Shown: piece after piece, positions 1 through 64,000 of the stretch | Layout: the number at the start of each line of letters is the position of its first letter | Position numbering within the stretch: position 1 is the stretch's first letter | NCBI GenBank assembly: GCA_964482205.1 | Contig: CAYZWI010000004.1 | Location: 67,913-131,912, forward strand | Length of the DNA: 64,000 nt | From: an uncultured bacterium | GTDB taxonomy: Bacteria > Eisenbacteria > RBG-16-71-46 > CAIMUX01 > WJJG01 | Direction of reading: 5' to 3' | Notes under the pieces: generated by a model | The model's input: only the letters and a program-made list of their open reading frames with translations | Database searches by the model: none | Told to the model about the DNA's origin: nothing | Program-made: the position numbers and the translations under genes

Positions 1-549
1 CGTTGTTGCATGGCATCGTTGAACCGGCGCAACGAACGAAAGCCGGCCGTATACGCGATCTCGGTCATGGGCAGAGCGGATTCGACCACGAGCTTGCGCG
101 CGAAATCGAGGCGCATGGCGTCGGCGATCTGCTTGGGGGTGCGACCCAGCTCGCGCTCGAAGAGGCGGCGCAGATGGCGCGCGCTCATTCCGAAGGTCTG
201 GGCGAACTCCTCCTCGCGCAGCGGCGTGTCGCCCGCTCGCGAGGCAATCTGCCGAAGCGCGCGACGCACCACCGCGCTCGTTCCCACCCAGGCGGGGGAA
301 GCGGGCGCGCTTTCCGGCCGGCAACGCAGGCAAGGACGGTATCCCGCCCGTTCGGCGCTCGCCGCGCTCGCGAAGAATTCGACATTGTTCCGCTTCGGGC
401 GCGCGGGACAGATCGGCCGGCAATAGACGCCGGTCGTCTTCACGCCGACGAAGAACTTGCCGTCGAAGCGATAGTCCCGCGCGAGCACCGCGCGGTAGAA
501 GATGTCGTCGCGTCCCGGCATCGCATTTCCCTCGTGAACCGATCGCATC
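1..549 (-). CDS. adaA: Ada-like regulatory protein. It has an N-terminal Zn-binding methylphosphotriester-DNA methyltransferase domain followed by an AraC-type HTH. The C-terminus is cut by the window edge.
   Basis: Reverse translation from the ATG at 549 gives MRSVHEGNAMPGRDDIFYRAVLARDYRFDGKFFVGVKTTGVYCRPICPARPKRNNVEFF..RPCLRCRP, which is the classic Ada N-terminal Cys4 motif. It continues into an AraC HTH (FAQTFGMSARHLRRLFERELGRTPKQIADAMRLDFARKLV..). It is not in the ORF track because it runs off the window. Confidence 0.8.
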
Positions 550-783
550 CTAGCGAAGGCCTGCCTAGCTCACTAGCCATTTTCGGACAGGGTCGGCGGA
601 AGGCCTGCTTCTTGCGTCGGCGAGGACGCGGGCGGAAACTGCACGCATAGGCACGGAGTGCACGCCGCTGCACAAGGTCCGTGGCCGCCTGGGTGCGTTG
701 AGGTGGGGCTGTTGGCTGCATGGCGCGTGCGGTGCGGCCATACCGCCCGCTTTTCGGCCGAACCACTGCCTAGGAGACCAGCG

Positions 784-1236
784 ATGACGACTCGCGCTCA
801 GATCGATCGCTTTCTCTCTCTAAAGAAACTTGGGTTGGCGGGCGCTTCCCGATCGGGAAAGAAGTTCGGCAACGCGATTCTGAAAGATCTTCGCGCGCGC
901 GGTTATGACATTCGCCCGCTGCATCTCGAGGCGGACGAGCTTCAAGGACTGCGCTGCTATCGAACGCCGGCGGACCTGCCGGACGACACCGAAGGGCTGA
1001 TTCTCGTCGTGCCCCCTGCGCAGACCGAGCGCCTCGTGCGGCAGGCCGCGGAGAGCGGCATCCGCAACATCTGGATGCAACAGGGGGCTGAGTCGCACGA
1101 CGCGATCGAGTTCTGCCGGCAAAACGGCGTGGCGGAGGTTCACGGCGAGTGCATTCTCATGTTCGCCGAGCCCGTCGCCTGGTTTCACCGCGTGCATCGC
1201 GGGTTGTGGAGATGGCTCGGCAAGCTCCCCAAGTGA
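784..1236 (+). CDS. CoA-binding domain protein (YccU-like)
   Basis: MTTRAQIDRFLSLKKLGLAGASRSGKKFGNAILKDLRARGYDIRPLH..LILVVPPAQTERLVRQAAESGIRNIWMQ matches the CoA-binding fold (PF13380-like). I chose the internal ATG over the upstream start of the 658 ORF. Confidence 0.75.
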   Translation: MTTRAQIDRFLSLKKLGLAGASRSGKKFGNAILKDLRARGYDIRPLHLEADELQGLRCYRTPADLPDDTEGLILVVPPAQTERLVRQAAESGIRNIWMQQGAESHDAIEFCRQNGVAEVHGECILMFAEPVAWFHRVHRGLWRWLGKLPK

Positions 1237-1246
1237 GGGCTCTCCC

Positions 1247-1726
1247 ATGGAGGATCGCAAAGGCGAGCACCCGTGGGGCGACGCGGGACAACTCGTATTT
1301 CTCGGACTCTTTCTCGCCGTGTGGGCGCTCGATTCGTTCGTGTTGCACGCGACCACGGTTCTCGCGCACTCCGTCCCGCTCGCGTTGCGCTTGGCGGTCG
1401 CGTTCTTGCTCCTCGCCGGCTCCATCGTTCTCGTGCGCATGGGGCGGATCGCGGTCACGACCCCGATGCGTCCCGCGCGCGTGATCGACACCGGCGCCTT
1501 TCGATTCGCGCGTCATCCGCTCTATCTCTCGGGCCTACTCTTCTATCTCGCGCTTGCCGTGGCCACGCTTTCTTTGGCTTCCTTCGCCGTCGTCGCCGGA
1601 ATCTTCATCTTCTACGACTTCATCGCCTCGTTCGAGGAACGCGTGATGGAGCGCAAGTTCGGCGAGGCCTACCGCGCGTACCGCAAGCGCACTGGCAAGT
1701 GGGGGCCGCGGCTGCTTTCCCGATGA
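1247..1726 (+). CDS. Isoprenylcysteine carboxyl methyltransferase (ICMT)/phospholipid methyltransferase family membrane protein
   Basis: Multi-TM protein with the HPLYLSGLLFYLA motif and a C-terminal EERVMERKFGEAYRAYRKRT signature typical of ICMT/PEMT. Confidence 0.8.
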   Translation: MEDRKGEHPWGDAGQLVFLGLFLAVWALDSFVLHATTVLAHSVPLALRLAVAFLLLAGSIVLVRMGRIAVTTPMRPARVIDTGAFRFARHPLYLSGLLFYLALAVATLSLASFAVVAGIFIFYDFIASFEERVMERKFGEAYRAYRKRTGKWGPRLLSR

Positions 1727-1998
1727 CCCGCCGCGGCCCACGCGGGCAGAGGGAGCGCCTCCACGAGCGGCAAGTATGCGCAAGCCGGCCGTCCGCTCAG
1801 CCCGCGACAGCAGACGCCTCCCTATCGGCGGTGGCACAGCGCATTCCCGCGCTTGAAAAGCGCGCCCCTTCCCAGTCACAATCCTCGAGTTCCGCGCAAC
1901 ACGCATCGCAATCGCCGCGGGCGGTATGCCGCACGGCGAAGAACGGCGGGATCTTCCGAAGATGCGGAAGGCATCCACCTGATTTTCGCAGGAGCGCC

Positions 1999-4935
1999 AT
2001 GGTCCTCTTGCTGCTCGCATTCTTTCTCTCCGGGATTGCCGGCCTGGTCTACGAAATCGCCTGGATGCGTTCGCTCGAGCTCGTCTTCGGAGGCTCGACT
2101 CCCGCGGTCAGCACGGTGCTCGCCGCGTTCATGGGCGGTCTTGCGCTCGGCTCCGGGCTCCTCGGCCGCCGCTTCGATCGCGCGAAGCTTCGTCCTCTCA
2201 CTCTCTACGGCTACCTGGAAGCAGGCATCGCCGTCACCGCGCTCATCGTCCCGTTGGGGCTCGGCCTCTCCTCTTCGTTGTACCGGGCGAGCTATGGCGT
2301 GGACGGGCCTGGCTTCGGCGCAGGGATTCTTCGCTTCGCGCTCGTCTTCATCGTGCTCGTCATCCCGACCATGTTGATGGGCGCGACATTCCCCGTGATC
2401 GTGCGCGCATACGACGAAGAGCGCCGCGAACGCGTATCCGCCCGCTCGATCGCCTGGCTCTACGGACTGAACACGCTGGGCGCCGTGATCGGGGTGGGTC
2501 TCGCGGGCTTCGTGCTGCTGCGGCTCTTCGGCACGACGGTCGCGCTCGCCTGCGCGGCCGCGCTCAATCTTGCAGCCGCGGCGCTTGCCTTGCTGCTCTC
2601 TCGCGCGCGCCGCGACCGGCAGGCGGTATCGTCATCCGCTGCGCGCTCGCCCGCTGCATCGGCGCCGTCGTCATCCGCTGCGCGCTCGCCTATCGCATCG
2701 GCGCCATCGCCATCCGCCACCCGCTCCCCCGTCGCATCGGCGTCTCCCGCGCATTCGACTCCGGCACCCGACCGCATCCCCGTGCGCGCCTATGTGGCCG
2801 CCGCGTTCCTGGCCGGGTTCGCAGCCTTGGCGTGCGAAGTCGTCTGGTCGCGCGTCCTGAAGCTCGTGCTGGCCAGCAGCATCTTCTCTGTTTCCACGAT
2901 GCTCATGGCCTTCCTTTCCGGAATTGCGATCGGAAGCCTGGTCATCTCCGCGCGCAAACGGATTTCGCCTCGCGTCATCCCGCTGCTTCTGCTCGGTCTC
3001 GGCGCCGCGATGGCGATCGCGATTCCGCTCATCTTCGAAAGCTCGCGGCTCTTCAGCGGAATCTCGCGCGTCGTCGCAGGCGGACGCGCGCAGACTTGGG
3101 GAGCGATCCTGAGCGCGCGCTTCCTGCTCGCGGCCGCGATCATGTTCGTGCCTGCAGCGTTGTCGGGTGCGCTCTTTCCCTGTCTCGTCCATCGCGTCGC
3201 AGAGGCCCGTCGAGACTCGCGCGCCATCGGCGCTCCGGTGGGACTCGTGTATGCGAGCAATACGGTCGGCGGAGTGCTGGGAAGCCTGGGCGCGGGATTT
3301 GTCCTCATTCCCCTTCTCGGAACGCAAGGCACCGTGTTGCTGGCCGCGGCTCTTCTCATTCTGATGGCCGCCTACCTGCTTCATCGCGCGCACGCTCCTC
3401 GCGAAGCGCCGGTCTCGTATGCGCTGCTCGTCGCCGCGGCGATCGTCTGCGTCGTCGCGGGAGTTGCGCGCGGAGGCGATCACTTCCTGGGGAAATTGAG
3501 CAAGGGCCCCGACACGCGCACTCTGCGCTACGAAGAAGGCGTAGGCGCGACCGTCATCGTGGTGCAACAGGGAGCGCAGGGAGAGCTGTGCCTCTACACG
3601 AACGGCACCTTCGCCGTCGACACTTCGCCCGAAAGCCAGCAGGCGGTCGCATTCCTGGGACATGTGCCCGCCTTGTTCGACGAGCGCGCCATCGCGGGCG
3701 GGGCGAGCAGCGCAGCCAGCATTCCCCCATCCCCTGGTCCCGCGCGAGGCGCGACCAGCGCGCCTTCGGCGCTCGTGATCGGCTTCGGGATGGGCTGCAC
3801 GCTCGCCGCGGTCGCCTCTCACGATTACGCCGACATCACCTGCGTGGAGATCGTCCCGGGCGTGATCGATGCCGCTCCCATGTTCGCCGAGTACAACAGC
3901 GAGGTGTACCGCGACCCGCGCGTGCGTTTCGTCGTGGAGGATGGGCGCAGCTACCTCGCCGGCAGCGGACGGACCTTCGATCTCATCACCTGCGATCCGA
4001 TCCATCCCGCCTTCGGCAGCCCGGCCTTGTACACGCGCGAATACTTCGAGCTTTGCCGCGCGCATCTCTCGCCCGATGGCGTGATCGCGCAGTACTTGCC
4101 CTTGCATCAGCTCGCGCCCGAAGACTTCCGCCTGCTGCTGCGCACTGTTGCGAGCGTCTTCCCCCACTGCGCGGTCTTTCTCGCGGTCTCGCACGGAGTG
4201 ATCATCGGAAGCCCGGCGCCTCTGGCTCTCGATCTCGCCGCGCTCGAACGCATCTTCTCCGCAGCGAGCGACGCCGAGGCGGCCAGGCGCGGCCCCGTCG
4301 CCGGCGAGCTTCTCGCACGAGCGGGCATTGCCTCTTCCCCGAAACTCCTCTCCTGCCTTGCGCTCGATTCACGCGGAGTCGCGGCGCTCGCGGGATCGGG
4401 CCCGTTGAACACCGATGACCATCCCGTGCTCGAATTCTCCGAGAGCCGCTCGTACGGGAAGGACACGCGCTCTGCGAATCTCGCCGCGCTTCTGGCGATC
4501 GAACCCGATCCCGTGTCGCTGCTGGCTTCGCAGGCCGTACCCCCCGACGCAGACTTCTCCAGCGCGCTCGGCCGAGCGGTGCAAGGACGGCGTCACTTGC
4601 TCGGGAGCTTGTTTGCCCATGGGCGCGGAGACGATGGGAAGGCGCTGGAGGAGATCCGTCTTGCCGATCAAGCCTGGCCGGACGATCCCGACATCGTCGG
4701 GCTCGGCGGAGATGCGCTGGGATACGCCTACTTCGTCTACGCTCAGCGGCTATTCGACAGTTGGCGCAAGGTTGCACCGGGACAGGCCGCTTCCGCCGCC
4801 GCGGCCGAAAGCGACAAGCTCGATGCCGCCGAAGCCGCCCTCGTTCGGGCGCGCACGATTCTTCCCACGAATGCCGAGGTGGCGGCGCTTTGGAGGGCGA
4901 TTCAAGCGGGCAAGGGCGAACCTCAACTGCAATAG
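1999..4935 (+). CDS. Spermidine-synthase-like fusion protein. It has an N-terminal polytopic membrane domain, an Ala/Ser/Pro-rich repeat linker, a spermidine synthase (PABS) fold and C-terminal TPR-like repeats.
   Basis: The in-frame ATG at 1999 (MVLLLLAFFLSGIAGLVYEIAWMRSL..) is the start of the real protein. The upstream part of the 1273 ORF is spurious. VIGFGMGCTLAAV..ITCVEIVPGVID..DLITCDPIHP..YTREYF matches the PABS fold. Confidence 0.75.
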   Translation: MVLLLLAFFLSGIAGLVYEIAWMRSLELVFGGSTPAVSTVLAAFMGGLALGSGLLGRRFDRAKLRPLTLYGYLEAGIAVTALIVPLGLGLSSSLYRASYGVDGPGFGAGILRFALVFIVLVIPTMLMGATFPVIVRAYDEERRERVSARSIAWLYGLNTLGAVIGVGLAGFVLLRLFGTTVALACAAALNLAAAALALLLSRARRDRQAVSSSAARSPAASAPSSSAARSPIASAPSPSATRSPVASASPAHSTPAPDRIPVRAYVAAAFLAGFAALACEVVWSRVLKLVLASSIFSVSTMLMAFLSGIAIGSLVISARKRISPRVIPLLLLGLGAAMAIAIPLIFESSRLFSGISRVVAGGRAQTWGAILSARFLLAAAIMFVPAALSGALFPCLVHRVAEARRDSRAIGAPVGLVYASNTVGGVLGSLGAGFVLIPLLGTQGTVLLAAALLILMAAYLLHRAHAPREAPVSYALLVAAAIVCVVAGVARGGDHFLGKLSKGPDTRTLRYEEGVGATVIVVQQGAQGELCLYTNGTFAVDTSPESQQAVAFLGHVPALFDERAIAGGASSAASIPPSPGPARGATSAPSALVIGFGMGCTLAAVASHDYADITCVEIVPGVIDAAPMFAEYNSEVYRDPRVRFVVEDGRSYLAGSGRTFDLITCDPIHPAFGSPALYTREYFELCRAHLSPDGVIAQYLPLHQLAPEDFRLLLRTVASVFPHCAVFLAVSHGVIIGSPAPLALDLAALERIFSAASDAEAARRGPVAGELLARAGIASSPKLLSCLALDSRGVAALAGSGPLNTDDHPVLEFSESRSYGKDTRSANLAALLAIEPDPVSLLASQAVPPDADFSSALGRAVQGRRHLLGSLFAHGRGDDGKALEEIRLADQAWPDDPDIVGLGGDALGYAYFVYAQRLFDSWRKVAPGQAASAAAAESDKLDAAEAALVRARTILPTNAEVAALWRAIQAGKGEPQLQ
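2634..2711 (+). repeat. Direct tandem duplication of about 39 bp inside the spermidine-synthase-like gene. It encodes SSAARSPAASAPS/SSAARSPIASAPS in the low-complexity linker.
   Basis: atccgctgcgcgctcgcccgctgcatcggcgccgtcgtc is followed directly by a near-identical copy. Confidence 0.7.
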
Positions 4936-5046
4936 TCTCGCTGACTCGGATCGTGCCGGCTTGCTATACTTGATTCGCGCAGCGGACTCAGAGATCGCCG
5001 GCCGTACCATTGCCGAATCGATTGCCCGTCCGGACGGGAGGTTGCG

Positions 5047-7248
5047 ATGTTCGCCCTCGGCTGCACGCACGGGATTTCCTGTCCCGTGCCGGCCCTTCGC
5101 AGGCCACTTCTATTTTTGTTGTCGAGCCTGGCTTTCTTTCTGCTGATGCCGGGCCTCTCCATGGTCGACGCGCTATCCCAAGATTGCATCGATTATCAGG
5201 AGTATCTCCACGAGATCGGCTGCTATCCGACGCGCTTCGACCGGCACGTCTGCGATGTCGCCGTCTCGGGCTCGTTCGCGTATGCCGTTGTCAGATTCCG
5301 TGACCTGCGCGTGTTGGATATCTCCGATCCTTCGAATCCTGTTTTGAAGGGAACTTGCGCATGCTCCGGCTATCAAGCCGCCGTGCTCGGCTCTGAGGTC
5401 GTGATCAACTCCGGCAACGGATTGCGAATCGTCGACGCGGCCAATCCCTCCTGCCCGATCGTTGTTGGAACCCTCGTTGTCCCAACGTTCACCGATGACC
5501 TGGCCGTCTCGGATGGTCATGCCTTCTTGGCCGAAAGAGACTCCGGTCTCGTGGTCGTCGATCTCGCAGATCCGGCCGCTCCGGCCATCGTCGCGACCTA
5601 CGACGCTCTCGGCCAGGCGCGGGGAGTGGCCGTGAGGGACGGATATGCCTACGTCACGGCCGATTCGCACCTGCATGTCCTCGATGCGACCGATCCGTCG
5701 AACCTTCAGTGGATCGGCAGCGCGGATTTGCCGGGTTCAGCCGGGGCGGTGGACGCTCTCGGCAGCCTGGCGGTCGCCATCGCCGACTCCATGCTCATCG
5801 TGGTCGATGTTTCCGATCCTCGAGCGCCTCAAGTGCGGAGCACATTCGCATGCGTCGCTCGGGATGTGGAGTTGTATGGCACCTGTGCTTGCATCGCGGG
5901 AGGTGGATACTCGAGCCCCAACGACTTGAGCGTGATCGATCTGTCCGATCCAGCGAATCCGCGGCTCCTCGCGCGCGCCGATCCCGATGACGGTCTCGGG
6001 CAGGGTCTCGGCCTGGCCGCATCGGCCGGTCTTGCCTATGTCGCAGTCGCGGGAGATGAAATGCCGCCGGATTGGAACGGCCTCCGAGTCTTCTCGCTCG
6101 GCAATCTGCGCGCTCCCCAGAGCGTGGGGCGGATGCCCAGATCCTATGATGCCATTGTGGTCTCCGGTTCTTGCGCCTTTGGGGCATTCGGTCGCGAAGT
6201 GGATGCGATCGACATTTCCGACCCGGAACATCCGGCACTCATGGATCGGATCTCTGTGCCCGGGTATTTGTGCGATCTCGCGATCGAAGGTTCCTGCGCG
6301 TATGGATCGACCTCGTTGTATGAGGCCGGATTGCAGGCCATCGACATCACCGATCCAAGCGACCTGCGGCTGGCCGGCAGCCTGTTGATTCCCGACTACA
6401 TCCATTCCGTGGCCGTGTGGGCAGGGTTCGCCTATGTCACCGGCGACACAGGGCTCTATGTGGTCGACATCGCCAATCCGGCGGAGATGGCCATCGTCGG
6501 TGGAATCGCCCACCCCTGTAGAGATGTCGTGGTCCACGATGGGCTGCTCTACGCCGCGATGCTGGGTGGTCTGCGAGTGATCGACATCACCGATCCTTCT
6601 AGCCTATGGATCATGAGCGGCCTGGACAGCATCGCAGATACATACCACCTGGCAATTCGCGATCATTATGCCTATGTGGCCGGCGCCGCATTGCAGATCA
6701 TCGACATTCAAGATCACGCCGACCTCCGGCTCCTCGGAAGCGTCCATCCCAGTGCCTCGCACAATGTCGCGCTGCACAGCTCGTGCGCATACCTGTCCAG
6801 CGAATACGCCGGGCTTGCGGTCGTCGACATCTCCAATCCCGAAATGCCCGTTCTCCTCGGAGGGGCAGCAGACTTCTGGCCGTCGGGGATTGCCGTTTCG
6901 AACACGCACCTTCTGGCCGGCGATCGCGTCATGCCTCTTCAATGCGCATCCCCGGCGTCGATCGTGGAGCATCCGCTCCTCAGCACGCATCCCATCCCCG
7001 GTTTCGGCTTCCGCCGCGCCGGGCTGCACCTGGAGCTGCCCGCCGCAGGTCGCGTCCGCGTGACGGTGCATGATGTTGCCGGCCGCCTGGTGCGCATTCT
7101 TATCGACGATCATCGCGCGGTGGGAAAGCTCGACCTCGAATGGGACGGGCGTGACGACCACGGAAGCCCGGTCGGCGCGGGAGTCTATCTGATCCACAGC
7201 CGGGCCGGGGGCAAGGTGGCAGCCGGACGGGTGGTGATCATCCGATAA
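5047..7248 (+). CDS. Secreted LVIVD-repeat beta-propeller protein with a C-terminal FlgD-Ig-like/T9SS-type sorting domain
   Basis: Many repeats of the form LRVLDISDPSNP, LVVVDLADPAAP, LHVLDATDPSNL, LIVVDVSDPRAP (LVIVD, PF08309). The C-terminus is GRVRVTVHDVAGRLVRILIDD..GAGVYLIHSRAGGKVAAGRVVIIR. There is an N-terminal signal peptide, and the exact start is uncertain. Confidence 0.8.
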   Translation: MFALGCTHGISCPVPALRRPLLFLLSSLAFFLLMPGLSMVDALSQDCIDYQEYLHEIGCYPTRFDRHVCDVAVSGSFAYAVVRFRDLRVLDISDPSNPVLKGTCACSGYQAAVLGSEVVINSGNGLRIVDAANPSCPIVVGTLVVPTFTDDLAVSDGHAFLAERDSGLVVVDLADPAAPAIVATYDALGQARGVAVRDGYAYVTADSHLHVLDATDPSNLQWIGSADLPGSAGAVDALGSLAVAIADSMLIVVDVSDPRAPQVRSTFACVARDVELYGTCACIAGGGYSSPNDLSVIDLSDPANPRLLARADPDDGLGQGLGLAASAGLAYVAVAGDEMPPDWNGLRVFSLGNLRAPQSVGRMPRSYDAIVVSGSCAFGAFGREVDAIDISDPEHPALMDRISVPGYLCDLAIEGSCAYGSTSLYEAGLQAIDITDPSDLRLAGSLLIPDYIHSVAVWAGFAYVTGDTGLYVVDIANPAEMAIVGGIAHPCRDVVVHDGLLYAAMLGGLRVIDITDPSSLWIMSGLDSIADTYHLAIRDHYAYVAGAALQIIDIQDHADLRLLGSVHPSASHNVALHSSCAYLSSEYAGLAVVDISNPEMPVLLGGAADFWPSGIAVSNTHLLAGDRVMPLQCASPASIVEHPLLSTHPIPGFGFRRAGLHLELPAAGRVRVTVHDVAGRLVRILIDDHRAVGKLDLEWDGRDDHGSPVGAGVYLIHSRAGGKVAAGRVVIIR

Positions 7249-7352
7249 GCAGATACAGGAGGCGGCCAAGACAGCCCGAGAGCCCGGATCGCAGCGCTTC
7301 GCGATCGGCCGACGGGCTCGCGCCGTTACCAAGAAGCTCCACCATCAACGCT

Positions 7353-8531
7353 TCACCCTGCGATCAGCGCTCGCATGATCTCGCGCGCCCACTCCGCGTC
7401 GATCGCTCCGGAAGCGAGCACGATCTCGCTTTCCTGCAAGAGCAGCAGCAGAGGCCCTTGATACTTGAGATCCGCGCGGATTCCTTGCGCGTCATCGATG
7501 GCAAGCTCTTCCGGCGCGCGCACGCTCCGGTTCTCGATTTCCCGGCGTGCCTTCGCAAATATGTCGGCAGCCGACGTCGGATCGGCGAGGCGAGCGAGAT
7601 ACAGCGTCAGCGCACCACCTTCGCCGCTGTACTGCGCGAAGAAGGCGGCGGGCATGGCGGAGAGGCCGAGAATCGACTTCGGAACGAAACCATGTTCCTT
7701 CGGCGCGACAGGTTCGTGGGGAAAGCGCGCGAGCTCCGCGGGAAACGCGCTGCCGGAAAGCGGACGATCGGCGATCGCGTGCGCGAGCAGAAGCAGGGCG
7801 GCCGCATTGTCATCGTTCTCGGGATAGGCGCGCAGCTTGATGTAGAAGCGATCACCGAAGAGCAGCACTTCTCCACTGGTCTGCACACCTTGCGCGCCGA
7901 TCGTGAGCACTTTCGCATCGGCGGGACGCTCGAGCGCATACAGGCCGAAGCTGCCGCGTAGCTCGCTCGTCTCATACACCTCTACCACGATCTCGGGCGA
8001 TTCGGCGCTCCCCTGCGAGGCCGCATCGGCGGCATCGGAGGATGACGCCTGGGACCTTGCGAATTCATCAGCGACTGCCGAATCTTCCTTCGTCGACCGG
8101 CCATAGTATCCGACCGCCAACGCCAGGCATCCGTAGTCGATGTATTGCTCAGCCGCGCCGTCAATCTGGCGCCACATTTCGTCCGTGGGGAAGACCGCAG
8201 GCTCTTCCTTGAGGCGCCATCCAGGTATCGCTTCGCCTCGCGGCAGGAGGCGATCGGGAGCGGGGGTTTCGCTCGGTGCTCGCTGGGCAGAGGCGGCCTC
8301 GCTCGCTGCACGCTGAGTGGCGCTGCCCCCGTTCGTTGCGTGCTGGGCAGCGGCGGCTTCGCTCGCTGCCGGTGCAGGTGTCGCCGTTTGCGTCGGCGCG
8401 CCATTTGCAGGGCTCGCTAGCAACCCGCATACCAAGAAACCGGCCAGTCGGATGCTATAGCAAGCCCGGCGCCACCCAAGGAAGCGGGCGCTGCGCAGCA
8501 AATGCGTTGGCGGCTCGCGCAGGAACATCAT
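7353..8531 (-). CDS. Hypothetical secreted protein with an Ala-rich repeat N-terminal region
   Basis: Signal peptide RLAGFLVCGLLASPANGA. I found no family match. Start taken at MMFLREP. Confidence 0.5.
   Translation of the reverse strand: MMFLREPPTHLLRSARFLGWRRACYSIRLAGFLVCGLLASPANGAPTQTATPAPAASEAAAAQHATNGGSATQRAASEAASAQRAPSETPAPDRLLPRGEAIPGWRLKEEPAVFPTDEMWRQIDGAAEQYIDYGCLALAVGYYGRSTKEDSAVADEFARSQASSSDAADAASQGSAESPEIVVEVYETSELRGSFGLYALERPADAKVLTIGAQGVQTSGEVLLFGDRFYIKLRAYPENDDNAAALLLLAHAIADRPLSGSAFPAELARFPHEPVAPKEHGFVPKSILGLSAMPAAFFAQYSGEGGALTLYLARLADPTSAADIFAKARREIENRSVRAPEELAIDDAQGIRADLKYQGPLLLLLQESEIVLASGAIDAEWAREIMRALIAG
8270..8400 (-). repeat. Imperfect tandem DNA repeats encoding the Ala-rich motif A(S/A)EAA(S/A)AQ(R/H)A in the hypothetical protein
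   Basis: Recurrent gctcgctg..ggc(a/g)g(a/c)ggcggc..cgctcgctgc units across the stretch. Confidence 0.5.
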
Positions 8532-9460
8532 TCCCCGCTCGCCTTCCTTCCCGCGCCCGACGCGAGCAGGTACTCGTCCACCTGATCCATCATGTTCAGG
8601 CTCGGGATCATGCAATCCATGCCCGAGGTCTGCAGGCCCCAGCGCAAGGCTGCGATGTGGAAGGGATACTGGCCCGAGGTGAATTCCGGCAATTCGACTT
8701 TGCGCGCCGAGGTGATGACCTTCATCGCGACCAACCCGATGCCCTTTTCGCGTGCCTTGGCCAGCATCGCGGGCAGGCCCGGATCGGCGACGGGATCGTA
8801 CGCGCAGAGAATCGCATCAACCTTGCCCGCATCGATGAGCGGGGTCAGCTCTCCGGAAATGTTCGGCCCATGATGCGAGACGCCGCAAAAATGGATCTTG
8901 CCGCTCTTCTTCAAGCTGTCGAAGGCCGCGAAGACCGCCTCGTTGTGCAGCGCTTCGCTCGAACCTCCGTGCACCATGAGAATGTCCACATAGTTCGTCT
9001 GCAGTCGCTCCAGGCAGCCATCGAGCTGCCTGAACATGTCTTCCATGGTCGTCCGCTCGTTCATCTCGAACTTGGTGCAGATGATCATCTCGCTTCGGCG
9101 ACGGGCCGCCACCTGGCCGATCGCGCTCTCGCTCTTGTTGCGCCCGTAGGATTCCGCGGTGTCGAAATAGTTGATGCCGCGGTCGAGCGCGTATTCGATC
9201 ACGGCCGGATCGGAGATGTTGCCGCCTCCGAAGCTGATATCGGACACCTGGAGCCCGGTGCGGCCGAGCGGGTTGTATTGGCGCACGCGCGGTTGGTCAT
9301 CCACCGGAATGGGATTCATCTGCGACTGCGCGCTCGCGCAGTCGCTGTGGGAGACATTTGCGAACCAGACGGCTGAAGCCACGACGACGAGAATCGCGCC
9401 CCATGCCACCAGAGAGCCGTTGCCCAGGCGCGATGAAGGATTCGAACGCTTTTCCATCAC
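8528..9460 (-). CDS. Aldo/keto reductase family oxidoreductase with an N-terminal signal anchor
   Basis: GINYFDTAESYG, YVDILMVHG and GKIHFCGVSHH motifs. It shows the AKR (alpha/beta)8-barrel signature. Confidence 0.8.
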   Translation of the reverse strand: MMEKRSNPSSRLGNGSLVAWGAILVVVASAVWFANVSHSDCASAQSQMNPIPVDDQPRVRQYNPLGRTGLQVSDISFGGGNISDPAVIEYALDRGINYFDTAESYGRNKSESAIGQVAARRRSEMIICTKFEMNERTTMEDMFRQLDGCLERLQTNYVDILMVHGGSSEALHNEAVFAAFDSLKKSGKIHFCGVSHHGPNISGELTPLIDAGKVDAILCAYDPVADPGLPAMLAKAREKGIGLVAMKVITSARKVELPEFTSGQYPFHIAALRWGLQTSGMDCMIPSLNMMDQVDEYLLASGAGRKASGE

Positions 9461-9494
9461 TTCTTCACTCCTCCCGTTTCGTACGCGCGCGCTT

Positions 9495-10664
9495 TCATCT
9501 CGATGCAGGCGCCTTCGTCAACCGGATCGCATCGCCCGCGGCGTAGGTGGAATCGTCGCTGCGCATGCCTTGGTACGCTTTCACCAGCCAGAGGGCGGGC
9601 GTGCCGTTGAACATGGCGAGATAGCTTCCCGGGCTCACGGCGGCCAGATCAGGATTGTCGCGATAGAGAAGCTCGGTCTGGTGGTCGCGCACTACGGCGA
9701 CGATCGCGGTGCTGTCTGCAACGCCCAGCTTTTCCAGATCGGCCTTGGTGATGTTCGTGATCAGGCTGCCGCCTCCTGAAAGCGCCAGCACTTGACCGGC
9801 CAGCGCATCTCCCACCTGGCTCGCCGCGGGCGCGGTCGCTTGCGGCTTCGTGAAGAGCGTCTCGTCGACCGGCTCGTTCACGCGCACATTCGAGAGCCGG
9901 GTCAGCGGTTCGACTTCCGAGCCGTCCGTCAGGCATTGGCCGTGCGTGCGGGTGGGAAGAACCACGCCCCCCACGGTTTGGTAGTCGGAGAAAGTGTAGA
10001 TGTTCTTCAGCTCGCGCAATTCCGGATCGGGGACCGTCTCGACGATCCGCTCCAGCAGCCCCGTCTGGGCATCGAAGTCGTATTCGCGCTCGCGTTCGGC
10101 TTGCGATTTGTCGATGAGCACATGGCACGAGCGGCCATGGACTCGCTGCGTTCCCGCATAGGCGAGCGGCGCCCGATTCCCGCTTGCATCGAGGAGCCCG
10201 TGAAGGAGGAGCTGGTTCAAGTTCAGGTCCCGATATTGCCCGAGAGCATCTCCAGTCACGGGAGCGACGAGACCTCGATAGGAGAGCCAGTGGTCGCGGC
10301 CGTCGAAGAGGACTACGCGATCGGCGGCCTCGACTCGGAACCGGCCGTCGGAGACGAGATGCAGCGAGTATCCGTTTCCGTAGACCTCCGGCTCGGCCTC
10401 CGCGGCGTAGCTCCGCATCGCGCGAAGCTGCTCGTATCCTCCCGACGCTTCCAGGAAGCGATCGACCACCCGCGCCGCTTCTTCCAGTCCCGGAACCGCA
10501 CTCGATTCTCCTGTTTGCGCCCAGGCGAACGAGGCCAGGGGCCACGCGAGCAGGGACGCGAGCAGGAGCGCGGCCACGAACACAGGCACGAATGCGGGCA
10601 CCAACACGGGCACGAACCTGGGCACCAACACGGGCACTGCGGTCCACGAATGTCTGGCAGGCAA
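9495..10664 (-). CDS. Secreted LolA-like/outer-membrane-lipoprotein-sorting-like domain protein with a C-terminal extension
   Basis: Signal peptide, then a region ending ..IYTFSDYQTVGGVVLPTRTHG, which is typical of LolA-like fold proteins. The hydrophobic N-terminus is encoded by 9-bp repeats (VPVLVPRFVPVLVPAFVPVFV). Confidence 0.45.
   Translation of the reverse strand: MPARHSWTAVPVLVPRFVPVLVPAFVPVFVAALLLASLLAWPLASFAWAQTGESSAVPGLEEAARVVDRFLEASGGYEQLRAMRSYAAEAEPEVYGNGYSLHLVSDGRFRVEAADRVVLFDGRDHWLSYRGLVAPVTGDALGQYRDLNLNQLLLHGLLDASGNRAPLAYAGTQRVHGRSCHVLIDKSQAEREREYDFDAQTGLLERIVETVPDPELRELKNIYTFSDYQTVGGVVLPTRTHGQCLTDGSEVEPLTRLSNVRVNEPVDETLFTKPQATAPAASQVGDALAGQVLALSGGGSLITNITKADLEKLGVADSTAIVAVVRDHQTELLYRDNPDLAAVSPGSYLAMFNGTPALWLVKAYQGMRSDDSTYAAGDAIRLTKAPASR
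10585..10650 (-). repeat. Short 9-bp tandem repeats (ggcac(g/c)aac(a/c)(c/t)g-like) encoding the VPVLVP(R/A)F repeats of the signal region
   Basis: cacgaacacaggcacgaatgcgggcaccaacacgggcacgaacctgggcaccaacacgggcac. Confidence 0.5.
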
Positions 10665-10946
10665 GAGCGCCTCCTTTCCCCATTGCGCGTTCGGAACAGG
10701 CCGGTATCGCTTGTTTGAGAACTTCGGAATGGTCCGACAAACCAGGGTCCATCGTCAAGCGGGAGGCGCGCGGGCCCACGCCGGGCGGGCGCGCGACGGC
10801 GGGCCTGCGATGCGTGAGGGAAGTGCCCCGCCCCATGCACTCGCGAAGCTGCTACAATGGCACCAGCGGTCGCGCCGCGGCAGCCCTGATCATCCGGTGA
10901 GCGATTCGCCTTCGATGTTCCGACCCGAGCCAGGCGCGGAGGTTCC

Positions 10947-11756
10947 GTGTCCGAATTCGAGCGGCTGCTTTGCAGCTTTCAGCGCCCCGCGATTCATCAG
11001 GAGGTGTCGCGGATCATTCGCGAGCGCTCTTCGCATCCCGACGACATTCGCGATCTCGTTCTACGCACCGTCGACCTGAGCGATTCCCGCCGCGTGGCCG
11101 ATCTCGGCTGCGGTTTCGGATACATGGTCGAGAAGCTGGCCCCGCGCCTTCCCGCGCGCGCGTACATCGTCGGCGTCGATGCTTGCGACGCCAATCGCGA
11201 TTGCTTCCTGGCCAGGCTCATCGCGGCTCGTTGCGAAGGCGATTTCCTCGCGATGCAGATCGCGGACACGCTGCCGTGGGCCGAAAAGAGCTTCGACCTC
11301 GTCGTCTGCTCGTACACGCTCTACTTCTTCCCAGAGATCCTCAAGGAAATCGCGCGCGTGCTCAGGCCGCAAGGGATCCTGCTCGTCATCACCCATGAGG
11401 CTGATTCGCTCGAGGCGCTCTTTCCCCTGACCGGAATTGCGCGCGAAAAGGCGTTGCTTCCCACGCTCTTGCATCGCTTTTCTTCGGAGAACGGTGCGGA
11501 ACTGCTCGCGCCGCACTTCCACGAGGTCGAGCGCGGCGAGTACCACAATTCGCTTCGTTTCCTGCCCGAGCACAAGCACGACCTTCTCACCTATGTGCAA
11601 TTCAAGCTGCCGCTCCTCCTCCCTCAAATGCGCGAGGACATGGAGCTGCCTCCGGAAGTTCGCCGCGCGATCGACGATCACTTCTCCTGGCGCGGGGAGG
11701 CGATCCTGGAGAAGAACGACGCTTGGTTCGTCTGCCGGAGGCCGCGATGGCCGTGA
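10947..11756 (+). CDS. Class I SAM-dependent methyltransferase
   Basis: GTG start. VADLGCGFGYM is the G-x-G SAM motif, followed by FDLVVCSYTLYFFPE and ARVLRPQGILLV. Confidence 0.75.
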   Translation: MSEFERLLCSFQRPAIHQEVSRIIRERSSHPDDIRDLVLRTVDLSDSRRVADLGCGFGYMVEKLAPRLPARAYIVGVDACDANRDCFLARLIAARCEGDFLAMQIADTLPWAEKSFDLVVCSYTLYFFPEILKEIARVLRPQGILLVITHEADSLEALFPLTGIAREKALLPTLLHRFSSENGAELLAPHFHEVERGEYHNSLRFLPEHKHDLLTYVQFKLPLLLPQMREDMELPPEVRRAIDDHFSWRGEAILEKNDAWFVCRRPRWP

Positions 11757-12838
11757 CGCCCGAATTCTGTTCGCGCTGCGCAGCGCCCCTCGAGAGCCGC
11801 CTGCTCGACGGGCGCATGCGCCAGGTCTGCCCCGCCTGCGGGACCGTCTTCTACTGCAATCCCCTCCCCGTCGCCTGCGCGCTGGTCTTGAACGACAAGC
11901 GCGAAGTGCTGCTGGTCAAGCGCCGCGACGAGCCGGACAAGGGGATGTGGTGCCTGCCGATCGGATTCGCGGAGCAGAGGGAGACGATTGCGGAAGCGGC
12001 GCTGCGCGAATTGCGCGAGGAAGCGGGCATCGAAGGCCGCGTGATCCGCTTGCTCGATGTCGACACCTACAGCAGCGACTTCTACGGCGATCTGCTCATC
12101 GTGACCTTCGAGGTGGAGAAGACCGGCGGCCGCGAAGCGGCCGGCGACGACGCGGTGGAAGCGGTCTACTTTCCGCTCGAGAAGTTGCCGCCACTCGCCT
12201 TTCCCGCCAACGACCGCGCGGTGGAAGCGTGCCGCGAGGCGCATCGCGAGGAGTGGGCCATTCGCGAGTCGTTCCGGCAACTGGAAGCGACCGCTCCATC
12301 GGACGCTTCCGCCGCGGCGGAGAGGGATCGTGGATTCGTGGACTCCGCCGGGAGACGGACGACGGAGACGGGCGAAACCTCGAACGCGCGCCTACTTTCG
12401 GATGCGCTGGTGCTCCTCATTCGCGATCATGCCGGAGAGATCTCCCGCGCCTGGCTTTCGGATGTGCGCTCGAATGCCACCACGCCCGGATATCGCGAGC
12501 TCTCTCCCGACGATCTCTCGAGTTGCGCCAGGCAGGCGCTCGAGCAATTCGGGCGATGGCTGACCGGAGAAGAGGATGCCGACGAAGTCCGCGCCTTCTA
12601 TCGAGGAGTGGGCGCCCGGCGGCGCGAGCAGGGCCTCGCAGCGGAGGAAGTGCTCAGCTCGCTCATGCTGCTCAAGAAGCAGGTCTGGACCTTCGCGCAC
12701 GATCGCGGAATGTGGGAGCGCGCCATCGATGTCTATCGCGTGCTCGAGCTCGATCGCCGTCTCGTCCTCTTCTTCGATCGCGCGATGTACCACGAGCTAA
12801 GGGGATGGTCGGATGCGCCGCGGTCGGAAGAAGCCTGA
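11747..12838 (+). CDS. Zn-ribbon NUDIX hydrolase fused to a C-terminal domain of unknown function of about 200 aa
   Basis: CSRCAAPL..CPACG is the Zn ribbon, and GMWCLPIGFAEQRETIAEAALRELREEAGI is the Nudix box. The start overlaps the preceding MTase stop (ATGgccgTGA). Confidence 0.75.
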   Translation: MAVTPEFCSRCAAPLESRLLDGRMRQVCPACGTVFYCNPLPVACALVLNDKREVLLVKRRDEPDKGMWCLPIGFAEQRETIAEAALRELREEAGIEGRVIRLLDVDTYSSDFYGDLLIVTFEVEKTGGREAAGDDAVEAVYFPLEKLPPLAFPANDRAVEACREAHREEWAIRESFRQLEATAPSDASAAAERDRGFVDSAGRRTTETGETSNARLLSDALVLLIRDHAGEISRAWLSDVRSNATTPGYRELSPDDLSSCARQALEQFGRWLTGEEDADEVRAFYRGVGARRREQGLAAEEVLSSLMLLKKQVWTFAHDRGMWERAIDVYRVLELDRRLVLFFDRAMYHELRGWSDAPRSEEA

Positions 12839-13021
12839 CAGGGAGCATCGCATCGCGGTTGAGGATTGAAGTCAGTACAGCATTCGGATCAATGACCAAT
12901 GGCGCATTTGTTTTCGCTGGGAACAGAACGACGCCTGTAACTCACATGCGCAAAGCAAGGGCACGCGAGGGGCGATTGGCCGCGCGCCGCGCTATGATTG
13001 CGCACCCCGCCCCGCCCGTGT

Positions 13022-13612
13022 TCAGTTGTTGCTCGATTGCGAGAGCGCCCGCCGATAGACCGCCAGGTTCCCCTCGAGCACGCGCGCGGGGACGCCTTCG
13101 CGCAGCGCTTGCTCGATGACAGGGCCATCCACTCCCGGTATCGCCTGCAGTGCGCCGAGCGTTCCGAGCAGCGCCACATTCTGCATGCGCGGGTCGGGCA
13201 GATCGGTCAGCTCCACGCGCACCACGCGTCCGCCGCGGGCGAGCACCGCTTGCTCGAACTCGGCGGCCGTCGGGTACGAGGCCTGCCCCAAGCGGACGAA
13301 CACGGGTTGATACACCGTGTCGTAGTAGACCACTGTGCCCCCCGGCTTGAGCATCGCGAGCGCGCCGCGCATCGCTTCCAGACGCTCCAGGCCGACGATC
13401 AGGTCCGCATTCCCGGGGCTCACGCGAGGCGTGAAGAGCTTCTCTCCAATGCGAAGATGGGATACGACCGTGCCGTGTCGTTGCGCGAGGCCATGCGTGT
13501 CGCATCCGCGCACCCGGTATCCCGCGGCCAGGCAGGCATGCGAAAGCACATCGGCGAGCAGCCCGATGCCTTGCCCGCCCACTCCGCAAAGGTAGATGTC
13601 CATCGGGTTCAT
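13022..13612 (-). CDS. iorB: Indolepyruvate:ferredoxin oxidoreductase beta subunit
   Basis: MNPMDIYLCGVGGQGIGLLADVLSHA..GTVVSHLRIG..ADLIVGLE (196 aa). The longer 544 aa ORF in this frame is an artefact upstream of this Met. Confidence 0.85.
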   Translation of the reverse strand: MNPMDIYLCGVGGQGIGLLADVLSHACLAAGYRVRGCDTHGLAQRHGTVVSHLRIGEKLFTPRVSPGNADLIVGLERLEAMRGALAMLKPGGTVVYYDTVYQPVFVRLGQASYPTAAEFEQAVLARGGRVVRVELTDLPDPRMQNVALLGTLGALQAIPGVDGPVIEQALREGVPARVLEGNLAVYRRALSQSSNN

Positions 13613-13689
13613 GCTTACCCTTTGCTCTCCGCGGCTCATGCCTTCCCTCTGCTCTCCCCCGCTCATGCTTTCCCTCCGCTCTCCGCGTC
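13609..13689. repeat. Three tandem copies of a 27-bp repeat at the iorA-iorB junction
   Basis: catgcttaccctttgctctccgcggct / catgccttccctctgctctcccccgct / catgctttccctccgctctccgcgtct. On the coding strand each copy carries an in-frame ATG preceded by GGAGAG. Confidence 0.75.
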
Positions 13690-15735
13690 TCCTGTCTGCG
13701 CATCTCCCGCTTGGCGGCCCAGTGGTGTGGCGGAATTCGTGGCGGGGCGTTCGGCGGGCGCACGCACGATCGCCGAGACGGGACAGGTCTGCATGCACGA
13801 ACCGTCTCCGATGCACAAGTCCTCGTGCACGGTCACGCTGCCGTCTTCTTGATACACGAACGAGGGGCAGGCGAATTCGCGCAGGCAGACATACGCGCGC
13901 GAACACTTGGCCTGATCGACCTCGACTTGACGAATCCGGGCGTCCGGACGCTTGGCGCGCATCTCGCGCATGAACTTCAGCATGCAGGGATGGCGCGCGA
14001 TCACGACCGCAAAGCCGTCGTAGGCGAGCGCATCGCGCAAGTGCTCGCCCAGCTTGGCCTGATTGTAGGCGTCGACATCGCGAACGAATTGCACGCCCAG
14101 CGCGGTGAAGAGCTCCGCCAGCGGAATCTTGTCGCCGATCTCGCCTGAACCCGCGCGCGGCTGATGGCCCGTCATCGCGGTCGTGCCGTTCTCGAGCACG
14201 ACCAGCTTGACGGGATGGCGGCGCACGACGGCGTTCACGATCCCCGGAAGCGCGGCGTGAAAGAGCGTCGAATCTCCCATGAACGCGATCACCGGACGGC
14301 CGGGATTGTGCAAGGCCAGCCCGGAAGCGGTCGCGGTCGCGTGGCCCATGCAGAGCAGCACCTCGCCCATTTTGTACGGCGGCATGAATCCCATCGTGTG
14401 GCAGCCGATGTCGGCGACGGTGATCGCTTCGGGTGGAATCGCGCGCTTGATCGCGTGAAAGGCGGAACGGTGCCCGCATCCGGGACAGAGTTGCGGCAAG
14501 CGCTTGATCGCGTTCGCGGAGGTCTCGCCGGCATCGACGGAGAGCGGGCGCGGAGGGAAGAGATCGCTCCAGTGAGTGGCGAGAAGCGCCCAGGTGCGAT
14601 CCGGGGTCCACTCTCCGATCAAGTCGTCGCCGCCGGCTCGCGCGTGGATGCGGCATTGCGTGCCCGCCTCCCAGGCCATCGCCTTCAGCTCCGTCTCCAT
14701 CACGCGATCGAGCTCTTCGATCAAGACGACTTCGTCGTGGGCGGCGAGAAACTCGAGCACGCGCTCGCGCGGAAGCGGATAGGTGAAGCCGAGCTTGAGC
14801 ACGTCCACCCGGGCGCGCGATTCCTCAAGATTCTCCAGCACGGCGAGCGCGGATATGCCCGCCGAAATCACGCCTCGACGCTTGCCGCCGCTGGCGGCCT
14901 GCGGAGAGGAACGCGCGGGCGAAGGCGTAGAGGCCGCCGATGCGATGCCCGCATTCGTGCCCGCGATTCCATTGGGAGAGAAAGTCTCATTGAAGCGGCT
15001 CGCATTCGACGCTTCCTCGAAGGCCTTCAGCTTCGCGAGACTCGCGCGCTTCATCGGCACGACGAGCTCCGTGATGGGAATATAGGGACCGTTCGCCGGC
15101 GAGAAGCGCGGCGTCCAGTCGGGCGCTTCCTTGGGCCGCGCGCCGAATTGCACCACTTCCTTCGCGTGGCACACATGGGTCGTCATCCGCAGGAACAGCG
15201 GATGGCGATGCTGCCGCGAGAGGCGGGCCGCCTCGAGGAACATCTCGTAGGCTTCCTGCGGGGTTGCGGGCTCGAACATCGGAATGTAGGACATGCGCGC
15301 GAAGTGCCGGTTGTCCTGCTCGTTTTGCGAGGAGTTGAGACCCGGATCGTCGCCGAGAATGACGACGATTCCGCCGATCATCTCCAGCAAGCCGATCTGC
15401 ACGAGCGAATCGGAGGCGACATTCAAGCCGACCGACTTGAAGAAGGTGGTCGCCAGATGCCCGTTGAAGGAGGCGCCCGCCGCCACTTCGAGAGCGACCT
15501 TCTCGTTGGTCGAGTACTCGAAGTAGTAAGGGCGGCGCTCTTCCGGAACGGTCTCGAGCGCGGCGGCGATTTCGGGAGTGGGCGAGCCGGGATAAGTGGT
15601 CACCACCATCACGCCCGCCTCGATCATCGCGCGGGCGAGGGCGTGATTGCCCATGATCAGGCCAGACCACGGCTCATGGGAGATCAATCGATCGGCAAGA
15701 CGGGCCATCGCAACCTCCGCAGTTCTGTCAGGCAA
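13663..15735 (-). CDS. iorA: Indolepyruvate:ferredoxin oxidoreductase alpha subunit (TPP-binding, two 4Fe-4S motifs)
   Basis: GSPTPEIAAALE, the PFOR-like TPP domain GDSTLFHAALPGIVNAV, and the C-terminal CxxCxxC..CP ferredoxin-like cysteines. Confidence 0.9.
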   Translation of the reverse strand: MPDRTAEVAMARLADRLISHEPWSGLIMGNHALARAMIEAGVMVVTTYPGSPTPEIAAALETVPEERRPYYFEYSTNEKVALEVAAGASFNGHLATTFFKSVGLNVASDSLVQIGLLEMIGGIVVILGDDPGLNSSQNEQDNRHFARMSYIPMFEPATPQEAYEMFLEAARLSRQHRHPLFLRMTTHVCHAKEVVQFGARPKEAPDWTPRFSPANGPYIPITELVVPMKRASLAKLKAFEEASNASRFNETFSPNGIAGTNAGIASAASTPSPARSSPQAASGGKRRGVISAGISALAVLENLEESRARVDVLKLGFTYPLPRERVLEFLAAHDEVVLIEELDRVMETELKAMAWEAGTQCRIHARAGGDDLIGEWTPDRTWALLATHWSDLFPPRPLSVDAGETSANAIKRLPQLCPGCGHRSAFHAIKRAIPPEAITVADIGCHTMGFMPPYKMGEVLLCMGHATATASGLALHNPGRPVIAFMGDSTLFHAALPGIVNAVVRRHPVKLVVLENGTTAMTGHQPRAGSGEIGDKIPLAELFTALGVQFVRDVDAYNQAKLGEHLRDALAYDGFAVVIARHPCMLKFMREMRAKRPDARIRQVEVDQAKCSRAYVCLREFACPSFVYQEDGSVTVHEDLCIGDGSCMQTCPVSAIVRAPAERPATNSATPLGRQAGDAQTGDAESGGKA

Positions 15736-15760
15736 GAAACGCCGCGCGCCCCGCGATCCG

Positions 15761-16216
15761 TTAGTTGTCCTTCAACACCTGCTGATCGTATTCCACTTCG
15801 AAGCGAAGCTTGTGCTTCGCCTCTTCCTGGGCAAGCGTCAGCAGGAGTTCACGCATTTCGCCGGCGTTCACCTCGCGGGCCAGATCGGTATAGAGCCGGA
15901 AGGCGGCCTTCTCGCGCTGCATCGCGAGAATCAAGGCGTCCTGATACGAAATCTCGTCGCTCGGCTCCTCCGCCACGAGGTAATCGGAGAGCGCGAGGTT
16001 CGGCAGCTTTCCCGGAGGCGTCAATTGCTGGCGCCCCGCCTTGACCGCCTGCAGCTTGCTCTTGTGCCCCCGCTCCTCGCCCGCGAATTGCTTGAACACA
16101 TCCTTCATCGCAGGCGCGGCCACTTTCTCAGCCAGTTCGAGATAGAAGTCGACTGCCTCCTGCTCTCTGTCGATCGCGAATTCGAGGATCTCTTCCAGGC
16201 GGGTATGCGTCACCAT
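15761..16216 (-). CDS. Rubrerythrin-like ferritin-like diiron protein (no rubredoxin domain)
   Basis: E..EAVDFY..EEAKHKLRFEVEY four-helix-bundle E/ExxH motifs. Confidence 0.75.
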   Translation of the reverse strand: MVTHTRLEEILEFAIDREQEAVDFYLELAEKVAAPAMKDVFKQFAGEERGHKSKLQAVKAGRQQLTPPGKLPNLALSDYLVAEEPSDEISYQDALILAMQREKAAFRLYTDLAREVNAGEMRELLLTLAQEEAKHKLRFEVEYDQQVLKDN

Positions 16217-16328
16217 TCTCGCTCTCCTTTTCCGCAGTCATGGGATCGGTGGATAAGAGACGACGGCCCCGCACGAAGAACTTCGCGCGCGCGTGATCGC
16301 CGCGGTGCCTGCGCGCTGCGTGCGTCGA

Positions 16329-16490
16329 TCACTCCACCGGCTGGAACATGTCCTTGCCCACGCCGCACAGCGGGCATTTCCAATCCTCCGGCACTTGTTC
16401 CCACGGCGTGCCCGGCGCGACGCCATTTTCGGGATCGCCCTGCTCCGGGTCGTAAATGTATCCGCACGCAATGCACTCGTACTTCTTCAT
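16329..16490 (-). CDS. rub: Rubredoxin
   Basis: 53 aa: [53 protein letters not shown] with CxxCG..CPxCG. It is absent from the ORF track because it is under 60 aa. Confidence 0.9.
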
Positions 16491-16504
16491 GGGGGCTCCT
16501 TTCC

Positions 16505-17731
16505 TCAACCGTTGGCGCGGGCGTTCGCTTCCAAACGCTCGCTCATTCGCGCGGCCACCTGCTCACCCAGCGCCCGGCAGCGCGCCAATCCTTCTTCATC
16601 GGGGACATAGGGCAGCTTCAGCCCTTCGGCCGCCAGATCGACCTTGAGCTCGCGAAGCTGTTCCTCGATCTGCCCGACCGCCTGTCCGCCCCATCCATAG
16701 GAGCCGAAGGCGGCTCCCACGAGATTTCTGGGCCTCAGGCCTTTCAGGTAGGTCAACACATCCGCGATCGTCGGGAACATCTGGTTGTTGATCGTCGGTG
16801 AACCGACGAGCAGCGCGCCCGCTTCCAACAGCTCGGCCGCGACATCGCTGCGATGCGCGCCCGAGAGCGGCATCTGGCGCACCAGCATGCCTCCCGCCGA
16901 CAGGCCTTCACCAATCGCCGCCGCCATGCGGTCGGTGCTCTTCCACATCGTGTCGTGCACGACGACCGCTTTTCGCGTGGGCGCCTGAGCGGCCCATTCT
17001 CCGTACAGACGCACGATGTTCTCCGGATGCCTGCGCCACACCGGCCCGTGATCGGGCGCGATGATCCGCGGCCCCAGCTTCAAGCCCGCGAGACGGCCGA
17101 GCAGCTTCGTGACGATCGGCGAGAGCGGCAGGAGAATGTTCGCGTAGTACCTGGCCGCCTCCTCGCGCCACAGCTCCGGCTCCAATTGGTCCGCGAAGCG
17201 GGCCCCGCTGGCCAGATGCATCCCAAAGGCATCGTTGGAGAAGAGAACCGCATCCTCTTCGAGATAGGTGAACATGCTATCGGGCCAGTGGAGCATCGGG
17301 GTCTCGACGAAGCGCGCACCAAGGCCCGCGCCTAGATCGTAGCGCTCGCCTTCCCGGACGACTTCCACTTCGCGGCCCCAATGGAAGTGACGCTCGAGCG
17401 CCTCCTTGCCCTGCGCCGAGACGAGAATGCGCCCCGGCTGGAGCTCGCGCGCGACTTCGGGCAACGAGCCCGAATGGTCCATCTCCGCGTGGTTCGAGAT
17501 GATCACTTTCACTTTGGAGAGCTCGACCGCGGAGGCGATGCGCGCGAGCATCTCGCTCTTGAAGCCCGCCTTCACCGTGTCGACGAGCGTGATGGGGTCG
17601 GAGAGGATCAGATACGCGTTGTAGGTCGTGCCCCGATGCGTGGCATAGCCATGAAAATCGCGCAGGCCCCAATCGATCGCGCCCACCCACAGCACATGCT
17701 CGCTCACGCGAATCGCTTCAAACGCGCTCAT
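16505..17731 (-). CDS. Flavodiiron protein (FprA/ROO-type O2/NO reductase). It has a metallo-beta-lactamase-like domain plus a flavodoxin domain.
   Basis: HAEMDHSGS diiron motif region, NDAFGMH, and the C-terminal flavodoxin [13 protein letters not shown]. Confidence 0.85.
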
Positions 17732-17794
17732 GCGTGCTCCTCTCCCATCGCCTACTCCGGCGCCGCGAGTGCCGCTGATGCGCCGGCCCTGCGA

Positions 17795-18370
17795 TCACCA
17801 GTTCTCGCCCAGCACTTCGAAATGCGCTTGCGGATGCGCGCAGGCCGCGCACACCTGCGGCGCTTCGGTGCCTTCGTGCAGGTAGCCGCAATTGCGGCAG
17901 CGCCACACGACCGGCTTGGCCTTCTTGAACACCTGGCCCGATTCGACATTGCGAAGCAGATCGCGATAACGCTTCTCATGCTGCTTCTCCGCGATGCTGA
18001 CCGCTTCGAAGAGCTTCGCGGCCGGCTCGAAGCCCTCGGCCCGCGCCGTCTTCGCGAAGCCGGGATACATCGCGGTCCACTCCTCGTGCTCGCCCGCCGC
18101 GGACGCGCGCAGATTCTCCGCCGTCGTGCCGATCGAGCCGGCGGGAAAGGCCCAGGCCACCTGCACCTCGCCGCCTTCGAGCATGCGGAAGAAGCGCTTG
18201 GCGTGCTCGCGCTCCTGGTCCGCCGTCTCGGTGAAGATGTCGGCGATTTGCTCGAAGCCTTCCTTGCGCGCCTGGCTGGCGAAGTAGCTGTAGCGGTTGC
18301 GCGCCTGCGATTCGCCCGCGAACGAAGTGAGCAGATTCTTCTCCGTCTGGGTCCCCTTCATCGTTGCCAT
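17795..18370 (-). CDS. rbr: Rubrerythrin
   Basis: Ferritin-like ExxH motifs, plus the C-terminal rubredoxin-like [15 protein letters not shown]. Confidence 0.9.
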
Positions 18371-18479
18371 CGTCCCTCCCTTGCATGGTTCTGTTTCGAC
18401 ACGAAAACCGGACTATATCCGAAGCGGGCCCCGATCGCCAATCGCTCGTCGCGACCGGCGCGGGTGACGAACGCGGCCT

Positions 18480-18914
18480 TCAGGAGCGCCGCTGCTCGCG
18501 GCCGCACTCCGGGCAGAGCCCGCGGAGATCCACATGGATCTCGAGAATCCGAAAGCCCGCGACTCTTCGCACGGGCGATGCCCGCAACGGCAGCCGTCTG
18601 GCCGGAATGTCGGCGATCCGCCCGCACTTCACGCAGCGCACATGCCCGTGATGGCCGCGCTTGCCGTCGAAGCGCGCCTCCCCCCCGGGGACCTGGAGCT
18701 TGACGGCCAGGCCTTGCTGCACGAAGAGCTCGAGGTTCCGGTACACGGTGGCCAGGCTGACGTGCGGCAGGCGCCGGCACACTTGGGCGTGCAGCTCGCG
18801 CGCCGTCGGGTGGTCCTCGCGCCGGGCGAGCATCGCGAGAAGCGCGTCGCGTTGCTGCGAATGGCGGTGCTCGGTCGAATCGCTTCGGCTTTCCCCGGCT
18901 CGGGCTGTTTTCAC
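18480..18914 (-). CDS. perR: Fur-family transcriptional regulator, PerR-like
   Basis: [61 protein letters not shown] start at 18914 is proposed and is uncertain. Confidence 0.75.
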
Positions 18915-19010
18915 GCCTCCTCCTGCAAATCGAGTGCAACTGGGCCGTGCTGCCGAATCCCGGCCTGCGGCCGGCAGGAATCCGGCGGCTGCCATTTTCT
19001 TATTGCAAAT

Positions 19011-19033
19011 GATTCCTATTATCAAGATAATTC
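19011..19033. promoter_or_regulatory. Putative Fur/PerR-box operator in the AT-rich divergent perR/dfx promoter region
   Basis: TTATCaaGATAA perfect inverted repeat embedded in tattgcaaatgattcctattatcaagataattc. It is a unique AT-rich patch in GC-rich DNA. Confidence 0.45.
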
Positions 19034-19313
19034 TTCCCGCTTGGCGAACTTTCTTGCAGGCGTCAAGGGAGAGGATTCGGAAGGAAGCCGGGAGCGGCGG
19101 CCGAGCGGCCAAGGGATTCGCATCCCGGCGTGCCCGCGGCGTTCGCTGAAGGCCGCGCGCTTGCCAAGTGAGGGAAAATCGGAGACACTCGCCTGCTCGC
19201 GGTCGAGGGGCCCGTCGCGCCGCACTCGCCGAACACGGGCCGAGAACGCGCGCGCTTCCCGCGGGGTCGGATCACCAGGCTGGATGTCCCAGAAACGAGG
19301 AGGAAGAGAAGCG

Positions 19314-19694
19314 ATGATCGAGCGAATGCAAGTGTACAAGTGCGCCATTTGCGGAAACATTGTGGAGGTGCTTCACGCGGGGGGCGGAAGCCTCGTCTGT
19401 TGCGGACAGCCGATGACCGCGCTGGTGGAAAACACGGTCGACGCATCGCGCGAGAAGCATGTGCCGGTGATCACGCGCACCGCCAACGGCGTGAAGGTGG
19501 CGGTGGGCTGCGTTCCTCATCCGATGGAGGAAAAGCACTTCATCCAGTGGATCGAAGTCCTGGCCGAAGGCCGGGTGCACCGCCAGTTCCTGACGCCGGG
19601 CGCCAATCCCGAAGCATTCTTCGATGTCACCGCCGCCAAGTTGAGCGCGCGCGAATACTGCAATCTGCATGGGCTCTGGAGGGCCGACACCTAG
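19314..19694 (+). CDS. dfx: Desulfoferrodoxin (2Fe superoxide reductase)
   Basis: [34 protein letters not shown] is the desulforedoxin domain, and [19 protein letters not shown] is the SOR domain. An AGGAGG RBS sits 10 nt upstream. Confidence 0.9.
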
Positions 19695-19739
19695 CGCGGA
19701 TTCGTAGGGACCATCTTCGGCGACGGCTCATGGAGCTTC

Positions 19740-20282
19740 ATGACCGGAACGAGAGAGGAGAAGCGTACGATGAATCCCAGCCTGCAACGCATGGCCGACG
19801 GCCTGCGCAAAGCCATTCAGGCCGAACGGGAAGGGCAGCACTTCTACCGCATGGCCGCGCAGATCACGCAGGACGCGCAAGGCCGGAGCGTCTTCGAAGA
19901 ACTGGCCGAAGACGAGCGGATCCACGAGGAATTCCTGCGCCGGCACTACGACTCGGTGCTGAAGGACGGCCGGCTCGCATCCGGCGAGGCGCTCGTGGCG
20001 CCGGCTGCCGATCGCTTCGCCCATCCGATCTTCTCGGCCGATCTGCGCAAGCGCGCCGCGGGCGCTCACTATGAGATGACCGCCCTCTCGATCGGCATCC
20101 AACTCGAGGAATCGGCGGTGCGCTTCTACGAGGGCGAAGCCAAGGCTTGCGAGAATCCGGCCGCGAAGGAGTTCTACAAGACACTCGTGACTTGGGAGCA
20201 AGGCCATCTGTCGGCCTTGCAGCGCCAGGCCGATGCGATGAAGGAGGAGTACTGGGGAGCGACCGGCTTCGCACCTTTCTGA
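19740..20282 (+). CDS. Ferritin-like (erythrin/bacterioferritin-like) diiron protein
   Basis: AIQAEREGQHFYRMAA..EDERIHEEFL..ESAVRFYEGEA..WEQGHL four-helix-bundle ligand pattern. Confidence 0.7.
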   Translation: MTGTREEKRTMNPSLQRMADGLRKAIQAEREGQHFYRMAAQITQDAQGRSVFEELAEDERIHEEFLRRHYDSVLKDGRLASGEALVAPAADRFAHPIFSADLRKRAAGAHYEMTALSIGIQLEESAVRFYEGEAKACENPAAKEFYKTLVTWEQGHLSALQRQADAMKEEYWGATGFAPF

Positions 20283-20431
20283 GATGAGGAACCCCCAATC
20301 TCTTGTGCGATCCATAGGCCGGGCGCCCGCTGGCGTCGTTCGTCATTCGCTTGAATGCGCATGCCAAAGGGCGCGGGCGCACGTGCGAGCAGGACCACCG
20401 ACCTGATCACCGTGAAGAAAGGGACCCGATC

Positions 20432-20953
20432 ATGATCAACAAGAAAGTCCAGGATGCGTTCAATACGCAAATCGGCGAAGAGCTCGAATCGTCCTACCTG
20501 TATCTCGCCATGGTCGCCTACTTCGAGTCCGAAGGCCTCGGCGGCATGGCCCATTACATGCGCGCGCAGGCGACCGAGGAGTTGATCCACGCTCTGCGCT
20601 TCTTCGATCACATCGGCACGCGCGGCGGTCGCGCCGAGTTGCCGGGACTAAAGAAGCCGCAGGTGTCGTGGTCTTCTCCGCTCGAAGCGTTCAAGGCGGC
20701 GTACGCGCACGAGCAGTACATCACGAGCAAGATCCACGCCCTGGTGGATCTCGCCAGCGCGGAGAAGGACCACCCCGCGGTCGCGATGCTGCAATGGTTC
20801 GTGAACGAGCAGGTGGAAGAGGAAGAGTCGGCCCTGAAGGTGGTCGACACCCTCACGCGGATCGGAGATTCGGGACAAGCGCTCTTCATGCTCGATCGCG
20901 AACTGGGGACGCGCCCGATGCCGGTCACGCTGCCGGCGCCGGCCGCGGACTGA
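20432..20953 (+). CDS. ftn: Non-heme ferritin
   Basis: MINKKVQDAFNTQIGEELESSYLYLAMVAYF..EELIHALRFFDHI..AYAHEQYITSKIHALV. Confidence 0.85.
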   Translation: MINKKVQDAFNTQIGEELESSYLYLAMVAYFESEGLGGMAHYMRAQATEELIHALRFFDHIGTRGGRAELPGLKKPQVSWSSPLEAFKAAYAHEQYITSKIHALVDLASAEKDHPAVAMLQWFVNEQVEEEESALKVVDTLTRIGDSGQALFMLDRELGTRPMPVTLPAPAAD

Positions 20954-20979
20954 TCGCGCAGACCGCAATCCGGCGCTGT

Positions 20980-21972
20980 TTACAGAGAGACGAGCAGCGC
21001 TTGCGTTCCGGCGGCTCCAGCGGGGCCGCCGGATTTCGTTTCGGCCGGAGCGATCTCGCATGCCGGCAGGGCAGCGGGAAGAAGCGCGGTGCGCGCGCGG
21101 GATAGATGCAGTTCGAATGCGTCTCCCCGCAGAAGCAAGGGACCATCGAGAGCAAAGAGGATCCGCATGCTGCGCGGATCTTGCTCGATGCGCCAATGAT
21201 CGAGAATGCGTAGGCGATCGACTCGGAAATGCCGGCTCTTCACGAGCGACCATTGTTCGCCGCGCGCGTCGCTCGAAATGAGCGAGGGCTGGCTGCGCGC
21301 CGAGCCGCGGTCGGTCCAATCGATCGCGCGCAACCCTTCCTCGAGATGAAGCGGGCGAGTGGATCCATCCGCCCCGCGCCTGTTCCAATCGTGCAGCCGG
21401 AAGGTCGTGTTCGAATTCGTCTGCGCTTCAAAGAAGAGACACCCGGCGTCGGCCGCGTGTACGCGGCCTCCGGGAAGGAAGAAGGCATCGTGCGCGTGCG
21501 CGCGATGCGGGCGCAGCAGCGATTCGACGCGGCTCTCCTGCAAGGCCGCGCGCACGGTTTCCGGCGAGGCGCCCGGCTCGAAGCCGGCAAAGATGCGGCT
21601 TTCCTGCATGCCTTCGAGGCCATACCACATTTCGGTCTTCGGCTTGCCTTCCGCGCTTGCGTCGCCGGGATGAACTTGAAGGCTGATGCGTTCACGCACA
21701 TCGAGGATCTTGATCAGCAACGGAAAGGGCCCGGGAGGCGCTGTGGTTCCTGCGAGCAGCGGGCCGCATGCGGCGTGCAATTCTGAGAGGGTCTTTCCGC
21801 GCAAGGGCCCGCGGTCAACCACGCTCATCCCCTCTTCACGCGAAGCGAGTTCCCAGGATTCGGCCACGATCCCTTCGGGCAGCGCGCGCCCGAGCAGCGT
21901 TTCGATGCGCCGCCCTCCCCAGGGATAGTCTTTGTAGACCGGCGCGAAGGTCAGGGGTTCGCGAAGAGTCAT
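20980..21972 (-). CDS. manA: Mannose-6-phosphate isomerase, class I (cupin)
   Basis: YPWGGRRIETLLGR..FPLLIKILDVRERISLQVHPGD. Start taken at MTLREPL. Confidence 0.8.
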   Translation of the reverse strand: MTLREPLTFAPVYKDYPWGGRRIETLLGRALPEGIVAESWELASREEGMSVVDRGPLRGKTLSELHAACGPLLAGTTAPPGPFPLLIKILDVRERISLQVHPGDASAEGKPKTEMWYGLEGMQESRIFAGFEPGASPETVRAALQESRVESLLRPHRAHAHDAFFLPGGRVHAADAGCLFFEAQTNSNTTFRLHDWNRRGADGSTRPLHLEEGLRAIDWTDRGSARSQPSLISSDARGEQWSLVKSRHFRVDRLRILDHWRIEQDPRSMRILFALDGPLLLRGDAFELHLSRARTALLPAALPACEIAPAETKSGGPAGAAGTQALLVSL

Positions 21973-22164
21973 CACCGTTTCTTTCGAATTGGATTCCCTA
22001 TGCCCGCTCGACCGCTGGCGAATGCGACCGCGGCGCGCATTGTACGCGAACGGCCGGGCTCGCTCCAGCAAGCCGTTGCGCAGGCGCGGATGGCCGCCCG
22101 CGTGTGAATCTGCGGAGGCGGAGAGATAGAAGGCTAGGCGACGCAGCGCCCGCGCCGGGGTGTC

Positions 22165-23523
22165 TCACGCAGCGGCATGGCGATCGCTCTTCTCGTCGAG
22201 CCCGGTCTCCGCGCCGCCGGTGTTCGGCGTTTCCCATGCCCGCATGTCGTCTGGGCTTTCCCTTCCCGCCCAGGGCCGCTCTTCGCCATAGGCTTCGCTC
22301 AAGGTGTGGCGCGTGATGAGCGAGGGCTCTTCGGTCATGCGCGGGCCGAGCGCGAGGGCAAGGGCCTCGAGCAGGCGCGAGGCGCGAATGGGCTTCGTGA
22401 GGTAAGCCGAGACGCCGATCTGGCGGCAACGGGCCGCGTCTCCGCGCACGCCCGTCGAAGTGAGGAGGACGACGGTAGTGGCGGAAAGATCGTGGCGTTC
22501 CTTGATCTGTTGCGCGAGATCGAACCCCGCCGCGCCGGACATGCCGTCCTCGAGCACCACCAGCCCGAAGGGATCTTCGTTGGCCGCGGCGAGCGTGAGC
22601 TTCGCGAGCGCAGCCGCGGTGCTGCCCGCTTCGTCCACGACCACGCCCCAGCTTTCGAGAAAGCGGCGCAGAGTCTCGCGGCTTCCCGCGTGGGTGTCCA
22701 CCAGCAAAGCTTTCAACCCGCGCAGCACTCCCGGGAACACCGCGGCGTTCGATTGCGCGGGCTTCTGCCCCGCGCTCATCGTGACGAGCAGGCGCAACGA
22801 TTCCTGGCCCTCCGCTTCGCGATGCAGGCTGATGCCGCCGCCCATCATGCGCGCGATCCGCCGCGCAACGACGAGATTCAGCGGCACGGGAGTCTCTCTG
22901 TGGGCTTCCCCGCGCACCTTCCCGAGCGGCTCCAGGCCGGCGAGTCCCGCCTTCAGAAAAGGCGGCAGCGAGACCGCTCCGTTGCCCACCGCGCGAATGT
23001 CGAGCCCGACCGCATCGGCGCCCGCATTCTGCAGGGCGATGCGCAGCTGCACTTCTCCGGCGCGCGTCGCGCGAATCATGGTGAGTGTGAGATCGTAGAT
23101 CGCCTGCTTCAGTCTCCCCGGATCTCCGCGCAGCGTGGCCGGGATATCCGGATCGATCTCGCAACGCAGAGCGATCTTTTCCTGCTCGGCTTCGGCGGCC
23201 AGGGTCGTGCGCAGACTCTCGAGCGAGCCGCGCAAATCGAAGTCGATGGATTCGAGCGCGAGATCGCCTGCCTCCATGCGCGCGAGATCGAGGAGATCGT
23301 TGACGAGATGCGCAAGCGCGTTGCCGTGCGATTCCAGCGCGGCGATGAGCTCGCGCTGCTCGGAATTCACGGCCGATCCCCGCAGCAAATCCAGCGTGCC
23401 GAGAATGCCGTTCAACGGCACGCGCAACTCGCGGCTCACGCCGACGAGACAGGCCGGCGTCGCAAGACTCGGTTCGATGTCGGACGCTCGCGCGCCGCGC
23501 ATATCGGGATGGTCGGGGCTCAT
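22165..23523 (-). CDS. Hybrid sensor-kinase-like/response-regulator protein with a degenerate HisKA (H-box His replaced by Arg), a degenerate ATPase region and a C-terminal receiver domain
   Basis: VSRELRVPLNGILGTLDLL aligns with the canonical SHELRTPL. The REC domain KALLVDTHAGSRE..LVVLEDGMSG..LLTSTG..YLTKP is present. Confidence 0.6.
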   Translation of the reverse strand: MSPDHPDMRGARASDIEPSLATPACLVGVSRELRVPLNGILGTLDLLRGSAVNSEQRELIAALESHGNALAHLVNDLLDLARMEAGDLALESIDFDLRGSLESLRTTLAAEAEQEKIALRCEIDPDIPATLRGDPGRLKQAIYDLTLTMIRATRAGEVQLRIALQNAGADAVGLDIRAVGNGAVSLPPFLKAGLAGLEPLGKVRGEAHRETPVPLNLVVARRIARMMGGGISLHREAEGQESLRLLVTMSAGQKPAQSNAAVFPGVLRGLKALLVDTHAGSRETLRRFLESWGVVVDEAGSTAAALAKLTLAAANEDPFGLVVLEDGMSGAAGFDLAQQIKERHDLSATTVVLLTSTGVRGDAARCRQIGVSAYLTKPIRASRLLEALALALGPRMTEEPSLITRHTLSEAYGEERPWAGRESPDDMRAWETPNTGGAETGLDEKSDRHAAA

Positions 23524-23885
23524 GGACTTCCCTCCCCAGCGAGACTTTTCCCCAGCGGCTCTCCCGCATGCGAGACCCACGATGCGCAGGCCGCGGCGAC
23601 CTGCGCGCCGATCCGGCAGGATGTCTCGACGCGCGCACGGCCATGCGGCCGGCCTCAGCTCTTCGAGCCGCTATCATTAATAGGTATCGGCCGGGCGCCG
23701 AAGATGGTTGATCCACAGGGCCGCTCGAAAGGAGACGCTTGTGTGGAGAGAGCGGCCGGTGACGAGGAGGCGACGGCGCAAGCCCGACACAAAAACCGGC
23801 ATCGGAATGCCGCCCGAACTAGGGCTGGCCGCGCCCGGCGGGGACCCTTAGAATCGGCCGAGAAGCGCCATCAACGGAGGAACCC

Positions 23886-24995
23886 ATGCTCGGATCGACT
23901 CTTAGCCGTCCTTTGCGCGCCTTCGAAAAATCCCGAATCTTCGATCCACAAGGGGGCGCGGCCCTTTTCCGACCACTCGCCTTGCTCCTCACCGCCCTCC
24001 TGGTCGCCCTCGCGGCGTCGGGCTGCGGACAGAAGGAGGAGGGCCGCGGACGATCGGCGGACTCTCGGACTTCCGTCTCCGAGGCGGCCTCATCCGGGCA
24101 AGCCGAATCCCGGCCGGCCGACGCTGAGAGGCCGGCCTCGGATCGATCGGGCATTCGGCCGGTCATCGGAGTCTCGCTTCTCACGAGAACGCATCCCTTC
24201 TATCAGGATCTCGAGGCGGGCCTGCGCGCGGGCGCGGAGCAGAACGGCTACGATCTTCTCATCCAGGCGGGCGAGTTCGATGTCGCGCGACAAAAGGACC
24301 AGATCGACAACTACATCGTGCGCAAGGTGAGCGCGATCATCGTCTCGCCGTGCGACTCGAAGTCGATCGGCACTTCCATTCAGGCGGCGAATCGGGCGGG
24401 CATTCCCGTCTTCACCGCCGACATCGCGGTGCTCGCCGAGAATGCGCAAGTCGTCTGCCATGTGGCATCGGACAACGTCGCCGGTGGAAGGCTTGCCGCG
24501 AAAGCGCTCGCCGACGCCTTGGGAGGGCAAGGGCGCATCGCGATCATCGATCATCCGGAAGTCGAATCGGTCATCCAGCGCGTGCATGGTTTTGAAGAAG
24601 GCCTGGCCGCCTATCGCGACATGCGCATCGCCGCGAAGCTCTCGGGCCACGGCGTCAAGGACATGGCCTTTCGCACCGCGGAAGACATTCTGCAGGCGCA
24701 TCCCGATCTCGACGGAATCTTCGGGATCAATGATGACTCGGCCTTGGGCGCGCTGGCGGCGGTCGAGAAGGCGGGCAAGCTCGGACGCATCACGATCGTG
24801 GGATTCGACGCGGTTCCCGAGGCGCGCGCCGCGATTCGCGAGGGACGCATTCATGCGGATGTGATCCAGCAGCCCGAAGTCATCGGGCGGACCACGATGC
24901 AGGCGATCGCCGACTACATGGCGGGCAAGCAGGTGCCGCCGGAGATCTTGATTCCCTGCGAGCTCTTCACGCGCGAGACGGCCAAGGGATCGTGA
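23886..24995 (+). CDS. Sugar ABC transporter substrate-binding lipoprotein (RbsB/periplasmic binding protein family)
   Basis: Lipobox LAASGCG, and VIGVSLLTRTHPFYQDL..IVSPCDSKS..NDDSALGA. Confidence 0.8.
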   Translation: MLGSTLSRPLRAFEKSRIFDPQGGAALFRPLALLLTALLVALAASGCGQKEEGRGRSADSRTSVSEAASSGQAESRPADAERPASDRSGIRPVIGVSLLTRTHPFYQDLEAGLRAGAEQNGYDLLIQAGEFDVARQKDQIDNYIVRKVSAIIVSPCDSKSIGTSIQAANRAGIPVFTADIAVLAENAQVVCHVASDNVAGGRLAAKALADALGGQGRIAIIDHPEVESVIQRVHGFEEGLAAYRDMRIAAKLSGHGVKDMAFRTAEDILQAHPDLDGIFGINDDSALGALAAVEKAGKLGRITIVGFDAVPEARAAIREGRIHADVIQQPEVIGRTTMQAIADYMAGKQVPPEILIPCELFTRETAKGS

Positions 24996-26497
24996 TGACC
25001 GGGTTGCCGAACGGACAGACTCCCCCGCTCCTCGAGCTTCGCGCGATCGACAAGTCCTTTCCCGGCGTGCAGGCATTGCGCGCGGCCACGCTGGAAATCC
25101 GTTCGGGTGAGATCCACGCCCTGGTCGGCGAAAACGGCGCGGGCAAGAGCACGCTCATCAAAGTGGCGATGGGCGCGCACGCGCCCGACGCGGGCGAGAT
25201 TCTCCTTCGGGGAGAGCCCACCCGCGTGCGCCATCCGCGCGATGCGTTGCGTCACGGAATCGCGGCCATCTACCAGGAATTCAATCTCGTGCCGGCGCTC
25301 TCCGTGCGCGAGAACCTCTTTCTCGGCCGCGAGGGCGGGTGGTTTCGTCCTCTGCGCGCGCGCGAGGAAGACCGCCGCGCAAAAGAAATCCTCGACCGCC
25401 TGGGCGCCGATTTCGCAATCGAGGCTCCCGTCTCCGCGCTGTCCATCGCCCAACAGCAGCTCGTCGAAATCGCCCGCGCGCTGCTCGCCGACGCGCAGCT
25501 TCTGATCATGGACGAGCCCACCGCGCCGCTCACGCCGCGCGAGGTCGAGCGCCTCTTCGCGATTCTGGATGATCTTCGTCGCGCGGATCGCGGGATCCTC
25601 TTCATCAGCCATCGTCTCGAGGAAGTGCTGCGCATCGCCGACCGGATCACCGTGATGCGCGACGGCCTCACGCTGGGCACCTGGCCGCGGGCGGAGCACA
25701 CGCGCGAATCCTTGATCGAGAAGATGGTCGGCCGCCCGCTCGCGCAGGAGTTTCCGCCCCGCAAACGAACGCCCGGCCCCCCGCTTCTTTCGATCGAGAA
25801 CCTGCATGGCGGCCGCGTGCGCGGCGTCTCCTTGGAAGTGCGCCGCGGAGAAGTGCTCGGCATCGCCGGACTGGTCGGCGCCGGCCGCACGGATCTCGCG
25901 CGCATGATCTTCGGCGCGGATCCGAAGAGCGGCGGCATCGTGCGGCTGGAAGGCGCCACGCTCGACATCGCCTCTCCACGCGCGGCGGTGCGGCACGGCA
26001 TCGGACTTCTCACCGAGGATCGCAAGCGCCAGGGACTCGTGCTCGGGCTTTCGGCGCGCGAGAACTTCGCCTTGCCGAACCTCTCGCACTGGACGCGCTG
26101 GAGCTGGGTGCGCGAAAGCGAGGAGCGCCTGGCCTTCGCGCGCTATGTCGATCGCCTCGCGATTCGTCTGGCGAGCTCCGAACAGGCGGCGCAACATCTC
26201 TCGGGAGGCAATCAGCAGAAGCTCCTGATCGCGCGCTGGCTGGAGAACGATGCGCGTGTGCTGCTCTTCGACGAGCCCACGCGCGGCATCGATGTGGGCG
26301 CCAAGGTGGAGATGTATCGCCTGATCGACGAGCTCGCCGCGCGCGGCAAGGCGATCATGATGATCTCCTCCGAGCTTCCCGAAATCCTCGGGATGAGCGA
26401 TCGGATCGTGGTGATGCGCGACGGCCGGGTGACCGGCACGATCGACGATGTGGCGGCCGCGACCCAGGAGCAAGTGCTCGCTTTGGCGGTGGCATGA
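24992..26497 (+). CDS. Sugar ABC transporter ATP-binding protein (tandem ABC domains, RbsA-like)
   Basis: Two Walker A motifs (GENGAGKST and GLVGAGRTD) and LSGGNQQK signature motifs. Confidence 0.9.
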   Translation: MMTGLPNGQTPPLLELRAIDKSFPGVQALRAATLEIRSGEIHALVGENGAGKSTLIKVAMGAHAPDAGEILLRGEPTRVRHPRDALRHGIAAIYQEFNLVPALSVRENLFLGREGGWFRPLRAREEDRRAKEILDRLGADFAIEAPVSALSIAQQQLVEIARALLADAQLLIMDEPTAPLTPREVERLFAILDDLRRADRGILFISHRLEEVLRIADRITVMRDGLTLGTWPRAEHTRESLIEKMVGRPLAQEFPPRKRTPGPPLLSIENLHGGRVRGVSLEVRRGEVLGIAGLVGAGRTDLARMIFGADPKSGGIVRLEGATLDIASPRAAVRHGIGLLTEDRKRQGLVLGLSARENFALPNLSHWTRWSWVRESEERLAFARYVDRLAIRLASSEQAAQHLSGGNQQKLLIARWLENDARVLLFDEPTRGIDVGAKVEMYRLIDELAARGKAIMMISSELPEILGMSDRIVVMRDGRVTGTIDDVAAATQEQVLALAVA

Positions 26498-28029
26498 TGC
26501 GCGACGATTCAATAGATCCAGAGCATCCATCGAGGGATCCTCGAACGGACGCAGACAACGCTCCGGCAGGCGCGGGCGCCAATCGCGCAGGAGCGCCTCC
26601 CCGGCAGAGCGAGCGTTCCGCGAAGCGCGGCTCTCTTGGGGGCTTCCTTTCCCGCTTCCTTCGCCACTACGGCATGCTCGTGGTTCTCGTGCTGCTGGCG
26701 CTCTTCTTTTCCCTTGCGACATTGCGCGAGCAGGAGCCCACCGGGACCCAAGCGTCGCGCTCGCTCTTAGGCCGTCTTCCGCCGAGCGCCGACTCTCCGA
26801 ACGCGCCGCGCACGGTGCTGGTCATCGCGCGATCGAACACGGACGACGAACGCTTTCTCATGCAGTTCACGGCGGGGCTGCGCGCGCGCAAGTACCGCGA
26901 TGTGGTCGTGATCACCGGAGGGCCCGGTGAAGTGCGCGACGGCCTCGAACGCTGGGCCAACGCGGCCGCCATGCCGGCCGGGCGAGAAGCGGGCGGGATC
27001 GGCGCCGAAGGCGTCATCCTCGCGACCCTGCAAAGCTACGCGCCCGTCGTGCGCGGGGCGATCGCTGCGCTGCCCGCGCTCTCCTCCGCGCCCATCATCA
27101 CGCCCGCGACCTATCGTTGGCCGACATTCCTCCTGACCGAGAACCTCCTCAATGTCGCCAACCAGATCGCGGTCATCGCGATTCTCGCGATCGGCATGAC
27201 GATGGTCATCATCACCGGCGGCATCGATCTCTCGGTCGGCAGCTTGATTGCGCTCGCGGCCGTCATTGCGACGGGATTGATCGGAAACCTCGGCGCCGCC
27301 GCGGCAACGAACGCTTCGATGCTCGCCGCTTCCCTGGCGGCGATGCTCCTGTGCGGAGCGATCGGGATCTTCTCGGGGCTCGTCATCACGCGCTTTCGCG
27401 TGCCGCCCTTCATCGCGACCCTCGGGATGATGCAGGTCGCGAGCGGAATCGCCTACCTGCTCTCCCACGGCCGGCCCATCTACCAGGTGCCTGAGCGCTT
27501 CGTCGCCCTCGGCCGCGGAGTCGATCCGCTGATCGGGATTCCGTACGCAGTGCTATTGATGGCGGTCCTCTATGTGCTCGCCCATCTCCTCATGGCGCGC
27601 ACGCCGCTCGGCCGCTACATCTATGCGGTGGGCGGCAACGCGGAAGCGGCGCGCCTGTCGGGAGTGAATGTGCGCGGCGTCCTGATGTTCGTGTACATCG
27701 TCTCGGCGGTGCTCGCGGGCCTGGGCGGCGTGGTGATGGCGTCGCAACTCAAGAGCGGCGCGCCGACCTACGGACTCTCGTACGAGCTGTATGTGATCGC
27801 CGCGGTCGTCGTCGGGGGAACCAGCTTGAGCGGCGGCGAGGGCCGCATCTTCGGGACGCTGATCGGCGCTTTCATCATCGCGGTCATCCAGAATGGAATG
27901 AATCTCACGAATGTCGAGAGCTACACGCAGAAGGTGGTGCTGGGCCTCGTGATTCTTGGGGCGGTGCTTCTCGATCAGCTTCGTCATACCGGTTGGTTCC
28001 GGCTTCCCGGCCGCCGGCATCGCCCTTGA
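26494..28029 (+). CDS. Sugar ABC transporter permease (RbsC-like) with an unusual N-terminal extension of about 200 aa
   Basis: The permease core runs from TYRWPTFLLTENLLNVANQ and has the AYLLSHGRPIYQVP EAA-like loop. The N-terminus carries one TM segment plus a soluble domain. Confidence 0.8.
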   Translation: MMRDDSIDPEHPSRDPRTDADNAPAGAGANRAGAPPRQSERSAKRGSLGGFLSRFLRHYGMLVVLVLLALFFSLATLREQEPTGTQASRSLLGRLPPSADSPNAPRTVLVIARSNTDDERFLMQFTAGLRARKYRDVVVITGGPGEVRDGLERWANAAAMPAGREAGGIGAEGVILATLQSYAPVVRGAIAALPALSSAPIITPATYRWPTFLLTENLLNVANQIAVIAILAIGMTMVIITGGIDLSVGSLIALAAVIATGLIGNLGAAAATNASMLAASLAAMLLCGAIGIFSGLVITRFRVPPFIATLGMMQVASGIAYLLSHGRPIYQVPERFVALGRGVDPLIGIPYAVLLMAVLYVLAHLLMARTPLGRYIYAVGGNAEAARLSGVNVRGVLMFVYIVSAVLAGLGGVVMASQLKSGAPTYGLSYELYVIAAVVVGGTSLSGGEGRIFGTLIGAFIIAVIQNGMNLTNVESYTQKVVLGLVILGAVLLDQLRHTGWFRLPGRRHRP

Positions 28030-28371
28030 AGGCGCGGGCGCGCAAATGGCGAAGTGCCCGCCATGAAGAAGCACGCGCGGCGGGCGCTTCGTGGTTTCTT
28101 GCAGAGAAGGAAGATGCAAGCCTGGACTGGTCAGAACGCCATCCTTGGCGTATCTTTCGGACACGATTCCGGTTGCCGGCCTTGGCAGGAAGGAGCGGCC
28201 GTTCCGCATCAGGCATGGCGACGAGAAGCCGGCTTGTGAGTCCATTTCCTGCGCGCCTCATAGAAAGCGGGCAGGAATTCTTGGAGAGCGTGTCGCCGGA
28301 TGACTCCGCCTCCATGTCAGCAAAATGACATGGTTCTCGTCGGGCAGGAACCTAGGAAAAGGGGTCAAATC

Positions 28372-31300
28372 ATGCGAATCATCTGGATGTTGTGGTTGTC
28401 GCTCATCGCCGCGGCGTTCGCGCATCCGGTGTCCCTCGAGGCCCAGGAGGCGGGCGCCCCAAGACCTTCATTGCAGGATGCGAGTGTGCCGACACTCTAT
28501 CTCGTCGCTACGGCCCACCTCGATACCCAATGGCGCTGGACGATTCAGGATGTCATCCGGGATTACATCCCGGCGACGCTGAATGAGAATTTCGCCCTCT
28601 TCGAACAGTATCCCGATTATGTCTTCAGCTTCGAGCGCGCCTTCCGCTATCAGCTCATCAAGGAGTACTACCCCGATCTCTACGAACGCATGAAGGAGTA
28701 CATCGCCGCCGGGCGATGGAAGGTCTCCGGAAGCTGGATGGACGCGGTCGACGTGAACATTCCCGCGCCAGAGTCGCTCATCCGTCATGCGCTCTACGGC
28801 AACGGTTTCTTTCGGCGCGAATTCGGCGCCACCAGCCGTGATGTCTTCCTGCCCGACTGCTTCGGCTTCGGTTACAGCCTGCCCGCCGTGGCGGCGCATT
28901 GCGGGCTGCTCGGCTTCTCAACGCAGAAGCTCGAGTGGGGCTCGGCGGTCGGGATCCCCTTCGATGTCGGATTGTGGGAAGGCGTCGATGGATCGCGTCT
29001 GATCGCGATGCTGAACCCCGGCAGTTATGTGAGCCAGATCGAGGCCGACCTGAGCGCGGATACGACATGGGCGGGCAAGATCGCGCGCCAATACCGGCGT
29101 TCGGGATTCGCGGTCGGGCAGAAGTTCTACGGCACCGGCGATCAGGGCGGCTCGCCCAACGAATCCTCCGTCGCGTGGATGCAAAAGAGCCTGCGGGGAC
29201 CGGGCCCTGTGCGCGTGCGCCCGGCGTCGTCCGATCAGCTCGCGCGTGATTTGAGCGCGTTGCTGAAGACCGAGCTGCCCACGGGGCTGCGCCCGGATGT
29301 GGACCTCGGCGCGCTCGCGAATCTGCCCAAGTATCGCGGCGAACTGCTGCTCACCGATCACGGTTCAGGCTGCTACACCTCGCAATCAGCCATGAAGCGC
29401 TGGAATCGCAAGAACGAATGCCTCGCGGACGCGGCCGAGCACGCCGCGGTCGCGGCGCACTGGCTGCGCGGCGCGTCCTATCCGCAGCAGACCCTGAACG
29501 ACGCCTGGACGCGCTTCCTCTGGCATCAATTCCACGACGATCTCACCGGAACGAGCATCCCCCAGGCTTATCTCTTCTCGTGGAACGACGAGGCGATCGC
29601 GGCGAACCAGTTCTCGGAAGTGATGCGCAACAGCGTGGGCGCGGTGAGCCGCGCGCTCGACACCAACACGCGCACCGGCGAGCCGCTGATCGTCTACAAT
29701 CCGCTCGCCATCGAGCGCGAGGACCTGGTGGAAGCGAAGGTGCGCTTCGCGCAGGGCAGCCCGCGGGCCGTGCGCGTCTTCGACGCTGACGATCGCGAAG
29801 TTCCGGCGCAGTCCTCCCCACTTCCCGACGGACGCACCTCGGTCGTCTTCCTCGCGCGCGTTCCCTCGATGGGATTCGCGCTCTACGAGATGCGCCCCGC
29901 CCTCGGACCGGAGCGCGGCGAAAGCGAGCTCAGCGCGGGATCGGCGAGCCTCGAGAACGCCCGCTATCGCGTGCAGCTCGATCAACACGGCGACATCCTC
30001 TCGGTCTTCGACAAGCGGATCGAAAAGGAGCTGCTCTCCGCGCCCATCCGTTTGCAGATGATCGCCGACCGGCCGACCGAATGGGCCGCGTGGGAGATCG
30101 ATTACGACGATCTCATGGCGCAGCCGCGTCCCGTCGGCGGGGAAGGCGCGCGCATGACGCTAGTGGAAGGTGGTCCGGCCCGCGTGACCTTGGAAGTTCG
30201 TCGCGAGGCCGAAGGCTCGACCTTCGTGCAGCGCATTTCGCTCGCGGCCGGCAACGCGGGCGACGCGGTCGTCGTCGAGAACGACATCGACTGGCGCACG
30301 CCGGCGACCCTGCTCAAAGCCGCCTTCCCGCTTACGGCGAGCAACGCCATGGCGACCTACGATCTCCGTCTCGGCACGATCGAGCGCCCGCGCAACACGC
30401 CGAAGCTCTATGAAGTGCCCGCGCAGCAATGGGCCGACATCACGAATGCCGACGGCAACTATGGCGCGGCGATTCTCAACGATTGCCGCTACGGATGGGA
30501 CCACCCCGAAGACAACACCCTGCGCCTCACGCTCCTTCGCACGCCCGAAGTGAACGAGCGCTGGAATTGGATTCGCGACCAGGAGCGCCAGGACTTCGGC
30601 CGCCATCGTCTGGCGTACGCGATCTACGGGCACGCCGGAGATTGGCGGGAAGGCGAAGTGGCGTGGCGGGCGGAACGCATGAATCAGCCGCTCCAGGCGT
30701 TTCAGGTTCCGCGTCATCGCGGCTGGCTGGGGAAGAGCTTCTCGATGCTCGACATCTCCACCGGCGGCGCGCAAGCAGCCGGACAGCCTTCGCTTCCCAC
30801 CGTCGCGGTGCGCGCGCTCAAGCTGGCCGAAGACGGCGACGAGATCGTCGTCCGCTTGCAGGAAATCGCGGGGCGCGGCGTCGAGGATTGCGCCGTCCGC
30901 TTCCCCGTTCCGCTCGCGATCGTGCGCGAAGTGAACGGCGCGGAAGAGCCGATGGAGACAAGCAGCGAGAAGGGCTCGGTGGCCGGGCCGGTGTGGCTCG
31001 CCGGCGGCGCGCTGCACTGCGCACTGAAGCCGTATCAGCTGCGTTCCTTCGCGCTGCGCACCACCGCCGCGGCGAAGACGCTCGAACCGCCCGTGAGCGA
31101 GCCGGTCGCGCTGCCGTACAACCTCGATGCGATCAGCGATCAGGACGATCCGACCGATGGAGATTTCGACGGCGCGGGCCACACGCTGGTTGCGGAATTG
31201 CTCCCGCCGGTCGTGTATTCGAACAGCGTCGCCTTCAAGCTCGGGCCACGCGCGCGCGGGTGGGCGAATGCCGTCGCGTGCCAGGGCCAGCGGATCGCGT

Positions 31301-32430
31301 TGCCGGCGGGAGCCTTCGACCGGTTGTGCCTGCTCGCCGCCAGCGTGGAAGGCGATCGCTACGGCCGCTTCGGCATCGAGCCCGCCTATGCGGACAACTA
31401 TGAAATGCAGCTCTGGATCCAGGATTGGGCGGAGCCGGTGGGCCAGTGGGACAATCGCGTGCTCCTCGGCCGCGTGCACGAGCATCCCGACTCGATCGCG
31501 CCCGCGTACACGAAGCCGGCCGCGGTCGCCTGGGTGGGCTCGCATCGCCACGACGCCGTGGGCAGCAAGATGCCGTACGAACAGAGCTATCTCTTCCGCT
31601 ACGGAATCGATCTGCCCCACGAGACGCGCAGCATCGTCTTGCCCAACGATCCGAGCATCCGGATTCTCGCGATCACGGCGGTGCGCAATGCGAACGACAT
31701 CGCCGCCGCGGCGACCTCGCTGATCGAGGAGCCCGTCTCCACTTCGGTTGCGATCCGCGCGCCGTTGCTCACCTTCTTCGGCGAAACGCGGGTGGCGCTC
31801 AGCACGCCCATTCCCGGCGCGCAGATTCGCTACACGCTCGATGGCACCACTCCCGGCCCCGATTCGCCGCTGTATGCGGGACCGATCGCGTTGACCCAGA
31901 CGACCACCGTGAACGCACGCGCGTTCGCGACGGGATTGCGCGACGACTACGTCGCCTCCGCGCGCTTCACGCGGCAGGAAGCGCGCGCTTCCGTTTCCGC
32001 GGCCGGGCTTCGTCCGGGGCTCAAGATGCGCCGGTATGAAGGCGAGTGGTCGAAACTGCCCGCGTTCTTCACGCTCACTCCGCAATCGGAGCAGATCGCG
32101 GAGACGCTGGGCCTGCCGGGAGCGGGCGGTGAGGAGTACTTCGGGCTCGCCTTCGATGGATTCCTGCGCGTGCCGCGCGCAGGGCTCTACACGCTGTATC
32201 TCACCTCCGACGACGGCAGCGCCTTGACCTTGGGAAGCGAGAAGCTGATCGACAACGACGGCCTGCACAGCCGCCTCGTCGAGAGCGCGCATGTGGCCCT
32301 GCAGGCCGGCGTGCATCCGATTCGGGTGGAGTACTTCCAGGCGCAGGGCGGAGCGACTTTGTCTCTCGAATGGGAGGGCCCGGGCATCGCGCGCCAGCCC
32401 GTTCCGCCATCCGCCTGGTCGCATCGTTAG
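28372..32430 (+). CDS. Secreted GH38 alpha-mannosidase with C-terminal CHB_HEX_C and PA14 domains
   Basis: Start at MRIIWMLWLSLIAAAFA (signal peptide) with an aGGAaaaGGGG RBS. LVATAHLDTQWRW GH38 N-terminal motif. Near the C-terminus, IRYTLDGTTPGPDSPLYAGPIAL matches chitobiase/hexosaminidase C-terminal, and GLYTLYLTSDDGSALTLG..HPIRVEYFQ matches PA14. Confidence 0.85.
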   Translation: MRIIWMLWLSLIAAAFAHPVSLEAQEAGAPRPSLQDASVPTLYLVATAHLDTQWRWTIQDVIRDYIPATLNENFALFEQYPDYVFSFERAFRYQLIKEYYPDLYERMKEYIAAGRWKVSGSWMDAVDVNIPAPESLIRHALYGNGFFRREFGATSRDVFLPDCFGFGYSLPAVAAHCGLLGFSTQKLEWGSAVGIPFDVGLWEGVDGSRLIAMLNPGSYVSQIEADLSADTTWAGKIARQYRRSGFAVGQKFYGTGDQGGSPNESSVAWMQKSLRGPGPVRVRPASSDQLARDLSALLKTELPTGLRPDVDLGALANLPKYRGELLLTDHGSGCYTSQSAMKRWNRKNECLADAAEHAAVAAHWLRGASYPQQTLNDAWTRFLWHQFHDDLTGTSIPQAYLFSWNDEAIAANQFSEVMRNSVGAVSRALDTNTRTGEPLIVYNPLAIEREDLVEAKVRFAQGSPRAVRVFDADDREVPAQSSPLPDGRTSVVFLARVPSMGFALYEMRPALGPERGESELSAGSASLENARYRVQLDQHGDILSVFDKRIEKELLSAPIRLQMIADRPTEWAAWEIDYDDLMAQPRPVGGEGARMTLVEGGPARVTLEVRREAEGSTFVQRISLAAGNAGDAVVVENDIDWRTPATLLKAAFPLTASNAMATYDLRLGTIERPRNTPKLYEVPAQQWADITNADGNYGAAILNDCRYGWDHPEDNTLRLTLLRTPEVNERWNWIRDQERQDFGRHRLAYAIYGHAGDWREGEVAWRAERMNQPLQAFQVPRHRGWLGKSFSMLDISTGGAQAAGQPSLPTVAVRALKLAEDGDEIVVRLQEIAGRGVEDCAVRFPVPLAIVREVNGAEEPMETSSEKGSVAGPVWLAGGALHCALKPYQLRSFALRTTAAAKTLEPPVSEPVALPYNLDAISDQDDPTDGDFDGAGHTLVAELLPPVVYSNSVAFKLGPRARGWANAVACQGQRIALPAGAFDRLCLLAASVEGDRYGRFGIEPAYADNYEMQLWIQDWAEPVGQWDNRVLLGRVHEHPDSIAPAYTKPAAVAWVGSHRHDAVGSKMPYEQSYLFRYGIDLPHETRSIVLPNDPSIRILAITAVRNANDIAAAATSLIEEPVSTSVAIRAPLLTFFGETRVALSTPIPGAQIRYTLDGTTPGPDSPLYAGPIALTQTTTVNARAFATGLRDDYVASARFTRQEARASVSAAGLRPGLKMRRYEGEWSKLPAFFTLTPQSEQIAETLGLPGAGGEEYFGLAFDGFLRVPRAGLYTLYLTSDDGSALTLGSEKLIDNDGLHSRLVESAHVALQAGVHPIRVEYFQAQGGATLSLEWEGPGIARQPVPPSAWSHR

Positions 32431-32535
32431 GGAGCGCGGTTCGTCGCGAGTTACGCATTCAAGCCGGCATTGGGCGGACGGTGCCGCGCGATGCGGTGCC
32501 GGCTTGAAGAGCTTCTTCCGATCCTACATCGCGTT

Positions 32536-32800
32536 TTACCTGAATAGCGCCTTCAATGCGCCCCAGGTCGTCTCCTGTGCCGGCGATCCCCCGCAGCCGA
32601 CGGGCAGAGCCCCGATCAGCCCACAGTCGGGATTGTATTCGGGTGCGCAGGGGGAACCCTGCTCGAGCCGGAAGTCCCCAGACTCACCGGCGCAGAAGAG
32701 CGGATCGGCCGAGATGTTGCCGTTCACCCCGTACTGGTCCGCGATGTCGCCCACCCAGTCGCCGCCTGAATTGCCGTAGATGTCGCTACAGGACAGAATT
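32536..32800. repeat. Roughly 250 bp DNA segment duplicated at 34030-34300 (the 3' ends of the two beta-helix paralogues)
   Basis: Antisense translations of both copies share HRRRRADRPRCCRS. The protein C-termini are near-identical. Confidence 0.65.
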
Positions 32801-33882
32801 GCATATCCCTGGACCGCGGCTGCACCAAGGTTGAAGGCCAGTACGGTGTTTCTGAATGCCGCGCTGCCGCTCCTGCAATCCACTACTGACCCAGTCGCAC
32901 CGGCGTCGTTGGACGCGATTGTGCAGTTCGAGAATTCAAGGGCACTGGAAGCAAGGCAGTAGCCAACCGGGCCTGATTGATCCACCGTGTTGCCATAGAA
33001 CAGGCAATCGGTGATCACGGGATAGAACTCCAGGTCGCTGAAAACGGCCGCCCCGTTCGCGGCGTGATTATTCCGGAAGGTGCAGTTTGAGATGCTGGCG
33101 GTCGATACGATCCCTCTGATCGCCGGCCCGTCGTTCTCGAAGAACAAGCACGTCGCGATTGTGGCCGGTCCAGATCCGCAGCCAATGCCGAAGGAAGGGT
33201 GTTCGGAAAAGCTACAGTCTTCCAGTTCCGGCATGCAATCCGTCTGCCATGAAACGCCTCCTGGCAGATTCCCAATGAAGTTACATCCGACGAGGCGAGG
33301 AGAAGCGTAGAAATAGCAGTAGATGCCGGCGCCGACATCGGACCCGATCGACTCGTTTCTCACGAAGACGCAATCGGTGAAGGTTGGTTGGCAAGGACGG
33401 TAACATAGCGCCCCTGCCCCCGTCCTGGCCGAATTCTCGGTCAGCACGCAATTCACAATGCTGGGAGAGGCACTCCTACAATAGATTCCCCCTCCGTCTC
33501 CGTCCGGGAACGTGCCCCCCGAAATGTAAGCATTCCTCACCGTAACGCCCCGAAGAACCGAGGATGGCGTCTCCTGAGAGGAGAAGATGAAGCCCCGATG
33601 CCGGTCGCTCGCACTGGCCTGGCAGTCGATAATGCAGTCCGTGGGGGAGTCGCCCTGCGATTGTACGATGATGCCCTTCCCAGCAAAGGTGATGTCCCGG
33701 TTTCCGGGCCCCATGAAGATGCCGTCCCCCAAGAGGACGATATCCCCGCTGGCCGCCGCGTCTATGGCCGCCTGCACGGTCGGGAAGTCTCCCGTTCCGT
33801 CCGGCAAAACCAGGTATGTATCTCCAAGTGCGCAGATGGAGCCAACCAGCGCCAATGCGAGACAGATGATTATGTTTCGCAT
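32536..33882 (-). CDS. Secreted Cys-rich right-handed parallel beta-helix repeat protein with a conserved Cys-rich C-terminal tail ending in TTWGALKALFR
   Basis: Signal peptide MRNIIICLALALVGSICALG. Repeated NxxxxN/G-rich beta-helix coils (VRNAYISGG.., LTENSARTG.., FVRNESIGS.., FRNNHAANG..). Confidence 0.7.
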   Translation of the reverse strand: MRNIIICLALALVGSICALGDTYLVLPDGTGDFPTVQAAIDAAASGDIVLLGDGIFMGPGNRDITFAGKGIIVQSQGDSPTDCIIDCQASASDRHRGFIFSSQETPSSVLRGVTVRNAYISGGTFPDGDGGGIYCRSASPSIVNCVLTENSARTGAGALCYRPCQPTFTDCVFVRNESIGSDVGAGIYCYFYASPRLVGCNFIGNLPGGVSWQTDCMPELEDCSFSEHPSFGIGCGSGPATIATCLFFENDGPAIRGIVSTASISNCTFRNNHAANGAAVFSDLEFYPVITDCLFYGNTVDQSGPVGYCLASSALEFSNCTIASNDAGATGSVVDCRSGSAAFRNTVLAFNLGAAAVQGYAILSCSDIYGNSGGDWVGDIADQYGVNGNISADPLFCAGESGDFRLEQGSPCAPEYNPDCGLIGALPVGCGGSPAQETTWGALKALFR

Positions 33883-34029
33883 GGTCTGCCTCCTTGGTCT
33901 TCAGACGGCGTAGCCCGCGGCCACTCCCCCGCCATCCCGATGACCTCTCGGTGACCGAGGGGTCGTCGGTGCTCCTGGCATCGAAACCTTCCCAGCGCAC
34001 ACGGACGCGGCGTCACCGTCCACGCGATT

Positions 34030-35211
34030 CTACTTCCCGTCCCCCCGAAACAGCGCCTTCATCGCACCCCAGGTCGTCTCCTGTGCCGGCGACGAGCCGC
34101 AGCCGACGGGCAGCGCCCCAATCAGGCCGCAGGCGGGATTGAAGTCCGGTGCGCAGGGCGAGTCCTGTTCGAGGTGAAGATCTCCACCCGTGCCATCGCA
34201 GAAGAGCGGATCGGCCGAGATGTTGCCGTTCACGCCAAGCAGGCCGTCCAAGCATCCGACCCAGTCCCCGTCGTCATTGCCGTAGAGATCGCAGCACACA
34301 AGCACCGGGGTGGACTGGGCATCGCACGAGATCGCCACGGCTTCCGAAGCGAATGCGATGATGGAGTTGGAGATTAAAGGATTCGCTGGCGTGCCGCACG
34401 CATAGGAACACAGAAGATCAGCATTTGAAGCGTGATTGTTGACGAATGTACAGCTCTCGATGATCGGAGAACATCCGGTGATCATCATGCTGCCCCCGCC
34501 TCGTGCCGAATTCCCTGAAAAGAGGCAACCGCGGAACTCAGCGCCTCGCCCCTGGCGGACGGAAGCCTCAATGGACTCCAGCAAGACAGCCCCGCCAAAT
34601 CGCGATGCCGAATTGTCGATGAACATGCAATCCTCGAAGCTCGGACTGTTGGAGGCATTCGTGGTGAAGGCTCCGCCGTCCGTCGCCCGGTTCTCGATGA
34701 ACCGACAGCGGACAAAAGTCGAACTGGCGCCGTCACCGACCGCACCTCCGGCGGCTGCCGAATTGGACTGGAACACGCAATCCCTCACCGTAATCCCGGT
34801 GGGTCCCCAAGTGATGCTTAGACCCCCCGCTTCCCCCATTGTGACGCGGCCCCTCGCAATCGTGATCCCCTCGATCACCGTTCCAAAGACCGGCAATACC
34901 GCGATCCCTGGAGCGCTCTCCTCGCAATCGATCACGCACTGATCCGGATCCCCGCTCTGCGACCGGATGGTGATCCGGCGAGCTGGAACCTCGACGCCTC
35001 TGTTGCCCGGCCCAACGAATACTCCCGCCGTCAGCTCGACGACATCACCAGCAACCGAGGCATCGACTGCATCCTGGATCGTGGGGAAATCGCCCGTGCC
35101 GTCCGGGCGGACGAGATACACTGTTCCAAAGGCGGGAATCGAACAGCAACACGCAAGCGCGATTGCCAGCACCGTCGCGCTGCAGTTCCGTATCGATGAT
35201 CCTGCCTGCAT
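34030..35211 (-). CDS. Secreted Cys-rich parallel beta-helix repeat protein, a tandem paralogue of the upstream gene, with C-terminal ..ETTWGAMKALFRGDGK
   Basis: Both the N-terminal region (YLVRPDGTGDFPTIQDAVDA) and the C-terminal 85 aa are about 70% identical to the 32536-33882 protein. Start at MQAGSS. Confidence 0.7.
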   Translation of the reverse strand: MQAGSSIRNCSATVLAIALACCCSIPAFGTVYLVRPDGTGDFPTIQDAVDASVAGDVVELTAGVFVGPGNRGVEVPARRITIRSQSGDPDQCVIDCEESAPGIAVLPVFGTVIEGITIARGRVTMGEAGGLSITWGPTGITVRDCVFQSNSAAAGGAVGDGASSTFVRCRFIENRATDGGAFTTNASNSPSFEDCMFIDNSASRFGGAVLLESIEASVRQGRGAEFRGCLFSGNSARGGGSMMITGCSPIIESCTFVNNHASNADLLCSYACGTPANPLISNSIIAFASEAVAISCDAQSTPVLVCCDLYGNDDGDWVGCLDGLLGVNGNISADPLFCDGTGGDLHLEQDSPCAPDFNPACGLIGALPVGCGSSPAQETTWGAMKALFRGDGK

Positions 35212-35343
35212 GGTTTTGTTCCCCTGTTGACCATCCGATGGGGTCATTCGGGCGCCTGTCATCATATTATCATAGCGCGATGCCGCATCCAATCAGGTCG
35301 CCGCACGAGCAGGTGCTGATGGAGGCTGCCAGACCACCTCGGC

Positions 35344-36159
35344 TCACTTGATCAGCACGAGAACCGCGAAGTCGGCCGTGTACATCCGCGTCTTCCGGCG
35401 AAATCGCGCGGGCGGAAGCTGGCGCATGAGAAGCGGCGCGGTCAAGGGAACCAGCGGCTGAAGGAAGATCCGGCGAATCCACCAGGGGATCCGCGCATTT
35501 CCGAAGACGAGATTGTGGGCGTTAAAGCCCGGCTCGCCGAAATACTCGGCGCTTTCCAACCGGAGTCCCGAGGGCTCGATCAACCGTTCGCGAAGATTCT
35601 TCTCCGAATAGTATCGCATGTAGAAGCGCGCCTCGTCCGGGCGTCCGTCCACGTAGGTGCGCGTACGCGTGTACTTCGGCTCGTCGCGCCATGGGTCGAA
35701 CGGGACCGAGATCACCATGCGGCCGCCGGGAGCAAGCACGCGAACCAGCTCGGCGAGAACGGGCCGCTCGTCGACGATGTGCTCGAGCACGCTGATAACT
35801 GAGATGCGGGTGAACTCGCCATCCGCGAAGGGCAGGCGCGCGGCGTCGGCGACGGTAAAATCCAGCTGCCCTTCCTTCATCAACCGGCGCGCCCAGGGAA
35901 CCTTGTTCGCCATGCGCAACTGGCGATCCCGAAAGTCGGGTTCCGGATCGACCGCGCGCACGGAGCACCCAAACCGCTTCGCGAGCACTTGAGCGAGCGG
36001 AGAATACCGCGTGCCCACATCGAGCAGGCGATCGCCCGGCCCGAGGGCGAGACGATCCACGACCGCCGGATACTCCAACCAACGGCCATAGGGAATCCCT
36101 TTGGAAAACTCGACCAGCCCTTGTTTCCAAAGGAATTTGTAGTACTCGCAATGCAGCAC
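35344..36159 (-). CDS. Class I SAM-dependent methyltransferase
   Basis: [30 protein letters not shown] and [12 protein letters not shown] (Methyltransf_11-like). Confidence 0.75.
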
Positions 36160-36330
36160 GCGCTTCCTCCCGTCGAAGGGACGCTCGTCACGGTACGCGG
36201 TTTTCTTCCGCGCGGCAATGCGCGGGGAGAGCCAAAGCTTCCTCGGCCCGGCCCGCCACCGCGACGCGCATCCGTTCCTCCCCGATTGATGGACATGCGC
36301 GCGCCTGGCATGGTATCAAGCGGAGGACAT

Positions 36331-36885
36331 ATGAAGGCTTTCGATCCGAAATCCGGCCCGTCGTCGCCCGAGGCGCCCGCGAATGCGCCGGGCGATCGCG
36401 ATGCGAGCGCTTCGCAGGCGCCCGAGGCTTCACGCCCCCTCAACCGGCTCGCGCGCGAGAAGAGCCCCTACTTGTTGCAGCACGCGGGCAATCCCGTCGA
36501 CTGGTACCCGTGGGGCGCTGAAGCGCTCGAGCGCGCTCCCGCAAATCACCTCGCCTTCGCCGCGGCGCTGGACTTCGCCCTCGGGCCCGTGAGCGAGATC
36601 ACGATCTCGGCGGGCGCCTCGAAACAAGGCATCGAAGGCGGCTCGGAAGCCTCGCCTTCCTCGGCCGCGGCTATGCTTCGCGCGGTCCGCGAGCGGTACC
36701 TTCCCAACATCGTGCTCGCCTGCCGGCCGGCGCATGGGAGCGAGCCGCTCGAACGGCTCATTCCCCACACGAAGGCGCAAGTTCCGCTTTCCGGGAAGTC
36801 GACCGCCTATGTGTGCAGGGGGTATGCTTGCCTCATGCCCGTTCACGATGTCGATGCGCTTGCCCGGCAGCTCGATGAGGAGTGA
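36331..36885 (+). CDS. DUF255/YyaL-family thioredoxin-domain protein remnant. The N-terminal about 30 aa is fused to the C-terminal about 100 aa, and the thioredoxin core is absent.
   Basis: [26 protein letters not shown] is the DUF255 N-terminal signature and is followed immediately by a C-terminal-like region (..[16 protein letters not shown]). The GGAGGA RBS is retained. Confidence 0.5.
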
Positions 36886-37642
36886 GTGGATTCGCGTGGC
36901 GCATGATCAGCAGAACGAATGGTATCGCACGGCCTTCGACGGCCTCTATCCGCTTCTCTATCCGCATCGCGACGACGCGCAGGCGGAAGCCGAAGCGTGC
37001 GGCTTGATGGATTTGCTGCGCCTTCCACGCGGCGCGCAGGTTCTCGATCTCGCTTGTGGAACGGCGCGCCACTGCCAGGCGCTCGCACAGCGCGGCATAT
37101 CCACCTGGGGGCTCGATCTCTCGCCCGCGCTTCTCTCGCTCGCGCGAAAGCGCGCCTGTCTCTCCGGACGCCTCGTTCAAGCCGACATGCGCCAGCTTCC
37201 CTTCCGGCGCTCGTTCGATGCCGTGCTCAGCCTCTTCACCAGCTTCGGCTACTTCTCGGAAGAGGAAGAGCACCTGCGCGTGCTGAAGGAAGTGGCGCGC
37301 GTCATCCAGCCCGGCGGGCTCTTCGTTCTGGATCACATTCACCGGCCGGCACTGGAGCGGACCTTGATTGCGCAGGATGAGCGGAAAGACCCCGACTTCG
37401 TCCTTCGCCAGGAACGCGCGCTCGCCGGCAATCGCGTGAAGAAGCGCGTGACGGTCGAGTGGAAAGACGGGCGCACGCGCTCGCTGGAAGAGAATGTGCG
37501 CATCTTCTCGCCCGCGGAATTGCGCGACCTGCTGCAAGCCGCGGGCTTTTGCGACACACGCTTGTTGGGATCGTTCCAGGGGGAGCCGCTCACGGAAACA
37601 TCCGCGCGGCTCATCGCGCTGGCCCGCATGCCAAGCGCCTGA
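36875..37642 (+). CDS. Class I SAM-dependent methyltransferase
   Basis: [25 protein letters not shown] and [11 protein letters not shown]. Confidence 0.75.
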
Positions 37643-37779
37643 CGACTCGGCGCCCGAATCGAGATGGCGCGCGCGCCATTCGCTCCACTACAATCGTCGC
37701 GATCGTCGTGGGCGGTCGCGCTTGCACGGCGAAGCGGGCGGGCCGTCGTAGTTCTGTGCTTCCGTGAAGGCGAGACCTC

Positions 37780-39519
37780 ATGGCATTGGATTCGTTCTCG
37801 AGTCCCCGTTTCGATGTGGCCACGATCGCATGGCCCTCCATCGAAGCGTTTGCGCCGTACCGCGAGATGGCGCGGATCGCGGAGGCGATGTCCGCATTGC
37901 CCGCGGGAATGCAGCGTGGAATGCATTCGCCCTCATCATCGCATGCGCCTGTGGACCTCGCGCAGCGCGACGCTTCGGCCTCCCCCTTCCTGGATCTGCG
38001 CGCCGCCGCGCGCGCCGTAGCCGAGCAGAATCCTCACCTGCCTCCTCCTCCCATCGAAGCGCGCTATGTGGTCGCTGGCCAGCAGGCGGGGCTTCTCTCG
38101 GGGCCGGTGTACACCATCCTGAAGGCCGTCTCGACCATCGCCCTCGCCCGCCGCTGGTCGATGAAGAGCGGCGAGCCAGTGCTGCCCTTGTTCTGGATCG
38201 CGAGCGAGGATCACGACATCCTCGAGATCAATCGCGTTCGCTTGCACGAACGCGCCTTCGTGCACGAGCTGCCCGAGTTCGAGCGCGGGCCGCGCCCGCA
38301 AGCTTCGCATGTCCCTCTTCTTTCAGCGCGCGAACCGTTGCTCGCATTTCTGCGCGATGCTCTGCCCTCCTCCGAGCACAAGGATGCGCTGATCGAATCG
38401 GTGGCGTCGCTCGACTTCCACGATTACGCCTCCACGTTTCGCAGTTTCATGGAGCGCCTCTTCCTTCCCTGGGAGTTGCGCTTCATCGATCCGATCGCGC
38501 TCCGGCCGCTCACGGCGCCGGTGCTCGCTGCCCTGGTCGAACGCTGGGAGGCGTGCGAGGAGGCCTTCTCCGCAGGCGCGCGCGCGATGACGGCCGAAGG
38601 CTTCACTCCGCCGCTCGAGCGCATCGGTCTCTTCGAGATCCGCGACGGATACCGGGTCGCGGTGAAGAAAGATGCCGCGGGATTTCACCTCGCGACGGAT
38701 ACGAGCGAAACGGAGGCATGCGACGCGCGCACCGCAGCGCAGCGCATTCGCAGCGATCCGGCGCGCTTTTCCGGAAACGCCGCCTTCCGCCCGATCTGTC
38801 AGGATGCGGTCTTGCCGGTCGCGACGATGCTCGGAGGCCCATCGGAGCTTGCGTATCTGCGCCAGATCCGCCCGCTGTATGCCGTCGCCGATGTCCGTCC
38901 GGCGCGATCTCTTCCGCGCATCTCGGCGACCTTCGTGGAGCCGGGCGCAGCCCGCGCGGCAAGACAGGCGCACCTGGAAGGAGCGCGCATGTTCGATGCG
39001 CGGGAGTTGCTCTCGAACCCCGCCGCATTACTGCGCGCGAGCGATTCGCCTACCAGCCGTGCAAACGATTCCACGCCCGGCGGCGCAACTGAGCGCAGGG
39101 AGGGCCACGCAATCGCTTCCACGCCCGGCGGCGCCATCGAGCGCATCGAGACCCACGCGCGCGCGCTGGTGGAAGAGCTCGATCGCCTGGGACTCGATCC
39201 AGCGCCGCGCTGGCTGCGCACGAGCCGCGAGGATGTCCAAGCGATTGCCGCGCGCGTGACGGCCCGGCTGCGCGAGGCCGAACGCGAGGCCGCGGGGATG
39301 ACGAAGGCGCGCCTCGAGAAGCTGGCCGCCGCCGTTCTTCCCGAAGGCAAGCCGCAGGAACGCGTGGTCAATGTGCTCCAGTTCCTGAACCTTCACGGTC
39401 CCGGGTTTCTCGCGCGCATGATCGACGATCTCGATCCGGAAGCTTCGGGCCATCATCTCGTGCATGTCGATCCGCCCGGCAATGCGCGCGGCGGCCATGC
39501 GCACGAGCAAGGAGGATGA
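37780..39519 (+). CDS. bshC: Bacillithiol biosynthesis cysteine-adding enzyme BshC
   Basis: VVAGQQAGLLSGPVYTILKAVSTIALARR is the BshC/YllA signature. The length (579 aa) is typical. Confidence 0.8.
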   Translation: MALDSFSSPRFDVATIAWPSIEAFAPYREMARIAEAMSALPAGMQRGMHSPSSSHAPVDLAQRDASASPFLDLRAAARAVAEQNPHLPPPPIEARYVVAGQQAGLLSGPVYTILKAVSTIALARRWSMKSGEPVLPLFWIASEDHDILEINRVRLHERAFVHELPEFERGPRPQASHVPLLSAREPLLAFLRDALPSSEHKDALIESVASLDFHDYASTFRSFMERLFLPWELRFIDPIALRPLTAPVLAALVERWEACEEAFSAGARAMTAEGFTPPLERIGLFEIRDGYRVAVKKDAAGFHLATDTSETEACDARTAAQRIRSDPARFSGNAAFRPICQDAVLPVATMLGGPSELAYLRQIRPLYAVADVRPARSLPRISATFVEPGAARAARQAHLEGARMFDARELLSNPAALLRASDSPTSRANDSTPGGATERREGHAIASTPGGAIERIETHARALVEELDRLGLDPAPRWLRTSREDVQAIAARVTARLREAEREAAGMTKARLEKLAAAVLPEGKPQERVVNVLQFLNLHGPGFLARMIDDLDPEASGHHLVHVDPPGNARGGHAHEQGG

Positions 39520-40280
39520 CGATGCCTGTGGATGTGCTTGCGATCGGGGCCCACCCCGACGATGTGGACATGATTTGCGGCGGCACGCTGGCCAAGCTCA
39601 CGGCCGGCGGGCGGCGCGCCGCGATCGTCGACCTCACGCGCGGCGAAATGGCCTCGCGCGGAACGCCGGAGATTCGCGCGCGCGAGGCGCAGGCGGCGGC
39701 GGAGATTCTGGGCGTGCAGGAGCGGATCATTCTCGATCTCGGCGACGGCCGCCTGGAAAACAACGCCGAGAATCGCCGCCGGCTCATCGAAGTCATCCGC
39801 CGTCTACGCCCCACGCTCATCCTCACGCACTTCTGGGACGACCTGCACCCCGATCACGCGGCCGCGGGCCATCTCGTGCGCGCGATCATGTATCCGGCCG
39901 GCTTCGCGCGTTATCCCGCCGAGGGCGAGCCTTACCGGCCGAACGAAGTGCTCTTCTTCATGGCGCACACGACCTTTCCACCAAGCTTCGTCGTCGACAT
40001 CAGCGACTTCCACGAACGCAAGATGGCCGCGGTGAAGAGCTATGTTTCGCAGTTTCACCGGGAAGGCGACGACGACCAGCCGCCGACCGGGATTTCGGAA
40101 CCGGACTTCCTGCTTTCGCTGGAAGCGCGCGCGCGCCACTACGGCGCGCTCATCGGGCGCACCTTCGGCGAGCCCTATCTCGTGACGCGCGTGGTTCCGA
40201 TGAACGACCCGGTCGCGCATTACGAGCACTTTCCGAAGATCTACTCGTCGCGCACCTGGGAGCAGCAGGCCAAGCGCTAG
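39516..40280 (+). CDS. bshB: N-acetyl-alpha-D-glucosaminyl L-malate deacetylase (LmbE/PIG-L family) BshB
   Basis: VLAIGAHPDDVDMICGGTLAKL..LILTHFWDDLHPDH. The start overlaps the bshC stop. Confidence 0.8.
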   Translation: MTMPVDVLAIGAHPDDVDMICGGTLAKLTAGGRRAAIVDLTRGEMASRGTPEIRAREAQAAAEILGVQERIILDLGDGRLENNAENRRRLIEVIRRLRPTLILTHFWDDLHPDHAAAGHLVRAIMYPAGFARYPAEGEPYRPNEVLFFMAHTTFPPSFVVDISDFHERKMAAVKSYVSQFHREGDDDQPPTGISEPDFLLSLEARARHYGALIGRTFGEPYLVTRVVPMNDPVAHYEHFPKIYSSRTWEQQAKR

Positions 40281-40347
40281 CGGGAAGGCGCGGCCGCGCT
40301 GGCACGATCCGAACGGGCGTCAGGATTGCGAAGCGAAGGAGGAGACG

Positions 40348-41484
40348 TTGAAGATCGTCGTCGCCTGTCATCCGACCCAGGGCGGCTCGGGCATCGTCGC
40401 GACCGAGCTCGCGACGGCGATGGCGCGCCGGGGTCACGAAGTGCATCTGGCCGCGTGGACGCGCCCCTACCGGCTCGCGTCCAATTCGCCCGTCATCTTC
40501 CACGAAATCGAGCTGTTCGAATATCCGCTCTTCCGCTGCCCGCCCTACGACTTCTCGCTTGCGAACCGGCTGGCCGGGATCATCGAGCAGCACGACATCG
40601 ACATCATCCACGCGCACTACGCGATTCCCCACGCCATCGTCGCCCATCTCGCCCGCGAGGTGGCCGGCTCGCAGAGGACGGCGATCCTGACCACGCTTCA
40701 CGGCACCGACATCACCCTCGTCGGAAGCCATCACGAGTTCTTTCGCCTGACGCGTCACGCGATGATCGCGTCCGATGGATTGACCGCGGTGTCGCGCTGG
40801 CTGTGCGACCAGACGATGGAGCGCTTTCATTTGCCCGATCCGCCCGAGATGATTCCGAATTTCGTGGATCCCGAGCACTTCCACCCCGGCGGCCGCGCGC
40901 GCTATCCGGAAGCGGGCGAACCCTTCCACTTCGTCCACGCGAGCAACTTGCGACCGGTCAAACGGATCGCCGATGTGGTGCGCGCGTTCTGCGATGTGCA
41001 GAAAGAAATCCCCGCCCGCCTCACGATTCTCGGCGAAGGGCCCGAGAAGGGACTGGCCGAAGTGCTGGTCGAGCAATTCGGCTTGGAGCAGAAAGTCACC
41101 TTCACGAGCACGGCGAACGACATCGCCGAGGTGATGCGCTCGGCGCACATGAACCTGCTCTTGAGCGAGTACGAATCCTTCGGCGTTTCGGCGCTCGAAG
41201 GGATGGCCTGCGGCACGCCTTGCGCGGCCAGCCGTAGCGGCGGCCTGCGGGAAGTGATCGACGACGGCACGACCGGCCTTCTCTGCCCCGTGGCCGACAT
41301 CGGATGCACCGCGCAGCGGATCCTCACTGTGCTGCGCGATCGCGCGAACTGGGAAGCGATGAGCGCGGCCGCGGCCGAGTCCGCGCATCAGCGATTCGGA
41401 TTGGAAGTCGTCGTTCCGCAGTACGAAGCGCTGTACGAACGGTTGATGGCGAAGCGGGTGAAGCGAGTGGAGGCGGGCCGATGA
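40348..41484 (+). CDS. bshA: GT4 glycosyltransferase BshA (N-acetylglucosaminyl L-malate synthase)
   Basis: TTG start with an AGGAGGA RBS. KIVVACHPTQGGSGIVATELA..EYESFGVSALEGMACGTP is the GT4 EX7E region. Confidence 0.8.
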   Translation: MKIVVACHPTQGGSGIVATELATAMARRGHEVHLAAWTRPYRLASNSPVIFHEIELFEYPLFRCPPYDFSLANRLAGIIEQHDIDIIHAHYAIPHAIVAHLAREVAGSQRTAILTTLHGTDITLVGSHHEFFRLTRHAMIASDGLTAVSRWLCDQTMERFHLPDPPEMIPNFVDPEHFHPGGRARYPEAGEPFHFVHASNLRPVKRIADVVRAFCDVQKEIPARLTILGEGPEKGLAEVLVEQFGLEQKVTFTSTANDIAEVMRSAHMNLLLSEYESFGVSALEGMACGTPCAASRSGGLREVIDDGTTGLLCPVADIGCTAQRILTVLRDRANWEAMSAAAAESAHQRFGLEVVVPQYEALYERLMAKRVKRVEAGR

Positions 41485-42125
41485 TCTTCGAGCAGATTGC
41501 GGTCGGAGGAGACCGGAACTTCGCCTACCTCGTCGGCGACGACGAGACGCGCCGCGCCGCGGTGGTCGATCCCGCGTTCAACCCGGAGCTCGTGCTCGAA
41601 CGCGCGAGCGCGCATGGGCTTGACATCGTCTATCTCCTCAACACCCACGCGCACTACGACCACGCGGGAGGAAACGAGGTCGTGCTCGCACGCACCGCGG
41701 CGGAATGGGTGATGCGTCCGCGCTCGCAAGACGAGCCTCCGGCCCCGCGCACGCTGTCCCTGGGCCGCCTGACGCTCGAGCTTCTGCCTACTCCCGGCCA
41801 CACGCCCGACAGCGTTTGCATCCACGTGCAAGAGCCGGGATCGCCGGGCAAGCTGATCACGGGAGACACGCTCTTCGTGGGAAAGGTGGGCGGCACCGAT
41901 TACGAGGCGGGCGCCCGGGCCGAATACGATTCGCTCCACCGCGTGCTGCTCGCCTTGCCCGATGAGACGGAAGTGTGGCCGGGCCACGATGTGGGCGTGC
42001 GGCCGCATTCGACGATCGGCGACGAGCGGCGCACGAATCCCTTTCTGCTGCGCAAGAGCTTCGAAGAGTTCGTTGAATTGAAGCGCGGATGGCTGGCCTA
42101 CAAGAAGGCGCACGGGATCGCCTGA
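41481..42125 (+). CDS. MBL-fold hydrolase, glyoxalase II-like
   Basis: LNTHAHYDHAGG, LPTPGHTPDS and GDTLFVG. The start overlaps the bshA stop. Confidence 0.75.
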   Translation: MIFEQIAVGGDRNFAYLVGDDETRRAAVVDPAFNPELVLERASAHGLDIVYLLNTHAHYDHAGGNEVVLARTAAEWVMRPRSQDEPPAPRTLSLGRLTLELLPTPGHTPDSVCIHVQEPGSPGKLITGDTLFVGKVGGTDYEAGARAEYDSLHRVLLALPDETEVWPGHDVGVRPHSTIGDERRTNPFLLRKSFEEFVELKRGWLAYKKAHGIA

Positions 42126-42147
42126 GGAGTGCCGGCTACGCCCGCGC

Positions 42148-42516
42148 TCATTCGTTGCGGCTGAATCCCCGCAGCCAGTTCCACATCCGGCTCGGCAAAC
42201 GCCCTTGCGATCGCGCCCGCGCCACGATGCGCCGCATGCGCGCGATGCGAGCACGATTCGACCGGTCGCTCGAAGGATGATCGAGCGCGTCGGAGTATGA
42301 CTGCAAGGCTGAGTAGAGTATGCGCGCATGCTCATCGGTCATGATCAGCGTCCCGGGGCCCGGTCCGCTCTTGCGAACTAACATCTCATCCAGCCAGTCC
42401 TCGAGATCCCCCACCACTTCGGAGGCACGCTGGTCGTACACGCGGCGGCTGACATACGCCAAGGCCTCGCGGACGATCTCCTGCTCCTTGCGTTCCAGAT
42501 GCACGCGAGCCGTCAT
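42148..42516 (-). CDS. Hypothetical protein
   Basis: ORF directly downstream of ltaE on the same strand. No family recognised. Confidence 0.35.
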   Translation of the reverse strand: MTARVHLERKEQEIVREALAYVSRRVYDQRASEVVGDLEDWLDEMLVRKSGPGPGTLIMTDEHARILYSALQSYSDALDHPSSDRSNRARIARMRRIVARARSQGRLPSRMWNWLRGFSRNE

Positions 42517-42517
42517 G

Positions 42518-43582
42518 CTACCCCGCGGAGTGGATTCCCTGTTCGAGTACTCGGCGCAAGATGCGAATGGCATGTTCGATGCCCTCGCGGGAGACATCCA
42601 AGTGCGTGACTGCCCGCACCCGTTGGGGGGCCACGGCGAGCATCCACACTCGTTCCTCGTTCAATGCCCGGCAAAGATCGGCCGCGGCGCCCCGAGCGCG
42701 ATCGAGGTCGAAATAGACGATGTTGGTTTCCACGGTGGACGGATCGATCACGATTCCCGGAATGGCGGCGAGCCCGCGCGCGAGGAGCGCGGCGTTGGCG
42801 TGATCCTCGGCCAGCCGCTCGACATGATGGTCCAACGCATACAGCGCGCCCGCGGCGAGAATCCCCGCCTGGCGCATCCCGCCGCCGAACATCTTGCGAA
42901 AGCGATGCGCGCGCTTGACCGCCGCCCGCGAGCCCGCGACCGCGGAACCCACCGGCGCGCCAAGCCCTTTCGAAAAACACATCGCCACGGTATCGAACTC
43001 CTTGGCGAAGTCCTTGGCCGCGATTCCGGAGGCGACCGACGCGTTCATCAGCCGTGCGCCGTCGAGATGCATGCGCAAGCCGGCTTGTCGCGCAACCGCG
43101 CCGATCTCTTCGATGCGCGGAAGAGGCCAGATGGTTCCTCCGCCTCGATTGTGGGTGTTCTCGAGAACGACGAGACTGCTCATGGGCGCATGCGGATCTT
43201 CCGGATTGCGAATGGCCGCGCGCACCGCTTCGGCGTTGATCAGTCCCCGCTCCCCTTCCAACAAACGGAGCGAGCATCCTGAAAGCGCGGCTGGCCCGCC
43301 GCCTTCGTACAGATAGATGTGGCTGTCGCGATGGGCGATGATTTCCTGGCCCGGTTCGGTGAGCGCCCTGATGGCGACCTCATTGGCCATCGTCCCGGAA
43401 GGCACGAAGAGCGCGGCTTCCTTGCCGAGGAGATCGGCCACGCGCTCCTGCAAACGGTTCACCGTGGGATCGTCGCCGAAGACATCGTCCCCCACCTCCG
43501 CCTCGGCCATCGCGCGCCGCATGCCGGCTGTGGGACGAGTGACCGTGTCGCTTCGGAGATCGATGGGAAACTGCGCGCTCAT
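42518..43582 (-). CDS. ltaE: Low-specificity L-threonine aldolase (PLP-dependent)
   Basis: [42 protein letters not shown]. Confidence 0.85.
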
Positions 43583-43970
43583 TCCGCCCCCCGAGCGTTC
43601 GTGGTAATGGCTCTCTTCATGGCCCGCGCACTTGCCGTACGGCCCCGCCGGGCATGGCAGGCGCTGTGCTGCCAAGCATTAGCGCCGCCCCGCCGAGCGT
43701 TACAGGCGCTGCCCTGCCGAGCATCGCGAAACCGCAAGCGCCTCCGCTCGAATCGCTTTCGGCCTCCGCATTGTAGTCCGCGCCGCGCCGTGCCCACAAT
43801 CCGCGAGTGCGCGCGTACGCGTCCCGCCGCCTTGCGTTGGCATGCTCGGGAATTCGCTCCGTGAATGGCAGGGTTGGATTTGCGAGAGCTCCTTCAGCCC
43901 GCAATCCCGATGTGGAACCGGGCGATACCTTATGGATACACTCCTCCGAAACCGTAAAAAGGAGACCGGC

Positions 43971-46172
43971 ATGATCAGACGGCGGCCCGGCATGAGGGCG
44001 GTTCGAGGGATGGACGCGAGCGGAAGAAGGGCGGGCAGAGCAGCGCGCATGGCGCTTGGCGGCTTCGGCCTCGCGTTGCTCGCGATTCTCAATGTCGGCG
44101 CGGTTCCGCAGGCGGACCCCAGCGAGATGCCGACCGAATTCCCTCGCCCGCGGATGCAGGCGTATTTGTCGCACGAAGCTCTGCCCGCGGGAGCGTCGGG
44201 CACCCTCCTGCTGACGCTCGAGGTCGCTCCGAACTTCCACATTCAGATCAACGACTTCCTCGAAGTGCTCCTTCCCGAAGGCGCTCCGATCACGCTCGGC
44301 AAATGGACCGCAACCCGCCAGGATATGCACTCGGGAGTGCCGATCCTGCACAAGAAGACCGCGATCTATCTGCCCTTCACCGTCGCGGCCGGCACGGCCC
44401 CCGGACCGGTTTCCATCACCGGGCGCTTCGCCTTCCAGGGTTGCATCGAAGAGCCGGTCTTCGCCTGCTTCCCTCCCGATGAGATGGAATTCCCCATCCA
44501 GTTCGAAGCGCTTCCCGCGGGCGGGCAAGCGCGGCCGGCGAACCAGGCGGTCTTCACGGCGAACGGGGTTGCCATCACTCCCGCTTCAGGGGAGAGCGCT
44601 GGATCGCAAGCGATGGAGAGCGCATCCGCCGCCGCAACGCAAGGGGCGCCGACTGCAGGCTCTGAGTCCGGGGCCCTGCCAACGGACGCGACTCCTTCGC
44701 AGACTACGCCGTCACAAGAAGACGCCTCTTCGACCACTCCGGCTTCCGGATCTTCGAACGGCGCACAAAGAGCTGCGGAGGGCGCGGGCGTCGTCAGCCC
44801 GGGCCAGGACTCGGGCCCCTCTTCCGCAAGACCTTCCGCCGAAGGCGAGACCACCGGCGCAAGCGCGCAACCGAAGCGCGACCTCGCCTCTCGCGTCAAC
44901 GATGCGCTGGCGAAGAAATCGTTTCTCGCCTTCCTGCTCGTCTTCATCGGAGGAATCCTCACGAGCTTCACGCCGTGCGTCTATCCGATGATTCCCATCA
45001 CGATCAGCTATGTGGGCGGGCGCGCGAAAACCCGCGCGCACGGCTTCATCCTCTCGCTCTTCTTCGTGCTCGGCATCGCGATCATGTACTCCGCGCTCGG
45101 GATCCTGGCCGCTTCGACGAGCTTCATCTTTGGCGCGGCCATGCAGAGCCCGATCGTGCTCCTCGTGGTCGCTGGGATCTTCGCCGCCATGGGCGCGAGC
45201 ATGCTCGGAGCGTTCGACCTCGCGCTGCCTTCCGGCCTGCAAGGCAGGCTCACCAGCGGCGCGCAGAGAGGCGGCGTGATCGGCGCGATTCTCATGGGGA
45301 TGGTGACCGGCCTCGTCGCTTCGCCCTGCGTCGGTCCCGTGCTCGTCGTGCTGCTCACCTTCGTCGCGCAATCGGGCAGCGTCTTCCTCGGCTTCTGGCT
45401 GCTCTTCACCTTCGCCTGCGGGCTCGGATTGCTCTTTCTCGTTCTCGGGACCTTTGCGGGCGCCATCCAGGCGCTTCCCGGCGCGGGAAGCTGGATGGAC
45501 ACGGTGAAGCATGTGTTCGGAGTCCTGCTGATCGGCGTCGCGATCTACTACCTGCGAACGCTGATCGGTCCGAAAGCGACCGGGCTCATCGCGGGCGCGT
45601 ACCTATTGATCGTGGGCGTCTTCACGGGAGCCTTCACTCCCTTGCCTTCCAATCCGGCCAAGGGCCAGCTCTTCCGAAAGTCGGCCGGCCTGCTCATCTT
45701 TCTTGCCGGCAGCGCGCTCTTCCTGCTCTGGTTCGCTTCGCTCATCGGCGCGCCGAGGCTCGCCGCCAATTCCGCGCCTTCCACGACGCTCTCATCCAAT
45801 GCCCAAGTCGCCGCCCCGGCGAAGCCCGCCATCCGCTGGATCAGGAACGATGAGACGGCGCTCGAGCGCGCGCGCGCGGAGGGCCGTCCGGTGATGCAGG
45901 ACTTCTACGCCGAAGTGTGGTGCGCGGCCTGCGAGGAAATGGAGGAGAAGACCTGGATCGATCCGGAAGTGATCGCGGAATCGCACCGCTTCACGGCCGT
46001 GAAGATGGACTTCACCCGCCGGGACGAATTCTCCAAGCGAGCTACCGAGCGGTACCAAATCCGGGGGGTACCGACCATCATCTTCTACGATTCGTCGGGA
46101 AAGGAAGCGACCCGCTTCTTCGGATTCAAGGACGCCAAGGAAGTTATGAGCATCATGCGGTCGGTGCGCTAG
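43971..46172 (+). CDS. dsbD: Thiol:disulfide interchange protein DsbD. It has an N-terminal DsbD-alpha domain, a low-complexity linker, a CcdA-like TM core and a C-terminal thioredoxin domain.
   Basis: TSFTPCVYPMIPI, ASPCVGPVL and the C-terminal EVWCAACEEME. RBS aaaGGAGac. Confidence 0.85.
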   Translation: MIRRRPGMRAVRGMDASGRRAGRAARMALGGFGLALLAILNVGAVPQADPSEMPTEFPRPRMQAYLSHEALPAGASGTLLLTLEVAPNFHIQINDFLEVLLPEGAPITLGKWTATRQDMHSGVPILHKKTAIYLPFTVAAGTAPGPVSITGRFAFQGCIEEPVFACFPPDEMEFPIQFEALPAGGQARPANQAVFTANGVAITPASGESAGSQAMESASAAATQGAPTAGSESGALPTDATPSQTTPSQEDASSTTPASGSSNGAQRAAEGAGVVSPGQDSGPSSARPSAEGETTGASAQPKRDLASRVNDALAKKSFLAFLLVFIGGILTSFTPCVYPMIPITISYVGGRAKTRAHGFILSLFFVLGIAIMYSALGILAASTSFIFGAAMQSPIVLLVVAGIFAAMGASMLGAFDLALPSGLQGRLTSGAQRGGVIGAILMGMVTGLVASPCVGPVLVVLLTFVAQSGSVFLGFWLLFTFACGLGLLFLVLGTFAGAIQALPGAGSWMDTVKHVFGVLLIGVAIYYLRTLIGPKATGLIAGAYLLIVGVFTGAFTPLPSNPAKGQLFRKSAGLLIFLAGSALFLLWFASLIGAPRLAANSAPSTTLSSNAQVAAPAKPAIRWIRNDETALERARAEGRPVMQDFYAEVWCAACEEMEEKTWIDPEVIAESHRFTAVKMDFTRRDEFSKRATERYQIRGVPTIIFYDSSGKEATRFFGFKDAKEVMSIMRSVR

Positions 46173-46375
46173 CCGCACAGATCCTCCTCTTGGGCCCTCC
46201 TGCGCATTGGGCGCAATCCCGACTGCGGCGCACGGACGCATTGGGCCGGCGGCGCGCGAGTGCATCTTCGACTGGACATCGCTCCCACGGTTGCCGATAC
46301 CCTCTGGGAAGGTAGATCCTCAGGGAAGGCAGAACCTCTTGAACGGTTTCCGCCGGCCGCTTTGCACCCAGGACG

Positions 46376-47020
46376 ATGCGCCAACGGGCGAAGACGGCCG
46401 GCAATGTGACATGCGGAGATGGTCGCATCATGACAGAACGCGCCGACAGGAAGTCCGAGACGCAAAAGGCCGAATGGGCGAGGCAAGCCAGGGAAGGGAT
46501 GCCGCGAGAAATCGCGCCCGATGAGCCGGCTCGCATCTCTCCGCCGCCTCCCATCTCTCCCTCTCAGAAGGCCGGGGCATCCGCTCCCGCTTCGCTGCCT
46601 CGCGGCAAGGACCGGCGCGCGCGCCCCACTCCGATGCTCTCGCGCTACACGTTCTTCGGACGCAGGCGCGGGAATCGGCGCAATGACGACCCTCAATCCT
46701 GCTACTATGTGGACCGCAGCTCGGGAGCATTCCACGTCGCCATCGTCGCGATGCTGGTCTTCATCGCTGCGGACACCGCTTCCACGCTCTACATCATCAG
46801 CCGGGGCGGAATCGAGGTGAACCCGCTGATGCGCTGGCTGCTGCAGATGGGATCGAGTTGGTTCATCGCAGCCAAAGTGGCATCGGGCTTCATCGGCTTC
46901 CTGATCCTTGCGGTGCACTGCAAGTTCCCGACCGCGCGCATCCTCGGCGCCCTGCTCGTCAGCGTGTATCTGGTGCTCGCCTTCTATCATGTGTATCTGT
47001 TGACGAGCATGATCGTGTAG
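46376..47020 (+). CDS. Small membrane protein, DUF5658-like, with an Arg-rich N-terminus
   Basis: ..FFGRRRGNRRNDDPQSCYYVDR.. then three TM helices. The start is uncertain. Confidence 0.4.
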   Translation: MRQRAKTAGNVTCGDGRIMTERADRKSETQKAEWARQAREGMPREIAPDEPARISPPPPISPSQKAGASAPASLPRGKDRRARPTPMLSRYTFFGRRRGNRRNDDPQSCYYVDRSSGAFHVAIVAMLVFIAADTASTLYIISRGGIEVNPLMRWLLQMGSSWFIAAKVASGFIGFLILAVHCKFPTARILGALLVSVYLVLAFYHVYLLTSMIV

Positions 47021-47068
47021 GCGAACCTCACGCGCGGCGGCGCTCCATCGGCGCGGACCGCAACCGCC

Positions 47069-49075
47069 TTGACGCGCGCCGGATTGGCAACCGCCTCCGC
47101 GCGCATCGATTGCCCTCTTGGCAACCGGCCCATCTCGCGTGCTATGCTCCGCCGCATGTCGTCTCTCATCGCGCACATCCTTCGCGGCGCCCGCAAGGGT
47201 CTGATCGCCGGCCTCGTCATCGGGGTCATCCACGCTTTTCTGCTGGCGAGCGGCGGGCTCTTCGCCATGTCGGGCCCGGGCATGATCGTCGCATCCATCG
47301 CCCGCTACGCGGCGCTGTTTGCGATCCTCTCGGGTCTCTTCGGCGCGGGAGTGAGTCTCCTCGCCCGCCTTCTCGACCGCTGGATTCCCGAGCGCACGCC
47401 GCTCGTCATGCCCGGTCTGGTCATGCTCTACCTCTATCCCTGGGTGGCGGTCTTCTTCCGGGAGCGATTCGGCATCGAAAGCAGCGCGACCGGGATCGCG
47501 GCCGTCGGCGTCATTCTCGTTCTTCTGTGCCTCGCCGTGATCGTCCTCGCGACCCGCGTCGTCTTCCATCTGCTCCATGCCGCGCCTCCGCCTAGCGAAC
47601 GCCATCGACAGCCGGATCTGCACGAGTTCCCCTCCGTCTTCAGCCTGTGCGTTTGGGCCGGCCTGGCCGTGATCCTCTATTTTCTGCCGGTCGCCTTCGG
47701 CCGGCCCGTGCATCCGGTGAAAGCCGCGCTTCTCGAAGGCCGGCTGCTCGATCCGCTGCGCGAACGCGCGATTTCCACCTGCGTCAACGGGCGGAGAAAC
47801 ATTCTCGTCATCACGGTCAACACGCTGCGCGCCGATCGCCTTTCCTGCTACGGCCACTTTCGCGAAACCTCTCCCGCGATCGACTGGCTCGCTCACAACG
47901 GCATGCGTTTCGAACATGCCTATTGCCCCCGCCCGCTCACCGGTCCGAGCATCGCAACGCTCTTCACCGGCCTGTATCCCAGCCAACATGGAGTGCAGCG
48001 TCCCGCGGCCATTCTTTCCGACGAGGCGCGCACGATGGCCGAGATCTTCAGCGAAGCGGGATGGGCGACCGCCGCCTTTGCGGGCAACGGATCGCTGGCG
48101 CAAGAGCTCGGCTTCCAGCAGGGATTCAACGAATACCACTGGAGTGACACGCCCGCGTGGGAACGCACGGATCGCGCGCTTCAATGGCTAGGGGCGAATG
48201 GAACGGGAGCCAACCCCTGGTTCATGTGGGTCCATTATGTGGATCCGCACATGCCTTATGCGCCCGGCCCGCCCTACGATGAGATGTTCGGGCGAGGACC
48301 AACGGAGACGAACACGCATCAGCGCATGCTCGACCTCTACGACGGCGAAGTGCGCTGCGCCGACGATCAGATCTTTCGTTTGCTCGACTGGCTGGTCGCG
48401 TCGGGGGTCAACGAGCGCACGATCGTGATTCTCGCCGGCGATCACGGCGAAAGCCTCGGCGAGCACGGAGTCTTCTACCGTCACGGTCTCGACCCCTACG
48501 AGCCGTCCGCACGGGTCCCGCTGATCTTCTACGCGCCGGCGATTGTTCCAGCCGATAGCGTTTGCGCGTCCGTGACGAGCCTGGCCGATGTGCTTCCTTC
48601 GGTGCTCGACGCGGCCGGCCTGTCCATCGCGCCCGAACTGGCGGGGCGCAGCCTGCTGCCGCTTCTGATCGGCATGACCGACATCGGCCCACGCGATTTC
48701 GTTGCCGTGGACGCGGGAGAAAACGACGAGCCCCGCGGCTACTCGCGCGCGCTGTGCCGAGCCAATTCCAAATATGTGCAGCGCCTCACAGGATGGGGGT
48801 TGCGTCCCAAAGGCTTGAAGGACATCTTGCGCTCCTACGACCGCTGCGCGAAAGGCACGCTGGGAAACGACGAGTACTACGATTTGCGCATCGATCCCCG
48901 GGAGAGCTTGAATCTCATTCGCACGCGTCAGAGCGCCGCGCGTCTCGATCGCCGGCTGCTCGAATCCTACTTCAACGAGATCCAGCGCAACCCGCGTCCC
49001 TGCCGGGTGCCCCGCGCGTCGGAACTGTCGCTCGAAACGCGGCAGTCTTTGCGCGACATGGGATATATCCGCTGA
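47069..49075 (+). CDS. Membrane-anchored sulfatase-like hydrolase/transferase (alkaline-phosphatase superfamily) with Thr at the nucleophile position
   Basis: An N-terminal 5-6 TM domain, then NILVITVNTLRADRLSCYGH..AYCPRPLTGPSIATLFTGLYPSQHGV. Sulfatases have C-x-P-x-R here. This protein has PLTGPSI at that position, which is phosphotransferase/LtaS-like. Confidence 0.7.
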   Translation: MTRAGLATASARIDCPLGNRPISRAMLRRMSSLIAHILRGARKGLIAGLVIGVIHAFLLASGGLFAMSGPGMIVASIARYAALFAILSGLFGAGVSLLARLLDRWIPERTPLVMPGLVMLYLYPWVAVFFRERFGIESSATGIAAVGVILVLLCLAVIVLATRVVFHLLHAAPPPSERHRQPDLHEFPSVFSLCVWAGLAVILYFLPVAFGRPVHPVKAALLEGRLLDPLRERAISTCVNGRRNILVITVNTLRADRLSCYGHFRETSPAIDWLAHNGMRFEHAYCPRPLTGPSIATLFTGLYPSQHGVQRPAAILSDEARTMAEIFSEAGWATAAFAGNGSLAQELGFQQGFNEYHWSDTPAWERTDRALQWLGANGTGANPWFMWVHYVDPHMPYAPGPPYDEMFGRGPTETNTHQRMLDLYDGEVRCADDQIFRLLDWLVASGVNERTIVILAGDHGESLGEHGVFYRHGLDPYEPSARVPLIFYAPAIVPADSVCASVTSLADVLPSVLDAAGLSIAPELAGRSLLPLLIGMTDIGPRDFVAVDAGENDEPRGYSRALCRANSKYVQRLTGWGLRPKGLKDILRSYDRCAKGTLGNDEYYDLRIDPRESLNLIRTRQSAARLDRRLLESYFNEIQRNPRPCRVPRASELSLETRQSLRDMGYIR

Positions 49076-49443
49076 CCGGATCCGACGTCACAAAATCTTG
49101 CCCCGCCTCTCCGTACACCAAGAGCACATTTCGGGAGCATTTCGATCTTGTTACTGAATCGCAGGCGCCTTCTTCCAGCGAAATGATGAGCGTTCTGTAT
49201 CCGTCCCTGCTGAAGCGAAGGTCGCTAAGCGCCAGAACCCTGAGGAAAACCGGGCGGCAGTTCATGGCAATCGCCTCCTTCTGAAGGCACGCGAATGCCT
49301 GAAAGCGGGGTTGAAGAAAAATACAGGCACGGAAATCGAAAGTGAAACAACAGGACCCAATGGAGGGCGTCGTTTGCCATCCGGAGCCACACGACATCCT
49401 TTTCGTTGCCGCATGACTGTGCCAATGGCAGTCTTCAGGCCCT

Positions 49444-49797
49444 TCACCTTTCCCGAGACATCCTCACGTTCTTCACGCAAACGGATCCGGCAACCGAATC
49501 GCAGATCGTTCCTCCGCCCGGCCCAACCTGGACGGAGCAGAACCCGGGCTTGCTGTATTCAATAGACGCTGGCAAGAAGAACCCGACAAACATGATGTAC
49601 ATGCCGCCTTCGTCCGTCGTGTCACGCACCGCCTGGCCGGCGCCCACGCTAGCCTCAACCTGCACTCCTGCCAACGCATCTCCCGAGGCACTCTCCGTGA
49701 CAATTCCTTGCACCCACCATTCGCTATCCGCATTGTCGGGAGCTCTCTTCTCAGCCGATTCACATCCGATGATCAATGACGCCAAGAGTCCGCACAT
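49444..49797 (-). CDS. Small lipoprotein with a carboxypeptidase-regulatory-like (CarboxypepD_reg) domain
   Basis: Lipobox LIIGC. GIVTESASGDALAGVQVEA..TTDEGGMY..IEYSKPGF. It lies in a low-GC (about 52%) patch. Confidence 0.45.
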   Translation of the reverse strand: MCGLLASLIIGCESAEKRAPDNADSEWWVQGIVTESASGDALAGVQVEASVGAGQAVRDTTDEGGMYIMFVGFFLPASIEYSKPGFCSVQVGPGGGTICDSVAGSVCVKNVRMSRER

Positions 49798-50118
49798 GCC
49801 ACACAAGCGACTGCACACCCGCACTCCCTTCGGTGACCGCTCACCTGACATGCAGCACTCTCCTCACTGGATGACGGCTATCCGCCCAGTTCCGATCCGG
49901 CGTCCATCCCGGTTCAAGGGCAATATACTCCGACACCCGATTCGGCGCCGTTGGAATTCATCTCCCGCATGGAAAGGCTGTGGCGGGGGTCGCAGAGCAG
50001 ATCGTAGAGGCACGTGCTCATTCCGCGGACGGGCTTGGAATCGCGCGGAGAACGCGCGTGAATGCGCCCGAAGACGGCAGATGGCGAGAAGGGCCGCGTG
50101 GCGCGTGTTCGCGCCCTC

Positions 50119-51360
50119 TTACGCGCGCGTGATCACGAAGGCGGAGACGGTCTTGTCGTTGCCTCCCATGCTGATCACGAGCCCGTAGGGCTTCGCTTCG
50201 GGAATGCGCAGCTGGAAACCCTCCGCCTTGCCGGTGAGCTGCTTCCAGTTGTCGATCGCCTGGCGGATGCCCGTTCCGCCGGTGTAGTGCCCGTAACCGA
50301 TCAGTCCGCCGGAGAGATTGAGCGGAAGCGCGCCGCCGGGACGCGTGCCGCCCGAGGTCACGAAATCGTAGCCTTCGCCGTGGCCGCAAATCCCCGTCGC
50401 CTCGGCCATGAGAACGCCGGTGATCGAGAAGCAATCGTGCACTTCGCCGAAAGCGAGATCCTTCGTCTGGATGCCGGCCATCGCGTAGGCCTTCGCCACC
50501 GCGGAACGGCTGGTCGCAAGCGTGGTCGGATCGGCGGGCAATTCGGTCAGGTTGGCGACCGATGTCCCCCAGCCCACGATCTCGGCCGCGTCCTTCTTCG
50601 CGATGCCGGCCTTCTTCAGCCCTTCCTCCGACATGACGAGCATCGCGGCCGCGCCGTCGGAAACCTTCGAGCAATCGGAGTAATTCAAGTGATCGACGAA
50701 CGCCTGGGGATTGGGAGGCGTGTTCCCCAGCGCGTGGAGATCCTCCACCGTGTTGTGATACTCCTGCGCCTGCGGGCAGCGCCGCGCGGCCTCGATCGCG
50801 TTCACGAACCACTGCGTCATCGCTCCGCGCACCTTGGCCGCACCGTACTTCTGCGCGGCCGCGCCGGCGCGATCCGAGAAGAACGCGGGGAAGAAGTAGG
50901 CGTGTCCGTTCTTGCGCTGCGAGGCGTAATGGCCCGCTCCCGCCAGAATGTCCGCGCCGTAGATCGCCTTCACCGTGTTCTGCACTTCGGTGCCCAGCAC
51001 GAGCACCACATCGGCGAGATCCGCGAGCACGCTCTTCATGCCCGTCATCACCGCGAGACCGCCCGAACCGCAGGCGCCTTCCACCCGCACGCTCGGCTTG
51101 TACTCGAGGGAGGGATGAATGGTGGGCATCAGCGCTGCCAGGTTGCCCTGGCGATTGAAGCGCGCGGCCATGAAGTTGCTGATCACGCACTCATCGATGA
51201 TATTGGGATCGGGGATCTGGGCGAGGACTCCGCGGCCCGCTTCCTGAATGTAGGTCTCCAGTCCCGGCCGGGGCTTGCGCGGATCGAATTCCTTGCGGCC
51301 CGTTCCCAACGAAATCGTGTAGCTGCCCGCGCCGATGTAGATCTTCTTCCTGAGCTTCAT
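50119..51360 (-). CDS. Thiolase-family protein (SCP-x/DUF35-associated type acetyl-CoA acetyltransferase-like)
   Basis: MKLRKKIYIGAGSYTISLGTGRKEF..EGACGSGG..CGHGEGY.. thiolase fold. Confidence 0.75.
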   Translation of the reverse strand: MKLRKKIYIGAGSYTISLGTGRKEFDPRKPRPGLETYIQEAGRGVLAQIPDPNIIDECVISNFMAARFNRQGNLAALMPTIHPSLEYKPSVRVEGACGSGGLAVMTGMKSVLADLADVVLVLGTEVQNTVKAIYGADILAGAGHYASQRKNGHAYFFPAFFSDRAGAAAQKYGAAKVRGAMTQWFVNAIEAARRCPQAQEYHNTVEDLHALGNTPPNPQAFVDHLNYSDCSKVSDGAAAMLVMSEEGLKKAGIAKKDAAEIVGWGTSVANLTELPADPTTLATSRSAVAKAYAMAGIQTKDLAFGEVHDCFSITGVLMAEATGICGHGEGYDFVTSGGTRPGGALPLNLSGGLIGYGHYTGGTGIRQAIDNWKQLTGKAEGFQLRIPEAKPYGLVISMGGNDKTVSAFVITRA

Positions 51361-51430
51361 GCTTCGAACCTCCCCTCCGCATTCCATCGCAATCGCCCGG
51401 CGTCCATCGCAATTGCCCGGCCAGGGCGGG

Positions 51431-52768
51431 CTAGATGTATTCGTTGATCGGCCCGTACAAGTGAAAGAACCCATTCAGGAGCACGCCGTTCACATCCTCG
51501 GGCTTGGCCGCCACTCCGCTCTTCAACAGATGCGTGCCGATCTCCTTCGAACGCTTCAAGTACTCGGCCGCGAGCTTGCATCCGGTCGTCTGGCCGGCCG
51601 TGAGATGGGCGAAGTACTCCTTCAGCTTCCGGTCCTTCTCGGCATCGCGGCTCAGGACCTTCCAGGGCGCGTGAGACGCCGGCAGCGCGCCGAGCGCGCG
51701 ATCGAACGGCTCCACCCAGGCGGGCTCGAGCGCCTGATAGGCGCGCTTCTCGAAATCGTAGACGGCCACCGGCTTGCCTTTCTCGTAACGGAAGAAGCCG
51801 TCCTTCTGGCTGCCGTCGGGGTTCTGGCCGCCGCGCACGCCGCGATTCATCAGCTCGTCGATGAGGTCGCTGTGCAGGTCTTCGGGAACGATGAAGCGAT
51901 CCATCACGCCCAGAATGCACTGGAAAACATCGACGCCGACATAGTCGATCAGCTGGAAGATGCCCATCGGGCGGATCATCCAGTCCTGTGTGATCCGGTT
52001 CACCATGTAGATCGCGCCCGGGAAGCCGTGCTCCTTCGTCAAGCGCTCGGCCAGGGCGATGCCGTGCAGCCCATCGCGAATGAAGTGGCCGTTGCCGATG
52101 AAGCCCGCGATGTCGTTGGCCGGGATGATCGTCTTCTTCAAGTCCTTCGCGACCTGTTTCGCGTCCGCGACGACCTGGGGCTGCGTTTCGGGGGCGGTAA
52201 TGAGCTCGAGCAGCTTCTGCACCGCGGGGGGATTGTAGAAGTGGAAGCCGACCATGCGCCCGCCCAGCCCCGCTTCCTTGTCGAGCAGATGAATGGGAAT
52301 CGAGGAGGTGTTGGTGAAGAAGTAGGCGCCGGGATCCACCAGATCCTTCAGCTTGCGGTAGATCTTGACCTTGAGATCGATGTTCTCGGCGATCGCCTCG
52401 AACACCATCCGGCAACCCGCGAGGCTCTCGAGGCAAGTGCTGTAACGGGCGAGATCGAGCGCTTCATCGATGAAGTTGTTGATGATCTCGCCGTTCTCGA
52501 CGAGATCCTGCCGGTCGGCGTAGAGCGCGCGGATCTGCACCATGCTCTTTTCCGCGAAGCGGAGCATCTGGCCGCGCAAGTAGCCCTTCAGACCATCGAG
52601 CGCCGTGTCGCTCACATCCATGAGGACCAGCCGGAACGGCTGCTTGCGGCCCTCGGGCGCGACTTTGCGGAGCACCATCTCCTGGGTCAGCAGCAAGGCG
52701 ATGCCGCTGCCCATCTTGCCCCCTGCCCCCAGGATCCCGACATGCTGGTACCGTTGCGCGAGGTCCAT
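51431..52768 (-). CDS. 3-hydroxyacyl-CoA dehydrogenase family protein
   Basis: VGILGAGGKMGSGIA Rossmann motif, ..FHFYNPP.., and a C-terminal 3HCDH-like domain. Confidence 0.8.
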   Translation of the reverse strand: MDLAQRYQHVGILGAGGKMGSGIALLLTQEMVLRKVAPEGRKQPFRLVLMDVSDTALDGLKGYLRGQMLRFAEKSMVQIRALYADRQDLVENGEIINNFIDEALDLARYSTCLESLAGCRMVFEAIAENIDLKVKIYRKLKDLVDPGAYFFTNTSSIPIHLLDKEAGLGGRMVGFHFYNPPAVQKLLELITAPETQPQVVADAKQVAKDLKKTIIPANDIAGFIGNGHFIRDGLHGIALAERLTKEHGFPGAIYMVNRITQDWMIRPMGIFQLIDYVGVDVFQCILGVMDRFIVPEDLHSDLIDELMNRGVRGGQNPDGSQKDGFFRYEKGKPVAVYDFEKRAYQALEPAWVEPFDRALGALPASHAPWKVLSRDAEKDRKLKEYFAHLTAGQTTGCKLAAEYLKRSKEIGTHLLKSGVAAKPEDVNGVLLNGFFHLYGPINEYI

Positions 52769-53086
52769 TTCGCCATTCCCTCCCATGCTTTCCCGCCTGC
52801 TTCCCATCCGCTCGCCCGCGATCCGCCGGCTCCGTGTCCGCACTCCCCGTCGTCATACCTGGGCACTGGATTTAGGCCCGGGTAAACCCTCCGCCGGGCA
52901 GGCGCCTCGGGAAGATCGAGAACTTTAGCACAGCCGCAGAGTCGCCGGAAGATGACGAATCGAGCGGGGAACGCGTCCTTCGGAACCCCGGCCTGAAAGA
53001 TAGGGTTCGTATTTCCTCCGGCCGGCCTTTAGGATTCTCTCGGTAATCGTCCGAGTCGTATGGTGGAAGCGAAGGAGAACGAAACC

Positions 53087-53281
53087 ATGCCCCTCTATCA
53101 ATACTGTTGCCGCAAGTGCGGCTCACCTTTCGAGGCACTGCTGCCCGTCGCGGAACGCGACCAGGAAGAGAAGAAGCTCGCCTGCCCTTGCTGCGGCGCC
53201 ACCAATCCGACCCGCCAGATCTCCAGGTTCTCCGCCGCAGCGGAGAGCAAAGAGCATCGCTGCGCTCCTCGCCGGGGTTGA
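53087..53281 (+). CDS. FmdB-family zinc-ribbon protein
   Basis: MPLYQYCCRKCGSPFEAL..CPCCGAT. Confidence 0.7.
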   Translation: MPLYQYCCRKCGSPFEALLPVAERDQEEKKLACPCCGATNPTRQISRFSAAAESKEHRCAPRRG

Positions 53282-53673
53282 GGAGTCTGATGCGGGAGCC
53301 GTGAGCTCCCCTGCACGCCGTTCGATTCCACGCCAGAAGTCTTCGAAGGCCGCGGAGCGACTTGTCCGCTTCGCTCCGCAGCCTTCCGTTGCCTCGTTTC
53401 CGGTATCCGATCCGGATCGCATCCGCCGCCGCGTCGCGGCACCCCTCGCCACGCAACATCCAGGTGCCCGAGCCGGCCTCGTCCCAGACATCGGAAAGCA
53501 TGATGGCGCATGGGTACGCCCGCCATAACCGGCTTCTCGCTGAAGGGACGCTGGGAGAAGGCTCGAATGACAGCGCGAGAATCCGCCGAATCAATTTCGC
53601 CCGCTGTGGCTCTGAGTGGTATACTTCTTCCGGTTTCCTCGGCGAATTCGCCCGGCCGATCGCGCCGGACCCC

Positions 53674-54414
53674 ATGACCTTTCATCCGAGGAGGATTCCT
53701 GCCATGCGTCCGCTTGCCTGTCTGGCCGATGCCTCATCCAGAATCATTTTCACGTTCACTCTTGCGCTGACACTCTTTCTCGTGCTCGCGCCCTCATCCT
53801 TCGGCGCCGGTTCGAGCCCTGATGTCGCCCGCTTCCGCAACCCTGCCACAGACGAGGAGCCTTGCGCCATCTGCCCTCCCGGTGGAGTGGCGGAGGGAGA
53901 GCCGCCCTGCATGGACGACTACGTCGACGAGTACAACAGCGGATGCTGCTGCTTGGAGATGAATTGGACTCCGATCATCCCGGTGACGGAAGGCTGCGCG
54001 ACCATGTGCGGGCGAAGCTGCACTTTCCTGCATCACGGCCTCAGCTATCGCGACACCGATTGGTTCGCGTGCGAGGCCGCAGGAGGTCCGGTCACGGTCG
54101 AATGCCAGGCGGATTTCCCCGTCGAGATGCTCCTCTTCGATCCCGCGGATTGTGATTCGCTGATCTTCGATCATGTTGTGATTGGTGAGCGCTGCGAAAC
54201 CGTTCAACTCACGCATTCGATGCCCGCAAACTCCACTTTCTGGATCTGGGTGGGGCCATCGGAGTTCAACGGAATTCCCGAGCGGCCCTACCTGCTCAAT
54301 GTCTGCGGAATCACAGGGAGCGCGGCCACGATTCAGGATCCCGTGGAATCGGACGATTTCGAGAAGACCACCTGGGGGCGGCTCAAGAAGGCGTTCGGAA
54401 CCGGCAATCGGTAG
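53674..54414 (+). CDS. Secreted Cys-rich hypothetical protein ending in ..EKTTWGRLKKAFGTGNR
   Basis: Signal peptide MRPLACLADASSRIIFTFTLALTLFLVLAPSSFGAG. About 18 Cys residues. Its C-terminal motif is shared with the two beta-helix proteins. Confidence 0.55.
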   Translation: MTFHPRRIPAMRPLACLADASSRIIFTFTLALTLFLVLAPSSFGAGSSPDVARFRNPATDEEPCAICPPGGVAEGEPPCMDDYVDEYNSGCCCLEMNWTPIIPVTEGCATMCGRSCTFLHHGLSYRDTDWFACEAAGGPVTVECQADFPVEMLLFDPADCDSLIFDHVVIGERCETVQLTHSMPANSTFWIWVGPSEFNGIPERPYLLNVCGITGSAATIQDPVESDDFEKTTWGRLKKAFGTGNR

Positions 54415-54555
54415 CGCGAAACGAGCCGAGCTTGCGCGATCGTCCGGCATCAGCGGCGCCGCGAAGCGGCCGCCGCTGAATGCCTTTGTTGGATGGAGCA
54501 ATGGCTCGGCAGCAGATGCCCGGGATCGGCCCGGGCAAGAAATGGCGTACGCGGG

Positions 54556-54777
54556 CTACTTGAGAGGTACAAGATCCCTTTCGGCACCGTCTGAAGTGCA
54601 GGGGAGCACGAATACTAGAGTGCCTGACGGTGTGGTCGGGAGAGATTCGATGAGGGATTTTCCAAAGCGGGAAACAGCGCTCACAGCGTAGCTGCTGTAA
54701 TCGTGCTCGAATGGCGTCGGCCGGTACAGAAGGTCCTGCTCCTCGGCGTCGCTCAATGTCAGCATTCTCAGCGTCAT
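54556..54777 (-). CDS. Small hypothetical ORF (73 aa) downstream of the SDH protease in the low-GC islet
   Basis: ORF only. Its codon usage fits the islet. Confidence 0.2.
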   Translation of the reverse strand: MTLRMLTLSDAEEQDLLYRPTPFEHDYSSYAVSAVSRFGKSLIESLPTTPSGTLVFVLPCTSDGAERDLVPLK

Positions 54778-54827
54778 TTGCGTGTCTCCTACTATAGCAA
54801 AGCGGAGCGCCCAAGACGACCACTTTC

Positions 54828-56015
54828 CTATACCCCATTATCGGCCGGTCGCTCACCCGGCTGAACCTGTTCTGGGACTGGGAGATCCACCGATCTCCAC
54901 CCTGCTTGGTGGTCGGTGACCGCAACATGGATTTCGCCGCCGCCGGCTCTGGCGGCCGTAACTGCCCCCTCGGTAATGCATTCTGAGGCAAGGCTTCGAC
55001 TCTCAACGACGGCGTTGACCAAGCGGTACTCGACTTCCAATTGAGGCTTCTCCAAATCCTCGATTGCCTTCTTTGCGACGGCCTTCCAAATGTTCTCCGC
55101 CAATGCAGGTGGCGTATTGGCCGGTAGCACGACCGGTGCCTTAGGCCGAATCTGTTCCCGGGCATTCTGATTGGCAAGATAGTGCTGGAGGGGATTGAAG
55201 GGAGAACGAAGCTCCATGTAATCCTCCAAAAGCAGGTACGCGGACCAGATCAGCCCCTCAAGGATCGGGTCGTCCTTTGCGATCCTCAGTTGCTGCTTGC
55301 GTGCCTGACTGCGAGAGAGCGCGTCGCCGTGCGAATAGAAACTCTTATTGAGATTGCGAGCGATCTCCGTAGCGCGCAAACGCTCTTCGGCGCTGGTCAT
55401 GTGTGTTGCCAGGAGTCTCTCGCCCACAGCGGTTGCAAGTTCACTCGCCCGTTTCGCAGCTCCAACGATCAGTGGATCCACTGCCGTAAATAACTTGTCG
55501 ATTACAGCAGACTTGTGCGCTTGTTCAGTGATTGCGACCTCAGATTCAAGGAAACGAAGAAAGGCGCCCACATCCTCGAAAGAGAACCGTCGTCGGGTTC
55601 CATCCTGACGGGTAACGGTAATCTGAGGGTCAATCGGGCCCAGTGACGCATATGGATGCATGAAGATCTCATCCGCCCCCAAAGCGAAAATCGTGGCGGC
55701 GCTGAACGCCATGTACGGTACAAGTACCGACACAGTCTTAAATCTCTCGCGCAGGATCGACATCAGTTTCCAGGCAGCAAGTGCATCGCCTCCAGTGCTA
55801 TGTATGAGAACATCGACGCTCTTGGGTTCTCCTCCGGCCTCGGCAAATGCAGGCAATCTTCGAATGGCGTCAATCTGGTCCGCAAATACCCTGACGGCAT
55901 CAGCGGCCATCATTCCTCGCACATTCTCGCGGGTGCTAGTCACATATACGATAAGCGGCCGCCTTCTGTGCAGTTCGATCTTCTCGTAAGCAGCAAGGCG
56001 ATCGGCTAAGTTCAT
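54828..56015 (-). CDS. SDH-family Clp-fold serine proteinase (S49/ClpP-like)
   Basis: VLIHSTGGDALAAWKLMSILRERFKTVSVLVPYMAFSAATIFALGADEIFMHPYASLGPIDPQ. GC is about 54%, against about 68% in the surroundings. Confidence 0.7.
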   Translation of the reverse strand: MNLADRLAAYEKIELHRRRPLIVYVTSTRENVRGMMAADAVRVFADQIDAIRRLPAFAEAGGEPKSVDVLIHSTGGDALAAWKLMSILRERFKTVSVLVPYMAFSAATIFALGADEIFMHPYASLGPIDPQITVTRQDGTRRRFSFEDVGAFLRFLESEVAITEQAHKSAVIDKLFTAVDPLIVGAAKRASELATAVGERLLATHMTSAEERLRATEIARNLNKSFYSHGDALSRSQARKQQLRIAKDDPILEGLIWSAYLLLEDYMELRSPFNPLQHYLANQNAREQIRPKAPVVLPANTPPALAENIWKAVAKKAIEDLEKPQLEVEYRLVNAVVESRSLASECITEGAVTAARAGGGEIHVAVTDHQAGWRSVDLPVPEQVQPGERPADNGV

Positions 56016-56114
56016 TGCGGTCCCCTCCCATTCATCGGAAGAACATGCTGTGCTCGCAGGCTGGGCGTCAATAGGCAATTACTCCATCCAACAGAGGATT
56101 TTGCAGGCCAGACA

Positions 56115-56675
56115 TCAAGATTTCGCCCGGGGTTCGGCGCCGCTTTCGGCCCAGGCTTGGAGCATACGCCGGTACTTCTCGTGGATCATCCGTCCGTCGA
56201 AGGAAGCCATCTGCTTGAGCAGGGCCTCGTTCTCCTCTTTGTCGAAGTAGCCAGCCGCCTGCGGGAAGAAGACCTTGTCTTCTTTCTTGATGTGCGGCGG
56301 ATAAAAGCCGGCGAGCTCCTCCAGTCCGCTCAAGATCGCCTCGCGGGAAGCAAGGTCCCCGCCTCGGTACCGGCGCAACGCCTCGGCCACGCGATTCACC
56401 ATGCGCCGCCCCTCACGATGCTCTTCGATCAGCTCCTGCATCAACCGGCGATGCTCGGGCGACAGGTCCTTGCGGCTCAAGTCGCGAAAGTAGAGATCCT
56501 CTTCCTTGCCGTGGTGCGTGCGGTCGGCATAGGTGCGGATGAAGTCGATCGCCTCCTCCACGAAGGCGGGATCGATCTTCTCCTGCCGGCGATCGCGCCC
56601 GATCGTTTCCTGGATGGCCGCGATCACCTGCTCAATCAGACGGTGTTCGATCATCAGCGGACCCATCGGTAGCAT
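56115..56675 (-). CDS. Hemerythrin HHE cation-binding domain protein
   Basis: MLPMGPLMIEHRLIEQ..HHGKEEDLYFRD..EEHREGRRMV. Confidence 0.7.
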   Translation of the reverse strand: MLPMGPLMIEHRLIEQVIAAIQETIGRDRRQEKIDPAFVEEAIDFIRTYADRTHHGKEEDLYFRDLSRKDLSPEHRRLMQELIEEHREGRRMVNRVAEALRRYRGGDLASREAILSGLEELAGFYPPHIKKEDKVFFPQAAGYFDKEENEALLKQMASFDGRMIHEKYRRMLQAWAESGAEPRAKS

Positions 56676-56979
56676 GATGCCTCCTGATTGATAAGGGTAC
56701 TGGCCCGATTCCTTCATCTCCGCATGCCGGTCGCCCGGCAACGAGGCCAGACGAAGACAGCAGCAGCGCACAGCCCTCAGGCGACGCTCCATCCTACCGG
56801 TGCATGAAGCCATGGAGGTATCGGAGGATCCGACCGGCTTCGCTGAGGAGACTCCCGATGAAGCTCGAGACACTCGCGGGCGGATCGCGCGTCCCTGGGT
56901 TCCATACACTCACCTTGTCTTGGTGAGCCCATTGGCGAGGGCGGCCGTTGTCTTGAGGCCTACAAAGACCCCGAACATT

Positions 56980-58770
56980 CTACGCCGATTCGGACGGTTG
57001 TTCCAAGTGCGCCTTGGCGCGTTCGATCTGCAGGAACTCCCGATAGGTCGCGCATCGGGCGGACAGGTCAGCGTGCGTTCCCTCGTCCGCCAGGCGTCCG
57101 TTCTCGAGAACCAGGATGCGATCGGCCCGGCGGATCGTGGCGAGGCGATGGGAAACGAGAAACACCGTGCGCCCCGCGAAGCGAGCGTCGAGCTCCCTCC
57201 AGAAGCGATCCTCGTTGCGCGCGTCGAGAGCCGCGGTGCAATCGTCGAGGAGCAGGACTTGCGGGCGGCCGGCGAGGGCGCGCGCGATCGCGACGCGCTG
57301 CTTCTGCCCCCCGGAAACGAGGCCGCCTTTCTGGCCCACCATCGTCTCGATGCCGTCGGGCATCGACGCGAGGTCCTCGCGCATCTGCGCCGCCTCCAGG
57401 CATTCGCGCACCCACGCCTCTTCCGAGGCGGCCTCTGCGGGCACCGGGCGCCCGAAGAGGACATTCTCCGCGATCGATTGCGAAAAGAGCCCGCCTTCCT
57501 GGGGCACATAGCCGATGCGTTGGCGATAGTCCTCCCAGTCCCATTCTCGCAAATCGCGTCCGTTCACGAGCACGCGTCCTTCGGTGGGCGGCATCATGCC
57601 CGCCAACATTCGCAGCAGCGTGGACTTTCCGCTCGCCACCGGCCCGACGAGCGCGATCTTCTGCCCCGCGAGCGCGCGAAACGACACGCCTTCCAATACG
57701 CGCCGGCCATTCCCGTACGAGAAACCCAGGTTCTCGAAGGCGATTTCCCGCACCGCTCCTGCCTCGGCTTGCGCCGCCGGTCGCACGGCCGCGGGGAAGG
57801 CGCGGATCTCTTCTACGCGATCGATCGAGACGAAGGCCTGCTGCCCGGCCATGAAGAGGAACGGAATGTCCATCATCGGCTGGGTGAGAATGTCGAGATA
57901 GACATAGAAGGCGTACAGCGTCCCGATCGTCGTCTCCCCGCGCATGACCATGTAGCCGCCCACCGCGAGCACGAGCATCTGCCCGATGCGGCTCGCCGCG
58001 GTGTCGAGCGCATTCACGAAAGTCTGCAGCCGGATCAACCGGAAGAAGACGCCGACGCGCTCGCGCATCAGATCGGCGAGGCGCTTCCTCTGTCCCTCCT
58101 CGGCGCGAAAGGCCTTCACGATGCGGATGCCGGTGAAGGCCGATTCCAGCATGTCGTTGGTTTTCGAGATGGTCTGCTGGCTGGCCTTCATCGAGTCGCG
58201 GATGCGATGGCGCAACGCGTAGAAGATCCACATCATCACCGGCAGCGGAAGAACCGCGACCAGAGTGAGCTCCCATTTGAGCGTCGCCATGGCGGCCAGG
58301 CAGAAGACGAGCTTCGAGCTCGACTCCACTGCGCGAAAGACGCCCGAGCAGCCGAACCAGGCGATCTTGGGAAACTCCGCGATGTCGTCGGTCAAACGCG
58401 TGACGACATCGCCGGTGCGGAAGCGCGTCTGGAAACGATGGTCCTTGTCCATCAATCGCGCGAAGACATCTTCGCGAATGCCGATTTCGAGCCACAGGTT
58501 CACCATCGCGCGGGTCGCCGGGTAGAGGGCGGCGACGAATCGCCCGGCCATGATCGCGCCGAGCAGCAGGAACACTTGTCCCAGGGTTGCGCTGCCGGGC
58601 TGCTTGGAGGCGAGCATCTGCGAGAGGCGGTCGAGCACCCAGCGAAAGACGAGCGGATAGCCTACCGCAACCGCGGTCGAGACGAGCGTGAAGAAGAAGA
58701 GGAAGAAGAGGATGAACCGGTGCGAGCGCCAGTAACGCCAGAGCCACGCGATGCGCGCGCGGGTGCCCAT
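56980..58770 (-). CDS. ABC exporter fused permease/ATP-binding protein (heterodimer partner 1)
   Basis: Six-TM domain, Walker A GPVASGKST, LSGGQKQR signature and Walker B LLLDD. The start is at MGTRARIAWLW. The upstream part of the 775 aa ORF is an overlap artefact. Confidence 0.85.
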   Translation of the reverse strand: MGTRARIAWLWRYWRSHRFILFFLFFFTLVSTAVAVGYPLVFRWVLDRLSQMLASKQPGSATLGQVFLLLGAIMAGRFVAALYPATRAMVNLWLEIGIREDVFARLMDKDHRFQTRFRTGDVVTRLTDDIAEFPKIAWFGCSGVFRAVESSSKLVFCLAAMATLKWELTLVAVLPLPVMMWIFYALRHRIRDSMKASQQTISKTNDMLESAFTGIRIVKAFRAEEGQRKRLADLMRERVGVFFRLIRLQTFVNALDTAASRIGQMLVLAVGGYMVMRGETTIGTLYAFYVYLDILTQPMMDIPFLFMAGQQAFVSIDRVEEIRAFPAAVRPAAQAEAGAVREIAFENLGFSYGNGRRVLEGVSFRALAGQKIALVGPVASGKSTLLRMLAGMMPPTEGRVLVNGRDLREWDWEDYRQRIGYVPQEGGLFSQSIAENVLFGRPVPAEAASEEAWVRECLEAAQMREDLASMPDGIETMVGQKGGLVSGGQKQRVAIARALAGRPQVLLLDDCTAALDARNEDRFWRELDARFAGRTVFLVSHRLATIRRADRILVLENGRLADEGTHADLSARCATYREFLQIERAKAHLEQPSESA

Positions 58771-58843
58771 CTCGGGCGCGGGCGAGCCGGCCGCCGGTGT
58801 GCCGCCGGTCGGCTCGCTCGAAGATGTGGACCCGGCCGCCACG

Positions 58844-60643
58844 CTATGCCTCCCGCTGCGCCGCAAATTGAAGATCGAAGAGATCGCGATAGATGCCGCC
58901 CCGCGCGTAGAGCTGCGCGTGACTGCCCTCTTCCACCAGCCGGCCCTGATGAAGCACCAGGATGCGGTCGGCGCTCGTGATCGTGGCCAGACGATGGGCG
59001 ACGATGAGCGATGTGCGCCCGGCGAGCAGCGCGTCGAGCGAGCGCTGCAGCCGCGCTTCGGTGACGGGATCGACCGCGGAGGTCGCCTCATCCAGCACGA
59101 GGACATCGGGATCGTCGACCACCGCGCGCGCGAAGCAGAGCAATTGCCGCTCGCCCATCGAGAGGTTGCCGCCGCCTTCCGCCACTTCGGTGGCATAGCC
59201 GTCGGGCAGGCGCGCGAGCAGCTCCTCGGCTTGCACCACGCGCAACGCGCGATCGAGCGCGGCCTGTGGAACGCGCTCGCGCAGGACGCGCAGATTCTCG
59301 CCCACATTGCCGGGGAAGAGATGGATGTCCTGCAACACCAGGCCGATCTTCGAACGCCAGCTTCGCTGCAGGTAGTCCCGGATGTCGACGCCGTCGATCG
59401 TGACCCGCCCCACGGTCGGCTCGTAGTAGCGAAGGAGCAGATTGGTCACGGTCGTCTTGCCGCCGCCCGAAAGCCCGACCAGCGCGACCTTCTCGCCGCG
59501 GCGTACGCGAAAGCTGACTTCCTCGAGCGCCTTGGCGCCGCCGTCGTATTGAAAGCTCACTTGCTCGAAGGCGATCTCTTTCCAGTCGCCCGGGATCGTC
59601 TCCCGCGCGCCCGGCCGGTCCGGCGTGCGCGACGGCGTGTCGAGCACTTCGAAGACGCGATCGGCGGAAGCGAAGGCGCGCTGGATGAAGTCGAGCTGCT
59701 CAGAGAAGAGGATCAGCGGCCAGAAGAGCCGGCGGGTGTATTCGATGAAGAGCACCAGCGTGCCGACCGTCATCGCCTCGTCGAAGACCTGGCGCGCGCC
59801 CACATAGATGATCGTCATCACCGCCGCGATCTCGGCCGCGCTGAAAGCCGCCCAGAAGACATACTCGACATAATAGAGGCGCACCTCGCGCGAGTACTTG
59901 TCCTTGTTGCACCGCATGAGCTGGAGCTTCGCCTGCTCGGCGTAGCCGAAGATCTGGAGGATGGGAATGCCCTGCACATACTCGACCAGGAACGAAGAGA
60001 TGCGCGCGTACAGCGAGCGCACCGCGCGCGATGCGCGCCGGATGTACTTCAGGAAGAAGTAGGTGGCGATGAGCAGCGGGGTCATGAGCGCGAGCACCGC
60101 CAGGGCCACGCGCGAATCGGCGAGAAACATCACCGTGAAAGTGCCGAGAAAGAGGATCGCGTTTCGCAGGAGCGCGATCGCGACATCGGAGAAGAGCATC
60201 ATCAGGCGCTCGACATCGCTCTCGGTGCGGGCGAGCAGGCGCCCGGGCGGGTTCTTGTCGAAGTAGGCGAGCGACAGGCTCAGCAAGTGCGCGAACACGC
60301 GTTGGCGCAGGCCGGTCACGATCCGCAGGCCCGAGCGCGCGACGAGCACGATCTGCGCGTAGGCCGCCCCCATGCCGACGGCGAAGAGCAGCACATACGC
60401 GAGCGCGCGGATGAGCAGCCCGCGCGCGTCGCCGTTGGGGATGTCCTTGTCGAGCAGGTGGCGCACAATCAGCGGCCCACCCAGTTCGGCGGCGACCGAG
60501 ACGAGAAGGAACAGCGCCGCGAGCGCGATCGCGAACCGATAGGGATGGAACAAGGGCAGGATGCGCCGGAGCATCTCCGCGAGCGGGAGATGCCGTCCCT
60601 CGGGCTCACCTTCGAGCCGCTGTTCGTCGATTTCGTACCACAT
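58844..60643 (-). CDS. ABC exporter fused permease/ATP-binding protein (heterodimer partner 2)
   Basis: Walker A GLSGGGKTT, signature LSMGERQL and Walker B LVLDEATSAVD. Confidence 0.85.
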   Translation of the reverse strand: MWYEIDEQRLEGEPEGRHLPLAEMLRRILPLFHPYRFAIALAALFLLVSVAAELGGPLIVRHLLDKDIPNGDARGLLIRALAYVLLFAVGMGAAYAQIVLVARSGLRIVTGLRQRVFAHLLSLSLAYFDKNPPGRLLARTESDVERLMMLFSDVAIALLRNAILFLGTFTVMFLADSRVALAVLALMTPLLIATYFFLKYIRRASRAVRSLYARISSFLVEYVQGIPILQIFGYAEQAKLQLMRCNKDKYSREVRLYYVEYVFWAAFSAAEIAAVMTIIYVGARQVFDEAMTVGTLVLFIEYTRRLFWPLILFSEQLDFIQRAFASADRVFEVLDTPSRTPDRPGARETIPGDWKEIAFEQVSFQYDGGAKALEEVSFRVRRGEKVALVGLSGGGKTTVTNLLLRYYEPTVGRVTIDGVDIRDYLQRSWRSKIGLVLQDIHLFPGNVGENLRVLRERVPQAALDRALRVVQAEELLARLPDGYATEVAEGGGNLSMGERQLLCFARAVVDDPDVLVLDEATSAVDPVTEARLQRSLDALLAGRTSLIVAHRLATITSADRILVLHQGRLVEEGSHAQLYARGGIYRDLFDLQFAAQREA

Positions 60644-60693
60644 GGATGGCCGATGCCCGCGAGGGCTTTAGCGCGTGTCTTGCGCGCGCGCCG

Positions 60694-61731
60694 TCAAATG
60701 CAAGCGGCCAGGTCACGCTCGCGCCGCGCCTGCGCAAACGCCTGCGCAAGCGCGAGCGAATGGGCTTCCGCGAGCGAGCCGTCGATCGGAATGGCGAAGG
60801 CTCGCGCCTCGGACACTTCATTCCTCGTCACCCGCAAATCGACCCGGCCCAGATAGAGGCCCGCGAAACCGACCTGGTAGATCAGCGTCTCGCGCTCGCC
60901 GTTGGGCACGTGGCTGGGCGCGTTCATGAAGGTGTGGCTGTGCCCGCCGACGATGAAATCGATTCCCGGCGCCGACGCGGCCAGCTCTTCGTCTCCCGGA
61001 GCTCCCGCATAGCCCTTCAATCCGAGATGCGAAAGGCAGATGACGACGGGACAACGCTCCTCGACGCGCAGCCGCTCGATCATGCGACGGGCCACGGCGA
61101 CCGGCTCTTCGTAGCCGACGCGCAACCGCAACTTCGGCGACACCAATCCTTCCAGTCCGACGCCGATCCCGAAGATGCCCACTCGAACGCCGGACAGCTC
61201 GCGCACGATGCAGGGTTTCACCCGTTCTCTCAGCACAGTGTTCGAGAAATCGTAGTTGGCGTTCAGAAGCTCGAAGTCCGCGAACTGCGCGGCATTCGCC
61301 AGCCCCTCCAGCCCTCCGTCGAAGTCGTGATTGCCGATGTTCAGCGCGTCGTATCCCAGGGCGGACATGACGCGGAAATCGACCTCGCCCTTGAAGAGAT
61401 TGAAGTACGGCGTCCCCTGGAACGCATCTCCCGCATCCAGCACGAGCGTGTTCGGGTTCTCGGCGCGGATCGCCCGGATCAGGGTCGCCCGGCGCGCGGC
61501 CCCGCCTTTTCCGGCGTTCCGGCTTCCATCCTCGGGAAACGGATCGATGCGCGAATGGACATCATTCGTGTGCAGAATCGTGATGAGCGTGCCGGCCTCG
61601 CCCTGGGCGGCCTCCTTTCCCTGGGCAAGGGTGTCGCCGATCCATCCGTGCGATCCCCCCAAGAGACTCCCTAGCCCAACCGAGGCCAATCCGGCTCCGC
61701 TTCTTCGAAAGAATTCCCGTCGTGTGATCAT
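60694..61731 (-). CDS. 5'-nucleotidase/metallophosphoesterase N-terminal catalytic domain protein (Tat signal)
   Basis: RREFFRRSGAG Tat motif, and the calcineurin-like motifs ILHTNDVHS, GDAFQG, GNHDFD, GGHSH. Confidence 0.8.
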   Translation of the reverse strand: MITRREFFRRSGAGLASVGLGSLLGGSHGWIGDTLAQGKEAAQGEAGTLITILHTNDVHSRIDPFPEDGSRNAGKGGAARRATLIRAIRAENPNTLVLDAGDAFQGTPYFNLFKGEVDFRVMSALGYDALNIGNHDFDGGLEGLANAAQFADFELLNANYDFSNTVLRERVKPCIVRELSGVRVGIFGIGVGLEGLVSPKLRLRVGYEEPVAVARRMIERLRVEERCPVVICLSHLGLKGYAGAPGDEELAASAPGIDFIVGGHSHTFMNAPSHVPNGERETLIYQVGFAGLYLGRVDLRVTRNEVSEARAFAIPIDGSLAEAHSLALAQAFAQARRERDLAACI

Positions 61732-61765
61732 CGGCTGCTCCCGAATGCGTGAAGACTTTTCCCAC

Positions 61766-62554
61766 CTATTGCGCGATGCGTTTCATTTCAGGCACGGGAA
61801 TGGTCCCCGGCTCATCGGCCGTTCCCCCGGCCCCATATGCGCGCAGGCCGTCGATCAACGCGTCGCGAATCGCGATGCCCGTCGGAATCGTCTCTTGGGC
61901 CTCCCACAGCATCGCCATGGCGCCGCCGCCGCCCGACAAGTAATCGCTGGTGGCGATGAAGTAGTCGCGATCCGTGAGCGATCCGCCCGCCACCTGCAGA
62001 TCTTGCGCGCGCTTTCCGGAGATGCGGAAGCCGAAGCCCGCGATCGGCTCGCCGCCGGCGCCGGCGATTTGGTCCGCGAGGGCCTGCATCTGCTCCCGGT
62101 TGAAGCGCAAGACGACGATCTCGTTGTCGAAGGGCATGACTTCATAGATGTCGCCGAGCGTGATCCGCCCCACCGCAAGGCCGCGCCGCAGCCCGCCGTT
62201 GTTGAGGACGCATCCGTCCACCGGCAAGCCCGTCGCCGCGCGTGCCCGGGCGAGAACGAGATCGCAGGCCAGCGCGCCCAGCAGGCCTTCGGGCTCCCCG
62301 CGTTCCATCGGCACGGAGGAAAAGGCGAGCGTCTCGCTCATCTTCTGCGAGACCGCTTCCCGATAGGGCGCGATCAATTCAGCGACGGCCGGATCGTCGG
62401 GCAGGTCCTTGTCGATCGAGGTGCGCGTCCCTTGGCTGGAGACCCGGACCTCCATCGCCCGCCCGTGCCCGGCGCAATCCAGCAACGCGAGAGCGGCGGC
62501 CAGGACGATCAGGATCATCGAGGCGGGCCACCCTGGTCGCGTGCTCTCTTCCAT
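61766..62554 (-). CDS. 5'-nucleotidase C-terminal (substrate-binding) domain protein, encoded separately and upstream of the catalytic domain gene
   Basis: Own signal peptide (MILIVLAAALALL..). ..GGLRRGLAVGRITLGDIYEVMPFDNEIVVL..DYLSGGG 5_nucleotid_C-like. Confidence 0.65.
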   Translation of the reverse strand: MEESTRPGWPASMILIVLAAALALLDCAGHGRAMEVRVSSQGTRTSIDKDLPDDPAVAELIAPYREAVSQKMSETLAFSSVPMERGEPEGLLGALACDLVLARARAATGLPVDGCVLNNGGLRRGLAVGRITLGDIYEVMPFDNEIVVLRFNREQMQALADQIAGAGGEPIAGFGFRISGKRAQDLQVAGGSLTDRDYFIATSDYLSGGGGAMAMLWEAQETIPTGIAIRDALIDGLRAYGAGGTADEPGTIPVPEMKRIAQ

Positions 62555-62910
62555 CTGCTGTCGATCCGCTCCGGCCAGCCTGCCATGCCGCCGGAACGGC
62601 CACGAAATGCGCGCTCGGTGGATCATCGCGCGGATGCCTCCCCTCGGGTACTGCCCGCTTCTCCTTCTCTGTGACCCGGGGAGAGTAGCCCCAATCCGCG
62701 GGAAATTCATCCCATCGTGGGCGGTCGCTGATCGAAGTGTGGATGAGCCTTTGTACCGGCACGCCATGGGACGCGGTCGAAGTTTGCAGGCCCTTCCCCG
62801 ATGCGCTACCATCCACATTTTTGAAGCGAAGCCGCCGACATGAGCCCGAAGGCGGGCTTGGATTTTCGCGGTTTGACCCCTGCCCATGCGAAGGAGACGA
62901 AGCAAGTCAG

Positions 62911-63726
62911 ATGCTCGAGTTTCGCAGCCTGAGAAGCGGAAGCAGCGGCAATCTGCTCCTGATCGAGAGCCGCTCGGGGCGCCGGCCCACCCGCGTGCTC
63001 ATCGATTGCGGCATCAACTCTCAGCGCGAGTGCGCGCGCATCCTGGACGAGGAAGTGGGCAGCGACGGGCCCATCGACGGCGTCGTCGTCTCGCATGCGC
63101 ATTGCGATCACATCAACTACTCGGCTCTGCGGGTCCTCGGACGGCGGGGCGTTCCGGTGTACGCGCATCGCCGGACCAAACCGGAGATCGAATCGCGCTG
63201 CTGGAACCCCTATCGCGTGCCGGAGAGCGTGGACCCGGGCGAAGTCCTCTTCCGTTGCTTCTCGGACGACGACTTCGAGATCGGCGCCTTTCGCTTCCGG
63301 CCCATTCCGGTTCCCCATGCGCCGGGGATCACGACCCACGCCTTCCTGATCGAGCGCGGCCGCCAGCGCGTGCTGTGGGCCAGCGACTTGAGCGATCCCG
63401 AGGCGCTCCTGCCGCACATTTACGACTGCGATTTCGTCTATCTGGAATCGAATCACGATCTCGAACTCCTGCGACTGCACTTCAATCCCGCGTCGCTCTT
63501 CCACCTCTCCAATCCCGCCGCCGGCCTGCTTCTGCGCCACACGCTCGCCGAGAGCCGCCGGCTTCCGCGCGCGGTCATGCTCGCCCACCTGAGCGAGGAT
63601 CGAAACCGCCCGCAGCTTGCGCTTCGGACCGTGCGCGATGCCTTGGGCGCGGAGCTGGCGGAACGGGTGCCTCTGATCGCCGCGCCGCGCTATGGGCCTT
63701 CGGAGACGATCGTGGTCGCGCAATGA
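62911..63726 (+). CDS. MBL-fold metallo-hydrolase (YycJ/PhnP-like)
   Basis: VLIDCG..VVVSHAHCDHI..PVPHAPGI.. Confidence 0.7.
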   Translation: MLEFRSLRSGSSGNLLLIESRSGRRPTRVLIDCGINSQRECARILDEEVGSDGPIDGVVVSHAHCDHINYSALRVLGRRGVPVYAHRRTKPEIESRCWNPYRVPESVDPGEVLFRCFSDDDFEIGAFRFRPIPVPHAPGITTHAFLIERGRQRVLWASDLSDPEALLPHIYDCDFVYLESNHDLELLRLHFNPASLFHLSNPAAGLLLRHTLAESRRLPRAVMLAHLSEDRNRPQLALRTVRDALGAELAERVPLIAAPRYGPSETIVVAQ

Positions 63727-63827
63727 TCGCCGAGGCCTTTGTCCCCGCTTGACTCTTCCGGCTCGCGGCTCGTATCGTCCCGTTCCTGTCGCCCGATCGA
63801 CGAAGGCGCAACCAAAGCGGAGCAATC

Positions 63828-64000
63828 GATGAGCCTCTTTCCAATGACGACGCCGGCCCGGGAGATGAGCGTGATCGGTTCGGAAGGACCGGCCGCGTCC
63901 ACAGCCCAGATTCGCACCCCCATGTCGAAGAGCGCCGATCGCTTCGAGCTCTACGAACGCGCGGTTCAGCATCCGCCCGCGGATGTGCACTTCATGACCC
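63828..64000 (+). CDS. Hypothetical protein, 5' partial (continues past the window end)
   Basis: ATG at 63828. MSLFPMTTPAREMSVIGSEGP..RFELYERAVQHPPADVHFMT. Confidence 0.3.

What the first reader, a model, noticed from the sequence alone, without database searches (positions are those of the whole stretch)
32536..35292. Tandem paralogous Cys-rich beta-helix secreted proteins share a duplicated 3' segment and a terminal TTWGxxKALF motif, also found on an unrelated secreted protein
Two adjacent minus-strand genes (32536-33882 and 34030-35211) encode signal-peptide beta-helix proteins. Their last 85 or so residues are nearly identical (..DPLFCxGxxGDxxLEQxSPCAPxxNPxCGLIGALPVGCGxSPAQETTWGA(L/M)KALFR), and the corresponding DNA is about 250 bp of near-identical sequence. 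A third Cys-rich secreted protein with a different fold (53674-54414) ends in ..EKTTWGRLKKAFGTGNR. In contrast, the LVIVD protein at 5047-7248 carries a conventional FlgD-Ig/T9SS-type C-terminal domain. A short motif at the extreme C-terminus of otherwise different secreted proteins is the hallmark of a dedicated sorting or processing signal (compare PEP-CTERM, GlyGly-CTERM, LPXTG). I do not recognise this one, so it may define an undescribed export or anchoring system.
Basis: seen in the sequence. Interest (0 to 1): 0.7.

Follow-up and report, generated by a model that had tools for sequence, protein, structure and literature searches.

The report
Conserved C-terminal "TWG" tail tag
Three secreted proteins in this window end in the same ~19-residue tail (…P-V-P-V-E-x-x-T-W-G-x-I-K-x-L-Y-R-stop), a tag found at the very end of many unrelated exported proteins in Candidatus Eisenbacteria and allied uncultured phyla; it swaps with the type IX secretion C-terminal domain, so it is probably an undescribed protein-localisation signal.

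Summary
Genes A (32536-33882, -), B (34030-35211, -) and C (53674-54414, +) encode signal-peptide proteins ending in TTWGx[LM]Kxx[F]: 3 occurrences against 0.045 expected. Only the "near-identical 3' DNA" is overstated (77% nt identity).

The motif is general. A codon pattern with no stop codon hit 122 sites in GTDB genomes. 110 are followed by a stop within 0-1 codons, almost all in Eisenbacteria, Krumholzibacteria, Latescibacteria and related MAGs. A 19-position tail-only profile finds 415 protein clusters at E<=1e-3, and 141 of the top 150 end within 3 residues of the C-terminus.

Carriers are unrelated (67 clusters, about 80% without any Pfam domain) and about 90% have signal peptides. In gene A's family about 86 homologues carry the tail and about 28 carry a FlgD-Ig/T9SS-type domain at the same junction, never both. 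AlphaFold models the tail as a flexible appendage in two unrelated folds.

NCBIfam, Pfam and the literature do not describe it. It has no transmembrane helix, so it is not a sortase/exosortase-type signal. It can occur in tandem or just after the signal peptide.

Best reading: an autonomous post-Sec localisation or anchoring tag bound by an unidentified envelope partner.

The parts
32536..33882 (-). Gene A: signal peptide + right-handed beta-helix passenger + Cys-rich cap + TWG tail (448 aa)
   Evidence: ORF; Pfam Beta_helix 1.9e-18; AlphaFold pLDDT 94.4 with beta-helix up to about residue 430; exact product P0031 is held by NCBI on a 286,817-bp contig
32539..32595 (-). Tail module of gene A (last 19 residues, CGGSPAQETTWGALKALFR)
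   Evidence: Strict motif at 32568-32542, 1 codon before the stop; pLDDT 55-58 with a short helix at 440-446, not docked on the core
32596..32790 (-). Beta-helix C-terminal cap of gene A (..GNISADPLFC..SPCAP..CGLIGALPVGC), conserved across the family
   Evidence: 75% aa identity to gene B over the last 83 residues; conserved in 72 homologues; the cap ends where the tail or a CTD is attached
34030..35211 (-). Gene B: tandem paralogue of A (signal peptide + beta-helix + cap + TWG tail followed by GDGK); an alternative upstream TTG start lies at 35292
   Evidence: ORF; Pfam Beta_helix 1.7e-11; homologues in other genomes end in ..TTWGAMKALFRGDGK or ..FRGDAK
34033..34101 (-). Tail module of gene B (CGSSPAQETTWGAMKALFRGDGK)
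   Evidence: Strict motif at 34074-34048, 5 codons before the stop
53674..54414 (+). Gene C: signal peptide + Cys-rich beta-sandwich passenger + TWG tail (246 aa; the database product P0005 starts 10 codons later)
   Evidence: ORF; no Pfam/NCBIfam hit; 25 homologues, nearly all ending in the tail; AlphaFold core pLDDT >90, generic jelly-roll/PPC/CBM-like by Foldseek
54343..54411 (+). Tail module of gene C (..VESDDFEKTTWGRLKKAFGTGNR)
   Evidence: Strict motif at 54370-54396, 5 codons before the stop; disordered linker at 211-223 and a low-confidence helix at 224-230 in the model
7021..7245 (+). Comparator in the same genome: FlgD-Ig-like (T9SS-type) C-terminal domain of the LVIVD protein (gene 4945/5047-7248)
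   Evidence: Pfam FlgD_ig 30.9 bits, residues 700-750; NCBIfam TIGR04183 sub-threshold; clusters with 36 similar CTD proteins found beside tail genes in 28 loci

Best explanation
The 3' ends of genes A, B and C encode an autonomous C-terminal peptide module of about 19 residues, the 'TWG tail'. Its consensus is C-x(1-3)-[PA]-[VT]-P-[VAT]-[ERQ]-x-[ST]-T-W-G-x-[VIL]-K-[AS]-[LM]-[YF]-R-COOH. It hangs on a flexible linker at the end of Sec-exported proteins with unrelated folds in Candidatus Eisenbacteria and allied FCB-group phyla.

It most likely acts as a post-Sec localisation or anchoring tag. After export to the periplasm, a common envelope partner recognises the exposed tail, probably non-covalently. 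That partner could be a receptor protein or an envelope polymer or lipid. This fixes the protein's destination: retention or anchoring at the envelope, or hand-over to an outer-membrane route. The tail would then fill the role that the FlgD-Ig/T9SS C-terminal domain fills in paralogues.

Shown: existence, conservation, terminal position, signal peptides, unrelated passengers, several copies per genome, mutual exclusivity with the T9SS-type CTD, taxon restriction, structural detachment, absence from curated libraries.

Inferred: that it is a localisation tag, that binding is non-covalent, and that a dedicated partner exists.
For: (1) Position lock without imposing it. A DNA pattern with no stop codon gave 122 hits. 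110 have a stop 0-1 codon after ..[YF]R and 6 more within 2-10. The 5 clearly internal hits are in unrelated taxa. A tail-only profile against 1.84 billion representatives gave 415 clusters at E<=1e-3; 141 of the top 150 end within 3 residues of the C-terminus. In 865 kb there are 140 C-terminal matches against 11 internal ones in 7,024 ORFs.

(2) The tail is kept while the passenger diverges. Homologues of gene C at 30-50% identity keep the tail. Synonymous differences inside the A/B tails show selection at the protein level.

(3) Passengers are unrelated: 67 clusters, 43 of them singletons, about 80% without Pfam. The rest carry surface-type modules such as LTD, beta-helix, propellers and P-domain.

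(4) Signal peptides: 24/26 in family C, 73/79 in family A, and 75% of genome-locus tails against 29% of control ORFs.

(5) Several per genome: 3 in this 64-kb window, several contigs of the same MAGs, tandem arrays of up to 4.

(6) Choice of anchor. In gene A's family about 86 have the tail, about 28 have a FlgD-Ig CTD, none has both, and the junction is the same. Adjacent paralogues in L091/L100 carry one or the other.

(7) Flexible appendage in two unrelated AlphaFold models.

(8) Tandem tails (2-5 units of about 19 aa), and copies right after the signal peptide plus one at the C-terminus. This fits an autonomous binding module with avidity better than a one-shot cleavage signal.

(9) The tail 10-mer has a mean net charge of +2.3, with invariant Trp, Lys, Tyr/Phe and Arg. 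My inference is that such residues suit interfacial or ligand binding.
Against: No receptor, protease or transpeptidase was found. Neighbours of tail genes are generic or only syntenic among close relatives, and the window has no candidate.

There are no experimental data and no cultured carrier. Whether the tail is cleaved is unknown. The destination compartment (periplasm, outer membrane or surface) is unknown.

The hydrophobic-moment test does not favour a helix or a strand over shuffled order, and the AlphaFold helix has low confidence.

The near-invariance of T, W, G, K, [YF] and R in the genome-scan logo is partly by construction of the search pattern. Independent support comes only.

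Taxonomic labels of MAGs are those of the depositors.
Confidence: 0.55

Rival explanations
1. Cleaved sorting signal. The tail is recognised by a dedicated endopeptidase or transpeptidase (functionally like sortase, exosortase or PorU), removed, and the new C-terminus is covalently attached to a lipid, LPS or peptidoglycan.
For: The tail meets five of Haft's seven attributes of small C-terminal sorting domains: C-terminal position, several per genome, invariant signature residues, N-terminal signal peptides, unrelated carriers (criteria). A fixed-length semi-conserved spacer P-[VT]-P-[VAT]-E and a frequent Cys 9-11 residues upstream (73/140) could mark a processing site. It swaps with the T9SS CTD, which is itself cleaved and replaced by an anchor (PMC7468200 abstract).
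Against: There is no hydrophobic transmembrane segment and no Arg cluster, so it cannot be presented to an intramembrane sorting enzyme as the known tripartite signals are. Tandem tails and post-signal-peptide copies make little sense for a single terminal cleavage. The Cys is present in only about half. No co-located enzyme was seen.
Confidence: 0.15
2. Minimal type IX secretion signal. The tail is an abbreviated alternative to the ~80-residue CTD and is recognised by the same T9SS translocon or shuttle.
For: The tail is confined to FCB-group lineages whose genomes also encode many FlgD-Ig/T9SS-type CTD proteins (36 in 28 of 119 loci, one in the window, one Por_Secre_tail protein in L126). 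It replaces the CTD at the same junction in the same families. Both C-termini end basic-x-hydrophobic-hydrophobic-[RK].
Against: A tail HMM scores CTD ends no better than control proteins. No NCBIfam or Pfam T9SS model touches the tail. T9SS recognition as currently understood needs a folded Ig-like domain (my recollection of the T9SS literature, not checked here). Tail carriers are small (median ORF 281 aa), unlike the listed CTD proteins, which are mostly 450-1,500 aa. T9SS machinery itself was not examined in these genomes.
Confidence: 0.12
3. Periplasmic quality-control or chaperone-recognition motif. The tail would be a C-terminal degron or ligand for a PDZ protease (Ctp/Deg) or a periplasmic chaperone, and would not determine location.
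For: A free C-terminal position with an aromatic residue near the end resembles PDZ ligands (my recollection). A PDZ/S41 protease gene lies 6 kb from a gene C homologue in L124.
Against: That protease is a common housekeeping gene and is not a conserved neighbour. Known PDZ-protease ligands end in a hydrophobic residue (my recollection), whereas this tail ends in Arg (139/140, although the search pattern imposed Arg on the seeded hits). Mutual exclusivity with a secretion/anchoring domain and tandem copies are not expected of a degron.
Confidence: 0.08
4. No general function. The shared end only reflects recent duplication or gene conversion among paralogues in this genome.
For: A and B are tandem paralogues. 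Their 3' ends are the most similar part and show somewhat more identical codons (0.65 against about 0.44).
Against: Gene C is unrelated in sequence and fold yet carries the tail. The tail is found on 67 unrelated clusters in more than 100 genomes and in 415 database clusters. DNA identity of the A/B 3' ends is only 77%.
Confidence: 0.02

Closest known systems
T9SS type A C-terminal domain (Por_Secre_tail / FlgD-Ig-like CTD)
   Same: Sits at the extreme C-terminus of Sec-exported proteins with unrelated passengers in FCB-group bacteria. There are many per genome. In this material it is interchangeable with the tail at the same junction of the same protein families.
   Different: The CTD is a folded Ig-like domain of about 70-100 residues detected by PF13860, PF18962 or TIGR04183. 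The tail is about 19 residues, modelled as unstructured or a short helix, has no detectable sequence similarity to any part of the CTD, and can be repeated in tandem.
Tripartite small C-terminal sorting domains (LPXTG/sortase, PEP-CTERM/exosortase, GlyGly-CTERM/rhombosortase, MYXO-CTERM/myxosortase)
   Same: Short, C-terminal, several per genome, near-invariant signature residues, N-terminal signal peptides, carriers otherwise unrelated, lineage-restricted (criteria in 10.1101/2023.06.07.544157).
   Different: It lacks the transmembrane helix and the Arg cluster that define the class. It ends in one Arg after an aromatic residue. No cognate membrane enzyme was found, and no NCBIfam model hits it.
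Non-covalent cell-surface anchoring modules that occur in tandem (SLH, LysM, GW, WxL, choline-binding repeats). This comparison is from my own knowledge.
   Same: Appended to diverse exported proteins, usually at one end. May be repeated for avidity. Rich in aromatic and basic residues.
   Different: Those are folded domains or repeats of 20-70 residues, mostly in monoderms, with known ligands. This unit is about 10-19 residues, occurs in diderm candidate phyla, is usually single, and its ligand is unknown.
Outer-membrane-protein C-terminal beta-signal (BAM recognition). This comparison is from my own knowledge.
   Same: A motif of about 10 residues at the extreme C-terminus with a conserved Gly and an aromatic residue near the end, read after Sec export.
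   Different: The beta-signal ends in the aromatic residue itself and is the last strand of a beta-barrel. Here the last residue is Arg, and the passengers are soluble beta-helix, beta-sandwich or propeller folds.

Membership tests
Tripartite small C-terminal sorting domains (Haft criteria, 10.1101/2023.06.07.544157) | [quoted passage not shown] | tested here: met
   110/122 pattern hits are followed by a stop within 0-1 codon. 141/150 profile hits end within 3 residues of the C-terminus.
Tripartite small C-terminal sorting domains (Haft criteria, 10.1101/2023.06.07.544157) | [quoted passage not shown] | tested here: met
   3 in this 64-kb window. Several contigs of the same MAGs were hit. 25 loci have 2-4 tail genes. 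A whole-genome count was not possible.
Tripartite small C-terminal sorting domains (Haft criteria, 10.1101/2023.06.07.544157) | [quoted passage not shown] | tested here: met
   W, G, K, [FY] and R are conserved in homologue sets that were not selected on the motif. W and K are invariant or nearly so in alignments A5 and A7.
Tripartite small C-terminal sorting domains (Haft criteria, 10.1101/2023.06.07.544157) | Strongly hydrophobic segment long enough for a transmembrane helix | tested here: not met
   Only 9-10 residues follow the Trp, and they include Lys and Arg. There is no hydrophobic stretch.
Tripartite small C-terminal sorting domains (Haft criteria, 10.1101/2023.06.07.544157) | Cluster of 2-5 basic residues (mostly Arg) at the end | tested here: not met
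   A single terminal Arg, with the Lys four residues upstream (Lys at +4 and Arg at +8 from the Trp). The 10-mer has a mean net charge of +2.3.
Tripartite small C-terminal sorting domains (Haft criteria, 10.1101/2023.06.07.544157) | Most carriers have an N-terminal signal peptide | tested here: met
   By a heuristic: 24/26, 73/79, and 91/122 against 122/426 controls. SignalP was not available.
Tripartite small C-terminal sorting domains (Haft criteria, 10.1101/2023.06.07.544157) | Carriers include many pairs with no other homology | tested here: met
   67 BLAST clusters, 43 of them singletons. Diverse or absent Pfam domains.
Tripartite small C-terminal sorting domains (Haft criteria, 10.1101/2023.06.07.544157) | Cognate sorting enzyme that co-occurs across genomes | not testable with these tools
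   Whole genomes could not be retrieved. Adjacency analysis found none.
T9SS type A C-terminal domain | Folded Ig-like domain of about 70-100 residues matching TIGR04183, PF18962 or PF13860 | tested here: not met
   No hit on A, B, C or isolated tails even at E<=10. The tail is about 19 residues with low pLDDT.
T9SS type A C-terminal domain | Sequence relationship to part of the CTD (truncated CTD or its last strand) | tested here: not met
   0/28 CTD-bearing homologues contain the motif. The tail HMM scores CTD ends like controls.
T9SS type A C-terminal domain | Dependence on T9SS machinery (PorK/L/M/N, Sov, PorU/V) | not testable with these tools
   No such genes lie in the window. Genome-wide presence was not examined.
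OMP beta-signal | The last residue is aromatic and the motif is the last strand of a beta-barrel | tested here: not met
   The motif's last residue is Arg in 139/140, with the stop immediately after it in 122/140. The passengers are a beta-helix and a beta-sandwich.
Right-handed parallel beta-helix proteins (PF13229), passengers of genes A and B only | Match to PF13229 above threshold and a beta-helix fold | tested here: met
   67.0 and 44.4 bits against a cutoff of 25.9. AlphaFold beta-helix, pLDDT 94.4.

The most novel reading that the evidence does not exclude
Eisenbacteria, Krumholzibacteria, Latescibacteria and relatives have a protein-sorting or anchoring system that has not been recognised. 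It works in parallel with type IX secretion and reads a transmembrane-less tail of 10-19 residues (TWGxIKxLYR-COOH). It would handle on the order of a hundred mostly uncharacterised exported proteins per genome through a dedicated, still unknown receptor or translocon.
Probability: 0.45. Interest if true: 0.85.

Novelty: new variant of a known kind. Interest (0 to 1): 0.7.

Why it matters
C-terminal sorting tags (LPXTG, PEP-CTERM, T9SS CTD and others) have each led to a dedicated envelope machine and to a reliable way of predicting the surface proteome.

This tail marks a large and mostly uncharacterised set of exported proteins in several uncultured phyla that are common in soils, sediments, groundwater and wastewater. 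About 80% of the carriers sampled here have no Pfam domain. The tail gives those proteins a shared handle.

Its architecture has no membrane-spanning segment, it can be repeated, and it swaps with the T9SS domain. That differs from every curated class, so the reader of the tag is likely to be new as well.

In practice, a tail HMM would immediately improve annotation of these MAGs. It would also allow a phylogenetic-profiling search for the partner.

Tried and rejected
- **Exact-product look-ups.** Look-ups of genes A and C and of P0031 failed, so the source contig could not be walked. P0005 only returned Logan contigs that lie inside the window.
- **Tail-only homologue search.** The 44-aa version collected only 4 candidates.
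- **Curated libraries.** NCBIfam and Pfam scans of whole proteins, isolated tails (E<=10) and tandem-tail proteins gave no model.
- **Literature.** Motif strings, literal peptides, Eisenbacteria with secretion or T9SS, and sorting-signal surveys gave nothing relevant. PMC4814513 refers only to the ordinary Por CTD.
- **Truncated T9SS CTD.** Rejected.
- **Mimic of the last CTD strand.** No sequence support.
- **Conserved neighbour or operon partner.** The recurrent neighbours are CTD proteins, response regulators, sigma-54 activators, a histidine kinase, an aminotransferase, PMT_2 and SpoIID, or synteny among close relatives. The S49-type protease next to gene C is not conserved beside distant homologues.
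- **Amphipathic-helix claim.** The hydrophobic moment is not significantly above shuffled order for a helix or a strand, so I did not rely on it.
- **Recent 3' duplication or gene conversion between A and B.** Only weakly suggested. Constraint explains most of the similarity.
- **P0159.** The profile hit with 6 internal matches is an unrelated WSALKALYRWSPLG repeat protein, a false positive.


Full report
**1. The observation**

The window (64.7% G+C) holds two adjacent minus-strand ORFs and one plus-strand ORF:
- Gene A, 32536-33882, 448 aa, ends ..SPAQETTWGALKALFR*.
- Gene B, 34030-35211 (an alternative TTG start lies at 35292), ends ..SPAQETTWGAMKALFRGDGK*.
- Gene C, 53674-54414, ends ..EKTTWGRLKKAFGTGNR*.

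A six-frame scan for [ST]W[GS]x[ILMV][KR]xx[FY] finds exactly these three sites, each 1-5 codons before a stop. 200 dinucleotide-preserving shuffles give a mean of 0.045 matches and never one at the end of a long ORF.

A and B match Pfam Beta_helix and Chlam_PMP. C matches nothing in Pfam or NCBIfam. The LVIVD protein upstream carries a Pfam FlgD_ig C-terminal domain above threshold. NCBIfam's T9SS type A model is below its cutoff.

One element is overstated. The last ~83 residues of A and B are 75% identical in protein and 77% in DNA, against 27-48% aa identity elsewhere. Identical codons among identical residues rise only from about 0.44 to 0.65. The same cap and tail recur in homologues from other genomes. 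The 3' similarity is therefore mostly constraint on whole-gene paralogues.

**2. The motif is general and locked to the C-terminus**

Homologues of gene C at 30-50% identity nearly all have signal-peptide-like N-termini. They end in [ST]-[WF]-[GST]-x-[IVL]-K-x-x-[FY]-[RKNE] at the last residue.

I then scanned one genome per GTDB species with the codon pattern ACS TGG GGS NNS NTS AAG NNS NNS TWC CGS. It encodes T-W-G-x-h-K-x-x-[FY]-R in GC-rich codons and contains no stop codon. Of the 122 matches:
- 110 are followed by a stop within 0-1 codon.
- 6 more have a stop within 2-10 codons.
- 5 are clearly internal. These lie in Stenotrophomonas, Patescibacteria, Oscillospiraceae, Faecousia and Terriglobia. 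I read the Oscillospiraceae and Faecousia pair as a SecE-like N-terminus.

The other 114 loci are labelled as follows: Eisenbacteria/Eiseniibacteriota 48, unnamed MAGs 35, Krumholzibacteria 11, Gemmatimonadota 6, Fibrobacteraceae 5, Latescibacteria 3, Ignavibacteria 2, and single cases elsewhere.

Across 865 kb there are 140 ORF C-termini with a relaxed motif, against 11 internal matches in 7,024 ORFs.

Independently, a 19-position tail-only profile searched against 1.84 billion representative proteins finds 415 clusters at E<=1e-3. Of the top 150, 114 end exactly at the C-terminus and 27 within 1-3 residues.

**3. Anatomy of the module**

Aligned on the Trp, the unit is C-x(1-3)-[PA]-[VT]-P-[VAT]-[ERQ]-x-[ST]-T-W-G-x-[VIL]-K-[AS]-[LM]-[YF]-R-stop. 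A Cys occurs 9-11 residues upstream of the Trp in 73/140.

In that set the residues T, W, G, K, [FY] and R are partly fixed by the search pattern. Their conservation is shown independently.

The tail 10-mer has a mean net charge of +2.3. Its hydrophobic moment is not significantly above shuffled order, either as a helix or as a strand.

AlphaFold gives confident cores for two unrelated carriers. In both, the tail is a low-confidence short helix over W-G-x-h-K-x-h behind a disordered or low-confidence linker:
- Gene C family: beta-sandwich, core pLDDT above 90, generic jelly-roll/PPC/CBM-like by Foldseek.
- Gene A family: right-handed beta-helix, mean pLDDT 94.4, falling to 55-58 over the last ~18 residues.

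The tail is an appendage, not part of either fold.

**4. Who carries it**

The 140 carriers fall into 67 BLAST clusters, 43 of them singletons. The largest families have no Pfam domain. Of 131 passengers, about 80% have none. The rest carry lamin-tail domains (9), beta-helices (6), NHL/PD40/SGL propellers, P-domains, DUF4114 and similar modules.

Signal-peptide-like N-termini are found in 24/26 of family C and 73/79 of family A, including 6 with lipoboxes. Among genome-locus tails the figure is 91/122, against 122/426 for control ORFs. The median ORF length is 281 aa.

The window holds 3 tail genes in 64 kb. Outside the seeded hits there are about 20 more in about 800 kb, and 25 loci hold 2-4 tail genes, often in tandem. 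L127 holds a tandem beta-helix pair with tails plus a third tail protein. If representative, this extrapolates to the order of 100 per genome. The estimate is rough and is biased by clustering.

**5. Relation to the T9SS-type C-terminal domain**

The largest neighbour cluster (38 members in 28 loci, plus the window's LVIVD protein) is held together by a FlgD-Ig CTD ending ..GVYFYRL..TRKMVLLR*. These genomes therefore use both kinds of C-terminus.

Among the 120 best homologues of gene A (the counts include my reading of the sequences the regex left in 'other'):
- about 86 end in the tail,
- about 28 end in a FlgD-Ig CTD,
- 6 are truncated.

None of the 28 CTD-bearing proteins has the motif anywhere. 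Both versions diverge at the same point after the cap CGLIGAWPVGC. In L091 and L100, adjacent paralogues share a passenger domain of about 160 aa and end in either the tail or the CTD. The tail HMM scores CTD C-termini like controls (median -1.6 against -1.55 bits), while tails score 27 bits.

The tail is therefore neither a truncated CTD nor a copy of its last strand. It is a mutually exclusive alternative, the "choice of anchor" pattern that characterises sorting signals.

**6. Features that bear on mechanism**

Among the profile hits:
- Some proteins have 2-5 tails in tandem, with a unit of about 19-20 aa (P0151, P0152, P0154, P0157, P0161, P0175).
- Some have one copy right after the signal peptide and one at the C-terminus (P0155, P0156, P0163, P0177).
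- Some are domain-tail-domain-tail fusions (P0185, P0254, P0262, P0266).
- Several have lipobox-like N-termini.

So the unit is autonomous. It strongly prefers the chain end but tolerates other positions, and it can be multiplied. That is typical of binding modules with avidity and is hard to reconcile with a single terminal cleavage event.

No candidate enzyme or receptor is adjacent:
- Recurrent neighbours are generic families or reflect synteny among close relatives.
- The S49-type protease beside gene C is not conserved near distant homologues.
- The window otherwise encodes housekeeping and redox genes.

**7. Comparison with what is known**

NCBIfam release 20 and Pfam have no model for the tail, even for isolated tails at E<=10 or for tandem-tail proteins. 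Text searches for motif strings, literal peptides and the phyla involved found nothing.

Haft's survey lists seven attributes of small C-terminal sorting domains and the tripartite design of signature motif, transmembrane helix and Arg cluster (10.1101/2023.06.07.544157). The tail meets five attributes: C-terminal position, several per genome, invariant residues, signal peptides and unrelated carriers. It fails the two structural ones. It is therefore not a member of the sortase, exosortase, rhombosortase or myxosortase substrate class, although it may work like one in outcome.

It is not a T9SS CTD by size, fold or sequence. It is not an OMP beta-signal either, because the terminal residue is Arg and the passengers are soluble folds.

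**8. Verdict**

The best-supported explanation (confidence 0.55) is an autonomous post-Sec localisation or anchoring tag. It would be read, probably non-covalently, by an unidentified envelope partner, and it serves as an alternative to the T9SS-type CTD.

The rivals are a cleaved covalent sorting signal (0.15), a minimal T9SS signal (0.12), a quality-control or chaperone motif (0.08) and mere paralogy (0.02, refuted).

What is shown is the tag and its distribution. The machinery, the destination and whether the tail is cleaved remain inferred or unknown.

I rate it a new variant of a known kind, a C-terminal sorting or anchoring tag with a new architecture, and score interest at 0.7.

Noticed in passing
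L008, L010, L013, L033, L079, L085, L114 (e.g. L010:2539-3555 and 3559-4296): A conserved adjacent gene pair recurs in seven genomes. It consists of two distinct uncharacterised secreted proteins (..GYxHQVDG.. and ..GKIDxxCP.. subfamilies, no Pfam hit), and both carry the tail. They may form a two-component (heteromeric) unit.
   Followed up: partly
P0151, P0152, P0156, P0185, P0254, P0266 (profile hits): A family of apparent lipoproteins with a weak SnoaL/DUF4440-like N-terminal region carries 2-5 tandem tails, or a tail at both ends, or whole domain+tail duplications.
   Followed up: partly
L119:747-7187 (-): Three tandem beta-helix paralogues. One has a canonical tail (..TTWGRLKTLYR*), one ends ..SAWGTRSPRYH* (a degenerate or frameshifted tail), and one stops right after the cap (..EAGCGP*). 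This may be tail decay or assembly errors.
   Followed up: no
window 28264-32430 (+): A 1,388-aa secreted GH38 alpha-mannosidase with Fn3_assoc/CHB_HEX_C_1 and a C-terminal PA14 domain lies directly upstream of gene A. It has neither the tail nor a CTD.
   Followed up: no
window 16505-20953: An oxidative-stress cluster: ODP-lactamase/flavodoxin fusion (probably a flavodiiron-type protein), rubrerythrin, desulfoferrodoxin, a second rubrerythrin-like gene, and ferritin. This suggests an anaerobic or microaerophilic lifestyle.
   Followed up: no
window 1237-4935 (+): A 1,232-aa ORF combines MFS-transporter-like membrane regions with a spermidine-synthase-type methyltransferase domain.
   Followed up: no
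window 35344-37642 and 37768-39519: Two class-I SAM methyltransferase genes flank the A/B pair, followed by a BshC (bacillithiol synthesis) homologue. A DsbD-type thiol:disulfide protein lies at 43683-46172, which fits the Cys-rich exported proteins.
   Followed up: no
L063, L080, L109: In Ignavibacteria- and Bacteroidetes-labelled MAGs, small proteins (135-157-aa ORFs) end in ..VSSVKRTWGSIKAMFR*. This suggests that the tail extends beyond Eisenbacteria-like phyla into Bacteroidota/Ignavibacteriota.
   Followed up: no
P0159 (925 aa): An unrelated protein with six internal WSALKALYRWSPLG repeats scores against the tail profile. It is a false positive that any future tail HMM should exclude.
   Followed up: yes
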